From NCBI GenBank assembly GCA_964427915.1, contig CAYRWA010000053.1, forward strand, positions 1,667 to 65,666: 64,000 bases of DNA. Reading direction: 5' to 3'. A program made the translations under genes and the position numbers. The notes under the pieces are model-generated. The model was not told the DNA's origin and did no database searches. It saw only the letters and a list, made by a program, of their open reading frames with translations. The DNA comes from an uncultured Caldisericota bacterium (GTDB lineage: Bacteria > Caldisericota > Caldisericia > UBA6126). Below are positions 1 through 64,000 of this stretch, piece by piece (the stretch's first letter is position 1; each line of letters starts with the position of its first letter).

Positions 1-58
1 TGAGCGTCAATTCGTGATGTTTAGACGAAAGATTTGTTTGCAATCTTGCATGACTCAT
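1..58 (-). CDS. pyrD: Dihydroorotate dehydrogenase catalytic subunit, 5' end only (runs off window)
   Basis: The minus-strand ATG at 58-56 overlaps the pyrK stop (ATGA). Nineteen codons read MSHARLQTNLSSKHHELTL and then leave the window. Its position after pyrC-pyrK fits the usual pyr operon order. The fragment is too short for motif support. Confidence 0.4.
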   Translation of the reverse strand, partial: MSHARLQTNLSSKHHELTL

Positions 59-837
59 TGTAGGCTCTCCCATTTTACAATCGAACTGGTAAATACAGGA
101 CCATCTTTACAAACTGTCCTCATTCCATCTGTTGTAAGAAATGAGCAACCTAGGCATACTCCAAATCCACAGGCCATTCTTGATTCGAGAGAAACCTCCA
201 GGGGAATATGATTCTCTTTGCAATAATATGCGGCATTTTCCATCAGTTTTGTAGGACCGCAACAGTACATTTTGGAAGGCTTTTTTGAGAATTCTTTTTG
301 ATATTTTTTTAGAAGGTTTTCTGTAAAACACACGGACTTGTTTTCTGAAAGCACGAAATCTGTGTGATGATGAAGGTCGACATTGTGACCTGACAGCAAA
401 GACAAGGGAATACATTCGTGCTGATAGGAAGTGCCCACCCAAAAATCAAAGTACGATTCTGGGTAATAGGCCGTTAAAAAATGGAGAGGAGCCATTCCTA
501 GGCCCCCACCTAACAGTACATTCCAGCCATTTTTAACGGGAGGAGAAAAGGAATTTCCACAAGGAAGGATCATTTCTAACAACTCTCCTGCCTTTGTTTC
601 ACAAAGATTCTCCGTTCCTTTGCCTACCACTTTATATAGTATCGTGATGCTATCAGCAGAGGCTTCAAATATACCAAACGGTCGCTTTAACAGTGTTGTG
701 TTTTTGCCCGGGCAAGAAAGCTGGACAAATTGTCCAGGAGTAATAGTAACAGTAGGAGCTTCAATGCGAAGGATGAGCTGAAAAATATTCTTTGCAATGG
801 TTCTGTGATCTACTATAAGACCATTAGTTTTTATCAC
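55..837 (-). CDS. pyrK: Dihydroorotate dehydrogenase electron-transfer subunit (FAD/NAD-binding, 2Fe-2S)
   Basis: It has the PGQFVQL and GGGLGMAPL flavin-reductase motifs and a C-terminal Cys cluster, ACGFGVCLGC...C. The ORF-track start (TTG 897) has no Shine-Dalgarno sequence. GTG at 837 is preceded by GGGGAAAGG and gives about 260 aa, so I prefer 837. Confidence 0.85.
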   Translation of the reverse strand: MIKTNGLIVDHRTIAKNIFQLILRIEAPTVTITPGQFVQLSCPGKNTTLLKRPFGIFEASADSITILYKVVGKGTENLCETKAGELLEMILPCGNSFSPPVKNGWNVLLGGGLGMAPLHFLTAYYPESYFDFWVGTSYQHECIPLSLLSGHNVDLHHHTDFVLSENKSVCFTENLLKKYQKEFSKKPSKMYCCGPTKLMENAAYYCKENHIPLEVSLESRMACGFGVCLGCSFLTTDGMRTVCKDGPVFTSSIVKWESLQ

Positions 838-2146
838 TGTATATAACCTTTCCCCGAAAAATTGTTGCTCGAATTCGACCTTGAAGCCTTCTTCCAATAA
901 AAGGAGAATTGGTGCTTTTTGAATGAAATGTAGAGGGTACTACATATTCATGGTCGTCAACAATCGTAATGTTTCCACGATACCCTGGTTGAATGCTCCC
1001 ATGTTCTTTTAGCTGCAAAATAGAACTCGGACCCGCAGTGAAAAGGTGAATTAGATGTGGAAAGGAAATCCATCCTTGCAAAACTAATGCTGTGTAGCAT
1101 GCTGCAAAAGATGTCTCAAACCCAATAATTCCAAATGGAGCTGTCTGGAAATCTGTATTTTTTTCCATGCTAGCATGAGGAGCGTGGTCGGTGCCGATAC
1201 ATTGAATCACTCCTTTTCGAATACCTTCTTTCAGAGATTTTTGATCTTCTTCTGTTCGAAGGGGAGGGTTCATTTTGAAATTTGTGTTAGTAGGATCAAT
1301 ATCTTTTTCAGAAAAATATAAATGATGAGGAGTTGTATCCGCTGAAAAATGATACGATTCTTCCGACAGACTTTTCAGAATATCCATGGATTGTTTTGAA
1401 GAAAGGTGTGTAAAATGGGGAGAATAGTTTTCCTCATGACTTATGAGAAGATCTCTTGCAACGCATACCGATTCTGAACTAGAGGGAATACCGGGGTATC
1501 CAAAAGAGGACGTAAGTTGACTCTCATGAAGGATTCCATTGGTAGAAATGTTTTTTTCTTCTTCGTGGAGTATACAAAGATAGTTTTCTTTTTTTGCTAC
1601 CTGCATTGCCTTTCGAAACAGCTGAGGGTTGGTAAGGCCCATCCCATCGTCTGAAAAAACAAAAGGATAGTGTTCGGTATGTGGTTGATTTGATGGAAAA
1701 GCTTCACTCAAAAAAAGCTCAGAAAGTTCTTGGCCTTTTAAATTTCTAGATATTGCTCCAGCTTGAATAACCTCAATGGCACTGTGGGTTTGAATAGTAT
1801 TCTGAACTCTTCTCCATGCATCCAGAGAATCAATTACAGGATTTGTATTTGCCATTGCGACGATAGTAGTATATCCGCCTGTTGCTGCAGAAAAGCTTCC
1901 GCTAGAAATATCTTCTTTGTGGGTTTGTCCGGGATCCCGAAGGTGGCAGTGGATGTCAATAAAACCTGGAACAACAAACTGGTTTGTCGCATCAATCTCG
2001 TCGTTGGGAACTGTATTTGGAAGAGTTTCTGAAACATGAGTAATGAAACCATTTTCGATTTGAACATCAAGTTTTTGAAAACCATCCAAAGGATTTATGA
2101 AAACGTTCCCATTACGGATAACAATGTTCCCGGTAGATATTTTCAT
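824..2146 (-). CDS. pyrC: Dihydroorotase
   Basis: It has the amidohydrolase signatures PGFIDIHCHLRDPG and GTDHAPH. At 440 aa, it lies directly upstream of pyrK. Confidence 0.9.
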   Translation of the reverse strand: MKISTGNIVIRNGNVFINPLDGFQKLDVQIENGFITHVSETLPNTVPNDEIDATNQFVVPGFIDIHCHLRDPGQTHKEDISSGSFSAATGGYTTIVAMANTNPVIDSLDAWRRVQNTIQTHSAIEVIQAGAISRNLKGQELSELFLSEAFPSNQPHTEHYPFVFSDDGMGLTNPQLFRKAMQVAKKENYLCILHEEEKNISTNGILHESQLTSSFGYPGIPSSSESVCVARDLLISHEENYSPHFTHLSSKQSMDILKSLSEESYHFSADTTPHHLYFSEKDIDPTNTNFKMNPPLRTEEDQKSLKEGIRKGVIQCIGTDHAPHASMEKNTDFQTAPFGIIGFETSFAACYTALVLQGWISFPHLIHLFTAGPSSILQLKEHGSIQPGYRGNITIVDDHEYVVPSTFHSKSTNSPFIGRRLQGRIRATIFRGKVIYSDKN

Positions 2147-2235
2147 TGTATAGCCTCTTTTTAATTCATGATTTGTTTTTATTATAATATATAAGTATGA
2201 AGTATTGCATAGGATATTCCTAGAAAAGAGATAGC

Positions 2236-3222
2236 ATGATAAAAGCGTATTGTACCAGTCAAGAAACGTCCCAGACTACGCAAGTTTCAGATTTATCCTT
2301 GAAGAATATTTGGATACATTGTGTACAACCTTCTTATGAAGAGCTAAAAAGATGCTCTGAAGCAACAGGCGCGAACATCGACTTTTTACGAGCAGCTCTT
2401 GATATGGAAGAAGGATCCAGAATAGAAATCGAGCATGATCAAATGATCATTATTATCGATATCCCCGTGCATGACGAAAACGTAAAAAATGAAAGATTTT
2501 TTGATACGATACCATTGGGGATTATTCTGTTAAAAGATAAAGTTATCACTGTTTGTCTACGGGAAAATTCTGTTACATTAGAGCTTGAGAATGGGAAACC
2601 TACAATGCATACATTTAAAAGAACCCGGCTTTTGTTGCAAATATTATATAAAACTTCACAAATGTATATTCGATACCTTCGTCAGATAGATCAGCAGACG
2701 GACGAACTAGAAATTGCAATGCACAAAGAAACTCATAACAAAAAGTTAACACAACTTCTAAACCTTCAAAAAGGGATTACTTATTTTTCTACCTCGCTTC
2801 GATCCAACGAAGCTACCGTAAATAGATTACGGAGTACACAATTTCGGAGCATACATGAACCCGAACTTCTCGAAGGAAAGAAATTTTTGAAAATGTATGA
2901 AGAAGACGAGGAGCTTTTAGAAGATGTTCAAACTGAGAATAAGCAGGCCATTGAAATGGCAGGAATCTATGGTAGGATTCTTGAAAGTATGGGTCATATC
3001 TTTAGCTCTATGATTTCTAACAATTTAAATATCGTAATGAAATTTTTAACAAGCGTTACCCTAATAGCCTCTATTCCTACTTTGATTGCAAGTATCTTAG
3101 GCATGAATGTTACATTCCCCTTTGATACAATATCAGTTACTGCTTTTTGGGGCGTGATGGCAACGACTTTATTGGTTATTTTGATCTTTGTTGTTGTTCT
3201 ACGAAAGAAAAATCTCTTATAG
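2236..3222 (+). CDS. corA: CorA-family magnesium/cobalt transporter
   Basis: A long cytoplasmic domain is followed by two C-terminal TM helices carrying the GMN motif (ILGMNVTFPF). Confidence 0.85.
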   Translation: MIKAYCTSQETSQTTQVSDLSLKNIWIHCVQPSYEELKRCSEATGANIDFLRAALDMEEGSRIEIEHDQMIIIIDIPVHDENVKNERFFDTIPLGIILLKDKVITVCLRENSVTLELENGKPTMHTFKRTRLLLQILYKTSQMYIRYLRQIDQQTDELEIAMHKETHNKKLTQLLNLQKGITYFSTSLRSNEATVNRLRSTQFRSIHEPELLEGKKFLKMYEEDEELLEDVQTENKQAIEMAGIYGRILESMGHIFSSMISNNLNIVMKFLTSVTLIASIPTLIASILGMNVTFPFDTISVTAFWGVMATTLLVILIFVVVLRKKNLL

Positions 3223-3235
3223 GGGGAATATTGAT

Positions 3236-3991
3236 ATGCAAACAAAAAAGAAACGCGATCGATTTAATCTTTTTTTCGGTATCATTGTAGTCGCAGCAGG
3301 AATTTTTTTCCTCTTGCAAAATTTGTTTCCAACTATGGCAGTTTGGGATTTTTTCTGGCCAATTTTACCTATTCTTCTTGGGTTAACATTAATACAAATG
3401 GGTAGCTTGTTTCATGATGGAGGAAGGTCTTTCTTCGTCTTGATTGGATCCATGTTGATGATGGCGGGTTTGTTACTTTTGATCCAGAACTATATCAAAC
3501 ATCCTTATTGGTGGTCTTATGCATGGCCCTTGATTTTTCCTGGTGCCTTCGGGATTGGTCAAATCATATGCAGCAGGAATGGAACAAGGAAAAATACTTT
3601 CCACAACGGATTGTCTTTTCTTATTATTGGCATTGTGTTCTTTTTATTTGGATTGCTATTGTTTCAGTATGTATTTCGGAATTCTCTTTTTAATGAAGGG
3701 ATGAGAAGTCAGCTCAATTATGGCTTTATGATGGTTTGTCTAGGGATATTCATTCTTCTGCCAAAGAAGTATTGTTTTAATCAACACGTTACTCATTCTT
3801 TTTCCAGAGCAAAAGAAAACCTTTTCTCTACTCAAGAGAAAAGCAAAAGTCAGAGTTCAAACACAGACTATACTGCTACAGAAACACAAGAAGAGTCATC
3901 AAAAGAATACAATGAAGGTGGGCCAGAAGCGTCCGAAGCGAATAATAAAACAAACAACTCTGAAGAAGTGGACGACTTCTTAACACATTAG
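3236..3991 (+). CDS. Polytopic membrane protein with an acidic/polar C-terminal tail, function unknown
   Basis: ATG 3236 is preceded by AGGGGG. Several hydrophobic helices are present. The ORF-track start at 3188 overlaps corA and lacks an RBS. Confidence 0.6.
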   Translation: MQTKKKRDRFNLFFGIIVVAAGIFFLLQNLFPTMAVWDFFWPILPILLGLTLIQMGSLFHDGGRSFFVLIGSMLMMAGLLLLIQNYIKHPYWWSYAWPLIFPGAFGIGQIICSRNGTRKNTFHNGLSFLIIGIVFFLFGLLLFQYVFRNSLFNEGMRSQLNYGFMMVCLGIFILLPKKYCFNQHVTHSFSRAKENLFSTQEKSKSQSSNTDYTATETQEESSKEYNEGGPEASEANNKTNNSEEVDDFLTH

Positions 3992-3999
3992 TTGATTTT

Positions 4000-4530
4000 A
4001 TGACAACACTGAAAAAGCTTCTTCTTCAACATTTCCAAAGATATCCTCTTATGGAGGCTATGGATTTTCATAAACTCATTTTTCAGAGTACAATGGGCCC
4101 AGCACATGCTGTAACGTCCATTGAAAACACAAAGAAATGGTTTCTTGAAGAATGGACCCAAACATCTTCTTTACAAGATGTCCCCATGATAGAAGATATT
4201 TCTTACTCCACACCAATCTTTCGAGTGCACTTTGCTCCCTGCAAAAGGAAAGGTATATCTCCAGAAAGGGTATTGAATTGTTTTATCGAATCCAGTGCCT
4301 CTTTCTTGGAAAACTCTTCGATGTATGAGGCTTGTGTTGAAGAATTTGTAGAGATCACAAAGAATCTACCATTTGCACAATTTCATACAGATTTCCAAGA
4401 AATAGCGAAGAGGGTTCAACAGAAAAAGGCCGGTATACCAAGGCACTTAGATTCTTTTCGAACAGTATACCAGCCTCATTATAGAATTATTTCTGGGCGT
4501 TATGCAGCAGACATTTCACCTCATATATAG
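4000..4530 (+). CDS. Hypothetical cytoplasmic protein
   Basis: Clean 176-aa ORF packed tightly after the previous gene. I recognise no motif. Confidence 0.5.
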   Translation: MTTLKKLLLQHFQRYPLMEAMDFHKLIFQSTMGPAHAVTSIENTKKWFLEEWTQTSSLQDVPMIEDISYSTPIFRVHFAPCKRKGISPERVLNCFIESSASFLENSSMYEACVEEFVEITKNLPFAQFHTDFQEIAKRVQQKKAGIPRHLDSFRTVYQPHYRIISGRYAADISPHI

Positions 4531-4565
4531 CGCAATCGAATTGTAGAGGTGCTGGTCTGAAACCA

Positions 4566-5756
4566 TTAATTGGCTTTTTCAATATCACCTGTCCAACTCG
4601 GAAAGCCTTGAAGCATCGAATGGACATCTTGATACCCGGCATTTACAACCCATTCTGCAGCCAATCTAGATTTTGCTCCCGTATTACAATATAGGACCAC
4701 GGGAATGGACTCAGTTTGTTCTGAAACTTTGGGGAAATCTTCTATCATTGAAGTGTAGTCTATGTTAATTGCTCCTGGAATGTGCCCCTCTTTGTAGGCA
4801 GTTTTGTCCCGTAGATCCACAATCATAAACTCAGTCTTTTCTTCTAGTTCATTTAACAAATCCTCGGCTTTGATTTCAGACCAAAATGTAACGCATTCAT
4901 CTTCACGAACGGGGATTTCTTTTGGATACTCGATGCCTATAGTATTTGGTGGAGTCCAATTCACAAGAGCTCCTAGTGTTTCTGAAACAAAACGCAAAGG
5001 TACTAGAGTTCTCCCATTTTGAATAAATGGAGGGACGTCCAAGGTATGTTCAAAGATTTCTCTCTCAATTTTCGTCTGGGCCGTTCTAGAGCCTATGAAT
5101 AGGGTGATTGTCGCTTTTCCAATCGTATACGATACAGTGTCTACTTTTTTTGTTTCTTCTGATATCGTAAAGGAAACTTCTGCATCTAGTTGTTCTCCAA
5201 TCCAGCGGAAGGGTACGAGCGTTCTACCATTTTGCACCAAAGGAGGCGTTTCGAGCAGGATCGCTTCCCCATTTACCGAAGCATTTGCATTGTCTGTGTG
5301 CATCTGAAGAACTTTTTTGTTCATAGCTTTGACATACACGTTAATAATGGAAGAAAGCCGTGAATTTTCCAGGGAACCCACTAGAAATTTTGCACTCACA
5401 ATTCCTTCTGTATCTGCATCATCCGGACAAAAAACGCGAATTCCAAGAGTTGTAGATTGGTTTGGTTGCAAGGGGCCTACGTCATATTTTTCTTGCACAG
5501 AAAAACCATCTACTTCGATTTTTAATCCGTAGCCTGCTGGTAGCTTGCGTGTAATCGAAACAGTATACTTACTTTCTTCATCAAGTAGGTTTGTAATAGG
5601 AATTTCTGTATAGGTGGTAGAACCTACCGCAACAGGAATCATAAAACTGGTTTGAGGTAGTAGTTTTTCCTCTGCTAGAATAGAGTGAAAGCTACATACA
5701 GAAAATAGTAACAAAAAAGAAACAACGGCACATAAACATTTTGTCATGTTTTTCAT
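4566..5756 (-). CDS. Secreted multidomain protein: Ig-like N-terminal region, two copper-amine-oxidase-N-type 'stalk' repeats, C-terminal rhodanese domain
   Basis: It has a signal peptide (MKNMTKCLCAVVSFLLLFSVCSFHSILA). Repeats NGRTLVPFRWIGEQLDAEV and NGRTLVPLRFVSETLGALV are present. The rhodanese active-site loop CX5R is present as LYCNTGAKSR. Confidence 0.8.
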   Translation of the reverse strand: MKNMTKCLCAVVSFLLLFSVCSFHSILAEEKLLPQTSFMIPVAVGSTTYTEIPITNLLDEESKYTVSITRKLPAGYGLKIEVDGFSVQEKYDVGPLQPNQSTTLGIRVFCPDDADTEGIVSAKFLVGSLENSRLSSIINVYVKAMNKKVLQMHTDNANASVNGEAILLETPPLVQNGRTLVPFRWIGEQLDAEVSFTISEETKKVDTVSYTIGKATITLFIGSRTAQTKIEREIFEHTLDVPPFIQNGRTLVPLRFVSETLGALVNWTPPNTIGIEYPKEIPVREDECVTFWSEIKAEDLLNELEEKTEFMIVDLRDKTAYKEGHIPGAINIDYTSMIEDFPKVSEQTESIPVVLYCNTGAKSRLAAEWVVNAGYQDVHSMLQGFPSWTGDIEKAN

Positions 5757-5775
5757 ATCATTCTCCTTTCAAGGT

Positions 5776-6372
5776 CTAATTTTCACTTTCATCATCATTT
5801 TGATTGCCGTAATCAGAAATGAATTCTTTAGTTTGTTGCAATTGAAACACACCTTTTTGCAATTCCTCCATGCAATCTTCAATTTTTGAAATATCTTGCT
5901 GATGAATAGCAGTAGGAAGGTCGGTTACCATTGCTTCGAAATGCTCGATAGCCCCGGTGTATTCTTCATGAATATAGGCAAGCGATGGAGTCGGACTCAT
6001 TGTTTGAGATTCTTCAATGAGCGTTTGCATCAAAAACAACACTTCGTAGATGCTTTGTTCCCATTCTTCTTTACTTCCTTTTTTTGATTGTAGTGTTTCA
6101 TTTAATTCAGAAAAAAGATCTGCCCACTTACTGATTTGATTTTCGAGTTCATTTATATAGAGTAAATCTGGATTTTTTAACATCATATCAAGAGATTCTT
6201 TGTTATCCTCTATTCGTCTTTGTTCTTCATAAGAAGAAGGGGGACGGTTTGGCTGAGAACTATTTTTGTGAGTAAAGAAAAAGACAATAGCATTGCCTAA
6301 TAGGACGACAATAATCCCCCATATCCACCAAGTATGTATCCAACTTGTATGCGACCTTGTTTCTTTTCTCAT
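5776..6372 (-). CDS. N-terminally membrane-anchored hypothetical protein
   Basis: One TM helix (WIWGIIVVLLGNAIVFFF) is followed by a helical acidic domain. No family recognised. Confidence 0.5.
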   Translation of the reverse strand: MRKETRSHTSWIHTWWIWGIIVVLLGNAIVFFFTHKNSSQPNRPPSSYEEQRRIEDNKESLDMMLKNPDLLYINELENQISKWADLFSELNETLQSKKGSKEEWEQSIYEVLFLMQTLIEESQTMSPTPSLAYIHEEYTGAIEHFEAMVTDLPTAIHQQDISKIEDCMEELQKGVFQLQQTKEFISDYGNQNDDESEN

Positions 6373-6547
6373 ACGTATTTAAATCACCTCGTTAGTAGAT
6401 TGTTGTCTATATCGCTGCTATAAATTCTTTACTTTCATCCAGTTAAAAATATACTTATTTTTTTGAAGAATGATTTGTAATTTTTTTCGCGTTACGAAGT
6501 ATAGTATATAGATTCTATGCTTTTAAGTATAGCTTGGAGGATTGTAC

Positions 6548-8200
6548 ATGGGTAGAGAACAGAAAATTAAGCAGCTTCGCAAAGAAGGAATTTTAAAATC
6601 TGTAAAAGTGGATAAAAAAAGAAAATCCGCGATTCGGAGTTTGTATATTTGGATTCCTTCAGTCCTTATTGTTATTGTACTTGTATTTGGTATGTGGGCG
6701 TATTCAGCAAAAGACACCACTGCTACCGTAAATGGTAATCGCATTACCAATAGTGAAGTGGAAGAATTGCTTGAACCCATTAAGGGTCAAATGCAACAAC
6801 AAGGGATAAATCCTGATGATCCAGAGCAGTCAGTAAATGTTGAGAAATATCGAAGTGGTGTTGTTGAAATGTTAGTTAACAAAACTTTAATTGAGCAATA
6901 TGCAAAAGAAAATTCTATTACCATTTCCGAGGAAGAATTAGAAGCAGAAGTTGACAAAGAAATGGAACAGATACGCTCTCAATATCAAACTGAAGAAGAG
7001 TTTCAAGATCAACTGCGGCAATCAACGTTACGTAATGAAGAAAATCTACGTAAGGAAATTCGTCGATCGGTTGAACCAACTCTTCTAGAAGACGCAGTTT
7101 TATCTGACAAGTATGAAACAGTTAATATTACAGAAGAAGAAGCGAGAATATTTTTCAACGCTCCTTCTAGCGTAGAAGCGCAGCGTATTTTTATTGCCAC
7201 GGATCCAGACATGGATGAGGCTACATTAAAAGAAAAAGAAGAACAGCTTATCGATATTCGTACTAAGATTGTCAACAACGAATTGTCCTTCGAAAAAGCT
7301 GTTACTGAGTATTCCGAAGATAACGCCAGCAAAGTAAATGATGGACAAATCTACCTGCAAGAAGATAGTTACGAAGAAGAGCCAGAGCTTTGGAAAGCGG
7401 CGCAAGATTTGTCAGAGGGCGATATTTCCGGTATCATAACAACCGATAAAGGCCATAGCCTTCTTCGTATTAATCGAATTGTACGCAATCGACAGCAGTA
7501 TGATCAACCAGAACATGCTGATATTTTGAAAATTATTCTTGAAGTACCACCAGGTGCTATTGAATCTGAGATTTCTGATATGCAAGCAAAAGCAAGGGGA
7601 TATGTCAATACGATCCGTTCTGGAAAAGAAACGTTTGAGAATATTGCTACTACATATTCTAAAGAACCGGAACAGGGTTTGAACCCAAATCCTCTCTATA
7701 AAGGATCTAATCCACCCATTGATGAAGTAGTATTTGGTTCTTTGCAAGAAGGTGAAGTATCGGATCCAATTACAACTAGTGAAACAACCTTTGAGATCAT
7801 CAAACTTGTTAAAAAATATCCTGCAAAAACAGCTGTATTTGAAGAATTGAAAAATGATATTATAGAACGAATGGAGAATCAAGAAAAAAGTAGAATTCGA
7901 GAGTTGTTTCTTGAAGATCTGCGAAGCCAATCCCGTATTTCTCACTCGAATCCTTGGCAAAGAATGTCAGCATGGTGGAATCAGACATTTGGAGGATTCT
8001 TTGAATCTGTTAAGAATTGGGTACGAAGTTTTACGGTAGATCCAATTCCCGAGAACTTAACTCCTACGGATGGTGGAGATTTCCAAAGCCCTATGACCAT
8101 TCCAATTCAGGGAGAAGATGGAGAGCAATCCATTACAATTGACCCCTCGATGATGGAATCGATTGATGTACCTGTTGAAGGACAAACTCAGAACCCATAA
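6548..8200 (+). CDS. Membrane-anchored SurA/PpiD-like chaperone with parvulin-type PPIase domain
   Basis: It has an N-terminal TM helix, a SurA-N-like helical region and a parvulin-like segment (VEAQRIFIATD...FEKAVTEYSED...DGQ). ATG 6548 lies 6 nt after GGAGG; the TTG at 6542 abuts the SD. Confidence 0.7.
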   Translation: MGREQKIKQLRKEGILKSVKVDKKRKSAIRSLYIWIPSVLIVIVLVFGMWAYSAKDTTATVNGNRITNSEVEELLEPIKGQMQQQGINPDDPEQSVNVEKYRSGVVEMLVNKTLIEQYAKENSITISEEELEAEVDKEMEQIRSQYQTEEEFQDQLRQSTLRNEENLRKEIRRSVEPTLLEDAVLSDKYETVNITEEEARIFFNAPSSVEAQRIFIATDPDMDEATLKEKEEQLIDIRTKIVNNELSFEKAVTEYSEDNASKVNDGQIYLQEDSYEEEPELWKAAQDLSEGDISGIITTDKGHSLLRINRIVRNRQQYDQPEHADILKIILEVPPGAIESEISDMQAKARGYVNTIRSGKETFENIATTYSKEPEQGLNPNPLYKGSNPPIDEVVFGSLQEGEVSDPITTSETTFEIIKLVKKYPAKTAVFEELKNDIIERMENQEKSRIRELFLEDLRSQSRISHSNPWQRMSAWWNQTFGGFFESVKNWVRSFTVDPIPENLTPTDGGDFQSPMTIPIQGEDGEQSITIDPSMMESIDVPVEGQTQNP

Positions 8201-8210
8201 GGACAATATT

Positions 8211-9287
8211 ATGAACAAAGATAAATTACTTCGTAACAAGAATAAAAATACAAGTCAACAAGGTTCTTCGAAGAGAATACATTGGAAAATGCTCTTCATC
8301 ATTATTCCCATCCTTGTACTCGCTTTTGTTTTTACTTGGTTTTATCAAGCTAAAGATATTGTGATGAGTGTTGGACCACTTCCTATCACTACAGAAGAGC
8401 TTGAAATCGAAAAACAAAGACTCACCCCCCCGGATTATCAGCAGAAACTGAAAAATATGGATGAGGAAGACCGCATTACTACTGAAGAGCGTGTTCGCGC
8501 AAAAGCTCTTGAGAACTTGATGAAATTGAAATGTGTATATTTGTATGCACAAGAGAATGATATTACCGTAACCAAAGAAGAAATTGATGAGAAGATTGAA
8601 GAATATGCCCAATCCTTTTCTTCCAGTCCGGATGAATCGGTTGATATTAGGACTACTTTGTCTGACTATGGGATCCCTTGGCGTTCTTTTTGGAACGATA
8701 TGAAGTATCAAGCCCTCTACGACAAAGTCCTGGAGCCAATTCGTAAAGGAGTACAAGCAACAGAAGAGGAAATGCGTGCACATTACAATGAATTTGCTCC
8801 TTACTACGATGTTCCTGCTAGGGTGCACCTCCACTTTATTGTCGTTGAAGAAGAGGAAGTCGCCAAAGAAATTATGGACCAACTTCTTGATGGAGCAGAT
8901 TTTGAAAAAATCGCTCAAGAGAAATCTATTAGTCCTACTGTAATGTCAGATAAGGGAGATATGGGCTGGGTCACAAAAGATGAATTGTATACAGAAATTG
9001 CCAACAATGTCTTTTTACCCGAATTTTTACTCGGAGAGTACTATCTACTCCAAGCCAGAGATGGGTGGTATATTCTACGAGTTGACGAAAGAACAGAAGA
9101 AAAAAAGAATACATACGAAGAAGTTAAAGATCTGATTGAAGAAGATGTTATTTACCAAAAACAAGATCAAGCAGTAAATGGCTTCATGAATCGTCTTTCT
9201 GATCAATACGAGTTTCAAATGGTCGTCGGTAACCGCTGGACTACATTTTTAGAATGGTGGGACCGTCTTAGAGGAGTGGTTGAATAA
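8211..9287 (+). CDS. Membrane-anchored SurA/PpiD-like chaperone with parvulin-type PPIase domain (paralog of the previous gene)
   Basis: It has a TM helix and a parvulin segment (ARVHLHFIVV...DGADFEKIAQEKSISPTVMSDKGDMGWV). ATG 8211 is preceded by AAGGA. Confidence 0.75.
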   Translation: MNKDKLLRNKNKNTSQQGSSKRIHWKMLFIIIPILVLAFVFTWFYQAKDIVMSVGPLPITTEELEIEKQRLTPPDYQQKLKNMDEEDRITTEERVRAKALENLMKLKCVYLYAQENDITVTKEEIDEKIEEYAQSFSSSPDESVDIRTTLSDYGIPWRSFWNDMKYQALYDKVLEPIRKGVQATEEEMRAHYNEFAPYYDVPARVHLHFIVVEEEEVAKEIMDQLLDGADFEKIAQEKSISPTVMSDKGDMGWVTKDELYTEIANNVFLPEFLLGEYYLLQARDGWYILRVDERTEEKKNTYEEVKDLIEEDVIYQKQDQAVNGFMNRLSDQYEFQMVVGNRWTTFLEWWDRLRGVVE

Positions 9288-9874
9288 TGCAGAACCAAGT
9301 AGAAGAGAAAGATAACCAACAGCAGCAAAGCAATATACAAACTACAAACAACGATGCTCCGTTACACGATGAAAGCTCTTCCGGGCATGATATATCACAA
9401 TGTTCTACAAAATCTTGCTGTCGTTTTCGATGGCTGGGTACAGTGATTATATCTCTTGTTGTACTATTTTTCTTCTCATTTCTGTTGTATTTACTCATCC
9501 CATCGCCTTCCAAAACAGTACGGAACTTCTTTTATGCCCTGATGAATGAAAACTATCCCGTTGCCTATTCATATATTGCTAAAGATTACAAGAAAAGCCG
9601 TGGATCCTTAGAGAAATTTACATCAGACTATGATAATGCAGTAAGGTCTGGAACAAGAACTCGTGCGATACGGGTGATTGAAGATCGGAAAACGAGAGAA
9701 AAAAACCAACGAATCGTTGTTGTTGAAATTGATGTATTGTATCAAGGATCTGTTGTAACAAGCGTAGGGGCTTATCTTTGCGAACGAATACCCCAAGAAG
9801 GTTGGAAAATTATAGGCAATGTAACCAATGAATACAATAAAGAACAAGCTCAAAAGCTTGTACCTCAGCAATAA
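9287..9874 (+). CDS. Membrane-anchored NTF2-like/DUF4878-like protein with Q/N-rich N-terminus
   Basis: Its start overlaps the upstream stop (TAATG). It has one TM helix and then a domain beginning VRNFFYALMNENYPVAYSYIAKDY. It is a paralog of the next gene. Confidence 0.6.
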   Translation: MQNQVEEKDNQQQQSNIQTTNNDAPLHDESSSGHDISQCSTKSCCRFRWLGTVIISLVVLFFFSFLLYLLIPSPSKTVRNFFYALMNENYPVAYSYIAKDYKKSRGSLEKFTSDYDNAVRSGTRTRAIRVIEDRKTREKNQRIVVVEIDVLYQGSVVTSVGAYLCERIPQEGWKIIGNVTNEYNKEQAQKLVPQQ

Positions 9875-9885
9875 AGGAGATGATT

Positions 9886-10332
9886 ATGAATACGCAATCC
9901 AACAAACCTATCCCAAGCGAAAAGAATCCAAGAACGATTTTGTATATCTTGGGTGTCAGCGTTCTTGTTATCCTTCTTGCCTGGTGGGCGTATAGTATGT
10001 ATGCTCCTTCTCCAGCAAAAACAGTAAAAGCTTACTTCAATCATATTGCACAAGAACAGTACGAAGAAGCATTTGATTTATTGGCTGGTAATTACCAAAA
10101 GAGTAAAAAAGATGTAGAAACATTCCAGGCTCAGTTTGAAAACTCTAGAAATCATGGAACTGTCTATCTCGGTGTTAAAATCGAGAAGATTACTCCAACA
10201 GAAAGAAAAACCCAAAAGGTAGTTGCTTTTACTCTTCTTACAAGAGAAAAAGGACGAGATACTCAACCACATGGACAATATGTTCTAACAAAACTGGATG
10301 GTGTTTGGAAAATTACCGATTCTTTGAACTGA
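9886..10332 (+). CDS. Membrane-anchored NTF2-like/DUF4878-like protein (tandem paralog)
   Basis: AAGGAG lies 6 nt before ATG 9886. It has a TM helix and then VKAYFNHIAQEQYEEAFDLLAGNY...DGVWKI, the same architecture as 9287-9874. Confidence 0.6.
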   Translation: MNTQSNKPIPSEKNPRTILYILGVSVLVILLAWWAYSMYAPSPAKTVKAYFNHIAQEQYEEAFDLLAGNYQKSKKDVETFQAQFENSRNHGTVYLGVKIEKITPTERKTQKVVAFTLLTREKGRDTQPHGQYVLTKLDGVWKITDSLN

Positions 10333-10359
10333 TTCTTTTGTTTCACTAAAAATAAAGAT

Positions 10360-10388
10360 GCGGGAGCTGTAATTGCTCCCGCTTTTTT
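10360..10388 (+). terminator. Rho-independent terminator
   Basis: A perfect 8-bp stem (GCGGGAGC / GCTCCCGC) with a 7-nt loop (TGTAATT) is followed by T6. It lies 28 nt after the stop at 10332. Confidence 0.85.
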
Positions 10389-10428
10389 ACTATACTTAAA
10401 TAAATTGGTTTAATGAGTAGGGTGCTAT

Positions 10429-11415
10429 ATGAAAAAGAAAATTCTTTTTATTCTTTTAGGAATATTCATTATCGCAGTTGTTTTGATTTGGTTTTTGTTT
10501 GCTTCTGGCATTCATGTTCATGGAACAATTGAAGATGCCACAACACAAAAACCAATACCGAATGTTACAGTTACTTTAGGAAAACAAACCATTCATTCAG
10601 ATATGAACGGAATCTTTGATGCATACACTTCCATGATGCCAAAACAAATCATTACTTTTTCTAAGGAAGGGTATAAGCCTTTATCAAAACGTGTTTCCTT
10701 TTCTTCGATGGTTGAAACTAAGGAGTATAAGATTGTATTGGAACCTTTATCTTATATGAATATTATTCATTCAGCCACAGAAGATATTCAGAAGTACTCC
10801 TCTTTCATTTTTCAATCGTCTTGGCAGCAATACATTGATATGCCTGACCAGGAAATCACCTATACAAAATATATGGTGGATTCACAGGGTGTGATCTATT
10901 GCAAAATGCTAACAGATGATAACAAAGGCAATGCGGTTTCTGAGAAAGAGATCGTAATTGCTAAGCAGAAAATTTATTATAAAACTTTAAAAGATGCTGA
11001 TTGGGTTTCTTTTGATGCTTCTGAAATTCGTGGAACCGAATTGCAAAAACCCCAAGATCTTTTAATTCTTTTCAATGCTTCTATGGAGGATCCTTCAGAA
11101 TTCCGTGAGGAGGGATTGGTTACCTGGTATATTAACGAAGATGGCTCTATAACAAACGAACCTGTGAATAATGAAAATCCACAACCTTATCTGTTGCGAA
11201 AATTTGTTGCAAATTGGCCCAAGGGGAAGACAGAACAAAGTGCAATACTGTATCTCACAGAAGAAGATTATAATCTTGTAGCAGGAGAGCTTCACATCAC
11301 TGCCCCTATTGGCTTAGACGAAGATAAACCAGGCCGGATGAATCAACAAATTATTACATTTAAAATGAGCCGTATCAATCAGCCGGTCGATATTGGTATT
11401 CCTTCTATAGAATAA
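10429..11415 (+). CDS. Membrane-anchored protein with carboxypeptidase-regulatory-like beta-sandwich domain
   Basis: It has an N-terminal TM helix and then HVHGTIEDATTQKPIPNVTVTLGKQTIHSDMNGIF, a CarboxypepD_reg-type pattern. The remainder is unassigned. Confidence 0.55.
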   Translation: MKKKILFILLGIFIIAVVLIWFLFASGIHVHGTIEDATTQKPIPNVTVTLGKQTIHSDMNGIFDAYTSMMPKQIITFSKEGYKPLSKRVSFSSMVETKEYKIVLEPLSYMNIIHSATEDIQKYSSFIFQSSWQQYIDMPDQEITYTKYMVDSQGVIYCKMLTDDNKGNAVSEKEIVIAKQKIYYKTLKDADWVSFDASEIRGTELQKPQDLLILFNASMEDPSEFREEGLVTWYINEDGSITNEPVNNENPQPYLLRKFVANWPKGKTEQSAILYLTEEDYNLVAGELHITAPIGLDEDKPGRMNQQIITFKMSRINQPVDIGIPSIE

Positions 11416-11452
11416 CCACTTTGCTTCAACGTAGCAGCAATGTACCTAGGCT

Positions 11453-11899
11453 TTATGGTACAAAACATTTGTTATGTCGAATTGTAACAACCATTCCTGT
11501 TTGGATGTCTTGAAAAAACTGAGGATCTATGTCAGAAACAAAAGGAATGCCAGCTACAATTGCTCCTTCTACTAAATTGTAGTCGGGAGAATGAAGAGTA
11601 ACAATTGCCAAAGGTCCCTTGTTTCGTTGAGCCAATGAAGACAAGATAACGCAACCACTTGAAGATCCTTTTGAAGAGTGAAAAGCAAAAATGGTATGGG
11701 CGATCTGTAAGGTTTTGCAAGGACTGTCACTTTTTATGATTTCTCCCGAGTTGCTATCAATATCTCCTAAAAATGAAAAACTATGAGGACAAACAATACA
11801 GCTACCCGTAATATCTTGCATCATACCTTCTTTTTCATTACTCGACTGGCCCGTTTTCCCAACCAAAATTCGGTTTCCCTTAAAATACTTCATAATCAT
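11453..11899 (-). CDS. Aconitase X swivel-domain subunit (DUF126 family)
   Basis: It resembles the small AcnX subunit (FSFLGDIDSNSGEII..., SSKGSSSGCVIL..., PLAIV). It lies immediately downstream of the DUF521 subunit. The start is taken at an internal Met (MIMKYF) that overlaps the upstream stop. Confidence 0.7.
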   Translation of the reverse strand: MIMKYFKGNRILVGKTGQSSNEKEGMMQDITGSCIVCPHSFSFLGDIDSNSGEIIKSDSPCKTLQIAHTIFAFHSSKGSSSGCVILSSLAQRNKGPLAIVTLHSPDYNLVEGAIVAGIPFVSDIDPQFFQDIQTGMVVTIRHNKCFVP

Positions 11900-13178
11900 C
11901 TTCCTTCTGGCTATGCAATGGTACGCGTTTTCCTTTAACGGCACTTTCTATACATTGATGTGTGGAGAGCAATGCTGTTTTTACACCCAAAAGGTTTCTA
12001 GAGTAATGTAGCATTTTTAAACTATTAGAAAGCATAGTTGAAAAACATGGATATGGGAGATTGTATTGGTCGCAAATGTTTTTTCGCATATGGGATTCTA
12101 CGGGGCATGTGTCAGCAACTACCTTGATTCCTGACTTGTGGAGTTTGTCTACGTATCCGCAGTGAGATGCTTGTAGTTTTGTCATACGATTTGTGCAAAT
12201 CCAAAAAGTAACATCTGCATGAATGGTTTTCGATTCCATTTTTTCCACCACATATCTAATCAATTCTAGGTTTGCATGTGGGCAGCCCAATACCACAAAA
12301 TCAATAGGTTGGTTTTCGTGAATCATTTGAAATCTTTGTTGGGCGTTTTCGATTTCATGATAAGATAGAAGCACTCTATTTGAGGAGGTTTTGTGAAGCT
12401 CTTTGTAAATCTTGGCTTCAGGTGTCACTCCTTCCATGTGAAAAAGTGTTACAGAACCAGAGGTAGCCATTGCAGCGCCAAAGGATATCATCTGGGACAT
12501 AGTAGGTTGCTTTGGGTCTGAATGACAAATGTAGGGTACTTGATCCTGTGCTTTTTCACCAATAATATAGCCCAAAATAGACCATTGGTCGGTTCTAGAT
12601 AGATGCTTCGCTTCCAGAGACACATCAAAGAAACAAGTGGGAGTTCTGTTTTCGTCCAATAGATATCCCATGGCAGGGTATTTACCAGTTATGGAGGAAT
12701 ACCTTGTAAACAAACCCCCTCTATTTGTTTTGGCTCCAAGAAGACTGTTAAAATAAATAATAGCACTACTCTCTACTGAGCTTATGTAGCTTCCCATTGG
12801 AGGAACGAAACCAATTTGCTGTGGTGTACAGGTATACGTTTCTAGGATACCCATTTTTTGGAACGCTAGTTTTGTTTTACGTTGTGTTTCGAAAAGCTGC
12901 TTTGGACAATTGGTAAGGGTAGGGTTTTCCATATCACAACACAAAGTAGAGCTTGTTGTAGGAACCACGACCTGAATAGTTTGATTGGCAAATTCTTCTA
13001 CATCTTCGCAAAAGCCATCATATATTGCCATTTCTGCAGGATAATGGCAGTAGGATATAGGGACTAGCTTTTCTGCTCCAAAAGCGTCTCCAAATTGTAC
13101 CAGACGGTCTAATGCTTGTGCACGAATTGGACCGTATTCACCTTGAAGCATTTTTTTCTCGTCGTCTGTTAATTTCAT
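11880..13178 (-). CDS. Aconitase X catalytic subunit (DUF521 family)
   Basis: The N-terminus MKLTDDEKKMLQGEYGP, the CTPQQ region, SVESSAIIYFNSLLGAKTNRGG and FHMEGVTPEA match my recollection of DUF521/AcnX large subunits. Confidence 0.75.
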   Translation of the reverse strand: MKLTDDEKKMLQGEYGPIRAQALDRLVQFGDAFGAEKLVPISYCHYPAEMAIYDGFCEDVEEFANQTIQVVVPTTSSTLCCDMENPTLTNCPKQLFETQRKTKLAFQKMGILETYTCTPQQIGFVPPMGSYISSVESSAIIYFNSLLGAKTNRGGLFTRYSSITGKYPAMGYLLDENRTPTCFFDVSLEAKHLSRTDQWSILGYIIGEKAQDQVPYICHSDPKQPTMSQMISFGAAMATSGSVTLFHMEGVTPEAKIYKELHKTSSNRVLLSYHEIENAQQRFQMIHENQPIDFVVLGCPHANLELIRYVVEKMESKTIHADVTFWICTNRMTKLQASHCGYVDKLHKSGIKVVADTCPVESHMRKNICDQYNLPYPCFSTMLSNSLKMLHYSRNLLGVKTALLSTHQCIESAVKGKRVPLHSQKEDDYEVF

Positions 13179-14905
13179 TGTTGTGTTTCGCCGCTTTTTT
13201 CTGGGAGAATGTCTAGAAGGAGATATGACTCACTGCCTGGTTCGTGGTATATTGTTTGATGTGCAATTTCAGTATGAATTGCTTCCGCAGGATTCTCTTT
13301 TGTATTGGAATGAGGATAAAACTTAGGGCAGGCAGAGGAACTTATTTCCAATCGGATCTGGTGTCCTTTGAAAAACCGGATGCCAGTGGCCCATAAATCA
13401 ACAGTAAGGTGAATGATTTGGTTCTTTTCTAACCAGTCGGGCTTCTCTAATGAATCGCGATATTCTGCCCGTTGAATTCCGTCACAAAGCTGTATTGCTT
13501 TTCCATTTGGGTACACATCCACCAATTTGGCAGTAAAATCTGTACCGGGAGAAGAGGAACTACATACTATATGTAAGAATACTCTTCCACATACAACACA
13601 GTCCTTTTCCAATGGAGGTGTTGAATAGACTAAAACATCAGGTCTTCTTTCTATTGATTGTTGATCGCACGCTTCTCCTAGCTGTAAACGAACGGGATCG
13701 GTGACATACGGAACAGGATCTTGCGGGTTGTAGTCGTACTGATCAGCAGGTTCTGGTGTTGTTGGCGGGAAGGTTGATAAAACTCCATCCCCATATACAC
13801 TGTTTGCGTTTCCTTGACTATGAAGAAAGTATTTTGTTGTAACAGCTTCTTTTAGGGGCCAATCAGAAAAGCTATGCCATTGGTTTTCCCCCATGATAAA
13901 GATACGGCAACGATCATGTGAATGGTTGTATGGCAATCGCGAAAATTCTTTCCTTGAGTGTATTTCGCCAGCTAGATGATGAGAGAAGAAGAGGAACAAT
14001 TCTGTTTCCAAATCAATAAGAGCATTGGGGCCAAAATCCATATCTCCGCATTTTGTGCTTTTATTCAACTTATGAGGCCAGGGTCCAATAATGAGTTCTT
14101 GTTCTCTTTTTGTTCGGTCTGATTTAGCATTTTTTCTCATACCAGGAAAATTCTTATAGGTAGAAATTCCATCATCATCATACCAGCCACAGACATGAAG
14201 AATAGGGATGTCAACCTCATTCCATTGGTGCATGTAGCAAACCTCTTTCCACCATGCATCCTTTTGGAAGTGTTCCATCCAATGCTTCCAGGTTTTGTTA
14301 TTACTCATCCCGACCTTTTTTGCCATATCTTTTAAGGGACGAAAGTTGTATAATGATGGCCAATCAATAAAGGATATATTTTGATTTGTTTTTCCATGAA
14401 CAAAGAGTCCCCAAACAATCATGTTCCAAAAAAAAGCCCCATTTTGATAGGGGACATTGATAATGGGATCAGGCAAAGGGACAAGTGGTGCAATAGCTTT
14501 TAATGCAGAATGTGAATTGGGTGCTTGGATCCAGGATGTATATCCTTCATAGCTTCCTCCTGTCATTCCAATATTGCCATTGCAAAATGGTTGCCTTGCA
14601 ATCCAATCCAGTGTATCCCAGCCATCCTCTCTCTCGTTTCGAAAAGGTTCCCACTCTCCTTCGCTGTCATACCTTCCTCTGCAATCTTGGAAAACATACC
14701 CAAAACCTCTTTCAACAAACCATTTTTTCATTTGTAATCTTTGAGGGTCGTTATTTCCATAGGGGGTACGTGTGAGAATGATTGGGAAGGAACCCTCTGA
14801 AGAAGGAAGAAAAATATCTGCAGAAAGCAAAACATTGTCTCTCATGGGAATTTTAACATCAATATGGGGGTGAATCGTATATGTTGGGAGTATGTTTGTT
14901 ATCAT
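13175..14905 (-). CDS. CocE/NonD-family hydrolase (S15 X-Pro dipeptidyl-peptidase family)
   Basis: It has LTRTPYG and a GxSYxG nucleophile elbow (GMTGGSYEGY), and its large C-terminal beta-sandwich is typical of the family. Its stop overlaps the AcnX start. ATG 14905 (MITNILP) has a GAGG upstream; the 14941 start has none. Confidence 0.8.
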   Translation of the reverse strand: MITNILPTYTIHPHIDVKIPMRDNVLLSADIFLPSSEGSFPIILTRTPYGNNDPQRLQMKKWFVERGFGYVFQDCRGRYDSEGEWEPFRNEREDGWDTLDWIARQPFCNGNIGMTGGSYEGYTSWIQAPNSHSALKAIAPLVPLPDPIINVPYQNGAFFWNMIVWGLFVHGKTNQNISFIDWPSLYNFRPLKDMAKKVGMSNNKTWKHWMEHFQKDAWWKEVCYMHQWNEVDIPILHVCGWYDDDGISTYKNFPGMRKNAKSDRTKREQELIIGPWPHKLNKSTKCGDMDFGPNALIDLETELFLFFSHHLAGEIHSRKEFSRLPYNHSHDRCRIFIMGENQWHSFSDWPLKEAVTTKYFLHSQGNANSVYGDGVLSTFPPTTPEPADQYDYNPQDPVPYVTDPVRLQLGEACDQQSIERRPDVLVYSTPPLEKDCVVCGRVFLHIVCSSSSPGTDFTAKLVDVYPNGKAIQLCDGIQRAEYRDSLEKPDWLEKNQIIHLTVDLWATGIRFFKGHQIRLEISSSACPKFYPHSNTKENPAEAIHTEIAHQTIYHEPGSESYLLLDILPEKSGETQQ

Positions 14906-15036
14906 GATGCCTCTTTTCAAAAAAAATGCTATTTTTATCATACCACGCCGTGAAAAAAAACACAGTTCGACATGTAGAAACTTTACAAAAACCTTTTTTT
15001 ATCTGAAACTATAGAAAACGAACAAGGAGGATTTAT

Positions 15037-15411
15037 ATGGCAATACAACGATGTTCCACAGAAGAAGAAATCAAGACAGCATTACAAGAATTTCAGGTAG
15101 AAGTGTCTTCTGATGAATTGGATTTAGTGTTGGATGAGTTTGAGTCTGTCTATGAGGATCCTGTAGCCGTTACACTGGCAAATTATATGGATGCTTTGGA
15201 TTCGATCGTGTACGAACAATGTGGTGACTGGGTCGATTATATTGATTATGTCCGTTATATGAAGGATTTGATTGAAAATGAAGAGAATCAATTTAGTCTA
15301 GTGAAGGTAAACGATGGATACTGCATTGTCTATCAAGATATGCCAGAAACCATGGAAGATGACGAAGGAGACGACGAAGAAGAGTGTGAAATAGATCTCC
15401 CGGAAATGTAG
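15037..15411 (+). CDS. Small highly acidic protein with ArdA-like C-terminal motif
   Basis: AAGGAGGA lies 5 nt before the ATG. Of 124 aa, roughly 30 percent are D/E by hand count. The motif DYIDYVRYMKDL...GYCIVY resembles the YIDYxAYGRDL...G-IFEIVY end of ArdA antirestriction proteins. Confidence 0.6.
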   Translation: MAIQRCSTEEEIKTALQEFQVEVSSDELDLVLDEFESVYEDPVAVTLANYMDALDSIVYEQCGDWVDYIDYVRYMKDLIENEENQFSLVKVNDGYCIVYQDMPETMEDDEGDDEEECEIDLPEM

Positions 15412-15420
15412 CAGAATCTT

Positions 15421-16827
15421 TTATAACTTAATTTTCTTCCTAAGAAGTGTCGGGTTTTCCCCGCCTAAACAAGCTGTACATAATTCTTCCAAAGGCAACC
15501 GAAGGCAAACGGGCAGTTTTTCAACGGTCATATAGGTAACAGAATCTGCATTGATTTGTTTAGCAATTGCCTCGGGGCTATCGTTGGTAAATGTGATTAA
15601 TTCTTCTTTGGTAGGAAAATTAACTCCATAATGACAAGGGTTTATAAGGGGAGGGCATGTTGAAAAAAAGTGTACCTCTTTTGCTCCACGGTTTCTAATT
15701 TTTTGAATAATTCCTTTGGATGTAGTTCCTCGAACAATAGAATCGTCTACGAGGAAAACAATTTTTCCCTTTACCACATCTTCAATTGCTCGAACATTTG
15801 CAGCTACTTCATGTTGACGTATGGTTTCATTGGGCTTAATGAAGATGCGACCAATAAAACGATTTTTTTCTAATACATCTTTGTATTCCGCACCAATTCT
15901 TTCTGCGAATACCACTGCTGCAGGTCTAGATGTTTCCGGGATAGGTGCAACAATGATCTTGTCACTGGATCCTTGTAGAGTCTGGTAAAGGGGGCTTTCT
16001 TTGTAAATCTCAGCCAACCGTTTTCCCAAATTACCACGTGCTCTGTTGACTCCAACGCCTTCAATTATGGAGGTTGCACGAGAGAAATAGATCCACTCAA
16101 ACATACAATGCTGAGGAGTTTGTGAATCGAGGATTCGAGATTCCATTTGGAGCTGTGTATCAATAAAAAAGGCTTCGCCACATTTGACATTGTAGACATC
16201 ATCTACGATGCTCTCGATCGCAACGCTTTCAGATGCAAATGCCCAGCAATCTTTGCTTTTACCATATACAAGAGGACGGATGCCGTGAGGATCCCGAAAA
16301 ACGAACAGTCCTTCACCCCGAATAACAGCAATTACAGAGTAAGATCCCAATAAAACTGACATCACTTTGGAAACAGATTCAAAACATTTCTCTTTTGCAG
16401 AACTTTGTTTGGAGCGGTTAAAATAGTATGAAAAAAGATTTAAGATTGTTTCTGCGTCGCAATCTGAATCAGTATATATACGTTTTTCTTCAAGAGCTTC
16501 TCGGATATCGGATTCATTGACAATATGGCCATTGTGGGCTAAACCAATTCCACCGGTGCTATCGTAGAAGGGTTGAGGGTCATGTATTCCTTTGGTTGTA
16601 GGGTAACGAACTTGGGCTACTCCGCATTTCCCTTCTAACGAAGCAAGTACTTCTTGATGAAAGACTTCTGCAACAGTGCCACTGTTTTTCACTAGATGAA
16701 CTTGCGTATGATTGTCGATAAACAGACCAGCTGTATCTTGCCCTCGATGCTGTAGGTCCAATAGCCCATTGTAAAGATCGTATGCAACGTTTTTGTTGCT
16801 TGAAATGATACCAATAACTCCACACAT
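15421..16827 (-). CDS. purF: Amidophosphoribosyltransferase
   Basis: It has the N-terminal nucleophile MCGVIGI, a PRPP-binding loop (VDDSIVRGTT) and a C-terminal Cys motif (CTACLGG). Confidence 0.92.
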   Translation of the reverse strand: MCGVIGIISSNKNVAYDLYNGLLDLQHRGQDTAGLFIDNHTQVHLVKNSGTVAEVFHQEVLASLEGKCGVAQVRYPTTKGIHDPQPFYDSTGGIGLAHNGHIVNESDIREALEEKRIYTDSDCDAETILNLFSYYFNRSKQSSAKEKCFESVSKVMSVLLGSYSVIAVIRGEGLFVFRDPHGIRPLVYGKSKDCWAFASESVAIESIVDDVYNVKCGEAFFIDTQLQMESRILDSQTPQHCMFEWIYFSRATSIIEGVGVNRARGNLGKRLAEIYKESPLYQTLQGSSDKIIVAPIPETSRPAAVVFAERIGAEYKDVLEKNRFIGRIFIKPNETIRQHEVAANVRAIEDVVKGKIVFLVDDSIVRGTTSKGIIQKIRNRGAKEVHFFSTCPPLINPCHYGVNFPTKEELITFTNDSPEAIAKQINADSVTYMTVEKLPVCLRLPLEELCTACLGGENPTLLRKKIKL

Positions 16828-16953
16828 AGTTGTTTATCCTTTCTAGAAAGAAGACCTGTAATAGGATACTTAAAATAGAAAAGAAAAAAAACTTTTTTTT
16901 AAAAAAGAAGATGGAAATGTATACTTTTCCAGTATTCTACAGGAGCTAAAAAA

Positions 16954-18123
16954 ATGAAAAAATTGAATCAAGATTACTGGGTACAAGTTTTGTTGGAATG
17001 GTTTACAAAAAATAAGCGTACCTTGCCTTGGAGAATAGAACGAACCCCCTACAAGGTTTGGGTTTCCGAAATCATGCTTCAGCAAACACGGGTTAATGCA
17101 GTCATTCCTTATTATCAAAGATTTATGGAACGATTCCCGTCAATAGAGTCACTGGGAGACTCTTCTTTAGAAGATGTCTACAAGTTGTGGGAAGGATTGG
17201 GTTATTATTCTCGAGCCAAAAATATGGTTCACTCTGCACGATTGATCGTAGAAAAATATCATGGGGTTTTTCCGGTTGCTTATCAAGACATAGTAAGCTT
17301 GCCAGGAGTCGGAGACTATACAGCTGGCGCGATTATGAGCTTAGCCTTCAATAAGCCCTATCCAGCGATAGATGGAAATGTATTGCGTTTCATTAGTAGA
17401 TTGAACAATGATTTTTCAGATATCACGGAGTCTTCTTATCGAAAAAAAGTGAAAGAAATGATTCAAGGAGTGTATCCTCATGGACAAGCAAGAAACTTTA
17501 CCGAAGCGTTAATGGAATTTGGATCTCTAGTCTGTGTACCTGCGCAACCAATTTGTCCAGAATGTCCCTTGAGAGAGTTTTGCGCTGGGTATAAAGCTCA
17601 GAATCAACTGACTCTACCTGTGAAAAAAAAGAAAACAAAAAGCGTGGTTATTCAGATGAGTGTAGCAGTTGTGGAGTATTCTGGAAAGGTATTGCTAGTA
17701 AAAAGGGAAGAAACGGGCATGCTGGCTAACTTATATGGATACCCATTGTTTTCTGTCTATTCCAAGACAAGTTTTTTAAAAGAACTGAACGATTTCTTAT
17801 CTCAAAGACAAATACCAACTTCTTACAAAGCTACTTATAGGGGGATTGTTGAGCACGAGTATTCGCATCAAATATGGAAAAGCAAAATATATAGTGTAAA
17901 AATTAACCATTTGGATGACATAAAAAAGGATCGATTTGAATCTATAGAAAAACAATGTGTAAAGGATGGGATAAAAAATGAAAATAGTGGAGAAGAGAAA
18001 TGGATGTGGGTAAAAGAAACAGAAACGGATATGTATCCAATTTCTCGTTTTTATAGAAAAGTGGAACGTGTAGTAAGGGAAAAGCGGGATCGAGGAGATT
18101 CGAACTCCCGGTCTCCAGCGTGA
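16954..18123 (+). CDS. mutY: A/G-specific adenine DNA glycosylase
   Basis: It has TLPWR, an HhH-GPD region, GLGYYSRA, a 4Fe-4S cluster C-x6-C-x2-C-x5-C (CVPAQPICPECPLREFC) and a NUDIX-like C-terminal domain. The last ~13 codons overlap tRNA-Asp on the opposite strand. Confidence 0.88.
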   Translation: MKKLNQDYWVQVLLEWFTKNKRTLPWRIERTPYKVWVSEIMLQQTRVNAVIPYYQRFMERFPSIESLGDSSLEDVYKLWEGLGYYSRAKNMVHSARLIVEKYHGVFPVAYQDIVSLPGVGDYTAGAIMSLAFNKPYPAIDGNVLRFISRLNNDFSDITESSYRKKVKEMIQGVYPHGQARNFTEALMEFGSLVCVPAQPICPECPLREFCAGYKAQNQLTLPVKKKKTKSVVIQMSVAVVEYSGKVLLVKREETGMLANLYGYPLFSVYSKTSFLKELNDFLSQRQIPTSYKATYRGIVEHEYSHQIWKSKIYSVKINHLDDIKKDRFESIEKQCVKDGIKNENSGEEKWMWVKETETDMYPISRFYRKVERVVREKRDRGDSNSRSPA

Positions 18124-18158
18124 CAGGCTGGCGTGTTAAACCGCTACACCACGACCCC
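18085..18158 (-). tRNA. tRNA-Asp (anticodon GTC)
   Basis: Hand-folded cloverleaf with a 7-bp acceptor stem (one G-U), D stem GTGT/ACAC, anticodon stem CCAGC/GCTGG, loop CTGTCAC and T loop TTCGAAT. No CCA is encoded. Confidence 0.85.
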
Positions 18159-18165
18159 GTGTGTA

Positions 18166-18240
18166 TGGTGGGCGAAGCAGGATTTGAACCTACGACTTCC
18201 TCGGTGTAAGCGAGGCGTTCTACCACTGAACTATCCGCCC
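18166..18240 (-). tRNA. tRNA-Val (anticodon TAC), CCA encoded
   Basis: Hand-folded cloverleaf with acceptor GGGCGGA/TTCGCCC, D arm GTTC-AGTGGTA-GAAC, anticodon loop CTTACAC, T loop TTCAAAT, discriminator A and an encoded CCA. Confidence 0.85.
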
Positions 18241-18246
18241 TTATTC

Positions 18247-18328
18247 TGCCGAGAGTGGGACTCGAACCCACAAGGATCTCTCCACACGCCCCTCAAGCGT
18301 GCGCGTCTACCAATTTCGCCACCTCGGC
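18247..18328 (-). tRNA. tRNA-Leu (anticodon GAG), long variable arm
   Basis: Hand-folded cloverleaf with acceptor GCCGAGG/TCTCGGC, anticodon stem CACGC/GCGTG, loop TTGAGGG, a long variable arm and T loop TTCGAGT. No CCA is encoded. Confidence 0.85.
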
Positions 18329-18374
18329 GTATGCCTAATATACAGTTTTCAAGGAACAAAAAACTTTTTTGTTA

Positions 18375-18617
18375 TTAACCGGTTCTTAATACTGCAAGAA
18401 CGAGTGTAGAAATACCAAACAAAATGCCGGACCATAAAATAACTTTATCAAGAAATAAATCAAGAGGTCGTCGTGATTTATAAACAGTAGCATTACCAGA
18501 AATAGCGCCTAGGCCGGAAGCTTTTGGTGCTTGCAGCAAGTATCCCAATATAATACCAGCAGAAGAGATAAAAACGAGTGCTGTTACAATCGATCGGATG
18601 GTCGAAATACTTTCCAT
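18375..18617 (-). CDS. secG: Preprotein translocase subunit SecG
   Basis: 80 aa with two TM helices flanking LLQAPKASGLGAISG, the typical SecG pattern. The tRNA cluster lies immediately downstream. Confidence 0.8.
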   Translation of the reverse strand: MESISTIRSIVTALVFISSAGIILGYLLQAPKASGLGAISGNATVYKSRRPLDLFLDKVILWSGILFGISTLVLAVLRTG

Positions 18618-18687
18618 ATGTTACTTGCCTTTCTACAAAATTTCGGTTTATAAGATTCCATGCGAAAACAAAGAAAACTCAAAACCG

Positions 18688-18716
18688 TTGCAAAAATATG
18701 ATACTGAATTTAAAAT
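18688..18716 (+). promoter_or_regulatory. Candidate sigma-70-type promoter for the ECF-S/coaX/dusB string
   Basis: The -35 TTGCAA (18688-18693), an exact 17-nt spacer and the -10 TAAAAT (18711-18716) lie ~90 nt upstream of ATG 18805. Sequence pattern only. Confidence 0.4.
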
Positions 18717-18804
18717 GTTTTGCAAGGTGGAACTTTGAAAAAAGTCTGCACATCTTACATTATTTTTCCGGTTGAACCCAATACCAGAGAGGATTGGAGT
18801 ACAT

Positions 18805-19419
18805 ATGCATCAAAAAAGAAGACTTAGCGGAACGAGACGAATTACTTTAGCAGCAATGTTGATTGCAATTACACTATTTCTTGGTTTTACAGGATGGGGG
18901 TTTATTCCCATAGGAACACCTGTTATTGCAGCAACCTTGTTCCATATCCCGGTCATCTTAGCGGGCATTCTTTTTGGGCCTGATATTGCCCTGATTTGTG
19001 GTGTAATTTTTGGAGTCTTTACCTCTGCTTTAGGATTTCCTTTTTACATCGTTGTTCCTGCAAAAATGTTTATTGGTGTTGTTGCTTACTATGTTTTTAT
19101 AGGACTTATCCACATACGTGCAAAAAAACCACGAAAGAAGATTGCTGAGATCCTCGTTCTTCCCGCTTCTATAGCCGGTATTGCTGGATCTATTACAAAC
19201 ACAGTGCTTACTCTTGGATTGGCTACCGCCTTTCGTTTATTCGGTGAAACATTGGCGGCTAATTTAGCAGTTGTCTATGCTAGTATTGTTCAGGCGTCTA
19301 TTGAAGCCGTAGCTGCTGCTGTTATTTGTGCAGCGGTAGTAGTTGCCTTGTATCCCTTACAATATGTCTTCACAACCCCCTCGTTTGGTATCCAAAAAAA
19401 GAAAGAAATACCGCAATGA
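18805..19419 (+). CDS. ECF-transporter substrate-specific (S) component, possibly pantothenate (PanT-like)
   Basis: ~200-aa polytopic membrane protein with the S-component-like pattern ITLAAMLIAITLFLGF...IP...TLFHIPVILAGILFGP. GGAG lies 5 nt before ATG 18805. The substrate guess rests only on adjacency to coaX. Confidence 0.6.
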   Translation: MHQKRRLSGTRRITLAAMLIAITLFLGFTGWGFIPIGTPVIAATLFHIPVILAGILFGPDIALICGVIFGVFTSALGFPFYIVVPAKMFIGVVAYYVFIGLIHIRAKKPRKKIAEILVLPASIAGIAGSITNTVLTLGLATAFRLFGETLAANLAVVYASIVQASIEAVAAAVICAAVVVALYPLQYVFTTPSFGIQKKKEIPQ

Positions 19420-19456
19420 GTCAAAAGAGGTTTTTTGCTTTCACAATGGGTCTGTC

Positions 19457-20251
19457 ATGATTCTTACAATAGACGTTGGGAATACAAATATTAAATTTGG
19501 CTTTGCTAACATACGAACCATCACACATTTTTTTAAAATTGCTACGGATCGAGGAAAAACCTCAGATGAATATATTCTTTTGTTGGAAATGTTCTGTCAG
19601 CGATCCGATATTTCTTTAGCTTCTATCAACCATATCGTGGTTTGCTCAGTAGTACCTCCTCTCAACCCAATATTTGAATCCCTTGCCAAGCGATTTTTTC
19701 ATATACAACCACTATTTGTACAACCAGGAATTAAAACTGGAATCATCATTATGGCAGAAAATCCAAAAGAAGTTGGAGCAGACATCATAGCGGGAGCTGC
19801 AGGAGCAGTTTTTTTAGGACGATTGCCTGCTATCGTAATTAGTTTTGGTACTGCTACTGTATTTTCTGCAATTTCATCCAGAAAAGAATTACTTGGAGTT
19901 GCCATTTCTCCTGGAATGATTCGTTCTGCAGAATCTCTTTTTATGAATACCGCTAAACTGCCTAGAATTGAAATCAAGAAACCAAAGAACTATTTAGGAC
20001 GCAATACAAAAGACGCTATTCAGTCAGGAATTTTTTATGGATTTCAGGGATTGGTAAGAACCATGATCCATGGAATACAAGAAGAACTTTTAGAATCCCC
20101 AGCATACGTAATCGGTTGTGGGGGTCTTTGCAAAGAAATTGCCCAAGGTGTTCCTGAAATTGATATTGTGGATCCGATTTTAAACTTGAAAGGACTTCTA
20201 TCCATTTATGAAAAAAACCTGGAAGATTCAGACTCTTTCCTTTCAGAATAA
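19457..20251 (+). CDS. coaX: Type III pantothenate kinase
   Basis: It has MILTIDVGNTNIKFG (DxGNT), VGADIIAGAAG and an ASKHA fold pattern. The ORF-track start at 19343 overlaps the previous gene and adds non-homologous residues. Confidence 0.85.
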   Translation: MILTIDVGNTNIKFGFANIRTITHFFKIATDRGKTSDEYILLLEMFCQRSDISLASINHIVVCSVVPPLNPIFESLAKRFFHIQPLFVQPGIKTGIIIMAENPKEVGADIIAGAAGAVFLGRLPAIVISFGTATVFSAISSRKELLGVAISPGMIRSAESLFMNTAKLPRIEIKKPKNYLGRNTKDAIQSGIFYGFQGLVRTMIHGIQEELLESPAYVIGCGGLCKEIAQGVPEIDIVDPILNLKGLLSIYEKNLEDSDSFLSE

Positions 20252-21203
20252 CCTTGTCCTGGCTCCTATGGCTGGATACACCGATGCCCCCTTTCGTAAG
20301 ATATGCCGACGCTTTGGTGCAGGGCTTGTTGTAACGGAATTGATCACTAGTTTAGGGATGTGTTTCCACAATCAGAAAACCATGAATATGCTGCAGTTTT
20401 ATCCAGAAGAACACCCGGTAGCTCTTCAAATTTTTGGGGCTTATCCAGAAAAAATGGCAACAGCTGCCAAAATGGGGCAAGATCTTGGATACGATATTAT
20501 TGATATTAACATGGGTTGCCCTGCTCCCAAAATTGCTCGAAGCGGTAGCGGAGGAGAACTATTATCTGATTTGTCACAAATTCCTTCTTTGTTTCGGGCT
20601 ATCGTGAACGCTGTTTCGATACCCGTTACGGTGAAAACAAGAGTAGGGTATCGGCCCAATGTACCACTCGCTTCTATAGTAGGGAAAATGGCAGAACAAG
20701 AAGGCATCTGCGCCATAACAATTCATGGAGCAAGCGTAAAGCAAAATTCCAAAGGAAGTCGAGATTGGGATGAAATAGCAAAAACCAAAGAGCAAGTATC
20801 GATACCTGTATGCGCAAATGGAGGAGTTAAAAAACCAAGTGACGTTTTGGAAATACTCTCTTACACAAATGCTGATGCTGTTATGATTGGAAGAGCTTGT
20901 GTTGGAAGACCTTGGTTTTTTCAAGATGTTTTGGATATTTATCAGGGAGAAGATCCGATGGTTGTGGATCTTCGCAAACCCTCAGCTAAAAGAATTTTTG
21001 ACACACTTTATGAACATATTCGATTGGAAATTGAGTTAAAAGGAGAAAATCAAGCAATACGAGAAATGAGAAGACCGATCCATGATTATTTACGAGGGCT
21101 TCCCAAATCCGGTAATATCAGAGATCAGGTCAATAAAGCAAAAGATAGCGAAACGCTTTTCCGTATTCTCAGAAATTATCAAAGTACTTTTTTTCATGTA
21201 TAA
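20208..21203 (+). CDS. dusB: tRNA-dihydrouridine synthase
   Basis: It has LAPMAGYTDAPFRKI, DINMGCP, VTVKTRVG and ITIHGA, the TIM-barrel Dus signatures. Confidence 0.88.
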   Translation: MKKTWKIQTLSFQNNLVLAPMAGYTDAPFRKICRRFGAGLVVTELITSLGMCFHNQKTMNMLQFYPEEHPVALQIFGAYPEKMATAAKMGQDLGYDIIDINMGCPAPKIARSGSGGELLSDLSQIPSLFRAIVNAVSIPVTVKTRVGYRPNVPLASIVGKMAEQEGICAITIHGASVKQNSKGSRDWDEIAKTKEQVSIPVCANGGVKKPSDVLEILSYTNADAVMIGRACVGRPWFFQDVLDIYQGEDPMVVDLRKPSAKRIFDTLYEHIRLEIELKGENQAIREMRRPIHDYLRGLPKSGNIRDQVNKAKDSETLFRILRNYQSTFFHV

Positions 21204-21241
21204 TTACTACGAAAAATTTTATAAAACTTTATAGGTACACC

Positions 21242-22162
21242 ATGAAGAAAGTATTAAGTTTGAGCATGGGTTCTTCTAAAAGAGACCATGTCGCAGAAGT
21301 TTCTTTGTTTGGAGACCATTTTCAAATACAAAGAATTGGCACTGATGGCGATAAAAAGAAGCTAAAAGAATTGTATGAGTTGTATGATGGACAAGTCGAT
21401 GCTTTTGGTATGGGTGGATTCGATTTATGGGTTCATTATGCCAATAAAGTGTATCGATTTAGAGACGCTTCTCAAGTTATCCGCCATGTAAAATATACTC
21501 CAGTTGCCGATGGTTCCAAAGTCAAAAGCACTTTGGAAGCAATGAGTGTACATTCCCTTGTTGAACAAGGAATCATTCATCCGGAAACTCAAACCGTCAT
21601 GATTCCCTCTGCTACCTCCCGCTATTTCCTATACAAAGCTTTCCAAAAGGAAGGTTTCAAGGTTCGTTGGGGGGATATTGCATTTGGCTTGGGTATTGGA
21701 CAAGACGCAATGGATAGTGAAGCACTCATGAATCTTGTTGCCTATATCGCTTGGCCAATATTAGTAAAAGTCCCTTTTCATTGGTTGTATCCCGTTAAAG
21801 ATCAGGATACAATCGAACCTAAATACCAAAAAGCATACGATCGGGCAGATATCATAGCCGGTGATTTTCATTTTATCTATAAACATCTTCCTGCCTCAAT
21901 GAAAGGGAAAACTATCATTACTAATACACTGACTGAGGAAGAAATTGGTGTTTTAAAAGATCGAGGCGTGCAGTATGTTATTTCTGTAACCCCCGAGTTC
22001 CAAGGTCGTTCTTTTGGTACCAATGTTTTAGAAGCCTGTATTTGTGCTCATTTCGGGAGATCACCCGATCAAATTAGCATAGAAGAGTGTAAGCAATTGT
22101 TTCGACAATATCCTATACAACCGCGTGTAATTAAGTTATCTGATGAAGGAGACATACAATGA
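21242..22162 (+). CDS. Conserved hypothetical protein (family often auto-annotated 'quinate 5-dehydrogenase'; function unproven)
   Basis: The N-terminus SLSMGSSKRDHVAEV...IQRIGTDGD...VDAFGMGGFDLW matches my recollection of that family. Its stop overlaps the greA start. Confidence 0.5.
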   Translation: MKKVLSLSMGSSKRDHVAEVSLFGDHFQIQRIGTDGDKKKLKELYELYDGQVDAFGMGGFDLWVHYANKVYRFRDASQVIRHVKYTPVADGSKVKSTLEAMSVHSLVEQGIIHPETQTVMIPSATSRYFLYKAFQKEGFKVRWGDIAFGLGIGQDAMDSEALMNLVAYIAWPILVKVPFHWLYPVKDQDTIEPKYQKAYDRADIIAGDFHFIYKHLPASMKGKTIITNTLTEEEIGVLKDRGVQYVISVTPEFQGRSFGTNVLEACICAHFGRSPDQISIEECKQLFRQYPIQPRVIKLSDEGDIQ

Positions 22163-23058
22163 CTGAAAAAAACAAAAAAGCAACTGTAAAAAAAGCCTCT
22201 GAAAAGAAAACAAATACTCTTTCGAAAAAAAAGACTACATCAAAGACTGCAACAAAAAGCCCCGATGTAGCAAAAGAAAAAGAAGAAATAGTATCAAACC
22301 AAGAAGCTTCTCCTGCACAAGAAGAAACAAAGAAGCAATCTGAAACAAAGAAACGAGCGTCTTCAACCAAAGCAAAAAAGAAGGAAACCGATACCCAAAA
22401 AGGTACTACCAAAAAGGCGACTACCCCTACTACTAAATCAAAGCCTGCTGTAGCGAAATCAAAAAAGAGCACTGCGTCAAAAGAGAAGACGAAAGCTTCC
22501 GCATCGAAAACTCATGAAAAGAATGAAAAATCCTCTTATATTGATATTTCTTCGGGCATCAAAGACAAAGATAGCGATACCTTTAAACTCACCAAACGCG
22601 GATTGGAAATTTTAAAAAGTGAACTGAAAGAATTAAAAACTGTGAAACGAGCTGAAATTTCCGAACGAATACGACAAGCCAGAGCACTAGGTGATATAAG
22701 TGAAAACTCCGAATATGAAGATGCAAAAAGAGAACAGGCAGTGGTAGAAATACGGATTTCGGAATTAGAAAATATGTTGCGAAAATCTGTCATCGTTGAT
22801 GAAGACTTTAGTGATGATAATAGTGAGACCGTTCGAATGGGTCATAGTGTTGTTATTGAAAGCATAGAATTTAAAGAGCGTCAAACCTATACAATTGTAT
22901 CTGTGCTTGAAGCTGATCCATTTACAAATGCAATATCAAATGTATCTCCATTGGGCAGTGCTTTAATAGGGCACCAAGTGGGCAATGTTATACGAGTTGT
23001 GTTGCCTACCGGAGCTGTCCGGTATCGTTTGGTGGAGATTCGAAAAAAGGAGTCTTGA
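22159..23058 (+). CDS. greA: Transcription elongation factor GreA with ~140-aa lysine-rich N-terminal extension
   Basis: The C-terminal 158 aa align with GreA (LTKRGLEILKSELKEL..., GDISENSEYEDAKREQ, SPLGSALIGH). The start ATG overlaps the upstream stop (ATGA) and GAAGGAGA lies 7 nt upstream, so the K/T/S/A-rich extension is in-frame and likely translated. Confidence 0.88.
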   Translation: MTEKNKKATVKKASEKKTNTLSKKKTTSKTATKSPDVAKEKEEIVSNQEASPAQEETKKQSETKKRASSTKAKKKETDTQKGTTKKATTPTTKSKPAVAKSKKSTASKEKTKASASKTHEKNEKSSYIDISSGIKDKDSDTFKLTKRGLEILKSELKELKTVKRAEISERIRQARALGDISENSEYEDAKREQAVVEIRISELENMLRKSVIVDEDFSDDNSETVRMGHSVVIESIEFKERQTYTIVSVLEADPFTNAISNVSPLGSALIGHQVGNVIRVVLPTGAVRYRLVEIRKKES

Positions 23059-24524
23059 TGTCAGAACATAATTTATTTGATGCAGAAGCTTTACAGCTTC
23101 TTGATGAGTTACGAAATGAAGGAATCAATCCATATCCATTAAAATTTACGCCTACTCATCAAGCCAAAGAGATCCTTACAAATTTTTCTTTGTTGGAAAA
23201 TACGCCAGTGACAATTGCTGGTAGAGTAATAACCAAAAGACTTCATGGTAAAGCTGGTTTTGCTCATCTATTGTCAGGTGGAATCAAAATACAGATTTAT
23301 TTCCGAAAAGACAACCTTGATGAAGATACATTCCGTTTGGTAAAAAAACGTGTTAACGTCGGTGATATCATTGGAGTTACAGGGGATGTTTTTAAAACTC
23401 ACACAGGAGAGATTACCGTAAGTGTTACTTCATGTACACTACTCTCGAAATCTTTGTCTCCTTTACCTGAGAAATTTCATGGTATAGAAAATGTAGAAGT
23501 CCGTTACAGACAGCGATACTTGGACCTTATCATGAATGAAGATGTACGAAAAACCTTTCACATGCGTTCATCCATTCTTCGATCTATTCGAGAAACCTTA
23601 CACCACGAAGGTTATATGGAAGTAGAAACTCCAACGCTACAAGATATGTATGGAGGCGCATTAGCCAAACCCTTTACTACTCACCACAACGCACTTGATC
23701 AAGACTTTTTTCTTCGAATTGCACCAGAGCTTTACCTGAAAAGGCTTATTATCGGCGGACTTGATAAAGTCTTCGAAATAGGCAAAGCATATCGAAACGA
23801 AGGCATTTCTGTTAACCATAACCCAGAGTTTACCTTAATGGAATTGTATGAAGCTTATGGCAACTATGAAACCATGATGGACATTTCAGAGAAGCTCATA
23901 CGAGGAATTCGAGATTCTGTCCTTGAAAAGGATATTATTGAATATAGAGGAAAAACCATTGATCTTTCGGTTCCATTTCGCAAAATGAAATTAGCTGAAG
24001 CATTTGAAGAATTTGCTCAGGTTGATATAGTCAAATTGCAAGATGAGAAGTATGCAAAAGAGTATCTAAAGAAAGAAAAGATTCATGTTGATAAGAACCT
24101 TAGCTGGGCCACCATTGTCGATGAAGTTTTAAAAAAGAAAGTGGAACCTCAACTTTCCAACCCAACCTTTCTATATGAGTATCCTCTACCATTGTCTCCT
24201 TTAGCCAAAAAAACGTCCCCAGGATCAGACTGGGTAGAACGTTTTCAGCTGATCATGGGGTCTCTAGAGGTTGGGAATGCATTTACAGAATTGAATGATC
24301 CGGTGGATCAACAAGAACGATTTTTATCACAAAGTGAAGCAAAACAACAAGGAGACGAGGAGGCACATTCTTTTGATCGCTCCTACATCGAAGCTTTGAA
24401 ATTTGGATTGCCACCGACCGGAGGGTTAGGGTTCGGTATTGATCGAATTGTAATGATATTAACGGGTAGTGAGTCTATTCGTGATGTACTCTTCTTTCCT
24501 CAACTGCGGAGAAGAGAACCATGA
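23058..24524 (+). CDS. lysS: Lysine--tRNA ligase (class II)
   Basis: It has an OB-fold N-domain, class II motifs (YRNEGIS, GLGFGIDRIVMIL) and typical length. ATG 23058 shares one base with the greA stop. Confidence 0.92.
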   Translation: MSEHNLFDAEALQLLDELRNEGINPYPLKFTPTHQAKEILTNFSLLENTPVTIAGRVITKRLHGKAGFAHLLSGGIKIQIYFRKDNLDEDTFRLVKKRVNVGDIIGVTGDVFKTHTGEITVSVTSCTLLSKSLSPLPEKFHGIENVEVRYRQRYLDLIMNEDVRKTFHMRSSILRSIRETLHHEGYMEVETPTLQDMYGGALAKPFTTHHNALDQDFFLRIAPELYLKRLIIGGLDKVFEIGKAYRNEGISVNHNPEFTLMELYEAYGNYETMMDISEKLIRGIRDSVLEKDIIEYRGKTIDLSVPFRKMKLAEAFEEFAQVDIVKLQDEKYAKEYLKKEKIHVDKNLSWATIVDEVLKKKVEPQLSNPTFLYEYPLPLSPLAKKTSPGSDWVERFQLIMGSLEVGNAFTELNDPVDQQERFLSQSEAKQQGDEEAHSFDRSYIEALKFGLPPTGGLGFGIDRIVMILTGSESIRDVLFFPQLRRREP

Positions 24525-26035
24525 GCGTCTTGCTAGATGGTCATTCCTTATCTTTAGATACAATTATTGCAGTTGCTTGTAATAGAGAAAAAGTAGGGAT
24601 TCATCCAGTCGCAATTGATAAAATACAAAAATCCCGAGACTTTGTTGGCAGAATTCTTGAAAGTAACGATGTTGTATATGGTATTAATACAGGATTTGGA
24701 AAGCTTTCTTCTACATCCATAAATGAATCTCAATTGAGTCATCTGCAGGTAAATCTTATCCGAAGTCATGCTGTGGGTGTAGGGAAACCATTACCAGAAG
24801 AACTTGTGCGAGCCACTATTCTAATCCGTATCAATTCCCTTCTGATTGGGCATTCAGGTATTCGGAAAGAATTGATTGATGGGCTCATTGATTTACTGAA
24901 TCATGAAATTTACCCCTTTATTCCTTCCAAGGGATCTCTAGGGGCTAGTGGTGACTTGGCTCCATTGGCACATTTAGCTTTAGTTTTGATGGGAGAAGGA
25001 GAATGCTTCCAGAACGATGAAAAAATCCCTTCTCGTTTTGTACTACGAGATCATGGATTAAAGCCAATACTATTAGAGCCCAAAGAAGGATTGGCTTTAA
25101 TAAATGGCACTTCTATGAGTACTGCCATGCTATCCCTTACCCTTATTGATATTTTGCATGTAGTGGATAGCGCATTCTGTTCCATGGTGTTATCTCTAGA
25201 AGCTTTTTGTGGATGCAAAGCAGCTTTTTCTTCACTGATACATCAACAAAAGCCCCATCAGGGGCAGCAACTTGCTGGGAAAATATTAGAAACCTCTATT
25301 GTTGACTCAGAGCTTTTAGATTCTTCCTCACGCGTGCAAGATCCTTACTCTTTCCGTTGTATGCCTCAGGTGATTGGACCTGTTCTTGATACAATTCGTT
25401 ATTGTTTGCAAGTGAATCATGCAGAAATGAACTCCGCCACCGATAACCCTTTACTCTTTGTAGAAGAAGATGAAGTGATTTCAGGGGGCAATTTTCATGC
25501 TCAACCCATTGCTATAGCAGCTGATTACTTATCCATTGCTTTGCAGACTATGGGGGAGATATCTCAATATAGAGTGAATCAAATGCTAGATCCAAACTTA
25601 AGTTGCGGAATTCCTGCTTTTGGTGTAAAGGAGCCTGGATTGAACTCTGGCTTAATGATTGTTCAGTACACGGATGCTGCTCTTGTTTCGCAAAACAAAA
25701 CATTAACCTACCCAGCCACTTCTACTTCTATTCCTGTCTCGGCTAATCAGGAAGATTTTGTCAGTATGGCCCCTACTGCATGCAGCAAGTTACATACAAT
25801 TGTGTGGAATACATCTCGAATAATTGGCATTGAGCTATTAACAGCTTTTCAGTGTTTAGAGTTTCGAGATCGAAAGAAAATGGGCACAACTGCAAAGAAA
25901 ATTTATGAGTTAGTAGCAAGTCATTTTAAACCCATTCTTGTAGATCGTTCTATACATAAAGAAATGGAAGCAATGGGCGACCACATTTTGAAAGGGATGT
26001 TTCAAGGCATTCTTCCTATTGAGATTATTCTGTAG
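24521..26035 (+). CDS. hutH: Histidine ammonia-lyase
   Basis: The MIO-forming motif GSLGASGDLAPLAH and the overall HAL/PAL fold pattern are present (504 aa). Its start overlaps the lysS stop (ATGA). Confidence 0.85.
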   Translation: MSVLLDGHSLSLDTIIAVACNREKVGIHPVAIDKIQKSRDFVGRILESNDVVYGINTGFGKLSSTSINESQLSHLQVNLIRSHAVGVGKPLPEELVRATILIRINSLLIGHSGIRKELIDGLIDLLNHEIYPFIPSKGSLGASGDLAPLAHLALVLMGEGECFQNDEKIPSRFVLRDHGLKPILLEPKEGLALINGTSMSTAMLSLTLIDILHVVDSAFCSMVLSLEAFCGCKAAFSSLIHQQKPHQGQQLAGKILETSIVDSELLDSSSRVQDPYSFRCMPQVIGPVLDTIRYCLQVNHAEMNSATDNPLLFVEEDEVISGGNFHAQPIAIAADYLSIALQTMGEISQYRVNQMLDPNLSCGIPAFGVKEPGLNSGLMIVQYTDAALVSQNKTLTYPATSTSIPVSANQEDFVSMAPTACSKLHTIVWNTSRIIGIELLTAFQCLEFRDRKKMGTTAKKIYELVASHFKPILVDRSIHKEMEAMGDHILKGMFQGILPIEIIL

Positions 26036-27715
26036 TTATTCAAGCAGGGTACTTTTAATGTGCTGTGACTGGTATTGTTTTTTTGCGAACCGATGAGATT
26101 CATCCCGTATTTGTTGCAACAACCGAAGCACTTCCGATCTTTCTTTATCCAATCGAATAGGGTGAGAGCTATTTTCACTGAATACTAGCTCTTCTTTTTT
26201 TGCTAGCGATAGAACGGGGAGTTGAATAGCATTTTCCTGCAAGACATTTGAGACAGCATGTAATTGACCTATTCCTCCATCAATCAAAAACAGGTCTGGC
26301 AAAGTACCAAAATCTTCATCATCGTGTTGAATTCTTCTTTGGATTACTTCTCGGAGAGAACCAGTATCGTCTGGCAAAGCAGAGAGTCTTACTTTGAAGT
26401 ACCGGTAATATTTTTTGGCGGGTTTTCCATTGATAAACACTACCATTGAACCAATTGTATTTGTTCCTTGCATATGGGAAATGTCATATCCTTCTATTCG
26501 ATAAGGAATGGAGGGCAATTGGAAAGTTTTCTGTACAGTAAGAAGCAATGGATTTAATTGCTCAAAATAGTGAGGAAACTTTGTTTGAAAATGATTTTTT
26601 GCATTCTCTAAACAAAAATCAATGAGTTGTTTTTTTGCCCCTCTTTTTGGATTCTTTATTTCTAACGAAGAACCTGGAAACTTTGATTGAATTTGTTTTT
26701 TTATTTCCCTAAAGGTGGGGCATTCTACATTGACAAGAATTTCTTTCGGAGGGGAAAAGTAACTCAAATCCAAGTAGTATTGTAGTAAAAAACTCTGTAA
26801 AATACCTTCCTCATCTTCGTCGAATGTCTGGTGGTAATAGAAGTGATCTTCATATATTACCTTTCCTTCTCTTACTTTCATTACATCAATAACAGCTTTA
26901 TCATGTAGGGAAAATATTGCCAACAGATCACCATTAAAATCTGGATTGGTGATTACCCTTTGTTTTTCCTGAATAGCATCAATAGACTGAATCTGATCTC
27001 GCAATAGAGCAGCATACTCATATTTTTGTTCTTTGGCTGCTAGTACCATGTTTTCCTTTAATTGGGATTGAATTGTGTGGACGTTGTTTTTTAGAAATTG
27101 AATAGCCAATTGTACTTGTTTTTTATACTCACCTTCAGCAACATCTCCTTTGCAGCAGCCAGGACACTGGTTCATGTAATAACGAAGACAAGGGTTCTGA
27201 TCATTTTTTCTTATTGTTTTCTTGCAGTTTCGGAGATGGAACGTTTTTAAAATCAACCGGTGCAAATAGGATGCTTTTTTTGCGCTCGTAAAGGGCCCGA
27301 AATAGATTCCGTCATCCTTTCGAATTCTCATTGCTTTTAAAAATGACGGGAATCGGTGATTCGTGAACATTAAGTATTGGTACCCTTTTGCATCTTTCAA
27401 CGCTCGATTGTATTCAGGCAAAAGACGTTTGATAAAATTACACTCTAAAACCAGGGCCTCATAGGCTGACTTTGTGGCAATGTATTCAATGGTAGATACA
27501 TGTTGCATTAAATCTCGTATCCGATGATTTCTTTTTTGATGGTAAAAGTAAGAACTTACTCTTTTTTTCAAAGATGTTGCTTTCCCTACATATAACACTT
27601 CTTCATTTTGGTTGCGCATAATATATATGCCTGGGGAATCCGGGAAAGAATGAACTTGATCTAGCAGAAGATCCCATTTTGGGTTTTTTTTGTTGGATTG
27701 TTTATCGTTTTGCAT
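26036..27715 (-). CDS. uvrC: Excinuclease ABC subunit C, apparently lacking the C-terminal (HhH)2 domain
   Basis: It has a GIY-YIG domain (GIYIMRNQ...LYVGKA), a UvrBC-interaction region and an endonuclease domain (FLIDGGIGQL, DESHRFA). The protein ends 17 aa after HRFA. Confidence 0.85.
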   Translation of the reverse strand: MQNDKQSNKKNPKWDLLLDQVHSFPDSPGIYIMRNQNEEVLYVGKATSLKKRVSSYFYHQKRNHRIRDLMQHVSTIEYIATKSAYEALVLECNFIKRLLPEYNRALKDAKGYQYLMFTNHRFPSFLKAMRIRKDDGIYFGPFTSAKKASYLHRLILKTFHLRNCKKTIRKNDQNPCLRYYMNQCPGCCKGDVAEGEYKKQVQLAIQFLKNNVHTIQSQLKENMVLAAKEQKYEYAALLRDQIQSIDAIQEKQRVITNPDFNGDLLAIFSLHDKAVIDVMKVREGKVIYEDHFYYHQTFDEDEEGILQSFLLQYYLDLSYFSPPKEILVNVECPTFREIKKQIQSKFPGSSLEIKNPKRGAKKQLIDFCLENAKNHFQTKFPHYFEQLNPLLLTVQKTFQLPSIPYRIEGYDISHMQGTNTIGSMVVFINGKPAKKYYRYFKVRLSALPDDTGSLREVIQRRIQHDDEDFGTLPDLFLIDGGIGQLHAVSNVLQENAIQLPVLSLAKKEELVFSENSSHPIRLDKERSEVLRLLQQIRDESHRFAKKQYQSQHIKSTLLE

Positions 27716-27793
27716 TTCTTACGATGTATTGTAACATTTTTTCTGGTAAATTTTGTTACTATTACTAGTAGATCAATTGTATGGGGTGTTACA

Positions 27794-28831
27794 TTGAGAA
27801 AAACAATCATTACGTTTTTTGCTGTACTTAGTATAGCTATGTCTGGGTTTGGAACTGCTTTTGCGACGGAAGATCAAAAAGGCTGTACAATAGATGTTTA
27901 TTCTCATCTTGATGTAGAACTGTTTCACACCGTTGCATTCTTATCTTCTATTGAGCAATATTCCAATTGCCAGTTGTTAACTAGCGTTTTTCTGTACAAG
28001 GCCAAAGAGTTTTTTGCACCATGGAAAGACCATTTGGTTGTCAAACAATACAACGAACTGAAAAAGGAAGACCTTATTGACCTTGTGTACCCGATTCTTT
28101 TGCAAGACAAAACCTGGGAAGATGTTGATACAGACCTTTATGTCATGGAAGCAGATAGAGAAAAAATTGAGAACTTTTTAGAGACTATGCAAGATTTTTC
28201 ACAAGAGTCCAACTTTGATCAATTTATGACCACAATGAAACATCCTTACTCACAAATTGTTTCTTCTTTTCGACTCACCGACCATATTCAAGAAGAAATT
28301 ACTACTGCAGAAGTTTTTTTTGGTTACAGTTTTCGCAAAGTTCATGTCTTGCTTTGCCCAACACGATTGTATGAGATGAATACATTGGTTACTTTGGATC
28401 CCGATTCCCACGAAAAAGACTTGTTTATTCTTGCATCTCTTACTGATGTACACAATGGATATTTACAGTTTGGTACGAAGGATTCATTCAGTGATCTTTT
28501 GTCAGAAACAGTCCCTGTTTTTCTATTTCAGCAAGCGATTCAATATTATGGATTGAAAATGGATCAGTTTACAGAACAAACCAATCAGCTATTTGTTTCT
28601 CAGCTTTGCGAAGCTCTTAGAATTGCTGCTTTTGGTACCGTTTATACTGGAATGCCCGTCGAGGATTATCTTCATCTATGTGACCAAAAAGGAGACACTT
28701 TTGTTTCCCCCATTTGCTCTCTTATTGAACAAGAGTATACTACAGCCAGAGAAGAGTATGCTCATTTTATTTCGTATACTCCTCAATTCTATCAGTCAAT
28801 CATGGCTCTTTATGATGGAGGTGATGTATGA
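27794..28831 (+). CDS. Secreted hypothetical protein
   Basis: TTG 27794 follows GGGGTG and gives a signal peptide (LRKTIITFFAVLSIAMSGFGTAFA). The ORF-track start at 27698 overlaps uvrC. No family recognised. Confidence 0.5.
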   Translation: MRKTIITFFAVLSIAMSGFGTAFATEDQKGCTIDVYSHLDVELFHTVAFLSSIEQYSNCQLLTSVFLYKAKEFFAPWKDHLVVKQYNELKKEDLIDLVYPILLQDKTWEDVDTDLYVMEADREKIENFLETMQDFSQESNFDQFMTTMKHPYSQIVSSFRLTDHIQEEITTAEVFFGYSFRKVHVLLCPTRLYEMNTLVTLDPDSHEKDLFILASLTDVHNGYLQFGTKDSFSDLLSETVPVFLFQQAIQYYGLKMDQFTEQTNQLFVSQLCEALRIAAFGTVYTGMPVEDYLHLCDQKGDTFVSPICSLIEQEYTTAREEYAHFISYTPQFYQSIMALYDGGDV

Positions 28832-29784
28832 GAATTGCTGTTTTAACCTCTGGTGGTGATGCTCCTGGAATGAATGCGGCGATCCGAGCTGTAACCCGAA
28901 CAGCCATTTACAAGGGTATGGAAGTGATGGGTGTGAAAAAAGGGTATGCCGGCCTAATGGACGGGGAGTTTCAAAAAATGTGTTCCCGCGATGTTGGCAG
29001 TATTCTTTCACTGGGAGGAACCATACTGCTAACTGCTAGAGCTCCAGAATTTGAATCGGAAGAGGGAATTAACAGAGCCCTTGCATCGTTAGAAAAATAT
29101 AAAATTGATGTTCTTGTCATTATTGGTGGAAATGGAACGCAAAAAGGCTCCTATGCTCTGCATCAAAGGGGTTTTCCTGTCGTTGGTATTGCATCAACAA
29201 TTGACAATGATGTATATGGGACTCACAGTACAATCGGATTTGATACTGCGTTGAATAATGCGGTAGGAGCAATCGATAAAATTCGAGATACTGCCACGAG
29301 CCATCAACGAGTATTTGTTGTTGAATTAATGGGAAGAGACAGAGGGATCCTTGCTCTGAATTGTGGTATTGCCGTAGGAGCCGACTGTATTGTCATTCCT
29401 GAAAGAACGTTTAATATTAATCACATTTCTGAAAGAATTAAGGGTAATTTTGAATTGGGTAAGAAACATTTCATTGTTGTTCTTGCAGAGGGGTCAGCAA
29501 AGGCCGAGAAATTTGCGGATGCCTTGTACCTTATTTCAGGTATTCATGCGAGTATCAGTGTTTTAGGATATTTGCAAAGAGGTGGAAATCCTACCTTTCA
29601 AGATCGATTTTTAGCAACTAATTTTGGAGTTAATGCTGTTGAGCTTGTAGACCAAAAGAAGTTTGGTTATGTTGTGGGAATGCAAAACACTCATGTTGTC
29701 CATATCCCCATGGAAGATGTTGCTACGAATATCAAACCAATCGATGAAACGCTATTTGAATTACAAAGATATCTTTGTATTTAG
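28828..29784 (+). CDS. pfkA: ATP-dependent 6-phosphofructokinase
   Basis: It has MRIAVLTSGGDAPGMNAAIR, GIASTIDND and ELMGR motifs, and is 318 aa long. Confidence 0.92.
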   Translation: MRIAVLTSGGDAPGMNAAIRAVTRTAIYKGMEVMGVKKGYAGLMDGEFQKMCSRDVGSILSLGGTILLTARAPEFESEEGINRALASLEKYKIDVLVIIGGNGTQKGSYALHQRGFPVVGIASTIDNDVYGTHSTIGFDTALNNAVGAIDKIRDTATSHQRVFVVELMGRDRGILALNCGIAVGADCIVIPERTFNINHISERIKGNFELGKKHFIVVLAEGSAKAEKFADALYLISGIHASISVLGYLQRGGNPTFQDRFLATNFGVNAVELVDQKKFGYVVGMQNTHVVHIPMEDVATNIKPIDETLFELQRYLCI

Positions 29785-29824
29785 CTTGCTTGTTCTTGCC
29801 GTATAGAAGTGCATAGACAATCAA

Positions 29825-31315
29825 TCATTTAGGGATTCCATTTGGCAACAATGTAAGTTTCTCAAAATCCTCTAGAGAAATAGAAACAGAAGATTGGTGT
29901 AGAATTTTACCTGTCATATCTGATACAGGAAAAGGTTTCATAAACTGTACTTCCCGTTGCATTTTTTTCAAATCCAACATATTGTTTTGTTGGTCTTCGT
30001 AATATATATGGGTTTTATCTGAATCTGGAATAAAGTTCTTTTTCATTTTTTCTAGTGTTGGTTTCCATTGAGAAACCTTCCAAGGGTTCTCAATATATTC
30101 AAGGTAAGAGTGAACTGGGTTATTTCCATCAACAGATGATTCAGGAGAAGGATACAGTCCTTCTATACGAAGAGAAACTTTTTCTGGATAGCTACTAGAA
30201 AAACTTTTCATGCGGTAACGGTTCTGCGTAAACCATCCTTGGGCAGTAGAGTAACTGGAATCTAGTTCCGCTACAAGAAACAAATCACTGTTTTTTTGAA
30301 AACCCAACACAATCATTCCTGCACTTCCATCGTAGAGTCTTTTCTTTGCAATCCATTCGTAGGAGAGATCGGGATATTGACTGAACAAGTGGATATGATC
30401 TGTTTTTCCATTGAAGTAAACTTGTATGAAGTCAGCATCGTAAGAACTTTTAGGATGGTTTTCTAAAAGAATGTTTTCACCATTAAAGAACATTTTGTTT
30501 TCAAAACCTGGATAAAAACCTGGAACTGCATAGCAGTTTTTTGTACCATCAACTGCATGAAATGTTCCCACAAAACTATTGTGGGTGGCAAAGTGGACCG
30601 ATGTTGTATCATGATCCGACGAAACATTGGGTATCACACTGCATATTGAATGGGGTGACTGCGTGTTTTTTTGGTTGGTTGGAATGTGAAGCAAAGAAGT
30701 TTGTTGCAGGGCAATATGGGAAGGTTCTGTTTCAGCAAAATCTATAATGATTCCATATTCACTGGTGCCCATGTTATAGGATCCAACCATAATGATGTGG
30801 TTAGAAATGATACACATATTTTGTATTGAAAGACCACTGCTTGAATACGTAAGTACATCTTGCGGGGAAGAATCTTGTATTCGATTTCTATTAATGGGTA
30901 AGAAGTGTAATTGGTTAACAGGGTCATTGCCAAAAGTAGTTGTCTCAAAAACAAGGTATAGTGAGTGTTCAGTTGGAAACCAGACAAGCATGTCACTCGT
31001 TAGATTTTGGTCCATTGGGGGATTGTAAGCGACCGATTCTAGAATAGCCCCGGTACTATCTGAAATGAATGTCACTAGTTGACGAGAACCATCCCCTCCA
31101 ACAATGGCGGCATGAATTGTTTGATCTGGGTTGTCTCCGCGAGATGGTAAGGAGACGGTTTTTGTAAAGTGAAGCGCTTCATCGGTTTGTTCTAATGTAA
31201 ACTGCACATAAGTATGAGTGGAAGTGCATGATAAAAAGCTAACACAAAAAAGAAAAGGTATGAAATAGACTATATATCGAAGGAAATGTTTTCTAATTCG
31301 GTTGGTTTTCTTCAT
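29825..31315 (-). CDS. Hypothetical lipoprotein/secreted protein
   Basis: It has a signal sequence with a Cys (FLFCVSFLSCTST). Its start overlaps the upstream stop. No family recognised. Confidence 0.5.
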   Translation of the reverse strand: MKKTNRIRKHFLRYIVYFIPFLFCVSFLSCTSTHTYVQFTLEQTDEALHFTKTVSLPSRGDNPDQTIHAAIVGGDGSRQLVTFISDSTGAILESVAYNPPMDQNLTSDMLVWFPTEHSLYLVFETTTFGNDPVNQLHFLPINRNRIQDSSPQDVLTYSSSGLSIQNMCIISNHIIMVGSYNMGTSEYGIIIDFAETEPSHIALQQTSLLHIPTNQKNTQSPHSICSVIPNVSSDHDTTSVHFATHNSFVGTFHAVDGTKNCYAVPGFYPGFENKMFFNGENILLENHPKSSYDADFIQVYFNGKTDHIHLFSQYPDLSYEWIAKKRLYDGSAGMIVLGFQKNSDLFLVAELDSSYSTAQGWFTQNRYRMKSFSSSYPEKVSLRIEGLYPSPESSVDGNNPVHSYLEYIENPWKVSQWKPTLEKMKKNFIPDSDKTHIYYEDQQNNMLDLKKMQREVQFMKPFPVSDMTGKILHQSSVSISLEDFEKLTLLPNGIPK

Positions 31316-32697
31316 GATAACTCCCTAGACAAAGGATTGTTGATTTCAGTTCCAAAAGGAAGTGATTCCAGCGTTTCTCCACGGAAATAAATGTGAAATG
31401 ATCGGAAACCAGTATTCTCTGATAGTGTTAGAATAAGCTGTTCTAAAAAGTTTTCTTCTTGTTGAGCATTGAGAAATTCGCTCATCTCCATGTCAAGGTC
31501 AATCATGAGAGAATTCTCTTCGCCAGGAGTAACAGAAATAAGCTTTGTTCCAGAGGGGATATCGGATACTATTCCCATATCTCGTTCATCTGAGGATGGG
31601 CCTTTTAAGAGGTTTTGAAGGAGATCTTCAGGTGAGAGAGTTGTATCTTGTTTGTTGGATCGAAAAACTGGTAGCAAATAGTGGTTTTGTTCTTTTTTTA
31701 GCACATAATACAAAATGGATGCGTTCTCTATGTCGAAACCATGCCAACGTTGATAGGGTTCTAAAGAAGATGTATGACCTCCTATGGTATCAATGTTTTC
31801 TCCATCAATTTGAATGCGAACGTTTTGAATTTGAGGAAGTTCTGTGAGGGACAATGTGATAGTATTCACTAAACCCAGTTCAGCATTCGCTCCATAACGG
31901 AATCTTTGAAACTCGGGTGAAAGATCTAAAAAAAGGCTTCCGTCTTCGATTAAAATACTGTTTATAGATACTTCTTCTGGGAAAAAACTTGTGATATCTT
32001 CATTACCTTGATAACGAATCATGAGTTGGGTTACAATACTTGCCACTGTATCGTTGATTTCTGATGAAGCGGGGATTTCTACTTTCGTTAACAGAAACAT
32101 GTTCGTGGGAAGATGGTAGTAGTACATTCGAACAAACTGTCCTTTAGGCAACTGACTTGACAACCGAATTAATGGTTCTGAGAGAGAAATATATTGTTTA
32201 AATGTGGGATCTTTTTTGCCTTGGATGGACAACTGTACTTTTTGAATAGAGTCCAATTCGGTTACAGTATTTACGATAGAATAAACCGCTGCTGCTTCTT
32301 GAGAAACTGAAGAGATGGATTTAGAGATCATATCTTCTTCTAGTACAAGACTACAGATTCCTTCTTTTAAGGAAACATTTGACACGGATCCATGCACTGG
32401 TATAAAGGATTGTAAATTACTGTCCTTGGGAGGCTTTGAGAGTTCTTCTAATAGGATTTTCACAATTTTCTCTGTTTGCCCCGATAGTGAAACTTTTCGA
32501 TTTACAGGGACTAACTCGTCTTTTTCTGAGTCATAAAAATACAATTTTGCAGTAGAAACGGTAAGGTCATGACGATGCTGGTAAAAATAATAACCTGCCA
32601 TGATCAGAAAGCAAAGGGTGATGACAACAAATAGTATGCCCTGCTGTTTTTTCTTATGCGCCAGCGAATGAATGATATATCCGTTTTTGTTTCTCAT
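31312..32697 (-). CDS. Membrane-anchored protein with three GerMN-like domains
   Basis: It has a TM helix and then three repeats of the GerMN pattern (LYFYDSEKDELVPVNRKV...LLEELSKPP, VRMYYYHLPTNMFLL..., ILYYVLKKEQNHYLLPVFR...LLKGPS). Confidence 0.65.
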   Translation of the reverse strand: MRNKNGYIIHSLAHKKKQQGILFVVITLCFLIMAGYYFYQHRHDLTVSTAKLYFYDSEKDELVPVNRKVSLSGQTEKIVKILLEELSKPPKDSNLQSFIPVHGSVSNVSLKEGICSLVLEEDMISKSISSVSQEAAAVYSIVNTVTELDSIQKVQLSIQGKKDPTFKQYISLSEPLIRLSSQLPKGQFVRMYYYHLPTNMFLLTKVEIPASSEINDTVASIVTQLMIRYQGNEDITSFFPEEVSINSILIEDGSLFLDLSPEFQRFRYGANAELGLVNTITLSLTELPQIQNVRIQIDGENIDTIGGHTSSLEPYQRWHGFDIENASILYYVLKKEQNHYLLPVFRSNKQDTTLSPEDLLQNLLKGPSSDERDMGIVSDIPSGTKLISVTPGEENSLMIDLDMEMSEFLNAQQEENFLEQLILTLSENTGFRSFHIYFRGETLESLPFGTEINNPLSRELS

Positions 32698-34313
32698 GAC
32701 TCAAATTGATAGCCAAAATAGTGAGAAAGTAAAGAAAAATCTTTTTGATTGATGCTATATAAAGGATACTCCAAGGGAACTTTGCCCAAGGGATGATAGG
32801 GAATAGATACATTGTCTGGGTGTATAATGGATAGGGCAGTGTATGTGGATATTTGCAGGATTTCTTGTAAGTTTTCTTTCACAATCAAGGTAGGAACATC
32901 CTTTGGAGTGTGATAGGTGTCCCATACGTTTTTTCCACTTCTCCAAAAGAAAACGCAGGGAACATTGTTTTTGTGAAAAAAGTATTGATCGGATCCACTC
33001 CATAAACCCCCAGCGATGAACTCTATAGGAATGCCCAATTCATCAGATGCTTCCTGAATCCTATTACATAAATCCGGATAAAAGCTATCGTCAGTTCCTG
33101 CTATTAAGGCTGTATCACCAACGCCAACCATATCCAGATTAATGACGCCAGCAATTTTTTCAAGAGGAAACAATGGATTGTTTACATACCATTTGGAACC
33201 GATTAACCCTTCTTCTTCTCCGCTGAATGCAATAAAAACAATGTGCATGTCGGTTGTAAAGAGTTGTTCTTGTAACGTTTTGGCAATTTCTACCATAACT
33301 GATACTCCAGAAGCATTGTCATTGGCACCGAAATAATAGTCTTTGTTGATAGAGTCTTGTCCGAGATGGTCATAATGGGCAGTGATGAGAAAGGATTCCA
33401 GTGTAGGGATTTGCGAAGGGATGAAGCCAATTACATTGGAAGTAGTTCGCGTTTCTTTTTTCACAGTAATGCTTATCTCAATGGATTCATGGATTACAAA
33501 TGAGACCGGCTTTCTATTGGATTCAATCGTGTCAACAATTGTCTTTGTTGAATAGGAATATGGTTCTAGGATGGTTTCTCCTGCATTAAGAGATAAAAAA
33601 CCACTCAATATAGAGGGTATAGTACCGGGATCATATACTTCTTTTTTCTCCCAATTTACAACGGTTGATTCAGCATTTTGATTGATAATGAGAATTGCTT
33701 TCGCCCCTTTTTTCTTGGCTGTTCCAATTTTGTGTTGGATATTGGAATAATCATAGGGAAGTGCAGACAAAAATGAAGGCTTTCCGCTTAAAACGACTAC
33801 CACCTTGTCTTGAACATCTATATCTCCATAGTCGTTATACTCTGTCGTTGCGATGCCAAAACCGGCAAAAACACCATCTGAAACATGCGAGCCAGAGTCA
33901 CTTTTGAGATAGGGATAAAACTCGTTTCGATAGAGAAATTCTTTGGTTGGAGTACCATGAAAGATGCATGTTGTTGGGTTCTCAATTTGAACATATGGGA
34001 CAGAAAAGGCTTGAAAGTAACTCCCTGGTTCATCCATTTGGCAAGGTTGCAAAGAAAGATCCTTCATGTATTGGCTAATCCACTCTGCAGAATTCTCACA
34101 CTCGGTTGTTCCTGATTGTCTTCCTGCAAAATCCCTAGAACATAGGGCTTGAATTGTGGAAAGAGCATTATCGGCAGAAGTTTGTGAGCTAATATACTTG
34201 TAATAAGCCGATCTTTGTGCTTCTAGAGGAGGTTGAGAGGAGCCAGTAAGAGAGGATAAATGGAGGGGAGAAAAAAGCTGGAAAACAACAAGAATTGTTG
34301 ATAATAATTTCAT
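32694..34313 (-). CDS. Secreted M28-family aminopeptidase with PA domain
   Basis: It has a signal peptide and zinc-ligand motifs (HYDHLG, GANDNASGVSVMVEIA, FSGEEEGLIGS). Confidence 0.8.
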   Translation of the reverse strand: MKLLSTILVVFQLFSPLHLSSLTGSSQPPLEAQRSAYYKYISSQTSADNALSTIQALCSRDFAGRQSGTTECENSAEWISQYMKDLSLQPCQMDEPGSYFQAFSVPYVQIENPTTCIFHGTPTKEFLYRNEFYPYLKSDSGSHVSDGVFAGFGIATTEYNDYGDIDVQDKVVVVLSGKPSFLSALPYDYSNIQHKIGTAKKKGAKAILIINQNAESTVVNWEKKEVYDPGTIPSILSGFLSLNAGETILEPYSYSTKTIVDTIESNRKPVSFVIHESIEISITVKKETRTTSNVIGFIPSQIPTLESFLITAHYDHLGQDSINKDYYFGANDNASGVSVMVEIAKTLQEQLFTTDMHIVFIAFSGEEEGLIGSKWYVNNPLFPLEKIAGVINLDMVGVGDTALIAGTDDSFYPDLCNRIQEASDELGIPIEFIAGGLWSGSDQYFFHKNNVPCVFFWRSGKNVWDTYHTPKDVPTLIVKENLQEILQISTYTALSIIHPDNVSIPYHPLGKVPLEYPLYSINQKDFSLLSHYFGYQFES

Positions 34314-34317
34314 GATT

Positions 34318-34797
34318 CTACAATTGATCGATTTGGTCTTTTTTGAATTGTTCCATCTGATTTAATATGGCCTGATAGGACTCATGAATGTACTCTCGGC
34401 GTCTAACTTGTTCTTCATCTTGTTGTTTAATCAGATTTCGAAAAGCTTTATGTAAATCTTGGAGAAGCTTAATGCATTCTTTTTTGGTTTTTTCTTTTAG
34501 TTCCTGCGATTTTTTATGAGCGAGTTGGACAACTTCTTCTTTGTTTAGTAGTTCCCTTTGATGATTCTTTGTATCTTCAATGATACTGGCAGCTTCTTGT
34601 CTAGCTGATTCTAAAATCTCGGAACGTTCTAAAAGTATCGTTTGCCCTTTTTTGATTTCGTGAGGATAGTTTTTTCGGATGGTTGTTACAATTTCTTCTA
34701 AAATCTCCTTGTTAACAATGACTGTCCCCGTTAGGGGAACATTTTTTGCATTTTCTAGAATGGAAACAAGTTGGTCTAATGTGTCAATAATGCTCAT
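34318..34797 (-). CDS. Coiled-coil hypothetical protein
   Basis: 159 aa, strongly helical and charged. It lies between coaD and the M28 peptidase gene. No confident family. Confidence 0.5.
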   Translation of the reverse strand: MSIIDTLDQLVSILENAKNVPLTGTVIVNKEILEEIVTTIRKNYPHEIKKGQTILLERSEILESARQEAASIIEDTKNHQRELLNKEEVVQLAHKKSQELKEKTKKECIKLLQDLHKAFRNLIKQQDEEQVRRREYIHESYQAILNQMEQFKKDQIDQL

Positions 34798-34798
34798 A

Positions 34799-35326
34799 TT
34801 ATCTCCTTTTTTCTAGGTAATCAGCAACAATATTGGGGACAAATACACGGATATTTCCTTGAAAATGAATCATTTCTTTCACCATAGAGGAACTTAGGTT
34901 TGCATGCTGTATGTTGCTCATAAAAAAGAGTACTTCAAAGGCGGGATAAATCTGTTTGTTGGTGATGGCCATCTGAAATTCATTTTCAAAATCAGAAAGA
35001 ACTCGTAAGCCACGTATGCAAACAGGAATGTCGTTGCATTTCATGAAATCAACCAATAGACCCTTACAAACTTCAACATGAATACGTGGATTTCCATGAA
35101 AATACTTTTGTAAGAGATTTACTCTCTCTTCAATTGAAAGAAAAGGGGTTTTTTTTCGGTTTTCTGCGACAAGGATGGTCAGGTTTTGAAAATATCGTAG
35201 GGATCGTTGTACAATATCAACGTGTCCAAAGGTTAGTGGGTCAAAACTACCTGGATATACAGCTTTTTTATTGCTGCACTCTTCGAATGATAGAGAGTTT
35301 GGTTCTTCCATAATGACGTTCCTCAC
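34799..35326 (-). CDS. coaD: Phosphopantetheine adenylyltransferase
   Basis: It has the AVYPGSFDPLTFGHVDIV nucleotidyltransferase motif. The true start is uncertain (35326 or 35311); either overlaps the rsmD 3' end. Confidence 0.88.
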   Translation of the reverse strand: MRNVIMEEPNSLSFEECSNKKAVYPGSFDPLTFGHVDIVQRSLRYFQNLTILVAENRKKTPFLSIEERVNLLQKYFHGNPRIHVEVCKGLLVDFMKCNDIPVCIRGLRVLSDFENEFQMAITNKQIYPAFEVLFFMSNIQHANLSSSMVKEMIHFQGNIRVFVPNIVADYLEKRR

Positions 35327-35825
35327 AATCCAAATCTAATGCTTTTGACATAGTTTGTATTTCATTTCGTTTTGTATGTTCAAGGATAATTGTACAATAG
35401 GGATTCATTTTTTTCGATATTTTTTGCAAAAGAAACAAATACTGATCGGTAGAATAGTCGTAGGGGGGGTCTAAAAAAATAAAATGAAATGAGTCAATTT
35501 TGCGATGTGTAAGATGATATTCGGCTGTTTCGCGAAAAAGGAGGAATTGATTCTCAGTAAAGTTTGCTTGGGAAAGATTTTTTTGGATGCTTCGTAGACA
35601 TGTAGGATTCTTTTCTACAAAACATACCTTTTTTGCTCCTTCGCTGATTGCATTAATCCCAATTGCCCCTGTTCCAGCAAACAAATCCAAAAAAAAACAG
35701 TCCGGAATCTCTTGTCGTAAGATATTAAAAAGAGCTTCTCGGACTTTGTTTGATGTAGGTCTTAAAGGAAGATGCGCGGGAGAAACAAGTGTTTTCCCGC
35801 GCCTGTTCCCAGAAATAATTTTCAT
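35268..35825 (-). CDS. rsmD: 16S rRNA (guanine966-N2)-methyltransferase
   Basis: It has MKIISGNRRGKTL...LRPTSNKVREALFNIL, a SAM-binding DLFAGTGA and a DPPY motif. Confidence 0.88.
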   Translation of the reverse strand: MKIISGNRRGKTLVSPAHLPLRPTSNKVREALFNILRQEIPDCFFLDLFAGTGAIGINAISEGAKKVCFVEKNPTCLRSIQKNLSQANFTENQFLLFRETAEYHLTHRKIDSFHFIFLDPPYDYSTDQYLFLLQKISKKMNPYCTIILEHTKRNEIQTMSKALDLDCEERHYGRTKLSIIRRVQQ

Positions 35826-36439
35826 TACTCGTTAATTAATTCCTCAACTGCTTCCCATAAGTGATCCATTAGGGCAAGGGTGAAACCAGTGTGTTCGTAA
35901 CGGATTTTCCCATTTTTATCAATAAGGTAGGTTACAGGAATAGCTTGTATGCCATAAAAATTCTTTACCTTTGAGTCTAGATCCCAAGGAATTGGATAGG
36001 AGACATTAAGAAATTCTACATCTTTGAGGATTTGGGGTTCAAGAGCCTTGGTGGAATCAATTGTGATCACTAAACACTCCAAACCTTGATCCTTGTATTC
36101 TTGGTAAATTTCTTCAAGATAAGGCATTTCTTCTTTGCATGGTTCGCACCAAGTAGCCCAAAAGTCAACAAGAATTAATTTGACATCAGGATTGTCAATA
36201 AGAGCCTGTAATGCAACTTCTTCAACGATATCTAGGTCGGGATTAGGATTTGCTACGATAGGAAGTGTCCAGTCGCCAGCATCTCTAGCTTCTTCTGGAG
36301 AAATAATTCCTCCACCGCTACCACCGTCTTTGATAACTTGACCGCCGTTGTCAGAAGTATTATCATTACAGCCAGTCATAAAAGAACTAAGACCGATTAC
36401 CATCAAAAACATTACTACAATCGAAACAAATTTTTTCAT
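35825..36439 (-). CDS. TlpA/ResA-like thiol-disulfide oxidoreductase lipoprotein
   Basis: ATG 36439 follows AGGGGG and gives a lipobox (SSFMTGC). The thioredoxin motif is WATWCEPC. Confidence 0.8.
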   Translation of the reverse strand: MKKFVSIVVMFLMVIGLSSFMTGCNDNTSDNGGQVIKDGGSGGGIISPEEARDAGDWTLPIVANPNPDLDIVEEVALQALIDNPDVKLILVDFWATWCEPCKEEMPYLEEIYQEYKDQGLECLVITIDSTKALEPQILKDVEFLNVSYPIPWDLDSKVKNFYGIQAIPVTYLIDKNGKIRYEHTGFTLALMDHLWEAVEELINE

Positions 36440-36513
36440 CAAATTACCCCCTATGGTAAAGTATTCTTCCATTCTACAAATTCCTATCATTTTGGCAATG
36501 TAAAAAATGACAC

Positions 36514-37749
36514 TTATAGCCTATTTTGAATGCAAATTTCTCGCAGGGTATTTAGCCCAATAAAGAAATGCTTCATCATTAGTCCCATATAATACATACC
36601 CTTTTCTGTTGTGTAGTAGTGAGTTTTATTCTTGCCAATGATGGCACTCATTTGTAGTAGCAGTAACTCGGTAGAAACGGCTTTTTGATATCGTTTTTGC
36701 AGCTCTACGGGATCAAGTTTCATCCCAAAAAGTTGTGTAAGCATAAAATAACGAGCTGCCTCTTTTTTTGTAGCTTTTTTTTGCATGACGATGGATACTT
36801 GATTTTTTTGTACCTGCTTAATGTAGTTTGTTGGGTGAAATGTATTGACTAAAAATGTATCTTTTAAGAATCCTACTGAACCAGCACCAATGCCTATATA
36901 TTCAGGGTGATTGATAATATATTCGTCAATTTTTTGATCTCCTTTTGAAAAACACCAGCATGTGGATGGTTGAAAATCTTTTTTCATTTCTTCTTGCAGA
37001 AGATGATAAAAAGAGGATTCGCGTTTAGAATCGATGACTTGAAATTGTCTTTCCATGGCACTTTTTTTATGGGGAGATGGCATTAAGGGATAAAAGGTGG
37101 CCTGGTTTACCCCACACTTTTTGACCATTTGTATATCATTTTGAAAATCTTCCAATGACTGACTCGGAAAATTAAAAATGAAATCAAGATTGATAGTGGG
37201 AAAATGATGAAGTGCTCTTTCTATGGAACGTAATGCTTCTAGAGAAGTATGAGAACGTCTTCCCATTGCTAGTAGCAATTCATCTTTGAAGCTTTGCACT
37301 CCAATGGATAAGCGTTGAATACCAATATGCTGAAGCTTTGTTACGGTATCTGCAGATAAATCACAGGGGTTTGCTTCTATGGAGATCTCTTTTATGGAAA
37401 ACATGTTCTGAATATCTTTAATACAGGAGCTTAGCAAAGACAAGTTGACGGTAGGTGTTCCTCCCCCAAAATATACTTCCTGAAAGTCAAATCCTAGGTC
37501 TTTATAATATTGCAATTCTTTTTGCAGAGACTGAAAATATTGTATGGCCACTTCTTCTTTGTAGAGATACCGGTTAAAAGAACAGTATGGACACAGTTTT
37601 TTACAAAATGGAATGTGGATGTATAGGGATGGTTTTGAAGATTTGTCACACTGCAACAAAGTAGGATCAAAACCACGGGTTAATTGTAAAAATTTTCTTC
37701 CTTCTTTTGATACAATTTTTTCTATACTGTTTGCTAGGAGTCGATTCAT
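36514..37749 (-). CDS. Radical SAM protein, HemN/HemW (oxygen-independent coproporphyrinogen oxidase-like) family
   Basis: It has a CxxxCxxC motif (CKKLCPYC), GGGTP and a HemN-C-like C-terminal domain. Confidence 0.75.
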   Translation of the reverse strand: MNRLLANSIEKIVSKEGRKFLQLTRGFDPTLLQCDKSSKPSLYIHIPFCKKLCPYCSFNRYLYKEEVAIQYFQSLQKELQYYKDLGFDFQEVYFGGGTPTVNLSLLSSCIKDIQNMFSIKEISIEANPCDLSADTVTKLQHIGIQRLSIGVQSFKDELLLAMGRRSHTSLEALRSIERALHHFPTINLDFIFNFPSQSLEDFQNDIQMVKKCGVNQATFYPLMPSPHKKSAMERQFQVIDSKRESSFYHLLQEEMKKDFQPSTCWCFSKGDQKIDEYIINHPEYIGIGAGSVGFLKDTFLVNTFHPTNYIKQVQKNQVSIVMQKKATKKEAARYFMLTQLFGMKLDPVELQKRYQKAVSTELLLLQMSAIIGKNKTHYYTTEKGMYYMGLMMKHFFIGLNTLREICIQNRL

Positions 37750-37831
37750 TTTGCTTCCTTAAAAAAAAAGAATAAAAGTAGTGTAACAAAACTTCGTTTA
37801 AATTGTACTAAATACAGAAAGATGGTTAAAC

Positions 37832-38362
37832 GTGATAGAAATTGACAGGGAACTATTACAACAAGCTAAAGATGGTGATAGAATGGCACAAGCTGAAGTA
37901 TTTAAGTACTATAAGGATTATATTTTTCGATCTGCCTTTTTCATGCTACGAAATGAAGATGAAGCAGACGATATTGTAGAGAACGTTTTTATCAAGGTTT
38001 TTACTAATTTTTCTTCTTTTGACATGACTAGGTCATTTCATCCATGGTTATCAAGAATTGTTTTGAATGAGACTAGAACCTATATTAAAAAAAATCGACG
38101 AGCTTATACCAACCAAGATTTTGCCCTAGACAACATACCGTCCCGCTCTACAGAAAACCGAGAAAAGGCACAACAAATCCAAAGGTATATGAAAGAGCTC
38201 AATTCAAAGGATCGGGAGATTATATCAATGCGCTATTTTCAAGAGTTAACGATTGAAGAGATTGCTCGAGTTGTTAACATATCTGTTGCAAATGCTAAGG
38301 TGAGAATTCATAGGGCAACAAAAAAATTAAAGCAAATCATTGAAACGAAGGAAGCAAACTAA
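37832..38362 (+). CDS. ECF-type RNA polymerase sigma factor
   Basis: It has a GTG start, region 2 (FHPWLSRIVLNETRTY) and a region 4 HTH (LTIEEIARVVNISVANAKVRIHRA). Confidence 0.85.
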   Translation: MIEIDRELLQQAKDGDRMAQAEVFKYYKDYIFRSAFFMLRNEDEADDIVENVFIKVFTNFSSFDMTRSFHPWLSRIVLNETRTYIKKNRRAYTNQDFALDNIPSRSTENREKAQQIQRYMKELNSKDREIISMRYFQELTIEEIARVVNISVANAKVRIHRATKKLKQIIETKEAN

Positions 38363-39606
38363 TGGATCAAGACAAAAAAACAATCCAAACCTTTTTGAAT
38401 TCTACAACTCCTTCCCATATTGTGGAAGATACCAAGTTTCTGTCTATTATGGAGAAAGTAGAATCCCATCAGAAATCTCATCGAATTGCAACCATGACTA
38501 GGCGTTTTGCTGTTCCTGTTACTCTTGCGCTTCTTATTTTTATTACTTCCTTCTTCCCTGTTTTTGGCAATGAAAAGGGTTCTCTTGTTGATGTGTATAA
38601 TAGCTACAAATTAAATCGCAGTCTGGATGCCTTCAAAAACACAGCTATTGCAGCACCACATGATCAATCTATTGCCCCTCACTTGATTTCTTCTTTGTTG
38701 GAGGAGAAATATGGTATTGATCCTGTAGAATTTCTGGAAACTCGGTTCATCTACAATATTCCTCCGTTTGATGCTGCATTTTTGCTTTTAGTATCGAAAG
38801 AAGCAAATATACCTATACAAAATCTTGTCCAAATGAGAAAGAACAGACTTGATTGGGGGGTGATTTCACGCCACACCAATGTAACTCCTTACCAATGTAT
38901 ACAGTTTCTTCGGGATTTTCAATCAGCTTATCAGACTACCCCAAAGGAAGGCTTTATTCTTCAAGGACGAGTTCGTCAAATAATTTTAGAGAATTCCAGT
39001 TTTTTTATTGAACGATTTCCTTATCCAATATATGTACGAGGAGAAACTGCCTTGCTGGAAACAATCCAAATTGGAAGCCCTGTCGCTATCAAAATCATGT
39101 ACAATTATACACAATACAGGTACGAGCTCCTCTTCATAGAAATTAAACCTTTACGCCCCAATGGACCCATCTCGTTTACTGGATATCTTATTGCGTTGAA
39201 CCAAGATCATTTGGTGTTGGGAGCAAAAGATGGAAGAAGAGTAGTACTCAAGATACCTTCCCATTTTTCTCATGTATTAATCATGGATTCTGATGTTGAA
39301 ATAGGGTGCCTTATTTCTATTCTGTCCTTTACAGATCGAAATGGGAACCGTCAAATGATTGATTACTCCGTTCTATCTTCTCCCGATGATGCCATACGTG
39401 GTAAGAACCAAGATTCTTCCCCGCAGAATAGTTCTCAAAGGCCATTGTTTAATAACCACCAGAACACAGCTGCCAATGAAAAAGAAAAACACCAAGAAAG
39501 AGAACAAAGTCCTGCGGAGCTGCAAGATGAAATCGAAAAGACCCAAGGAGTTCTTCGAAAGAAAATTCTTGAGTTGAAGGAGTCAACACAGAGACTCAAA
39601 CCATAA
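38362..39606 (+). CDS. Putative anti-sigma factor, single-pass membrane protein with large extracytoplasmic domain
   Basis: Its start overlaps the sigma gene stop (TAATG). A single TM helix sits near residue 50-70. The role is inferred from position only, and no zinc-binding anti-sigma motif is seen. Confidence 0.45.
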   Translation: MDQDKKTIQTFLNSTTPSHIVEDTKFLSIMEKVESHQKSHRIATMTRRFAVPVTLALLIFITSFFPVFGNEKGSLVDVYNSYKLNRSLDAFKNTAIAAPHDQSIAPHLISSLLEEKYGIDPVEFLETRFIYNIPPFDAAFLLLVSKEANIPIQNLVQMRKNRLDWGVISRHTNVTPYQCIQFLRDFQSAYQTTPKEGFILQGRVRQIILENSSFFIERFPYPIYVRGETALLETIQIGSPVAIKIMYNYTQYRYELLFIEIKPLRPNGPISFTGYLIALNQDHLVLGAKDGRRVVLKIPSHFSHVLIMDSDVEIGCLISILSFTDRNGNRQMIDYSVLSSPDDAIRGKNQDSSPQNSSQRPLFNNHQNTAANEKEKHQEREQSPAELQDEIEKTQGVLRKKILELKESTQRLKP

Positions 39607-39621
39607 TGCAAAAAACATATT

Positions 39622-41238
39622 CTACTCAGATGATTGAGAGATATTTCGAGCTTCTTTCATTTTTGATTCCAGTATCTGAATATCCTCTTTGCACATGAGA
39701 GGGTTAGACGCTCTTTGTGATTGAATAACCAACGTATATATGGCTTCTAGTTGTTCCTTCAAATCCTTATATAGATGCGGGAATTTTGTATTCGCATTCA
39801 CATACATATCTTGTTTCGCATCATAGGAATATACATCAATCCATTGAATGGCTCTCCCCGAGGCTTGCATTCGTTCTTTCCCGTCAAAATTCGATGCGGT
39901 ATATCGGAGAATAATTTCTGGATAAGACTTTGGAGGAGTGGATAGAAACTCCATTTGGAAATGCAAATCCCATGAACCACTGATAGAAAACAAAGAATGG
40001 TCAATAGTGCCATCTAGTTCTGTCGGATGAAAATTAAAAATTTTGATAAGATCAGGTTTATGATTTCCCTTTGCTATTGTGTCTGGCGTAACTTGTTCAT
40101 TCTGCTTTGTTGAAACTAATAAATAGGTGTGCTTAGGACCAAGTAGTTTCCCAAGAAAAACCAAATGATCAAACAAGTAATACTCATCATTTTCGTTTGT
40201 TTGACCTCCTAGAAACTCGTTATTATGGAGCACATGAAAGGTGTTAGCTTGATACAATGCTATGTGATTGTTTTCTGCAAACATATACTCGTTTTCATTC
40301 TCCAAAGGAATCCATGAGTACAATCTAAAAAATGGGAAGGAGTATGGTCGATCTACCGTCACAGATTCTTGGATAGTGAAAGGGTGAACCCCTTTTGTAA
40401 TCATGTTAGTTTTTTCACCATCCCACGAATACAGTGTATGATTTTGGCTAAAATACAAGGAATTGGATGTGCTAGACCATGTGAAACCAAAAAGCCAGTC
40501 TTCGTAACTTTCGGAACCAACACTTTTCCATATAGTTTTAATTGAGGATCCCTCACTCCACCAGAAAAGAGTTTTTTGTGGAAGGACTGTTTGGACACTT
40601 TCTAATTCTTGAAAGTAAGGGGTATAAGGGTCGGTATTTGTTGTACCAAAGAGTCTGCCTAGTTTTTTGTCATATTGATTTATGTGAGAATAGTAAGGCC
40701 AGGGATTTTCGCGAGGTAATTTTTGGCCTGTAGCAGTATCTAACACAAAGGGATTTGTGTGCAAGGGAGAAATAACAATTTTGTCTCCTTCTTCTACAAA
40801 AAACAACTGATCTTTTCGGTCTTTTCTAGGTCTGTAGATTGTTAACTCAGAAAGATAATGAACTGAGCCTTTTTGGAGATCTAAAGAGCAAATATGAAAG
40901 GTTGTATTTGTTTTTTGAGAAGAGGGATGTACTTGGTCTTTTCGACGTAAAAAATACAAATGGTGTCGTTGGACGGAATAGTATGGGAAATCATCATTTT
41001 CTTCTGTCAATGCTTCCACATTGCCACTTTGGGGATGGAATACTCGAATTCCATAGCCATCTGGATCAGCAAAGAAGACCATAGAAGGACAAAAGTCCTC
41101 GGGGGAAAAAAAAGATTCTTTAGGATGAAAAAAGGAGCAACCCGTAATAAAAATGGAGCAACATAAAAGTAGAAAAACTCCTGTATAAAAAAAAGATCGA
41201 TCAAAAAAAGAAGCCCAGTATTGAATTTTATTTTGCAT
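39622..41238 (-). CDS. Hypothetical lipoprotein, possible beta-propeller
   Basis: The internal Met at 41238 gives a signal plus lipobox (LLLCCSIFITGC). The ORF-track start at 41307 would overlap the divergent gene. Repetitive beta-rich sequence; no family recognised. Confidence 0.5.
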   Translation of the reverse strand: MQNKIQYWASFFDRSFFYTGVFLLLCCSIFITGCSFFHPKESFFSPEDFCPSMVFFADPDGYGIRVFHPQSGNVEALTEENDDFPYYSVQRHHLYFLRRKDQVHPSSQKTNTTFHICSLDLQKGSVHYLSELTIYRPRKDRKDQLFFVEEGDKIVISPLHTNPFVLDTATGQKLPRENPWPYYSHINQYDKKLGRLFGTTNTDPYTPYFQELESVQTVLPQKTLFWWSEGSSIKTIWKSVGSESYEDWLFGFTWSSTSNSLYFSQNHTLYSWDGEKTNMITKGVHPFTIQESVTVDRPYSFPFFRLYSWIPLENENEYMFAENNHIALYQANTFHVLHNNEFLGGQTNENDEYYLFDHLVFLGKLLGPKHTYLLVSTKQNEQVTPDTIAKGNHKPDLIKIFNFHPTELDGTIDHSLFSISGSWDLHFQMEFLSTPPKSYPEIILRYTASNFDGKERMQASGRAIQWIDVYSYDAKQDMYVNANTKFPHLYKDLKEQLEAIYTLVIQSQRASNPLMCKEDIQILESKMKEARNISQSSE

Positions 41239-41278
41239 AGTTGTATTATACTTAGATAAGAGAAAGGGTAAAAAAAAA

Positions 41279-42916
41279 ATGACAAAGAAATGTATCGTTA
41301 CCACCATTATTTTTGTTCTTTGTGTCTCTTTAGGCTTCCACTCTAGTGTTGCTCAAGATAACGGGGTGGTTCATGAGTATTCAGCTCTTGAATATTCACA
41401 ATGGATTCCTTTTGAAAAGAATGTGGCAATGGAGATATTTACAGCCACATGGTGTGGTTGGTGTTACAAAGCATATGACCTATTTGATGCTTTGCAGGAA
41501 AAATATGGAGACAAAATAGTAACCAATATACGATATCACTGTCAAGACGAAATATCGATGAACACAATCAATGATCGCATCTACTACTACGGAGTTACAG
41601 GATTTCCTACCGTTATTGCCAATGGCACTACGAAGCAAACAGGTGTATCAGAGGATTGGTTTGAAAAGTTTTCTAAAGCTATTGACAATGAGCTTAGTGA
41701 ACCATCCGATTTGGCAATTCATTCCAATATCACGGTTCGAAATCAAATGATTCATTTCGACGTCTTTTTGCATTCTCCTGATCGCCAAATTGAGGGGAAC
41801 TTTATGGGTCTTACCATGGTAAGTGGACTGAACATTAAAGATTCTGTTCATGATTATGTAGCAGAGAGCATATTTCCTTCTTTTGATGGACTCCATATGA
41901 TTCTTCAACCACAAAAAATATACCATTTACGTTTTTCTTTGCCCATCCAAGAAAACATCGAATCGAAGTACTACAGCACTTTGTGCATGTTTCAAAACGA
42001 AGCTACCAAAGAAGTGTATAATTCTCAATTTTGTTCACTATATTCCCATGTTATAACAAGCACAAACCCACTTCCTTTTGAAACCGAAGTAGCCCGAGAT
42101 CACCAGTTTGAGTTACAGTTTCAAGATGGGGTTATTATTAAAACACTACAGTCAGATCAATTTTACTTTCTTGATAAGGATGGAAATGTAGTGGACGCTG
42201 AGTGGTCTTACAATGCAACCTTAAAAACTGTAACCATAACACCTGTATTGCTTTTGGAACCTACTATGAAATATGTGCTTGTTGTAAAAGGAGGACCGGA
42301 ATCCTTCAAATCAGTGAACCAACAACATTTGTATCGAGATTTTTACATCCCATTTCAAACCTCAACTGAGCCTGATCTCGATATGTATTATTCAACAGAT
42401 TTATTACTATTTGACAACGTTTCCGTTATTGATGAACCGTATTCGTATGTGTACGTTGAAGAAACACACGGTAATTCAGTTCGTGTAAGCATTACCCCGG
42501 ATGCTCGGTGGATTCAATGTAGCCCAAATGAAATACAACATTCAGATTTCCAGATTCATGTGCAATTAAATCCTTTGTTTATGGTCAATGGAAAAAATAC
42601 GGGCACAATTGAAATTCGTTCTTTAGCAGGTGTTCACACAATTAAAGTGGAAGCAAATCGTCTGAGTGACAAGTACCCTAGTATACGTTTAGATGCTTAC
42701 CCACTAATAACAAACCTAGATGCAATACAAATATCAGGAAAGACTGATGGATACAAGGTTTATGGGAATGGAAAAGAGGTAAACGTAGAAAACAGTGGGG
42801 ATTTTTCTTTTACTACATCTTTACGCGAAGGTTTAAACTATATACTAATTGAATCAAAAAACATGCGAGGGCATACTTCAACATATCCTGTTACGATCAT
42901 TCGCCTGAAATCTTAA
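41279..42916 (+). CDS. Secreted thioredoxin-fold (WCGWC) surface protein with Ig-like domains
   Basis: It has a signal peptide. The N-terminal domain FTATWCGWCYKAY...GFPTVIANG is paralogous to 53188-54594, and the pattern resembles the Omp28-related/thioredoxin-like family. Beta-sandwich domains follow. Confidence 0.6.
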   Translation: MTKKCIVTTIIFVLCVSLGFHSSVAQDNGVVHEYSALEYSQWIPFEKNVAMEIFTATWCGWCYKAYDLFDALQEKYGDKIVTNIRYHCQDEISMNTINDRIYYYGVTGFPTVIANGTTKQTGVSEDWFEKFSKAIDNELSEPSDLAIHSNITVRNQMIHFDVFLHSPDRQIEGNFMGLTMVSGLNIKDSVHDYVAESIFPSFDGLHMILQPQKIYHLRFSLPIQENIESKYYSTLCMFQNEATKEVYNSQFCSLYSHVITSTNPLPFETEVARDHQFELQFQDGVIIKTLQSDQFYFLDKDGNVVDAEWSYNATLKTVTITPVLLLEPTMKYVLVVKGGPESFKSVNQQHLYRDFYIPFQTSTEPDLDMYYSTDLLLFDNVSVIDEPYSYVYVEETHGNSVRVSITPDARWIQCSPNEIQHSDFQIHVQLNPLFMVNGKNTGTIEIRSLAGVHTIKVEANRLSDKYPSIRLDAYPLITNLDAIQISGKTDGYKVYGNGKEVNVENSGDFSFTTSLREGLNYILIESKNMRGHTSTYPVTIIRLKS

Positions 42917-44076
42917 GAGGGGTCTTTGATGATGAATCTTGGGATTGTAGTTGAAAGATTGCAGAGTATTTCATAGGGGATTGTATCTGCCCAGTTAGCT
43001 ACATCGTTAGCGGTAATTTCTAAAGAACCTTCTTTTCCAATAACAGTTATCTCATCACCGAGATGTACATCTTTGCAGTCACTAACATCAATTGTGAACT
43101 GATTCATGCAGACATTGCCGATAATGGGACATTTGGTGTGTTTACAAAGCACATAGCCTCGGTTAGAGAGTGACAAAGGAATGCCATCCGCATATCCAAT
43201 TGGAACAATGGCAATTTTTGTTGGTCGCGTTGTCTGAAATGTACGATTATAGCTTATGTAAGAGTTTTTTGGTACTGTTCGAACGACACTGATATAGGAT
43301 CTAGCAGATAGTACCGGATGCCAATTTGCTTGATTCTGCGGAAAGGGGCAAATGCCATATAGCACTAAGCCAGGACGTACGGCATTGTAGCGGTATTCAG
43401 GAAAACGCAACAATGCAGCACTGTTGCATGTATGAATCAAGGTCTCCTGATGAATAAAAGAACCTAGTTCTTCAAAAGAGGCTACAAAGATATCTGTTTG
43501 CCTTTGAGTGTAATCAGAAGAAAGATTGCTAGCATCAGAATAATGTGTGCAAATCCCTTCAATTCTTTTTTCTGCACCTTTTGAATGAATATAGTGCATT
43601 ATTGGAGGGAGCTCTGAAGGAAGGAAACCAATTCTTCCCATTCCTGAATCAATTTTTAGGTGAAACGGTAGGGTGTTTAGGGTCTCTTCTTCTAAAAACG
43701 CTTCTAGCTCTTTCATAGAACCAATCACTGCAATGAGATTGAATCGATCTAACAATCTCATATGATGACGTAACAATGCTCCAAATATAAGGATTGGAGT
43801 TTGTATCCCTTGTTCTCGAAGACAAATTCCCTCCTCGATTGTAAAAACACCCAAATAGTCAATACCGAGTGAGGATAAAAAGGATGAGATGGGAATGATT
43901 CCATGACCATATGCATTGGATTTTACCATGCCAATAATCTTGGCTTTGTTTGATAGCTTTACTTTGATGGATTGGAAATTTTCTCTGAGGTGTTTTAAAT
44001 GAACAATGATTCGATTCGAAGGCTCTTTGGATAGGGCTACTAATTCATGTTCGTCAATCATAGTAAAATTAATCAT
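42913..44076 (-). CDS. alr: Alanine racemase
   Basis: It has the PLP-lysine motif VKSNAYGHG, a TIM barrel plus beta-domain layout, and is 387 aa long. Confidence 0.9.
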   Translation of the reverse strand: MINFTMIDEHELVALSKEPSNRIIVHLKHLRENFQSIKVKLSNKAKIIGMVKSNAYGHGIIPISSFLSSLGIDYLGVFTIEEGICLREQGIQTPILIFGALLRHHMRLLDRFNLIAVIGSMKELEAFLEEETLNTLPFHLKIDSGMGRIGFLPSELPPIMHYIHSKGAEKRIEGICTHYSDASNLSSDYTQRQTDIFVASFEELGSFIHQETLIHTCNSAALLRFPEYRYNAVRPGLVLYGICPFPQNQANWHPVLSARSYISVVRTVPKNSYISYNRTFQTTRPTKIAIVPIGYADGIPLSLSNRGYVLCKHTKCPIIGNVCMNQFTIDVSDCKDVHLGDEITVIGKEGSLEITANDVANWADTIPYEILCNLSTTIPRFIIKDPS

Positions 44077-44171
44077 AGGGAAAAAGTTATTCTAAATCGT
44101 GTAATTGTCAAGAAGAATCGACATTTCATTTAAACACTTGACATTAGACGGTGTGAAAATATAGTTTCATC

Positions 44172-45833
44172 ATGCTGTTTGTTAGGTTTAACATAGCGTT
44201 TCTTATTGTTATTTTGTTTGTGGGTATGGTTTTGCCATTTCCAACACGTCAATCTTCGTGTGTGACGTATGCTTCTACCAGTTTACAAATTGTGGAACCT
44301 TCACCAGGAGAAGTAATATCTGGTTTTATCCCAGTCGTTGTAAAAGCACACGGATCTACTTTATCCTTAGTTTTAAAGGTTATTGACAAAACGGGGCATG
44401 TGAAAGTCTATCCTTTTTCTTACTCAGATCGATTCTATCGCATGAATCTTAACACAAAGAGCCTTCCCAATGGAAGTCATTATTTATACGTCATTGAAGA
44501 AGGATCGAGGCATGTTTTAGATTCCCCCATTTCGTCGGTGGTGGTCGATAATACACAGCCCTCCTTACAAGCTGGAGTATCTTCAAAATTGGTTCGCAGT
44601 GGAACGATTCTCACAATATTTTTGGATACTTCTAGTGAGTTAGAAAGTGTCAATGCTCTTATTGGCGATCAAGTTCAGATTGCAATGCAGTATTCTTTTT
44701 CAGAGCAAAAATGGCTCACTCAATTTTTTGTTCCTTATACTATGACAGAAGGTACTCATGTTGTAAAAATTATTTGCACAGATATGAAAGGCAACATTGT
44801 TCAAAGTGAAGTGAACTTCATGATCTGCAACACAGAGCCCTTTTTTACATATCCCACAGCAGGATTATCGGTTTTATCCGATTCCATGGTTCTCAAGGGA
44901 ACGTTTTATCCGGGCAATGATCTCTTTTTATATCGAAAAATGAAAACAGGTTTTCAGTTTATTGAAAAACTAAAAGCTGACCATAAAGGTTGTTGGATTT
45001 CGCAACCTGTTTCTTTGGAAAATGGATTCAATACGTTTTCTGTTCATGCTGAAGAAGCTTTAGCTCCAACTTGTGTCTTCCCATCTCAACAAGTTGTTGT
45101 TGAATTTTTCCAGAAAGGGTTGGTGGTATTGAATTATCACGACATCTGTGAAGATGGAAATGTTTTTTCCCGATCACCTTCTCAGTTTAAGGCTGATATG
45201 GAGTACCTTTTGGAAAATGGTTTTAATTTTGTTTCACCAACTTTGTATCTGAGTCATGTAGAGGGACGAGCTGATTTGCCTACAAAACCTGTTCTGATTA
45301 CTTTTGATGATGGTTTAAAGGGAGTATATACGCATGCCTACCCAGTTTTACAAGAACTTGGCATTTCTGGCTTCTTTTTTCTCCTTGTGAGTCGAGTAGG
45401 CACAACTGAACATTATGTGTCGTGGGATGAATGTATTCAGATGCAGTCCAGTAGAGTGTTTAGCATAGAATCTCACACGCTTAATTCTCATTATTTTGTG
45501 GATGACAAAGCAGGCAGACACGCAGCCCTAATAAGCAGAATGCCTCTCCCAGACGGAACCGTTGAAACTACTGAACAATATACAAAAAGAGTATCAGAAG
45601 ACCTTTTGATCTCCAAGCAAATCATTGAAGAGAAAACACAAAAAAAAGTTAATTTTCTAGCTATACCTTTTGGATATGGCAATAATGATTTGAACAAAAT
45701 AGTTCGAAATCAAGGGTATAAAGGTACTTTCAATTCTGGAGGAGGGGTGAATACTCTTCCCCTGCAATCTGGGTGGAACATAAAACGAATCACGATTCGT
45801 AAAAATGATGATTTATCCGAGATACTTTTTTAG
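44172..45833 (+). CDS. Secreted polysaccharide deacetylase (NodB domain) with N-terminal Ig-like domains
   Basis: It has an N-terminal hydrophobic anchor, beta-sandwich repeats and NodB motifs (LITFDDGLKGVY, H...H pattern). Confidence 0.75.
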   Translation: MLFVRFNIAFLIVILFVGMVLPFPTRQSSCVTYASTSLQIVEPSPGEVISGFIPVVVKAHGSTLSLVLKVIDKTGHVKVYPFSYSDRFYRMNLNTKSLPNGSHYLYVIEEGSRHVLDSPISSVVVDNTQPSLQAGVSSKLVRSGTILTIFLDTSSELESVNALIGDQVQIAMQYSFSEQKWLTQFFVPYTMTEGTHVVKIICTDMKGNIVQSEVNFMICNTEPFFTYPTAGLSVLSDSMVLKGTFYPGNDLFLYRKMKTGFQFIEKLKADHKGCWISQPVSLENGFNTFSVHAEEALAPTCVFPSQQVVVEFFQKGLVVLNYHDICEDGNVFSRSPSQFKADMEYLLENGFNFVSPTLYLSHVEGRADLPTKPVLITFDDGLKGVYTHAYPVLQELGISGFFFLLVSRVGTTEHYVSWDECIQMQSSRVFSIESHTLNSHYFVDDKAGRHAALISRMPLPDGTVETTEQYTKRVSEDLLISKQIIEEKTQKKVNFLAIPFGYGNNDLNKIVRNQGYKGTFNSGGGVNTLPLQSGWNIKRITIRKNDDLSEILF

Positions 45834-45842
45834 GAGGAATGA

Positions 45843-46991
45843 GTGAAATTATTAGAATACCAAGCAAAAGAAGTGTTTAGAAGTGCTGCTATACGAACGC
45901 CAAATGAAGCCATGGTAACGACGCCTCAAGATGCTGTAAAAATGGCTGATGAGTCTGTTGGATACCCTTGCGTCATAAAAGCTCAAGTACCGGTAGGCGG
46001 ACGAGGAAAAGCAGGCGGTGTAAAGGTTGCAAAAAATGCAGAAGACGTTGTGCAAATTGCATCGCAAATATTGGGCATGAGCATTAAAGGATGTGTAGTT
46101 GAAAAAATATTGGTATCAGAAGCTGTTTCCATACAAAATGAATACTATCTAAGCGTTGTTTTGCATAGGGCTTCCCAAAAACCCATGATCATTATGTCTC
46201 CAGCTGGAGGAGTTGATATTGAAGAAATCAGTAAAAACCAGCCACACATGATCTTTAAAGAAGAATATGATTTTATTTTGGGGTTTAAAGATTATAGCTT
46301 GCGCAAAACCTACCAAAAAATGTTTCAAAACCAAGAAGATAGAGTCTCTTACAAGGAGTTTAAAGAATTTTTAAACAAATTGGTTAATGTGTATTTTGAA
46401 AAAGATGCAACCTTGGTAGAAATTAATCCGCTTATTGTTCATAAAAATGAATGTATGGCCTTGGATGCAAAGATTTTACTCGATGATAATGGATTGGAGT
46501 TTCATCCTGAGTTTGAAAAATATATCACCTCAAATGCAGAAGAAACTGAACAAGAAAAGATGGCACGAGAAGCAAACCTAACCTATATCTCGCTTGATGG
46601 CAATATTGCCTGTATGGTTAACGGTGCTGGTCTGGCTATGGCAACAATGGATACCATTAAACATTTTGGGGGAAGCCCTGCAAATTTTTTGGATATTGGT
46701 GGAAGCTCTCATCCAGAAAAAGTTGTGAATGCTCTGAAAATTATTGCATCGAACCAAAAAGTAAAAGCTATATTAATTAATATTTTTGGTGGGATTACGA
46801 GATGTGATGATATTGCACAAGGATTCAAAGAAGGGCTTGAAAGAGTATCATTCAATTTGCCCATTTCTTGCCGAATCATTGGCACAAACGATGAAAAGGC
46901 ACGATCCATCTTACGTGAAATCAACATTCCCGTAACAACGGATATGGATGAAGCTGTGCAAAATGTTGTGAAACTTGCAAGGGAGGCTTAA
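45843..46991 (+). CDS. sucC: Succinate--CoA ligase beta subunit
   Basis: A GTG start follows AGGAGGA. It has [10 protein letters not shown] and an ATP-grasp region ([20 protein letters not shown]), and is 382 aa long. Confidence 0.9.
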
Positions 46992-46993
46992 TC

Positions 46994-47854
46994 ATGAGCA
47001 TCTTACTGAACGAAAACTCAAAAGTGATCGTGCAGGGAATAACCGGTAGAGATGGTTCGTTCCATGCTGATCAAATGATTCAATATGGCACAAACGTTGT
47101 AGGAGGTGTAACTCCAGGAAAAGGAGGTCAGACCATTCTTGGAGTTCCCATTTTTAATTCGGTACAAGAGGCTGTAACAGAAAAAAAAGCAGATGTATCC
47201 CTTATTTTTGTACCTGCGCCGTTTGCCTCAGATGCTATCGTAGAAGCTGCAGACGCGGGTATTCGACTGATCGTTTGTATTACGGAGGGAGTTCCTGTAA
47301 ATCAAATGTTAAAGGTCCAGGCATATCTTAGGTCAAAGCCTGATGTTAGGCTTATCGGACCCAATTGTCCTGGCCTGATATCTCCTGGAAAATCCAAGGT
47401 AGGCATATTACCAGGACATATTTTTAAGCAAGGAAATGTGGGTGTTGTTTCGAGAAGTGGTACTTTAACCTATGAAATTGTCTATAGCCTAACTTCTTCT
47501 GGTTTTGGTGAATCAACTTGCATCGGAATTGGGGGAGATCCCATTATTGGAACCGATTTTATTGACACTCTTTCCTTGTTTAACGATGACCCCCAAACAG
47601 AATCCATCGTCTTGATTGGAGAAATCGGAGGAGACGCAGAAGAGAAAGCGGCTGCCTATATCCGACATAATATCAAGAAGAAAGTGGTTGCTTTTATTGC
47701 TGGGGTTACTGCTCCTCCTGAAAAAAGGATGGGCCATGCAGGGGCCATTATATCCCAAGGAATGGGTACTGCTGAAGGAAAAGTGAAGGCCTTTCACGAA
47801 GCGGGAGTCAAGGTTGCATCAATTCCTTCTCAAGTTGCAGACTTGCTACGATGA
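46994..47854 (+). CDS. sucD: Succinate--CoA ligase alpha subunit
   Basis: It has [18 protein letters not shown] and a phosphohistidine loop (MGHAGAII). Confidence 0.92.
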
Positions 47855-48855
47855 AAGCTACAATAATTGGGGCAGAGAATAGTGGCAAACAGGGTCTTTT
47901 TGATATTTTAACCCGGGGGAAAACATCAAAAAGCAAAGGAAAACTTCTAGGATCTACTACCGTTCCAGACGAACGAGTTGACAAAATGGCAGCTGCATTT
48001 CAGCCAAAGAAAACGACCTATGCTCAATTGCATTTTATTTCTGTATCTCTGGAGCCTGTTTTCCCTTTTGAAGATCTTCGTTCCTCGGATGTATTTGTTT
48101 TTGTTATCAAGGCCTATTCTCAATATGAAGGAGATATTGTCAACGTTATCAAAGACTATGAAGATATCGATATGCTTTTTCGATTAAAAGATATTGAACT
48201 ATTGGAAAGATACATTGATAGGCACAAAAAAGACCCCAAAGCAAAAAAAGAAGTAGAAGAATGTACACAGCTGATTCCTCTGATAGAAAACAATCAATTA
48301 GAAGAAGATACGTCAATGATCCATTCTGACGTAGTAAAAAATCTCGGACTGCATTCCGTTGTCCCTAGAATTGTTGTTTTTAATATTGATGAAAATAGTA
48401 TTCATACAGCAGCATCCTTTGAAAAACAGTGGCAAGAATCGTATAACAATGTTCCTTATACCAACATTTGTATTTCACTTGAAGAAGAGCTTGCTATGTT
48501 AAATGAAGAGGATCAAAAAGAATTGTTTCAAGAATATTCTATTGAAAAACCTGGATTGCACACTCTACTTCATGCCGTATATGAGCACCTAGATTTACAG
48601 ACTTTTTTTACTGTTGGTGAGGATGAAGTAAAAGCCTGGACTGTTAAAAAAAATATTACTGCCTTAGAAGCAGCTGGTAAGATTCATACTGACATAAAAA
48701 AAGGCTTTATTCGAGCTGAAATTGTTCACTATAAAGATTTCGAAAAAAACCATTTTTCAATGAAAGAATGTAAAGAGAATGGATGTTTTTTTCTAGAAGG
48801 CAAAGAGTATATCTTACAAGATGGTGACATTATGCATGTCCGATTTAATATTTAA
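47851..48855 (+). CDS. YchF/Ola1-like protein with degenerate nucleotide-binding motifs
   Basis: The C-terminal YchF domain is well conserved ([14 protein letters not shown]...[19 protein letters not shown]...[11 protein letters not shown]). However, the P-loop reads GAENSGKQG instead of GLPNVGKST, and the DxxG G3 position reads SVSLE. Confidence 0.7.
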
Positions 48856-48858
48856 GCC

Positions 48859-50124
48859 ATGAGTAGCAAAGATTCTCCCTCAAAGCTGATTTGGAATATA
48901 GCAGAGTTAGTCGCTCCTCGTAGCGATGATGGAAAACCCTTACGAGGGGATAAGCAAAATGAGTTGTTACGAATTGCTCATGCATATGTTGCTATTCAAG
49001 ATGGGAAAATAGTAGATTTTGGACCGATGTCATCCTGCCCGACAGAGTATAGTTCATTTCCCAAGATGGATGTTCACGGTTCATTGGTCATGCCAGGATT
49101 TGTGGATCCTCATACCCACCTTGTTTTTGCTGGCAATCGAGCAAAAGAATTTGTGGCTAGACTACAAGGAGAAGATTACCTTTCCATTCTAGCAGCAGGT
49201 GGAGGCATTTTAGAAACTGTTCGAGCTGTACGCGAAGCTAGTTTAGAAGAACTAATATCAAATACAGAAAGCCGTATGCGAGAGTGTTTACAATATGGGA
49301 CAACGGCTTTTGAGATAAAAAGCGGTTACGGGTTAACATTGGAAGATGAAGTCAAAATGTTGCAAGCTGCGAAGGCTGCTTCAACAAATATTGGAACTTG
49401 CATTTCTAGAACACTCCTTGCTGCTCATGCTGTACCACCTGAGTATAAAGGAAATATGGATGGGTACCTACAGTACATGAATCAAATCATTACCCCTTTT
49501 GTTGGCAAGAATGACCTTGCAGAAAATATTGATGTTTTTTGTGAAGAAGGAGTTTTTTCAGCTATTCAAGCGAAAGAAATATTACAGTGCGGTATTCAAT
49601 ATGGATTGCGTCCAAAGCTCCATATTGACGAGTTTAAGTCTATTGGAGGATTACCATTGGCTTCCCAGCTGAAAGCAATATCAGCAGACCATATGATGGT
49701 GTCTAATCCAGTAGAGTTTCCCGCATTTTGTGATGCAGGAGGCGTGGCTGTTGTTTTACCTGGTACTAGTTTTGGATTGTCACATGGAAAAAAGGATTAC
49801 AAGTATGCCAGGCGGTTGATTCATGCCAGTATTCCTGTTGCAATAGGTACTGATTTGAATCCAGGTACTTGTATGTGTAGCTCCATGCAAATGATGATAG
49901 AAATTGCTATTCTTCAAATGGGGCTTACTCTGCCTGAAGCAATCAATGCTGCAACCGTAAATGCTTCTTTCGCATGTGGATTGGAACACAAAACAGGTCT
50001 TATGGAAAAGGGGAAAAGAGCAGACTTACTGGTGCTTTCCGCCTCCTCCCTAGAAGAGATTCCATATCGATTTGGACTCAATAAGGTTACAAGAGTGTTA
50101 CTTAATGGAATTGATTTTGTTTGA
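48859..50124 (+). CDS. hutI: Imidazolonepropionase
   Basis: It has the amidohydrolase motif PGFVDPHTHLVFAGNR, and its length (421 aa) and overall pattern are typical of HutI. Confidence 0.85.
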   Translation: MSSKDSPSKLIWNIAELVAPRSDDGKPLRGDKQNELLRIAHAYVAIQDGKIVDFGPMSSCPTEYSSFPKMDVHGSLVMPGFVDPHTHLVFAGNRAKEFVARLQGEDYLSILAAGGGILETVRAVREASLEELISNTESRMRECLQYGTTAFEIKSGYGLTLEDEVKMLQAAKAASTNIGTCISRTLLAAHAVPPEYKGNMDGYLQYMNQIITPFVGKNDLAENIDVFCEEGVFSAIQAKEILQCGIQYGLRPKLHIDEFKSIGGLPLASQLKAISADHMMVSNPVEFPAFCDAGGVAVVLPGTSFGLSHGKKDYKYARRLIHASIPVAIGTDLNPGTCMCSSMQMMIEIAILQMGLTLPEAINAATVNASFACGLEHKTGLMEKGKRADLLVLSASSLEEIPYRFGLNKVTRVLLNGIDFV

Positions 50125-50223
50125 TTGTTAGTGTATTATTTTCTTAAATTCGAAAATTTGTTACAAATTTATATGGGTTATGATTCAGTTTTGATGAATT
50201 GTAATTCAAGGGGGTTTTTTACG

Positions 50224-53166
50224 ATGAAGCATCGACTGAATAAATTTCTTAGTATTATGTTGTCTTTCATTTTGCTTGGCAGTGTTTTTTCTGTTTTTCG
50301 ACCTACAAAAACATATGCTTTAAAGAATTTCTTTATGATTGTACAACCTAGAAAGGTCGCCACAAGGGCAACCTATCGTTTTAATGTAACGATTGAAAAA
50401 CGGCTTAAGGTACACGAAGCCATTACGCTAGTATGGCCTCCTGGAACCATTATCGATCCTCCCATTCCAGAAGAAGAAAAAAAGCGTAAAGAACGACTTA
50501 CACAGATTATTGAATCTATGTCTATTGGTCTTTCTCCTTGTTCTGCTTGCCAGGGACTCCCGGTTATTGAAGAAACTCCAGAAGGGGGAATCTCCTTACG
50601 ATTCAATACTCATATTGAATTGAACCCAGAGATTGTAGGATATAGTGATATTGTTGTTACGGTACCAGATACTTGTGGATTTGTAACTCCACCGACTCCT
50701 GCTAAATACCAATGGAAGTTTTCAACAGGCGCAGAACCTTCTTTTATTTCTTCGGAACCATTTGAAATTGTTGAAAGTGCTATTGGTGTCCCCGAAGGAA
50801 TGCCTGTCGTTGAAGTACGACCTTCTTCTTTCCGAGCCAATGCTTCCTATACCATTGCATTCAATGTTGGGAAAGGCGGATGGTTGCGAGAAGGAGATGG
50901 ACGAATTCGTGTCAAATTTCCTGAAGGCACTCAATTTGCCGACGAAGAGATTAAAGAAAAATTTCTACTTGTTAACGGGAAACCAATCACAAATTCTCCA
51001 CTTGCAGTACGCAATCAGCTTACCTTCATTACTCCCATTGAAATCCCTGATAGTGGACATGTAGAAATTTTTATCGACGAAGGCGCCGGCATTATTAATC
51101 CACCAAAACCGGGCGAATATGTCCTAGAAGTTTCTACAATTCCAGCGGACAAAGATTGGGTCGCTTCTGAACCCTATTTAATTGAAAAAGGGGGAGCTCT
51201 ACTTAAGGTAGTACCTGCCAAAGTAAACAAACCGGCTCGGTATTCCTTCTCCTTTATTTTGGAAGCAGGAAAAACAATTGATGTAGGAAGCAAAATCAGC
51301 GTTCAATTTCCAGAGGGAACTGTCCTCCCATCATCTCTCAATAAATCCAAAATTTTTATCAGCGGAGAACCAATCAGAGACATTTCTGTCAATGGCCTGG
51401 AAGTTGTCATTTCTTCTGCCGTTAAAATAGAATCAGAAAGTGCTGTCGATGTTCTTTTTGCAGCAGATGCTGGAATTGTTAATACGACAGAACCAGGAGA
51501 AATCAAGTTAGGATATAAGCTTGAAAGTGAACCTGACTATTTGATGACCACTCCTGTTGATTTAATCGAATCTCGACTGGATATTTTAGATGTTACTAAT
51601 GAACCCAAAAATGCCTATTCTGTAACTTCTTGGACAATTCAAGGACTTACTGGGGACAATGGTGCTCTCCAAAAAGGTGATTTTATCGCCATTACATTCC
51701 CTGAGAATACCGAGATGCCAGAAGAGGTTGATCCCAACTCTGTTACAATAAACGAAATCCCTTCAGAAAAAGTTACGATTGAGGGAACCACTGCTAGTTT
51801 TTATATAGCACAAGAAGTAAAAGGTGGAACCGAATTTGTTCTACATACTACTCTTGCATCTGGTCTTCGCAATCCCACCGAGGAAAAAGTAGGCTATGTA
51901 CTCAAAGTTACCTCCAACACCGAAGATTTTGTAGCTACTTCTCCAACTTTCTTTACAACTCCAAAGTTACCAGTTTCTACATACGAAATTAAAGGTGGAA
52001 CAGAAGGTGAAAACGGATGGTATTTGGAACCCCCTGTTGTTTCTTTTTCCTGCGATGATCCAACAGCTGTCATAAAACTGTATTGGGACGATAAAGACAA
52101 TCAGATTATTACGTACGACGGGGGAGCAAAACCCCTCGACATAGGCCAGTATGAATCTCGCATTACATATTGGGCAGAATCTATTACTGGTGTGGAACCT
52201 CCAAAATCTTTTATCGTTAAGGTGGACACTGTTTTACCAGAAGTTGTTGTCGAAAAACCAGTAGAAACTAAAACAATTACTACAGAACCAACGATTGAAG
52301 TGGTAGCTCGTACGACATTGATCAAAACAATACGTTTTGGTGTTGACTCTCTTGAACTCGATAGGATTGCCTTTATTAATAATGAAAGAGTACCGGTTGA
52401 TCCTGAAACCGGATACTTCTCGTCTATAATTGACCTAGAACAAGGTGTGAATATTATCGACATCGTTGCAAAAGACGAAGCAGGTCATGAGAAAGCACTC
52501 CAATATGAGGTAGTGTACGATACCGAACCACCTGAAATTACTGTTACCTATCCTTTGGAAGGGGATGTTGTTACAAAGCGTAGATTCTCTGTAACAGGCC
52601 AAACAGATCCCACGGCGCAACTAACAATTAATGGTGAGTTTGTGTACCTAGAACAAAACGGGACTTTTGCATATGAAGTGACACCTAGAAAAATAGGAAA
52701 AATGACATTTGAGTTTGTTGCTACAGATCCCGTCGGTAATGTAACAGAAAAAACGATCCATATAACATTCGGTTACATTATTGAGTTAGTAATCGGTAAA
52801 AACACAGCTACCAAGAACGATGAAACCCAAGAGTTAACGATGGCACCCATTATTCAAAATGGGCGTACATTAGTCCCCTTTGGTTTTATTGGACGAGCAC
52901 TTGGTGCTGATGTAGGATATACTCAACATCCAACAACAAATCTTGTTGAGACTGTATGGCTTGAACTTGATGGCGTGAAGGTGGAACTTACGATCGGTTC
53001 GAACATTGCCAAAGTGAATGGAGAAGATGTAACCATGGATGTTGCTTGCCAGATCATTAGCGGGAATACCATGGTCCCTGTCCGATTTGTTTCCGAAAGC
53101 CTTGGTGCTGATATTGGCTGGGATGGTGACACGGAAACAATTACAATAACCTATCCAAAATTATAA
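50224..53166 (+). CDS. Large secreted surface protein: four tandem ~130-150-aa modules, Ig-like domains, C-terminal copper-amine-oxidase-N 'stalk' repeats (S-layer-like candidate)
   Basis: ATG 50224 follows AAGGGGG and gives a signal peptide (MKHRLNKFLSIMLSFILLGSVFSVF). The module motif recurs four times (TYRFNVT...ITLVWPPGT, SYTIAFNV...IRVKFPEGT, RYSFSFIL...ISVQFPEGT, SWTIQGLT...IAITFPENT). The C-terminus carries NGRTLVPFGFIGRALGADV and NTMVPVRFVSESLGADIGW. Confidence 0.7.
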   Translation: MKHRLNKFLSIMLSFILLGSVFSVFRPTKTYALKNFFMIVQPRKVATRATYRFNVTIEKRLKVHEAITLVWPPGTIIDPPIPEEEKKRKERLTQIIESMSIGLSPCSACQGLPVIEETPEGGISLRFNTHIELNPEIVGYSDIVVTVPDTCGFVTPPTPAKYQWKFSTGAEPSFISSEPFEIVESAIGVPEGMPVVEVRPSSFRANASYTIAFNVGKGGWLREGDGRIRVKFPEGTQFADEEIKEKFLLVNGKPITNSPLAVRNQLTFITPIEIPDSGHVEIFIDEGAGIINPPKPGEYVLEVSTIPADKDWVASEPYLIEKGGALLKVVPAKVNKPARYSFSFILEAGKTIDVGSKISVQFPEGTVLPSSLNKSKIFISGEPIRDISVNGLEVVISSAVKIESESAVDVLFAADAGIVNTTEPGEIKLGYKLESEPDYLMTTPVDLIESRLDILDVTNEPKNAYSVTSWTIQGLTGDNGALQKGDFIAITFPENTEMPEEVDPNSVTINEIPSEKVTIEGTTASFYIAQEVKGGTEFVLHTTLASGLRNPTEEKVGYVLKVTSNTEDFVATSPTFFTTPKLPVSTYEIKGGTEGENGWYLEPPVVSFSCDDPTAVIKLYWDDKDNQIITYDGGAKPLDIGQYESRITYWAESITGVEPPKSFIVKVDTVLPEVVVEKPVETKTITTEPTIEVVARTTLIKTIRFGVDSLELDRIAFINNERVPVDPETGYFSSIIDLEQGVNIIDIVAKDEAGHEKALQYEVVYDTEPPEITVTYPLEGDVVTKRRFSVTGQTDPTAQLTINGEFVYLEQNGTFAYEVTPRKIGKMTFEFVATDPVGNVTEKTIHITFGYIIELVIGKNTATKNDETQELTMAPIIQNGRTLVPFGFIGRALGADVGYTQHPTTNLVETVWLELDGVKVELTIGSNIAKVNGEDVTMDVACQIISGNTMVPVRFVSESLGADIGWDGDTETITITYPKL

Positions 53167-53187
53167 AAATCTAGTAGGAGGCGGTGT

Positions 53188-54594
53188 ATGAGAAAGAATG
53201 TTAAAAAGCTTTTAACCTTGAGTTTTGCTTGCGTGTTCACTTTTCTGTTTGTATTCGGAAATTATCAAGCACCTTACAAGGTATATGCATCAAATGATAG
53301 CGACTTTACACCGTCTCCTTCACCTGTCATCGTGGAGCGTTTTACAGGTGGATGGTGTGGAGCTTGTCCATATGCTTCTGCCGGAATGCATCATGCAGAA
53401 TTAGTTTTAAACCAAACGGAGAACGTATTTATTCCCCTATCCTTTCACAATCGCGATCCTCTTGCATCTGCCGATACTGAAAAAAGAGCCGATTATTACT
53501 CGATAAATGCGTATCCATCTGTTGTTGTTGGTGGAATTGATTTGATCGTGGGCGTTCCAAATGATGGGCAGTATTTAGACTTTGATCAGTATGTTGCTGC
53601 GATTCTTGAATGCGAGAATCAACAGAGAATTTTGGCCGATATTCAGTTAACAGGTGATTTTGATAAGCATTCTTTCCAGGTCAAAGTAAAAGCAAGAGAA
53701 GATTTCGGAAAACGCAACATTAATATCATTGCAGCCATCTACCAAGACTGGGTAAACGTTGCACAAAAAAACGGGGAGTATATGAACCGTTATGTTGTAC
53801 GTAAAATGCCTTATGGTGTTACCGGAAAGCCTGTTCGTTTAAAAGCAGACCAAATTTACGAAGAAGATAGAAAATTTGTTCTTACCACTAGAGCTGCTGC
53901 GCAAAGTGGTATCGTTGTATTTTTGCAAGACCAGGATACAAAAGAAATTGTAGGATCTGCTTTGCACAAGTTTTCTGATGAAAGACCCGCTCTTTTCTAC
54001 TGGAATGTTCCTCAAATGGGATTGCAACAAAAACACACATCCCTTGATATTATGACCTACAAAGTTAGCAATACCCGACGCTTAAAAAAACTAATTGTTC
54101 AACTTCACCGTGCAGATGATTACTATACAATTGAATCTGCTAGATTACCTGATAGTATCACTGCAAGTGCTTCCGTCGATTTTAATTCAAGAAAAGGCGA
54201 GATTACGGTTCTGTTTGATACTCCTTTTACTGGATCTGGAGACTTATTTGAACTATTGGTAAACTTCAAAAAAGATACGGGTGATGGAGGGGTGCTTTTT
54301 AAAATCACTCAGTTTTCTGCTTCAGATGACCAAGGAGAACTTGTTCCCTTTGAGTTAATTGACCTATCCTTTTTTAGTGGTATTCAAGTAGTGCCCAATT
54401 TGTATGATTTGGATAAAAACGGACACGTCGATGATAGCGATGTAATTCTCTTGGGTAAATCTTTTGGAACTATGCGCGGAGATAAGGGTTTCATGAAAGA
54501 GGCAGATTATAATGATGATAGGAGAATTGACCTTCTTGACATCAACCAATTAATGTTGCATGAGGATTGGCGGATACGAAAATCATTTCCTTAA
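53188..54594 (+). CDS. Secreted thioredoxin-fold (WCGAC) protein with beta-sandwich middle region and C-terminal dockerin-like module
   Basis: It has a signal peptide. FTGGWCGACPYAS...AYPSVVVGG is paralogous to 41279-42916. The C-terminus has two Ca-binding F-hand-like segments, DLDKNGHVDDSD and DYNDDRRIDLLD. Confidence 0.7.
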   Translation: MRKNVKKLLTLSFACVFTFLFVFGNYQAPYKVYASNDSDFTPSPSPVIVERFTGGWCGACPYASAGMHHAELVLNQTENVFIPLSFHNRDPLASADTEKRADYYSINAYPSVVVGGIDLIVGVPNDGQYLDFDQYVAAILECENQQRILADIQLTGDFDKHSFQVKVKAREDFGKRNINIIAAIYQDWVNVAQKNGEYMNRYVVRKMPYGVTGKPVRLKADQIYEEDRKFVLTTRAAAQSGIVVFLQDQDTKEIVGSALHKFSDERPALFYWNVPQMGLQQKHTSLDIMTYKVSNTRRLKKLIVQLHRADDYYTIESARLPDSITASASVDFNSRKGEITVLFDTPFTGSGDLFELLVNFKKDTGDGGVLFKITQFSASDDQGELVPFELIDLSFFSGIQVVPNLYDLDKNGHVDDSDVILLGKSFGTMRGDKGFMKEADYNDDRRIDLLDINQLMLHEDWRIRKSFP

Positions 54595-54947
54595 TCAAAA
54601 AAAAGAACGATTGCAACAGCATATTCTTTTTCATGGGAAATGCTAATTTGTAGTTGATTTGAAATCAAATCATTGCGATTTGAAGAAAAATATGGCCTGC
54701 CCTCGGGAGTGTGGAACACTTCAACATCCCCAAGGGCAGGTTTTTTAATGTAGTCACTAACTGCCTTGATATAGGATTCTTTAGCAGCAAACATTCCTGC
54801 TAGAGATTCCGATGGATTATTTTTTGTATGTGCATAGTCCCATTCTTGTTTTGTTCCTATATGACGAATCCACCAGTTTGAGTGGTATTGGAGACACATT
54901 TTTTGAATACGATCAATCTTTACAATATCAATGCCAGTCGAAATCAT
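54591..54947 (-). CDS. acpS: Holo-[acyl-carrier-protein] synthase
   Basis: It has MISTGIDIVKIDRI and FAAKESYIKA motifs. ATG 54947 follows GGAG by 6 nt and gives ~118 aa. Confidence 0.85.
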   Translation of the reverse strand: MISTGIDIVKIDRIQKMCLQYHSNWWIRHIGTKQEWDYAHTKNNPSESLAGMFAAKESYIKAVSDYIKKPALGDVEVFHTPEGRPYFSSNRNDLISNQLQISISHEKEYAVAIVLFFD

Positions 54948-54967
54948 TTTTTCTCCATAGAAGCTTT

Positions 54968-54996
54968 TTGCTTTTTTGCACATTATATTATATAAT
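54968..54996 (+). promoter_or_regulatory. Candidate promoter upstream of rpoB
   Basis: The -35 TTGCTT (54968-54973), a 17-nt spacer and the -10 TATAAT (54991-54996) lie ~100 nt upstream of the rpoB GTG. Pattern match only, in an AT-rich region. Confidence 0.3.
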
Positions 54997-55097
54997 GATT
55001 GTTTGTTAAATTAAATTTTAATTTTTTTCTTGGTACGGGGATTCTATGGTAATTTGTAGCCTTGTGATTTATTTCATATGGTAATAAGGAGTTTATT

Positions 55098-58000
55098 GTG
55101 TCACATCAATCATTTACGTTGAGAGATTTGAACAAAATAAAACAAGACTTTCAAGCACCTGATCTTCTTGATATGCAAAGGAAATCCTTTGAATGGTTAC
55201 TTGAAAAAGGAATTCAAGAGTTGCTTGATGAGTTTGAAGAAACCGATACGAGCTATGAAAGCGGAAAAGTATTGGTTCGATTTCTAGGATATGAAGTTAC
55301 AAAACCTAAAGCAACCCCTGGAGAATGCAAAGTAAAAGGAAAAACATACAATGGAGAATTAAATCTCTCTATTCGATTAACCAATACAGAGCTTGGGGAA
55401 GAAATTCATCTTCAAGATAAAAGCAAACGAATTGCTGTAGGAGAATTCCCCTATATGACGCCTACTGGTTCTTTTATCATAAACGGCGTTGAGAGAGTTG
55501 TTGTTGGGCAGTTAACACGCTCCCCCGGAGTCTATTTTGAACAAAATATTTCTCCTAAAACTGGAGATCCATTATACAAAGCCACCATCATACCCGACCG
55601 GGGTTCATGGATTGAATTTGAAACCAATGAGAATGGGGTCGTCTTTGTTTATCTTGACAAGAGAAGCAAGAAACTTCCAGCTACAGTTGTTCTCCGTGCT
55701 ATGGGGCTTACAGACGACGAACTAAAAGATGCTTTGAAAGATGACACCGTTGTTGAACTCAGGGTGAATTCCAAAGAGTACTTTGATGCTGTTGGAAAAA
55801 AGTTATATGATGATATATATGACTTAACCACCGGCGAAGATCTCTACAAAAAAGGAACGGTTCTTACCCTCTCTATTCTAGAAGAGATATCCCAAACAAA
55901 CATTAGCCGAATCCACATTTATGATCGAGCTTTATCTCGGTTTGCTATTGCTACATTAGAAGAAGATAGCTCTAACGATGAAGAATCTGCCAAAAAATTG
56001 ATCTTTTTAAAATTAAGACCAGGAGAACGATACACAAAAGAAAATGCAGATATACAATTCAAACAAGTTTTGACGGATCCTCGACGCAATGATTTAGGTG
56101 AAGTGGGTCGATATAAAATTAACAAAAAGCTTGGGTTGAATGTGCAAGACAGAACTATTACAAAAGATGATTTACGTAAGTTAATACAGTATTTCGCAAA
56201 AATTGAACACAATACGGGGCAAACAGACAATCGAGATCATTTGGGAAACAAACGTTTACGATTGGTTGGAGAACTCCTCAAAAATAACATGAGAATTGGC
56301 TTGCATAGAGTCATGAAAAACACCTATGAAAAGATTTCTGTAACGCCTTGGGAAGAAATTCACAAACACACATCCAGCATTATAAACCCAAGACCACTAG
56401 AAGCAGCAATAAAGGAGTTTTTTAGCATGGGACAATTGTCTCAATTTATGGATGAAACCAACCCTATAGCTTCTTTAACTCACAAAAGAAGAATTTCTGC
56501 GCTGGGACCGGGTGGTCTCCACAGAGAAAGAGCAGGGGCTGAAGTTCGAGACGTTCACTATTCTCATTATGGAAGAATATGTCCCATTGAAACACCGGAA
56601 GGTGAAAACGTAGGCCTTATCAATTCTCTCTCTGTGTATTCCAAAGTAGACGACCGAGGCTTTATTGTTGCTACCTATAAGGTTGTTGAAAACTCTAAAG
56701 TAACCGATAAAGTTGTTTCATATACAGCTGACGATGAAGACGATAAATATATTGCTCAATTCGATACTCCTGTGGATGCTGATGGTAATATTATTGTTGA
56801 TACTGTCTTGTGTCGCCATTATGAAGAGTATATCATAGTACCGAAAGAGAAAGTAAACTTGATTGATATTTCTCCCTTGCAGGTTTTTTCTGTTTCAGCT
56901 GGTTTAATTGCCTTTTTGGAACACGATGATGCAAACCGTGCATTAATGGGCTGCAATATGCAGCACCAAGCGGTTCCTCTTATTCACCCAGCCATACCCT
57001 ATTCAGGTACAGGTTTGGAAGAAAAAGCAGCCATTGACTCCGGAGCTTCAGAGTTATCCCCTCACGATGGAATGGTATCCTATGTAGATTCTCGACAAAT
57101 TGCTATCACCTCACCAGACAATGGTTTTGAACAAGTGCTTATAGGAAAATTCAATGTCTCTCTGATTGACAAAGTGATTGCAGAGAATATTCCAAACATT
57201 GCTGAGGTTGGTCAACAAATTGATGGGAACCTACTTCACAAACTGTTTTATAATGGATACTCCACAGTAGCCTACACCGATTCGGATGTATTTGAAACCA
57301 TCGACTTAGCTGAACTGGTCCTGTATGAAAAAAATGAAATGCTGATTGGTCGTAAGCTGGTGAGTGACGTTTACACCAAAACAAACAAAATACTTATTAA
57401 TTCCGGAAGAGAAATTACAAAAGGCTTAATGGACCGTTTGATTGGAGCCAAAATATCTACTGTTGAGGTAGAAGGATGGGCAGGTGGAGTTGAACGAGTG
57501 CCTGTATTCGAAGTGAAGTATGTTCACAAAGACAATATTCCTATTGACAGGATTCTTGTTCATTCTGACCCCTACTGCGAAGCTTTGGAATATGGAAAAC
57601 AAATATCTCCTTCCACATTTACAAAATTGAAAGAACACAATGTTCGCAAAATTACTTTGATTTCTACAGGAGAATTAAAATATGCGCAGTCTTTTGATTT
57701 AAATCCTAAATTGCGGAAGTCGGTTTTACTTGCCAAAGATGTTTATGTTGGTGGAGAAATCCTTGTGAAAAAAGACAGTCAAGTAGACACCAGCTTAATT
57801 ATTACTTTGGTGAAAAACAATGTAGAGGTTGTTGACATTTACAAATCAACTACCATCTCTTTCACGAAGTTCCGAAGAACAAATCAAGATACTGTTGTAA
57901 ACAAATATCCCTTGGTTTCACAAGGGGATATCGTAACGAAAAAGACCCCGATTATTAATGGAGAGGGATGCGATCGAGGAAGATTGGCACTAGGGCAAAA

Positions 58001-59372
58001 TCTATTAACAGCCTATTTGCCTTGGAGAGGGTACAATTACCAAGACGCTATTGTCCTTAGCCAAAGACTTGTCGAAGAAGATACTCTGACGTCTCTTCAT
58101 ATTAAAGAACATAAAGTTCAGGTACGTGATACGAAAGTAGGACCCCAAGAGATAACGAGAGATATTCCCAATGTTCCCGAAGAACAGCTCCGCAATTTGG
58201 ACGATGAGGGGATTATTCGCGTTGGTACAGAAGTAGGTCCCAATGACATATTGGTAGGAAAAATAACCCCCAAAGCTGAAAGTGAATTTACTCCTGAAAT
58301 GAAATTGTGGAGAGCTATGTTTGACAAAAAAGGTCAAGATGTAAAAGATTCATCTTTACGGGTACCCCCAGGGGACAGAGGTACGGTCATTGATGTGCAA
58401 ATTCTATCCAGAGAAGATGAAGAAAATTTACCTATAGGGGTTAACAAAATTGTAAAAGTATATATTGGTGAAAAGAGAAAAATTCAGATTGGCGACAAGC
58501 TGTCTGGTAGACACGGAAACAAAGGCGTCATCTCGAAAATTCTTCCTGTGGAAGATATGCCCTTCTTGGAAGATGGCACCCCCGTGGATATTGTATTAAA
58601 TCCCTTGGGTGTACCTTCTAGAATGAATGTCGGCCAAATACTGGAATGTTTGCTTGGTATTATTGCTCACAACTCTCATTCATATTGTGTGACTACTCCA
58701 TTTGCCGGAATGAATCCAGAGGAACTTTTGAAGTATTTAGAAGAAGATGGTACTTCCAAACATGGCAAAAGAGTTTTGTTTGATGGATATACAGGAGAAC
58801 AATTCGAAAGATCTGTGACAGTTGGATATTCCTATATCATGAAATTAAATCATATGGTAGAAGATAAAATTCACGCTCGGTCAATTGGTCCCTATGCTTT
58901 AATTACTCAACAGCCATTAGGCGGAAAAGCTCAATTTGGAGGACAGCGTTTCGGCGAAATGGAAGTGTGGGCATTAGAAGCGTATGGAGCTGCCTATACA
59001 TTGAATGAAATGCTAACAATTAAATCCGACGATACGGAAGGTCGCGTTAAGGCCTACGAAGCCATATGCAACCGCGATTTGATCCAACCAAGCAGCAATC
59101 CAGAGTCCTTTAATGTTATTATCAATGAGTTAAAAGGGTTGGGCATTAAAATGGAAGTTGTTGAAGATACGACTTACGATGAAGATCAATTGGAATTAAC
59201 CCTTCAGGATTCTATCATTACTCCAGAAACAACAGAAAGGTTAGATTCCGATTTTCAGAGATTTATGAATGAAGATCTTGGATATGACGATGAAATGGGG
59301 AACATAACGGATTCCTCAGAAGATGATAGCGACGATAATTCAATTCTTAATACCAAGGAGGATCATGAATGA
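55098..59372 (+). CDS. rpoB: DNA-directed RNA polymerase subunit beta (1424 aa, with large insertion and acidic C-terminal tail)
   Basis: A GTG start follows AAGGAG. Conserved blocks are present throughout (FIINGVERVVV, RISALGPGGL, ETPEGENVGLI, GRHGNKGVISKI, NPLGVPSRMNVGQ, GGQRFGEMEVWALEAYGA). Confidence 0.95.
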   Translation: MSHQSFTLRDLNKIKQDFQAPDLLDMQRKSFEWLLEKGIQELLDEFEETDTSYESGKVLVRFLGYEVTKPKATPGECKVKGKTYNGELNLSIRLTNTELGEEIHLQDKSKRIAVGEFPYMTPTGSFIINGVERVVVGQLTRSPGVYFEQNISPKTGDPLYKATIIPDRGSWIEFETNENGVVFVYLDKRSKKLPATVVLRAMGLTDDELKDALKDDTVVELRVNSKEYFDAVGKKLYDDIYDLTTGEDLYKKGTVLTLSILEEISQTNISRIHIYDRALSRFAIATLEEDSSNDEESAKKLIFLKLRPGERYTKENADIQFKQVLTDPRRNDLGEVGRYKINKKLGLNVQDRTITKDDLRKLIQYFAKIEHNTGQTDNRDHLGNKRLRLVGELLKNNMRIGLHRVMKNTYEKISVTPWEEIHKHTSSIINPRPLEAAIKEFFSMGQLSQFMDETNPIASLTHKRRISALGPGGLHRERAGAEVRDVHYSHYGRICPIETPEGENVGLINSLSVYSKVDDRGFIVATYKVVENSKVTDKVVSYTADDEDDKYIAQFDTPVDADGNIIVDTVLCRHYEEYIIVPKEKVNLIDISPLQVFSVSAGLIAFLEHDDANRALMGCNMQHQAVPLIHPAIPYSGTGLEEKAAIDSGASELSPHDGMVSYVDSRQIAITSPDNGFEQVLIGKFNVSLIDKVIAENIPNIAEVGQQIDGNLLHKLFYNGYSTVAYTDSDVFETIDLAELVLYEKNEMLIGRKLVSDVYTKTNKILINSGREITKGLMDRLIGAKISTVEVEGWAGGVERVPVFEVKYVHKDNIPIDRILVHSDPYCEALEYGKQISPSTFTKLKEHNVRKITLISTGELKYAQSFDLNPKLRKSVLLAKDVYVGGEILVKKDSQVDTSLIITLVKNNVEVVDIYKSTTISFTKFRRTNQDTVVNKYPLVSQGDIVTKKTPIINGEGCDRGRLALGQNLLTAYLPWRGYNYQDAIVLSQRLVEEDTLTSLHIKEHKVQVRDTKVGPQEITRDIPNVPEEQLRNLDDEGIIRVGTEVGPNDILVGKITPKAESEFTPEMKLWRAMFDKKGQDVKDSSLRVPPGDRGTVIDVQILSREDEENLPIGVNKIVKVYIGEKRKIQIGDKLSGRHGNKGVISKILPVEDMPFLEDGTPVDIVLNPLGVPSRMNVGQILECLLGIIAHNSHSYCVTTPFAGMNPEELLKYLEEDGTSKHGKRVLFDGYTGEQFERSVTVGYSYIMKLNHMVEDKIHARSIGPYALITQQPLGGKAQFGGQRFGEMEVWALEAYGAAYTLNEMLTIKSDDTEGRVKAYEAICNRDLIQPSSNPESFNVIINELKGLGIKMEVVEDTTYDEDQLELTLQDSIITPETTERLDSDFQRFMNEDLGYDDEMGNITDSSEDDSDDNSILNTKEDHE

Positions 59373-61438
59373 AGCTTTATGAAGCAAAAAACATCCGCAA
59401 TGTAGTACTAGCAGGTCATGGAGGTGTAGGTAAAACATCCATTGTTGAAGCTCTTGCTTACAAAACCAAAGTGACTGACCGACTAGGAAAAATACAGGAT
59501 GGTAATACTGTTTCAGATTTTGAACCAGAAGAGACAAAGCGACAAATATCTGTTAGTTTGTCTTTGATTCCTATTGAATATAACGGTTTAAAAATAAATC
59601 TTCTTGATTCTCCAGGATATTTTGACTTTGTTGGTGAAGTAAAATCCGCCATGATTGCAGCTGACGGAGCACTTATTGTAGTGGATGTTGCATCAGGTCC
59701 ACAAGCCGGCACAGAAAAAACTTTTTATTATGCTCAAGGGCATAACTTACCCACTGCTTTTGTTGTCAACAAAATAGACCGTGAAAATGTTAAGATTGTT
59801 GATACCATTCAGGCGATTCAGCAACAATACTCGGAGAAGTGTTTTCCACTTTATTTTCCATATATCAAGGGAGAAGAACTCCAAGGCATGGTGGACGTAG
59901 TATACAAAAAATACAAAACTAAAGATGGAAAAGAAGCGGATATTCCAGAAGAAATTGTACCTACTATTGAAGGTTATTATGATGCTCTACTCGAAGCTGT
60001 TATTGAAGTAGATGATGCTATAGTTGAAAAGTATTTAGGTGGAGAGGAAATCTCTCACAATGAGTTTTTAGATTGTTTAAAAAAATCCATCCACCAGCGC
60101 TCTGTCTTTCCTATTCTGTTTACCGTAGCTACCGATAGCTATGGAACAGAGGAAATGCTGGATTTTATCTCCACGTATATGCCCAGCCCAGAGGATAAGG
60201 GAAGCATTGTAGCCACAAAAGATGACAAAACTGAAACAGACTTGCCAGTAGATAAAAATGCACCTCTTGCTGCATTGGTTTTTAAAACGATGACGGATCC
60301 TTATGTTGGCAGAATATCTTTAGTTAAAGTCTTTTCTGGAAACCTTGATTCCAATTCTAAGATTTACAACACAGCAGAAGAAAAAAGTGATAAAATTGGG
60401 CAAATTGCCACCTTTATCGGAAAAAAAGAAGTACCCATCGATCATATACCAGCAGGTGATATTGGCGCTATCACAAAACTAACTTTAACAAAAACAGGAC
60501 ATACTCTTTCTCAGGCTGATCATGTAATCACTATTCCCTGGATTGAACTACCCATTCCAAATGCTCGTATGTCTATTAAAGCAGAAAAAAAATCTGACGA
60601 AGATAAACTAGGCGCTGTTCTTCCTAAAATGCAAGAAGACGATGTCAGCATTCTGATTGAACGAGATCATGATACCGGTGAAACTATTATACGAGGAATG
60701 GGAGATAATCATTTACAAGTTACGATGGAAAAAGCAAAGAGAAAATTTGGAGTCTCCTTCCTTCTAGAGCAACCCAAAATAGCTTACAAAGAAACTATTC
60801 GAAAATCCATAAAAGTGGAGGGAAAACATAAAAAACAATCAGGTGGTCATGGTCAGTTTGGACATTGTTGGTTAGAAGTTCAACCAGCTAAACGTGGAGA
60901 ATATTTCGAGTTTGAGAACAAAATTTTTGGAGGAGCCATCCCAAAAACATATGTACCAGCTGTCGAAAAGGGTGTTCTTGAGGCTATGCAACACGGGCTT
61001 CTAGCTGGATATCCTGTAGTGGATTTAAAAGTAACTGTTTATGACGGATCATATCACCCCGTAGACTCTTCTGAACAAGCCTTTAAAATGGCAGGATCTA
61101 TAGCATTAAAAAAGGCTCTTGAACAGGGGGAGTCAATATTGTTAGAACCAATCATGAGTTTGAAAGTACATGTCCCCGAAGAATCTATGGGATCTGTCAT
61201 CGATGATTTGAATACAAGACGTGGACGCATTATGAGCATGAAAGTTGGCCAACAAAAAGGATGGCAAATCATTGAAGCACAAGCTCCCCTTGGTGAATTA
61301 TCGAACTATATTACCACCATAAAATCAGTATCCGGTGCCAGAGGATTTTATGCAATGGAGTTTTCTCACTATGAAGAAGCACCACCAAAAACGGTTCAAA
61401 AAGTTATAGAAGAAGCCAAAGAAGAAGAAGCTTCTTAG
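59369..61438 (+). CDS. Elongation factor G paralog (EF-G2-like translational GTPase)
   Basis: It has G1 AGHGGVGKTS, G3 DSPGYFDF (Tyr in place of the canonical His), G4 NKID, and the domain III-V pattern including KKQSGGHGQFGH. It resembles the Thermus EF-G-2 N-terminus (VGHAGSGKTT, DAPGYGDF) as I recall it. Its ATG overlaps the rpoB stop. Confidence 0.85.
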   Translation: MKLYEAKNIRNVVLAGHGGVGKTSIVEALAYKTKVTDRLGKIQDGNTVSDFEPEETKRQISVSLSLIPIEYNGLKINLLDSPGYFDFVGEVKSAMIAADGALIVVDVASGPQAGTEKTFYYAQGHNLPTAFVVNKIDRENVKIVDTIQAIQQQYSEKCFPLYFPYIKGEELQGMVDVVYKKYKTKDGKEADIPEEIVPTIEGYYDALLEAVIEVDDAIVEKYLGGEEISHNEFLDCLKKSIHQRSVFPILFTVATDSYGTEEMLDFISTYMPSPEDKGSIVATKDDKTETDLPVDKNAPLAALVFKTMTDPYVGRISLVKVFSGNLDSNSKIYNTAEEKSDKIGQIATFIGKKEVPIDHIPAGDIGAITKLTLTKTGHTLSQADHVITIPWIELPIPNARMSIKAEKKSDEDKLGAVLPKMQEDDVSILIERDHDTGETIIRGMGDNHLQVTMEKAKRKFGVSFLLEQPKIAYKETIRKSIKVEGKHKKQSGGHGQFGHCWLEVQPAKRGEYFEFENKIFGGAIPKTYVPAVEKGVLEAMQHGLLAGYPVVDLKVTVYDGSYHPVDSSEQAFKMAGSIALKKALEQGESILLEPIMSLKVHVPEESMGSVIDDLNTRRGRIMSMKVGQQKGWQIIEAQAPLGELSNYITTIKSVSGARGFYAMEFSHYEEAPPKTVQKVIEEAKEEEAS

Positions 61439-61474
61439 GAATGTATACAAGTATATGCAAAGGGGGTTCTCGTT

Positions 61475-64000
61475 TTGAATAACAAGCAAACACGAGATAA
61501 CTTACAAAAAAAACAGTCAGTTACGGATTATGAAGCTATATCGATCCACTTAGCTAGTGCAGATGAAATCTTAAGTTGGAGCTTTGGAGAAGTTAGAAAG
61601 TCCGAAACCATTAGTTATCGGAACTTTAAGCCAGAACCAGATGGATTGTTTTGCGAAAAAATATTTGGACCCTTCAAAGACTACGAGTGCCGATGTGGAA
61701 AATACAAAGGAAAACGATATGAAGGAGTTATTTGTGATCGATGTGGAGTGCAAGTTACACGTTCTACTGTTCGAAGAGAACGCATGGGCCACATATCCTT
61801 AGCAGCTCCTATTATTCATATTTGGTATTTAAAGACTGTTCCTTTTGTATCTTTGCTTTTGAATATGACATCCAAAGCACTTCAGGAAGTTGTCTATTTT
61901 GTGAAATATATTGTTGTGGATCCAGGCGATACCGATTTTAAAAAATGTCAGGTCATTCGCGATGAAGAGTACCATAAAGCCATTGACGAAGGACATAAAT
62001 TTAAAGCTGGTAAAGGTGCTGAATCTGTTAAGATTCTCTTGGATGAAATTGACTTGGAATCCCTAAAAAAAGAATTGCAAAATCAAATGGATACAACCTC
62101 ACAACAGAAGAAAACTAAGTTAGTTAAACGACTGAATGCTGTTGGAGCTTTTTTATCCACGGATCGAAAACCGAGTGATATGATTATGTCTGTTGTTCCC
62201 ATTATTCCACCTGACCTGCGACCCCTTCTTCAATTGGATGGTGGACGTTTTGCTACATCCGACTTAAATACGTTGTATCAACGAGTTATTAATCGTAACA
62301 GTAGATTGTCAAAGCTTTTAGACGTTAGTGCTCCGGACATCATGATTCAAAACGAAAAGCGAATGTTACAAGAAGCAGTAGATGCTTTAATGGATAATAG
62401 CAAGCGTAGTAGACCTGTATTGGGAACAGGAAATCGACCATTACGCTCCCTTTCGGACATCTTAAAGGGTAAAGAAGGACGATTCCGTCAAAATTTATTG
62501 GGTAAACGAGTTGATTTTTCCGGTCGTTCTGTCATTGTTGTCAATCCAGAGCTGAGACTAAATGAATGTGGCCTTCCCAAAGAGATGGTTTTGGAGCTTT
62601 TTAAACCATTTGTCATGGAGCGATTGACGAAAAAAGGTTTAGCTCAAAGTTTACGATCAGCTAAGTTAAAAATTGAAAAATTTGATCCTGTCGTTTGGGG
62701 TGTTTTAGGTGAGGTTATTAAAGGGCATCCTGTCTTATTAAACCGAGCCCCTACTCTTCACAGATTGGGCGTTGAAGGCTTTAGAGTGACCATTTGTGAA
62801 GGTAAAGCCATTCAAATTCCCCCCTTAGTATGTCCTCCTTTTAATGCCGACTTTGACGGTGACCAGATGGCAGTGCATGTACCACTATCCATCCCCGCTA
62901 TTGTTGAAACTGAAACTCTCATGATGTCAAGCAGAAACTTAATGTCTCCTGCTAGCGGGTTACCAAATATGGCTCCGATTCATGACGTTGTATTGGGATC
63001 TTATTATTTGACACTAGATTTAGAAGATTCACGCTACAAGAAGCATGATAAAGATTATGTATTTCACTCTCTAGAAGAAGTGCAAATTGCTCTTGATTAT
63101 AAAAAAGTCGATATTCATGACCGGGTTCGAGTTTATGTTGATGGAGAAACACTACAAACTACGGTTGGGAGAGTTGTGTTTAACATTCATTTACGCAAAC
63201 TTCTTCTTGTCCTTGGGCATGATCCGTCTGAACTGGCTTTTATCAATGAAGCGTTAACGTCCAAAAAGCTGAAAATGATTATTACAAGTTTTTATCATCA
63301 ATTTGGAGAAGAAGTTACGGTTGAGTTTCTAGAAAAAATAAAACAACTAGGATTCATTTATTCTACCATTACAGGCATTACTGTAGGAATAGATGACATG
63401 GTAGAGTCACCTAATCTACAAGACCGGATCCATGAAGCAGAAACAAAAGAAATCCAACTGAAAAAAGCCTATGAAAATGGTTTAATATCAGATCAAGAAA
63501 GACATAAAAAAATTATTGACAATTGGAACCAATGTACATCTGACATTCGAAATGGTGCTTTTAAGAATTTCTTCCGAACCAACCCTATTCATATGATGGC
63601 TTCCTCTGGAGCCCGAGGAAACCCATCACAGGTATCACAAATGGTTGGTATTCGTGGGTTGATGCAGGATCCTACAGGGAAGACCATCGAATACCCAATT
63701 AAGAACAACCTTCGTTCAGGATTAACAGTAATTGAGTATTTCATTTCTACCCACGGTGCTCGAAAAGGGCAAGCTGATACTGCCTTAAAAACCTCCGATT
63801 CTGGATATTTAACCCGTAGACTTGTAGACGTAGCTCATTCGGTAATTATTCGTGAGAATGATTGCGAACATACGACAAAAATTGCTAAAGTTGCTGCTGG
63901 AAAGACCATTCGCAATATTACTCCTCAAATTGTTGGACTTTATGCTGATCAAGATATTATCAAACCAAAGACGGAAAAAGTATTTTTGAAAAAAGGCGAA
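61475..64000 (+). CDS. rpoC: DNA-directed RNA polymerase subunit beta-prime, 5' 842 codons (continues beyond window)
   Basis: It is missing from the ORF track because no stop occurs before the window end. My own translation from TTG 61475 (AGGGGG lies 8 nt upstream) gives ...LFCEKIFGPFKDYECRCGKYKGKRYEGVICDRCGVQV...RMGHISLAAPIIHIWY..., and later NADFDGDQMAVH near 62840-62880. Confidence 0.93.
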   Translation, partial: MNNKQTRDNLQKKQSVTDYEAISIHLASADEILSWSFGEVRKSETISYRNFKPEPDGLFCEKIFGPFKDYECRCGKYKGKRYEGVICDRCGVQVTRSTVRRERMGHISLAAPIIHIWYLKTVPFVSLLLNMTSKALQEVVYFVKYIVVDPGDTDFKKCQVIRDEEYHKAIDEGHKFKAGKGAESVKILLDEIDLESLKKELQNQMDTTSQQKKTKLVKRLNAVGAFLSTDRKPSDMIMSVVPIIPPDLRPLLQLDGGRFATSDLNTLYQRVINRNSRLSKLLDVSAPDIMIQNEKRMLQEAVDALMDNSKRSRPVLGTGNRPLRSLSDILKGKEGRFRQNLLGKRVDFSGRSVIVVNPELRLNECGLPKEMVLELFKPFVMERLTKKGLAQSLRSAKLKIEKFDPVVWGVLGEVIKGHPVLLNRAPTLHRLGVEGFRVTICEGKAIQIPPLVCPPFNADFDGDQMAVHVPLSIPAIVETETLMMSSRNLMSPASGLPNMAPIHDVVLGSYYLTLDLEDSRYKKHDKDYVFHSLEEVQIALDYKKVDIHDRVRVYVDGETLQTTVGRVVFNIHLRKLLLVLGHDPSELAFINEALTSKKLKMIITSFYHQFGEEVTVEFLEKIKQLGFIYSTITGITVGIDDMVESPNLQDRIHEAETKEIQLKKAYENGLISDQERHKKIIDNWNQCTSDIRNGAFKNFFRTNPIHMMASSGARGNPSQVSQMVGIRGLMQDPTGKTIEYPIKNNLRSGLTVIEYFISTHGARKGQADTALKTSDSGYLTRRLVDVAHSVIIRENDCEHTTKIAKVAAGKTIRNITPQIVGLYADQDIIKPKTEKVFLKKGE

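Follow-up and report, generated by a model that had tools for sequence, protein, structure and literature searches.

The window analysed here, a stretch of 64,000 nucleotides from an uncultured Caldisericota bacterium, carries towards its end the genes for the beta and beta' subunits of RNA polymerase, separated from each other by a gene for a translational GTPase. The first of them, rpoB (55098–59372, plus strand, 1424 aa), has a GTG start preceded by TAAGGAG and a TGA stop at 59370–59372, and its product shows the complete set of Rpb2 domains in Pfam together with a lineage-specific insertion of ~240 aa at residues 672–919 and an acidic C-terminal tail. It is followed on the same strand by an EF-G2-type paralog of the EFG II subfamily (59369–61438, ATG start, TAG stop at 61436–61438, 689 aa), hereafter EFG', which was assigned from Pfam and NCBIfam models, diagnostic residues, an AF2 model, Foldseek matches and phylogeny. 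Then comes rpoC (61475–64000, plus strand, TTG start), read from its translation, of which the window holds the first 841 codons only. The full gene of 1285 aa is found on the contigs L001 and L002, where the Rpb1 Pfam domains are followed by rpsL-rpsG-fusA-tuf. GC content stays level at 0.37–0.40 throughout the region.

The upstream edge of the operon is formed by a divergent acpS-like gene for a 4'-phosphopantetheinyl transferase (54591–54983, minus strand; Pfam ACPS, E = 1.1e-12), and rplJ and rplL are absent upstream of rpoB, just as the initial annotation had described. The divergent intergenic region of 114 nt (54984–55097) presumably contains the promoter of the rpoB operon. A promoter scan of this region pointed to a promoter-like site at 55009–54982 for acpS on the minus strand and identified none with confidence on the plus strand, and an Rfam scan found no leader or attenuator RNA near rpoB.

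The junctions on both sides of EFG' are tight, and their sequence agrees with the initial reading. The stop of rpoB and the start of EFG' share the four nucleotides ATGA (59369–59372, plus strand), and a Shine-Dalgarno sequence, AAGGAGGA (59355–59362, plus strand), lies within the last rpoB codons, 6 nt 5' of the ATG. On the other side, a spacer of 36 nt (61439–61474, plus strand) with a Shine-Dalgarno AAGGGGG at 61460–61466 leads to the TTG of rpoC. The claimed lack of a terminator-like hairpin was borne out, as our scan detected neither terminator-like nor promoter-like sites in the rpoB/EFG' and EFG'/rpoC junctions, and the counts of such sites in the region were no higher than those in shuffled sequence. 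EFG' thus shares its strand with rpoB and rpoC and is joined to them by tight or overlapping junctions with no terminator or promoter in between, the features by which we recognise a member of the rpoBC operon. Similarly tight junctions occur in all the orthologous loci. In one clade (clade 1) rpoB and EFG' overlap by 4, 14, 23 and 4 nt, and in another (clade 2) they are 12, 21 and 18 nt apart. Of seven relatives examined, six (L003, L083, L084, L086, L088 and L090) have a GGAGG-like motif 6–9 nt 5' of the EFG' ATG, and L092 has a weaker one (GAGGAAGGA, ~10 nt upstream). The orthologous EFG'-rpoC spacers measure 9–44 nt, and rpoC was preceded by a Shine-Dalgarno sequence in all six junctions examined. 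From such an overlap and such short gaps, which are typical of this kind of organisation, we infer that EFG' forms an operon with rpoB and rpoC and is translationally coupled within it. EFG' would then be expressed from the rpoB transcript, with translation starting at its own strong Shine-Dalgarno sequence and possibly also through termination-reinitiation at the ATGA overlap, so that its synthesis would track the core subunits of RNA polymerase rather than being induced by starvation as in Bacteroides. Internal promoters may exist inside rpoB or EFG'. The further claim of a stoichiometric linkage between the paralog and the polymerase core subunits found no support in this analysis.

The EFG' protein has the complete five-domain architecture of an EF-G, with GTP_EFTU, EF-G_D2, EFG_III, EFG_IV and EFG_C each matched at full length in Pfam. 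The possibility, contemplated in the initial annotation, that it could be the only, canonical EF-G of this organism was discarded, because EFG' scores 582.5 with the canonical model TIGR00484 (NCBIfam, cutoff 659.4), carries a DSPGY motif and is accompanied downstream by a separate fusA. This str-operon gene of the same genome encodes 697 aa after rpsL-rpsG on L001 and L002, within rpsL-rpsG-fusA-tuf, and scores 999.6 with the same model. A recent duplication of the adjacent fusA was also rejected, given the 36% identity between both proteins and the grouping of EFG' with EFG II. Tet-type ribosomal protection proteins (NF012153, tet_protect, 304.5 for a cutoff of 775), LepA, BipA and RF3 were dismissed as well, EFG' falling far below each cutoff. 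The two specific EF-G2 models, NCBIfam NF009377 (599.4 for a cutoff of 890) and the Bacteroides EF-G2 model NF058620 (533.3 for a cutoff of 1000), cover EFG II sub-groups other than that of EFG', and their cutoffs are likewise missed by L088, L090, L009 and L005. EFG' passes the broad model NF009381, which is not discriminating because the canonical fusA passes it too. The NCBI and JGI pipelines annotate EFG' simply as 'elongation factor G'.

In a neighbour-joining tree, a distance method applied here to 93 sequences with few EFG I members and the spdEFG sequences left out, the EFG I group (six Caldisericia fusA products and the EF-G of Thermus thermophilus) separated from the remaining sequences in 100/100 bootstraps, and EFG' grouped with EFG II. 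Published work defined the residues that are diagnostic of EFG II type I as A19G, T28L, T64S, I316T, A360G and G379K/R in T. thermophilus EF-G numbering (PMC3150367). Five of these six are exact in EFG' (G16, S61, T307, G351 and K370), and the sixth position has an isoleucine, I25, as a conservative replacement for leucine. We place EFG' in EFG II as defined by Margus et al. 2011, and the EF-G2 type first proposed for it from a DxPGY in place of DxPGH is upheld by both the DSPGY motif and the diagnostic positions. The AF2 model of the protein (pLDDT 90.5) superimposes with ribosome-bound EF-G and with the EF-G2 structures of T. thermophilus (EF-G-2), Mycobacterium smegmatis and Bacteroides thetaiotaomicron at TM 0.83–0.92 (Foldseek, PDB). 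As a way of telling EF-G1 from EF-G2, this fold search was set aside as uninformative, all EF-G structures matching about equally well.

A close-up view of the GTPase centre shows that Tyr84 in the G3 motif DSPGY aligns with the catalytic His87 of T. thermophilus EF-G in switch II, a position occupied by tyrosine in EFG' and by phenylalanine in the sister clade. The histidine is absent in all 78 other EFG II members examined, which have Y, F, D or L instead. In the G2 motif, RQISV, the serine S61 is aligned to T64 of T. thermophilus and replaces the Mg-coordinating threonine, and this serine is found in 9/9 Caldisericia orthologs. The nucleotide-binding motifs GKT, DxPG and NKxD are preserved in EFG', and so are the loops through which domain IV reaches into the decoding centre. 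The protein is probably GTPase-impaired, a prediction drawn from the replacement of one residue, the catalytic histidine, by tyrosine or phenylalanine.

The gene order rpoB-EFG'-rpoC is present in L001–L004 and L083–L093, our sample of Caldisericia, which does not include the cultured type species Caldisericum exile. At least 11 contigs from independent assemblies carry it, one of them 2.23 Mb long, and L001 and L002, from different JGI samples, encode identical proteins in the same order. A misassembly or chimeric locus, for which the initial annotation had asked for a check, was rejected on these grounds, and the suggested search of related genomes for the same order was successful in L003, L004 and L083–L093. 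The arrangement is a lineage trait throughout the sampled Caldisericia and not a one-off. It is kept in two deep clades, between which RpoC is ~56% identical and the paralog 44–49%. Clade 1 keeps rpoB...rpoC-rpsL-rpsG-fusA-tuf-rpsJ; clade 2 has neither the acpS nor the str-operon flank, yet EFG' is still found between rpoB and rpoC. The acpS neighbour is also seen in L001–L004, L083–L086 and L088. In the neighbour-joining tree, 99/100 bootstraps recover the embedded paralogs as a monophyletic group. With a dN/dS of 0.055, against 0.015–0.031 for rpoB, rpoC and fusA, EFG' is under purifying selection. Comparison with 78 other EFG II proteins revealed only nine clade-specific residues, no extra domain and no clade-specific indel. 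A recent horizontal insertion was rejected, as there is no compositional signal in GC content and the inheritance is deep and vertical. The initial annotation had counted it as a refutation if the order proved common and already annotated in the lineage; it is indeed conserved throughout the sampled Caldisericia, but it is annotated there just as 'elongation factor G', and its conservation strengthens the reality of the arrangement while leaving this particular window unexceptional within its clade.

In the outgroups L174 and L175, rpoC comes immediately after rpoB. Near other EFG II genes, rpoB or rpoC was found in 0/76 genome loci and in 0/80 metagenome loci among the matches listed. This control combines 156 EFG II loci of other lineages, one of the 156 being labelled Caldisericota. 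The metagenome relatives among the matches listed are 38–47% identical and useful only as negative controls. In the Caldisericota-labelled MAG L009, EFG II is a stand-alone gene away from rpoB and rpoC. When the surroundings of EFG II genes from other phyla were compared for conserved neighbours, no gene family was common to more than 8 of 78 loci, and only lineage-specific contexts appeared. Altogether, among the genome loci and the metagenome loci listed, no EFG II other than those inside rpoBC showed a conserved operonic context. We found no published description of a rpoB-EFG'-rpoC arrangement, in line with the initial impression that it was undescribed.

The explanation that we favour, with somewhat more confidence than doubt, sees EFG' as an EF-G2 that binds the ribosome, is impaired in hydrolysis and is co-expressed with RNA polymerase. 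In an ancestor of the sampled Caldisericia, EFG' would have been placed between rpoB and rpoC of an otherwise canonical rpoB-rpoC-rpsL-rpsG-fusA-tuf supercluster, and would have been inherited vertically in that position since then. The protein most likely binds GTP and the A-site and GTPase centre of the ribosome like EF-G, and would hydrolyse GTP poorly. By analogy with the reports on the Bacteroides and mycobacterial EF-G2, it would act in translation, where it would either translocate slowly or independently of hydrolysis, or else serve as a factor for a given ribosome state, and its co-expression with RNA polymerase might confer some benefit. A less likely account, though one to be taken seriously, is that of a frozen accident, where a single rearrangement put an EFG II gene with its usual function between rpoB and rpoC and the position itself is meaningless, the gene staying put because its excision would disturb the expression of essential co-transcribed neighbours. 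The lack of clade-specific indels in EFG' and its mere nine clade-specific residues fit such an accident, as do the absence of conserved neighbours for EFG II elsewhere (no family in more than 8/78 loci) and the fact that genes for RNA polymerase and translation factors were already clustered in the ancestral rpoBC-str supercluster, a clustering for which the outgroups L174 and L175 are the reference. Against it, the order has outlasted both a very deep divergence and the rearrangement of the two flanks, the junctions are tight and equipped with Shine-Dalgarno sequences in most lineages, and EFG' is under purifying selection. Deep conservation, tight junctions and purifying selection fit selection on co-expression, and are no proof of it.

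A more ambitious proposal, which was already present in the initial annotation, is a role of EFG' in transcription-translation coupling or in the rescue of ribosomes and RNA polymerase. EFG' would then work on the lead ribosome that is coupled to RNA polymerase, or in the rescue of RNAP/ribosome collisions, and its location would see to it that it is made together with beta and beta'; it might even contact RpoB, for example through the acidic C-terminal tail. We regard this as improbable, and give equally little credit to the broader idea that the conserved placement reflects a functional partnership, with a hydrolysis-impaired EF-G2 on the ribosome trailing RNA polymerase or acting directly with the polymerase. 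The unique conserved context inside rpoBC would suit it, and so would the variable acidic C-terminal extension and the 240-aa insertion of RpoB in these lineages, and the presence of EF-G in solved transcription-translation coupling complexes such as 8y5r, which is among the fold matches. On the other hand, the sequence of the RpoB tail is poorly conserved, and sharing an operon with rpoBC, as rplJL do in other bacteria, does not imply binding to RNA polymerase. Because EFG' has neither an extra domain or insertion nor a clade-specific indel, and just nine residues of its own, a direct link to RNA polymerase stays in the realm of speculation and the proposed role was not sustained. Finally, an artefact or misidentification is hardly credible, whether the locus were chimeric or the protein were the organism's sole canonical EF-G, the product of a recent tandem duplication of fusA or a ribosomal-protection protein against tetracycline: the name given by the pipelines and the match to NF009381 would speak for it, but at least 11 assemblies share the order, a canonical fusA with 36% identity lies downstream, the tet_protect score of 304.5 is far from 775 and GC is uniform over the region.

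The adjacency of rpoB and rpoC is among the most conserved gene orders in bacteria, and EFG II or EF-G2 proteins are widespread and poorly understood, their two best-studied examples being specific to stress or starvation. In this regard, Caldisericia offer an unusual and apparently undescribed exception, with a translation-factor paralog of 2.1 kb kept between both polymerase genes. The operon context of EFG' predicts a housekeeping expression tied to RNA polymerase, the opposite of a stress- or starvation-specific EF-G2. EFG' is a test case for whether a hydrolysis-impaired EF-G can belong constitutively to the translation apparatus of anaerobes that live on little energy, and also for any link of EF-G2 to transcription. 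If the partnership were true, we would be facing a factor for transcription-translation coupling or rescue that is specific to this lineage, in a phylum that grows slowly and is limited in energy, whereas a frozen accident would turn the finding into a gene-order curiosity. In any case, the arrangement may serve as a genomic marker of the clade.

Among known systems, the closest are the EFG II proteins of the Clostridia/Chloroflexi type described by Margus, Remm and Tenson in 2011 (PMC3150367), which share with EFG' the five-domain architecture, a G2 motif RxxS[IV] with serine and the diagnostic residues G16, S61, T307, G351 and K370. EFG II members and EFG' are alike in being always accompanied by a str-operon EFG I gene, and identity with Chloroflexota and Bacillota members is 44–47%. 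The other members differ in lacking a conserved gene context (0/156 near rpoB or rpoC), whereas EFG' is fixed in the rpoBC operon. The EF-G2 of M. smegmatis (PDB 9K0Z/9K10; TM 0.89) shares the change of the catalytic histidine to tyrosine. A preprint describes this protein as a stress factor lacking ribosome-dependent GTPase and recycling activity, and reports that H88Y nearly abolishes the GTPase activity of M. smegmatis EF-G1 (bioRxiv 10.64898/2026.05.25.727771). It differs from EFG' in its actinobacterial sub-group, its G2 motif qqRSV and its non-essential, stress-associated character at a locus of its own. The EF-G2 of B. thetaiotaomicron (fusA2, PDB 8DMF/7UVP; TM 0.88) is likewise an EF-G paralog, described in two publications as enabling GTP-independent translation and as being induced by starvation (PMC10294740, PMC6989115). 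Its gene is transcribed from a dedicated promoter activated by Cur/BT4338, responds to carbon starvation and is anti-correlated with fusA, whereas EFG' sits in a housekeeping operon. T. thermophilus EF-G-2 (PDB 1WDT), the founding EFG II structure, matches EFG' in fold (TM 0.83) and sequence (447 bits), and its gene lies outside the rpoBC operon. In sequence, the nearer of the two T. thermophilus factors is EF-G, with 523 bits. As summarised in the same preprint, EF-G-2 is reported to retain ribosome-dependent GTPase and translocation activity (bioRxiv 10.64898/2026.05.25.727771), so inactivity is not a rule for all EFG II proteins. At the level of gene order, the canonical rif-str supercluster reads rplKAJL-rpoB-rpoC-[L7Ae]-rpsL-rpsG-fusA-tuf-S10, of which clade 1 retains the stretch from rpoB to rpsJ. 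In Caldisericia, rplKAJL is not found upstream and a 2.1-kb gene separates rpoB from rpoC; in clade 2 the str operon is detached too, and the insert remains.

Between rpoB (55098-59372, + strand; GTG start, 1424 aa) and rpoC lies an open reading frame of 689 aa for an EF-G paralog, here EFG' (59369-61438, + strand; TAG stop), whose ATG (59369-59371) overlaps the TGA of rpoB (59370-59372). A Shine-Dalgarno sequence, AAGGAGGA (59355-59362, + strand), sits inside the end of rpoB, 6 nt upstream of this ATG, and rpoC starts with a TTG at 61475 on the same strand, 36 nt past the EFG' stop and preceded by AAGGGGG, to continue beyond the window end. A consensus scan found neither terminator-like nor promoter-like sites in the two junctions, and their counts over the whole region did not exceed those of shuffled sequences. 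GC content is uniform along the region (0.37-0.40), and a divergent ACPS-family gene adjoins rpoB on its upstream side. The initial annotation had reported the overlap, the Shine-Dalgarno sequence within rpoB, the spacing to rpoC, the hairpin-free junctions and the divergent acpS, and all its statements on the sequence were correct.

An exact-protein look-up recovered the identical 689-aa protein on two contigs of different JGI samples (L001 and L002), both with the order acpS (- strand), rpoB, EF-G-like gene, rpoC, rpsL, rpsG, fusA (697 aa) and tuf. The recurrence of this order in both contigs and in further loci refutes an assembly artefact. The downstream fusA, within rpsL-rpsG-fusA-tuf (the str operon), carries the G3 motif DTPGH and, with 999.6 bits, clears the TIGR00484 cutoff of 659.4, which identifies it by sequence as the canonical factor (EFG I). 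EFG' scores 582.5 on the same model and shares 36% identity with the fusA product of its genome. The paralog thus stands beside a separate canonical EF-G, as proposed, and is not the only EF-G of the organism.

All five EF-G domains are full length in EFG' (Pfam), and GKT, DxPG and NKxD are kept, as are the domain IV loops GGHGQ and SYHPVDSSE. Its AlphaFold2 model (62-sequence alignment; pLDDT 90.5, pTM 0.84) aligns with TM scores of 0.83-0.92 to ribosome-bound EF-G, T. thermophilus EF-G-2, M. smegmatis EF-G2 and B. thetaiotaomicron EF-G2, a predicted match that confirms the EF-G fold and does not tell subfamilies apart. The subfamily was assigned following Margus et al. 2011 (PMC3150367), by the G2 motif, the type I diagnostic positions and co-occurrence with EFG I. 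The G2 motif of EFG' reads RQISV, with Ser replacing Thr; five of the six diagnostic positions of EFG II type I are exact (G16, S61, T307, G351, K370) and the remaining one is conservative (I25 for Leu); and an EFG I gene accompanies it in the str operon of the same genome. In a neighbour-joining tree of 93 sequences, EFG I separated from all others in 100 of 100 bootstraps. EFG' carries Tyr84 where T. thermophilus EF-G has the catalytic switch II residue His87, and this His is missing from all 78 other family members examined, which show Y, F, D or L instead. EFG' falls below the cutoffs of the NCBIfam EF-G2 models NF009377 and NF058620 and of tet_protect; NF009381, passed by EFG', is uninformative because canonical fusA passes it too. 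Altogether, mis-identification is refuted, and by these sequence criteria EFG' is an intact EFG II member, the EF-G2-type paralog without catalytic His first described.

The adjacency of rpoB and rpoC is a near-universal gene order, to which this locus is a clean, conserved exception. Named database relatives of EFG' are labelled Caldisericia. Contexts taken for paralogs of 88, 68, 58, 55 and 50% identity (L003 and L004, L083, L084 and L085, L086 and L087, L088 and L089; clade 1) all show rpoB-EFG'-rpoC, with a 4-23 nt overlap between the paralog start and the rpoB end and with rpsL-rpsG-fusA-tuf next wherever the contig reaches. With RpoC as query, a further tier at greater depth emerged (clade 2; 55-57% identity in RpoC; records labelled Caldisericales or Caldisericia). 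Three contexts from it (L090/L091, L092 and L093, the latter on a 2.23-Mb contig) contain rpoB, a 694-aa EF-G-like gene and rpoC, separated by gaps of 12-21 and then 9-15 nt. Upstream acpS and the downstream str operon are both missing from these loci; both flanks thus changed around an insert that stayed. The nine embedded paralogs share 44-49% identity between clades, form one clade in 99 of 100 bootstraps and all lack the catalytic His (Y in clade 1, F in clade 2). A GGAGG-like Shine-Dalgarno sequence precedes the paralog start in six of seven relatives examined, L092 having a weaker motif, GAGGAAGGA; rpoC has one in all six junctions examined. Between the window genome and L003, with dS near saturation, dN/dS was 0.055 for EFG', 0.027 for rpoB, 0.015 for rpoC and 0.031 for fusA, values that indicate purifying selection on the EFG' gene. 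In L004 (5746-12066; MAG AnMBR.bin291) both rpoB and the paralog are frameshifted and split over several frames, which, because rpoB is essential, probably reflects assembly indel errors rather than pseudogenes. The operon-like embedding of EFG' is a conserved trait of the lineage.

Outside the embedded clade, no rpoB or rpoC was found within 10 kb of other EFG II genes (40-47% identity to EFG') in 76 loci of GTDB representative genomes from Chloroflexota, Bacillota, Nitrospirota, Aminicenantes, Desulfobacterota and others, nor near EFG II in 80 metagenome loci among the matches listed. Clustering the neighbours of 78 EFG II loci gave no family in more than eight of them. In six of the 78 non-Caldisericia loci (L005-L008, L011 and L025 types) the EFG II gene has a divergent rimP-nusA-infB cluster ~1-7 kb upstream on the opposite strand, another, lineage-restricted transcription/translation setting. 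Just beyond the Caldisericia tiers, the RpoC relatives L174 (Armatimonadota) and L175 carry rpoC immediately after rpoB, with rpsL-rpsG-fusA next. A05DMB09, a Caldisericota-labelled MAG, encodes a stand-alone EFG II (L009, 10001-12091; G3 motif DTPGL) flanked by unrelated genes, an SLH/VWA gene on one side and on the other an iron-repressor/FeoB pair; weak bootstrap support (57%) places this EFG II as sister to the embedded clade, and it may represent the state before insertion.

Other features of the window deserve mention. At 1424 aa, RpoB is longer than in two outgroups (1079-1158 aa); it bears a lineage-specific insertion of ~240 aa (residues 672-919; 57111-57854) and a variable acidic C-terminal extension (59148-59369), 26 of the last 75 aa being D/E. 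Every Caldisericia RpoB examined ends in an acidic, poorly conserved tail. Close to rpoB on its upstream side, both clades (in the window at 50125-53166 and 53188-54594, + strand; also in L090, L092 and L093) have genes for large secreted-type proteins with Glucodextran_B and Cu_amine_oxidN1 domains (~1000 aa in the window, ~2700 aa in clade 2), odd conserved neighbours of an RNA polymerase operon where the usual rplKAJL is missing. A GreA/GreB-family frame (22159-23058, + strand; 299 aa) has Gre domains only in residues 143-295, so that it could have a ~140-aa N-terminal extension or a mis-set start. Behind an ECF-type sigma factor gene (37832-38362) come a 414-aa frame on the same strand and, farther on, a convergent one of 561 aa, neither of these two with a Pfam match (region 37832-41307). 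The sole Rfam matches of the window are a tRNA cluster (Asp-GTC, Val-TAC, Leu-GAG; 18084-18328, - strand).

The arrangement thus proved common in its lineage, where public records name the gene just 'elongation factor G'; as to its being undescribed, full-text literature searches found no paper that describes rpoB and rpoC with an EF-G paralog between them, and the EFG II paper (PMC3150367) mentions neither gene. The protein family is already known, and what is new is its fixed place inside the rpoBC operon through a deep lineage. From this place, EFG' is probably transcribed together with rpoB and rpoC and translated from its own strong Shine-Dalgarno sequence, termination-reinitiation at the ATGA being conceivable, and its level would track synthesis of the RNA polymerase core; internal promoters are possible. 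A frozen accident, in which the position carries no function, is a serious alternative that we regard as possible rather than probable: clade-specific changes in the paralog amount to nine residues and no indel, and clustering of translation and RNA polymerase genes is ancestral. The initial annotation had suggested a role linked to RNA polymerase, which we consider very unlikely, gene order being the sole point in its favour; the acidic tail and 240-aa insertion of RpoB are circumstantial and add little.

As for its activity, EFG' may rather act on the ribosome, as a slow translocase or ribosome-state factor, because of what has been reported for the EF-G2 of M. smegmatis and Bacteroides. According to a preprint (bioRxiv 10.64898/2026.05.25.727771), M. 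smegmatis EF-G2 has, like EFG', a Tyr replacing the catalytic His, and the H88Y change nearly abolishes the GTPase activity of M. smegmatis EF-G1, whereas T. thermophilus EF-G-2 is reported as GTPase-active. By analogy with M. smegmatis EF-G2, EFG' would probably bind the ribosome and hydrolyse GTP poorly. The locus gives EF-G2 biology a testable entry point, with a mechanism argued from gene context, and its point of interest is the contrast with Bacteroides: in published reports (PMC10294740, PMC6989115), the EF-G2 of Bacteroides is said to allow GTP-independent translation, its fusA2 gene having its own starvation-activated promoter and being anti-correlated with fusA, whereas the context of EFG' within rpoBC predicts housekeeping expression.
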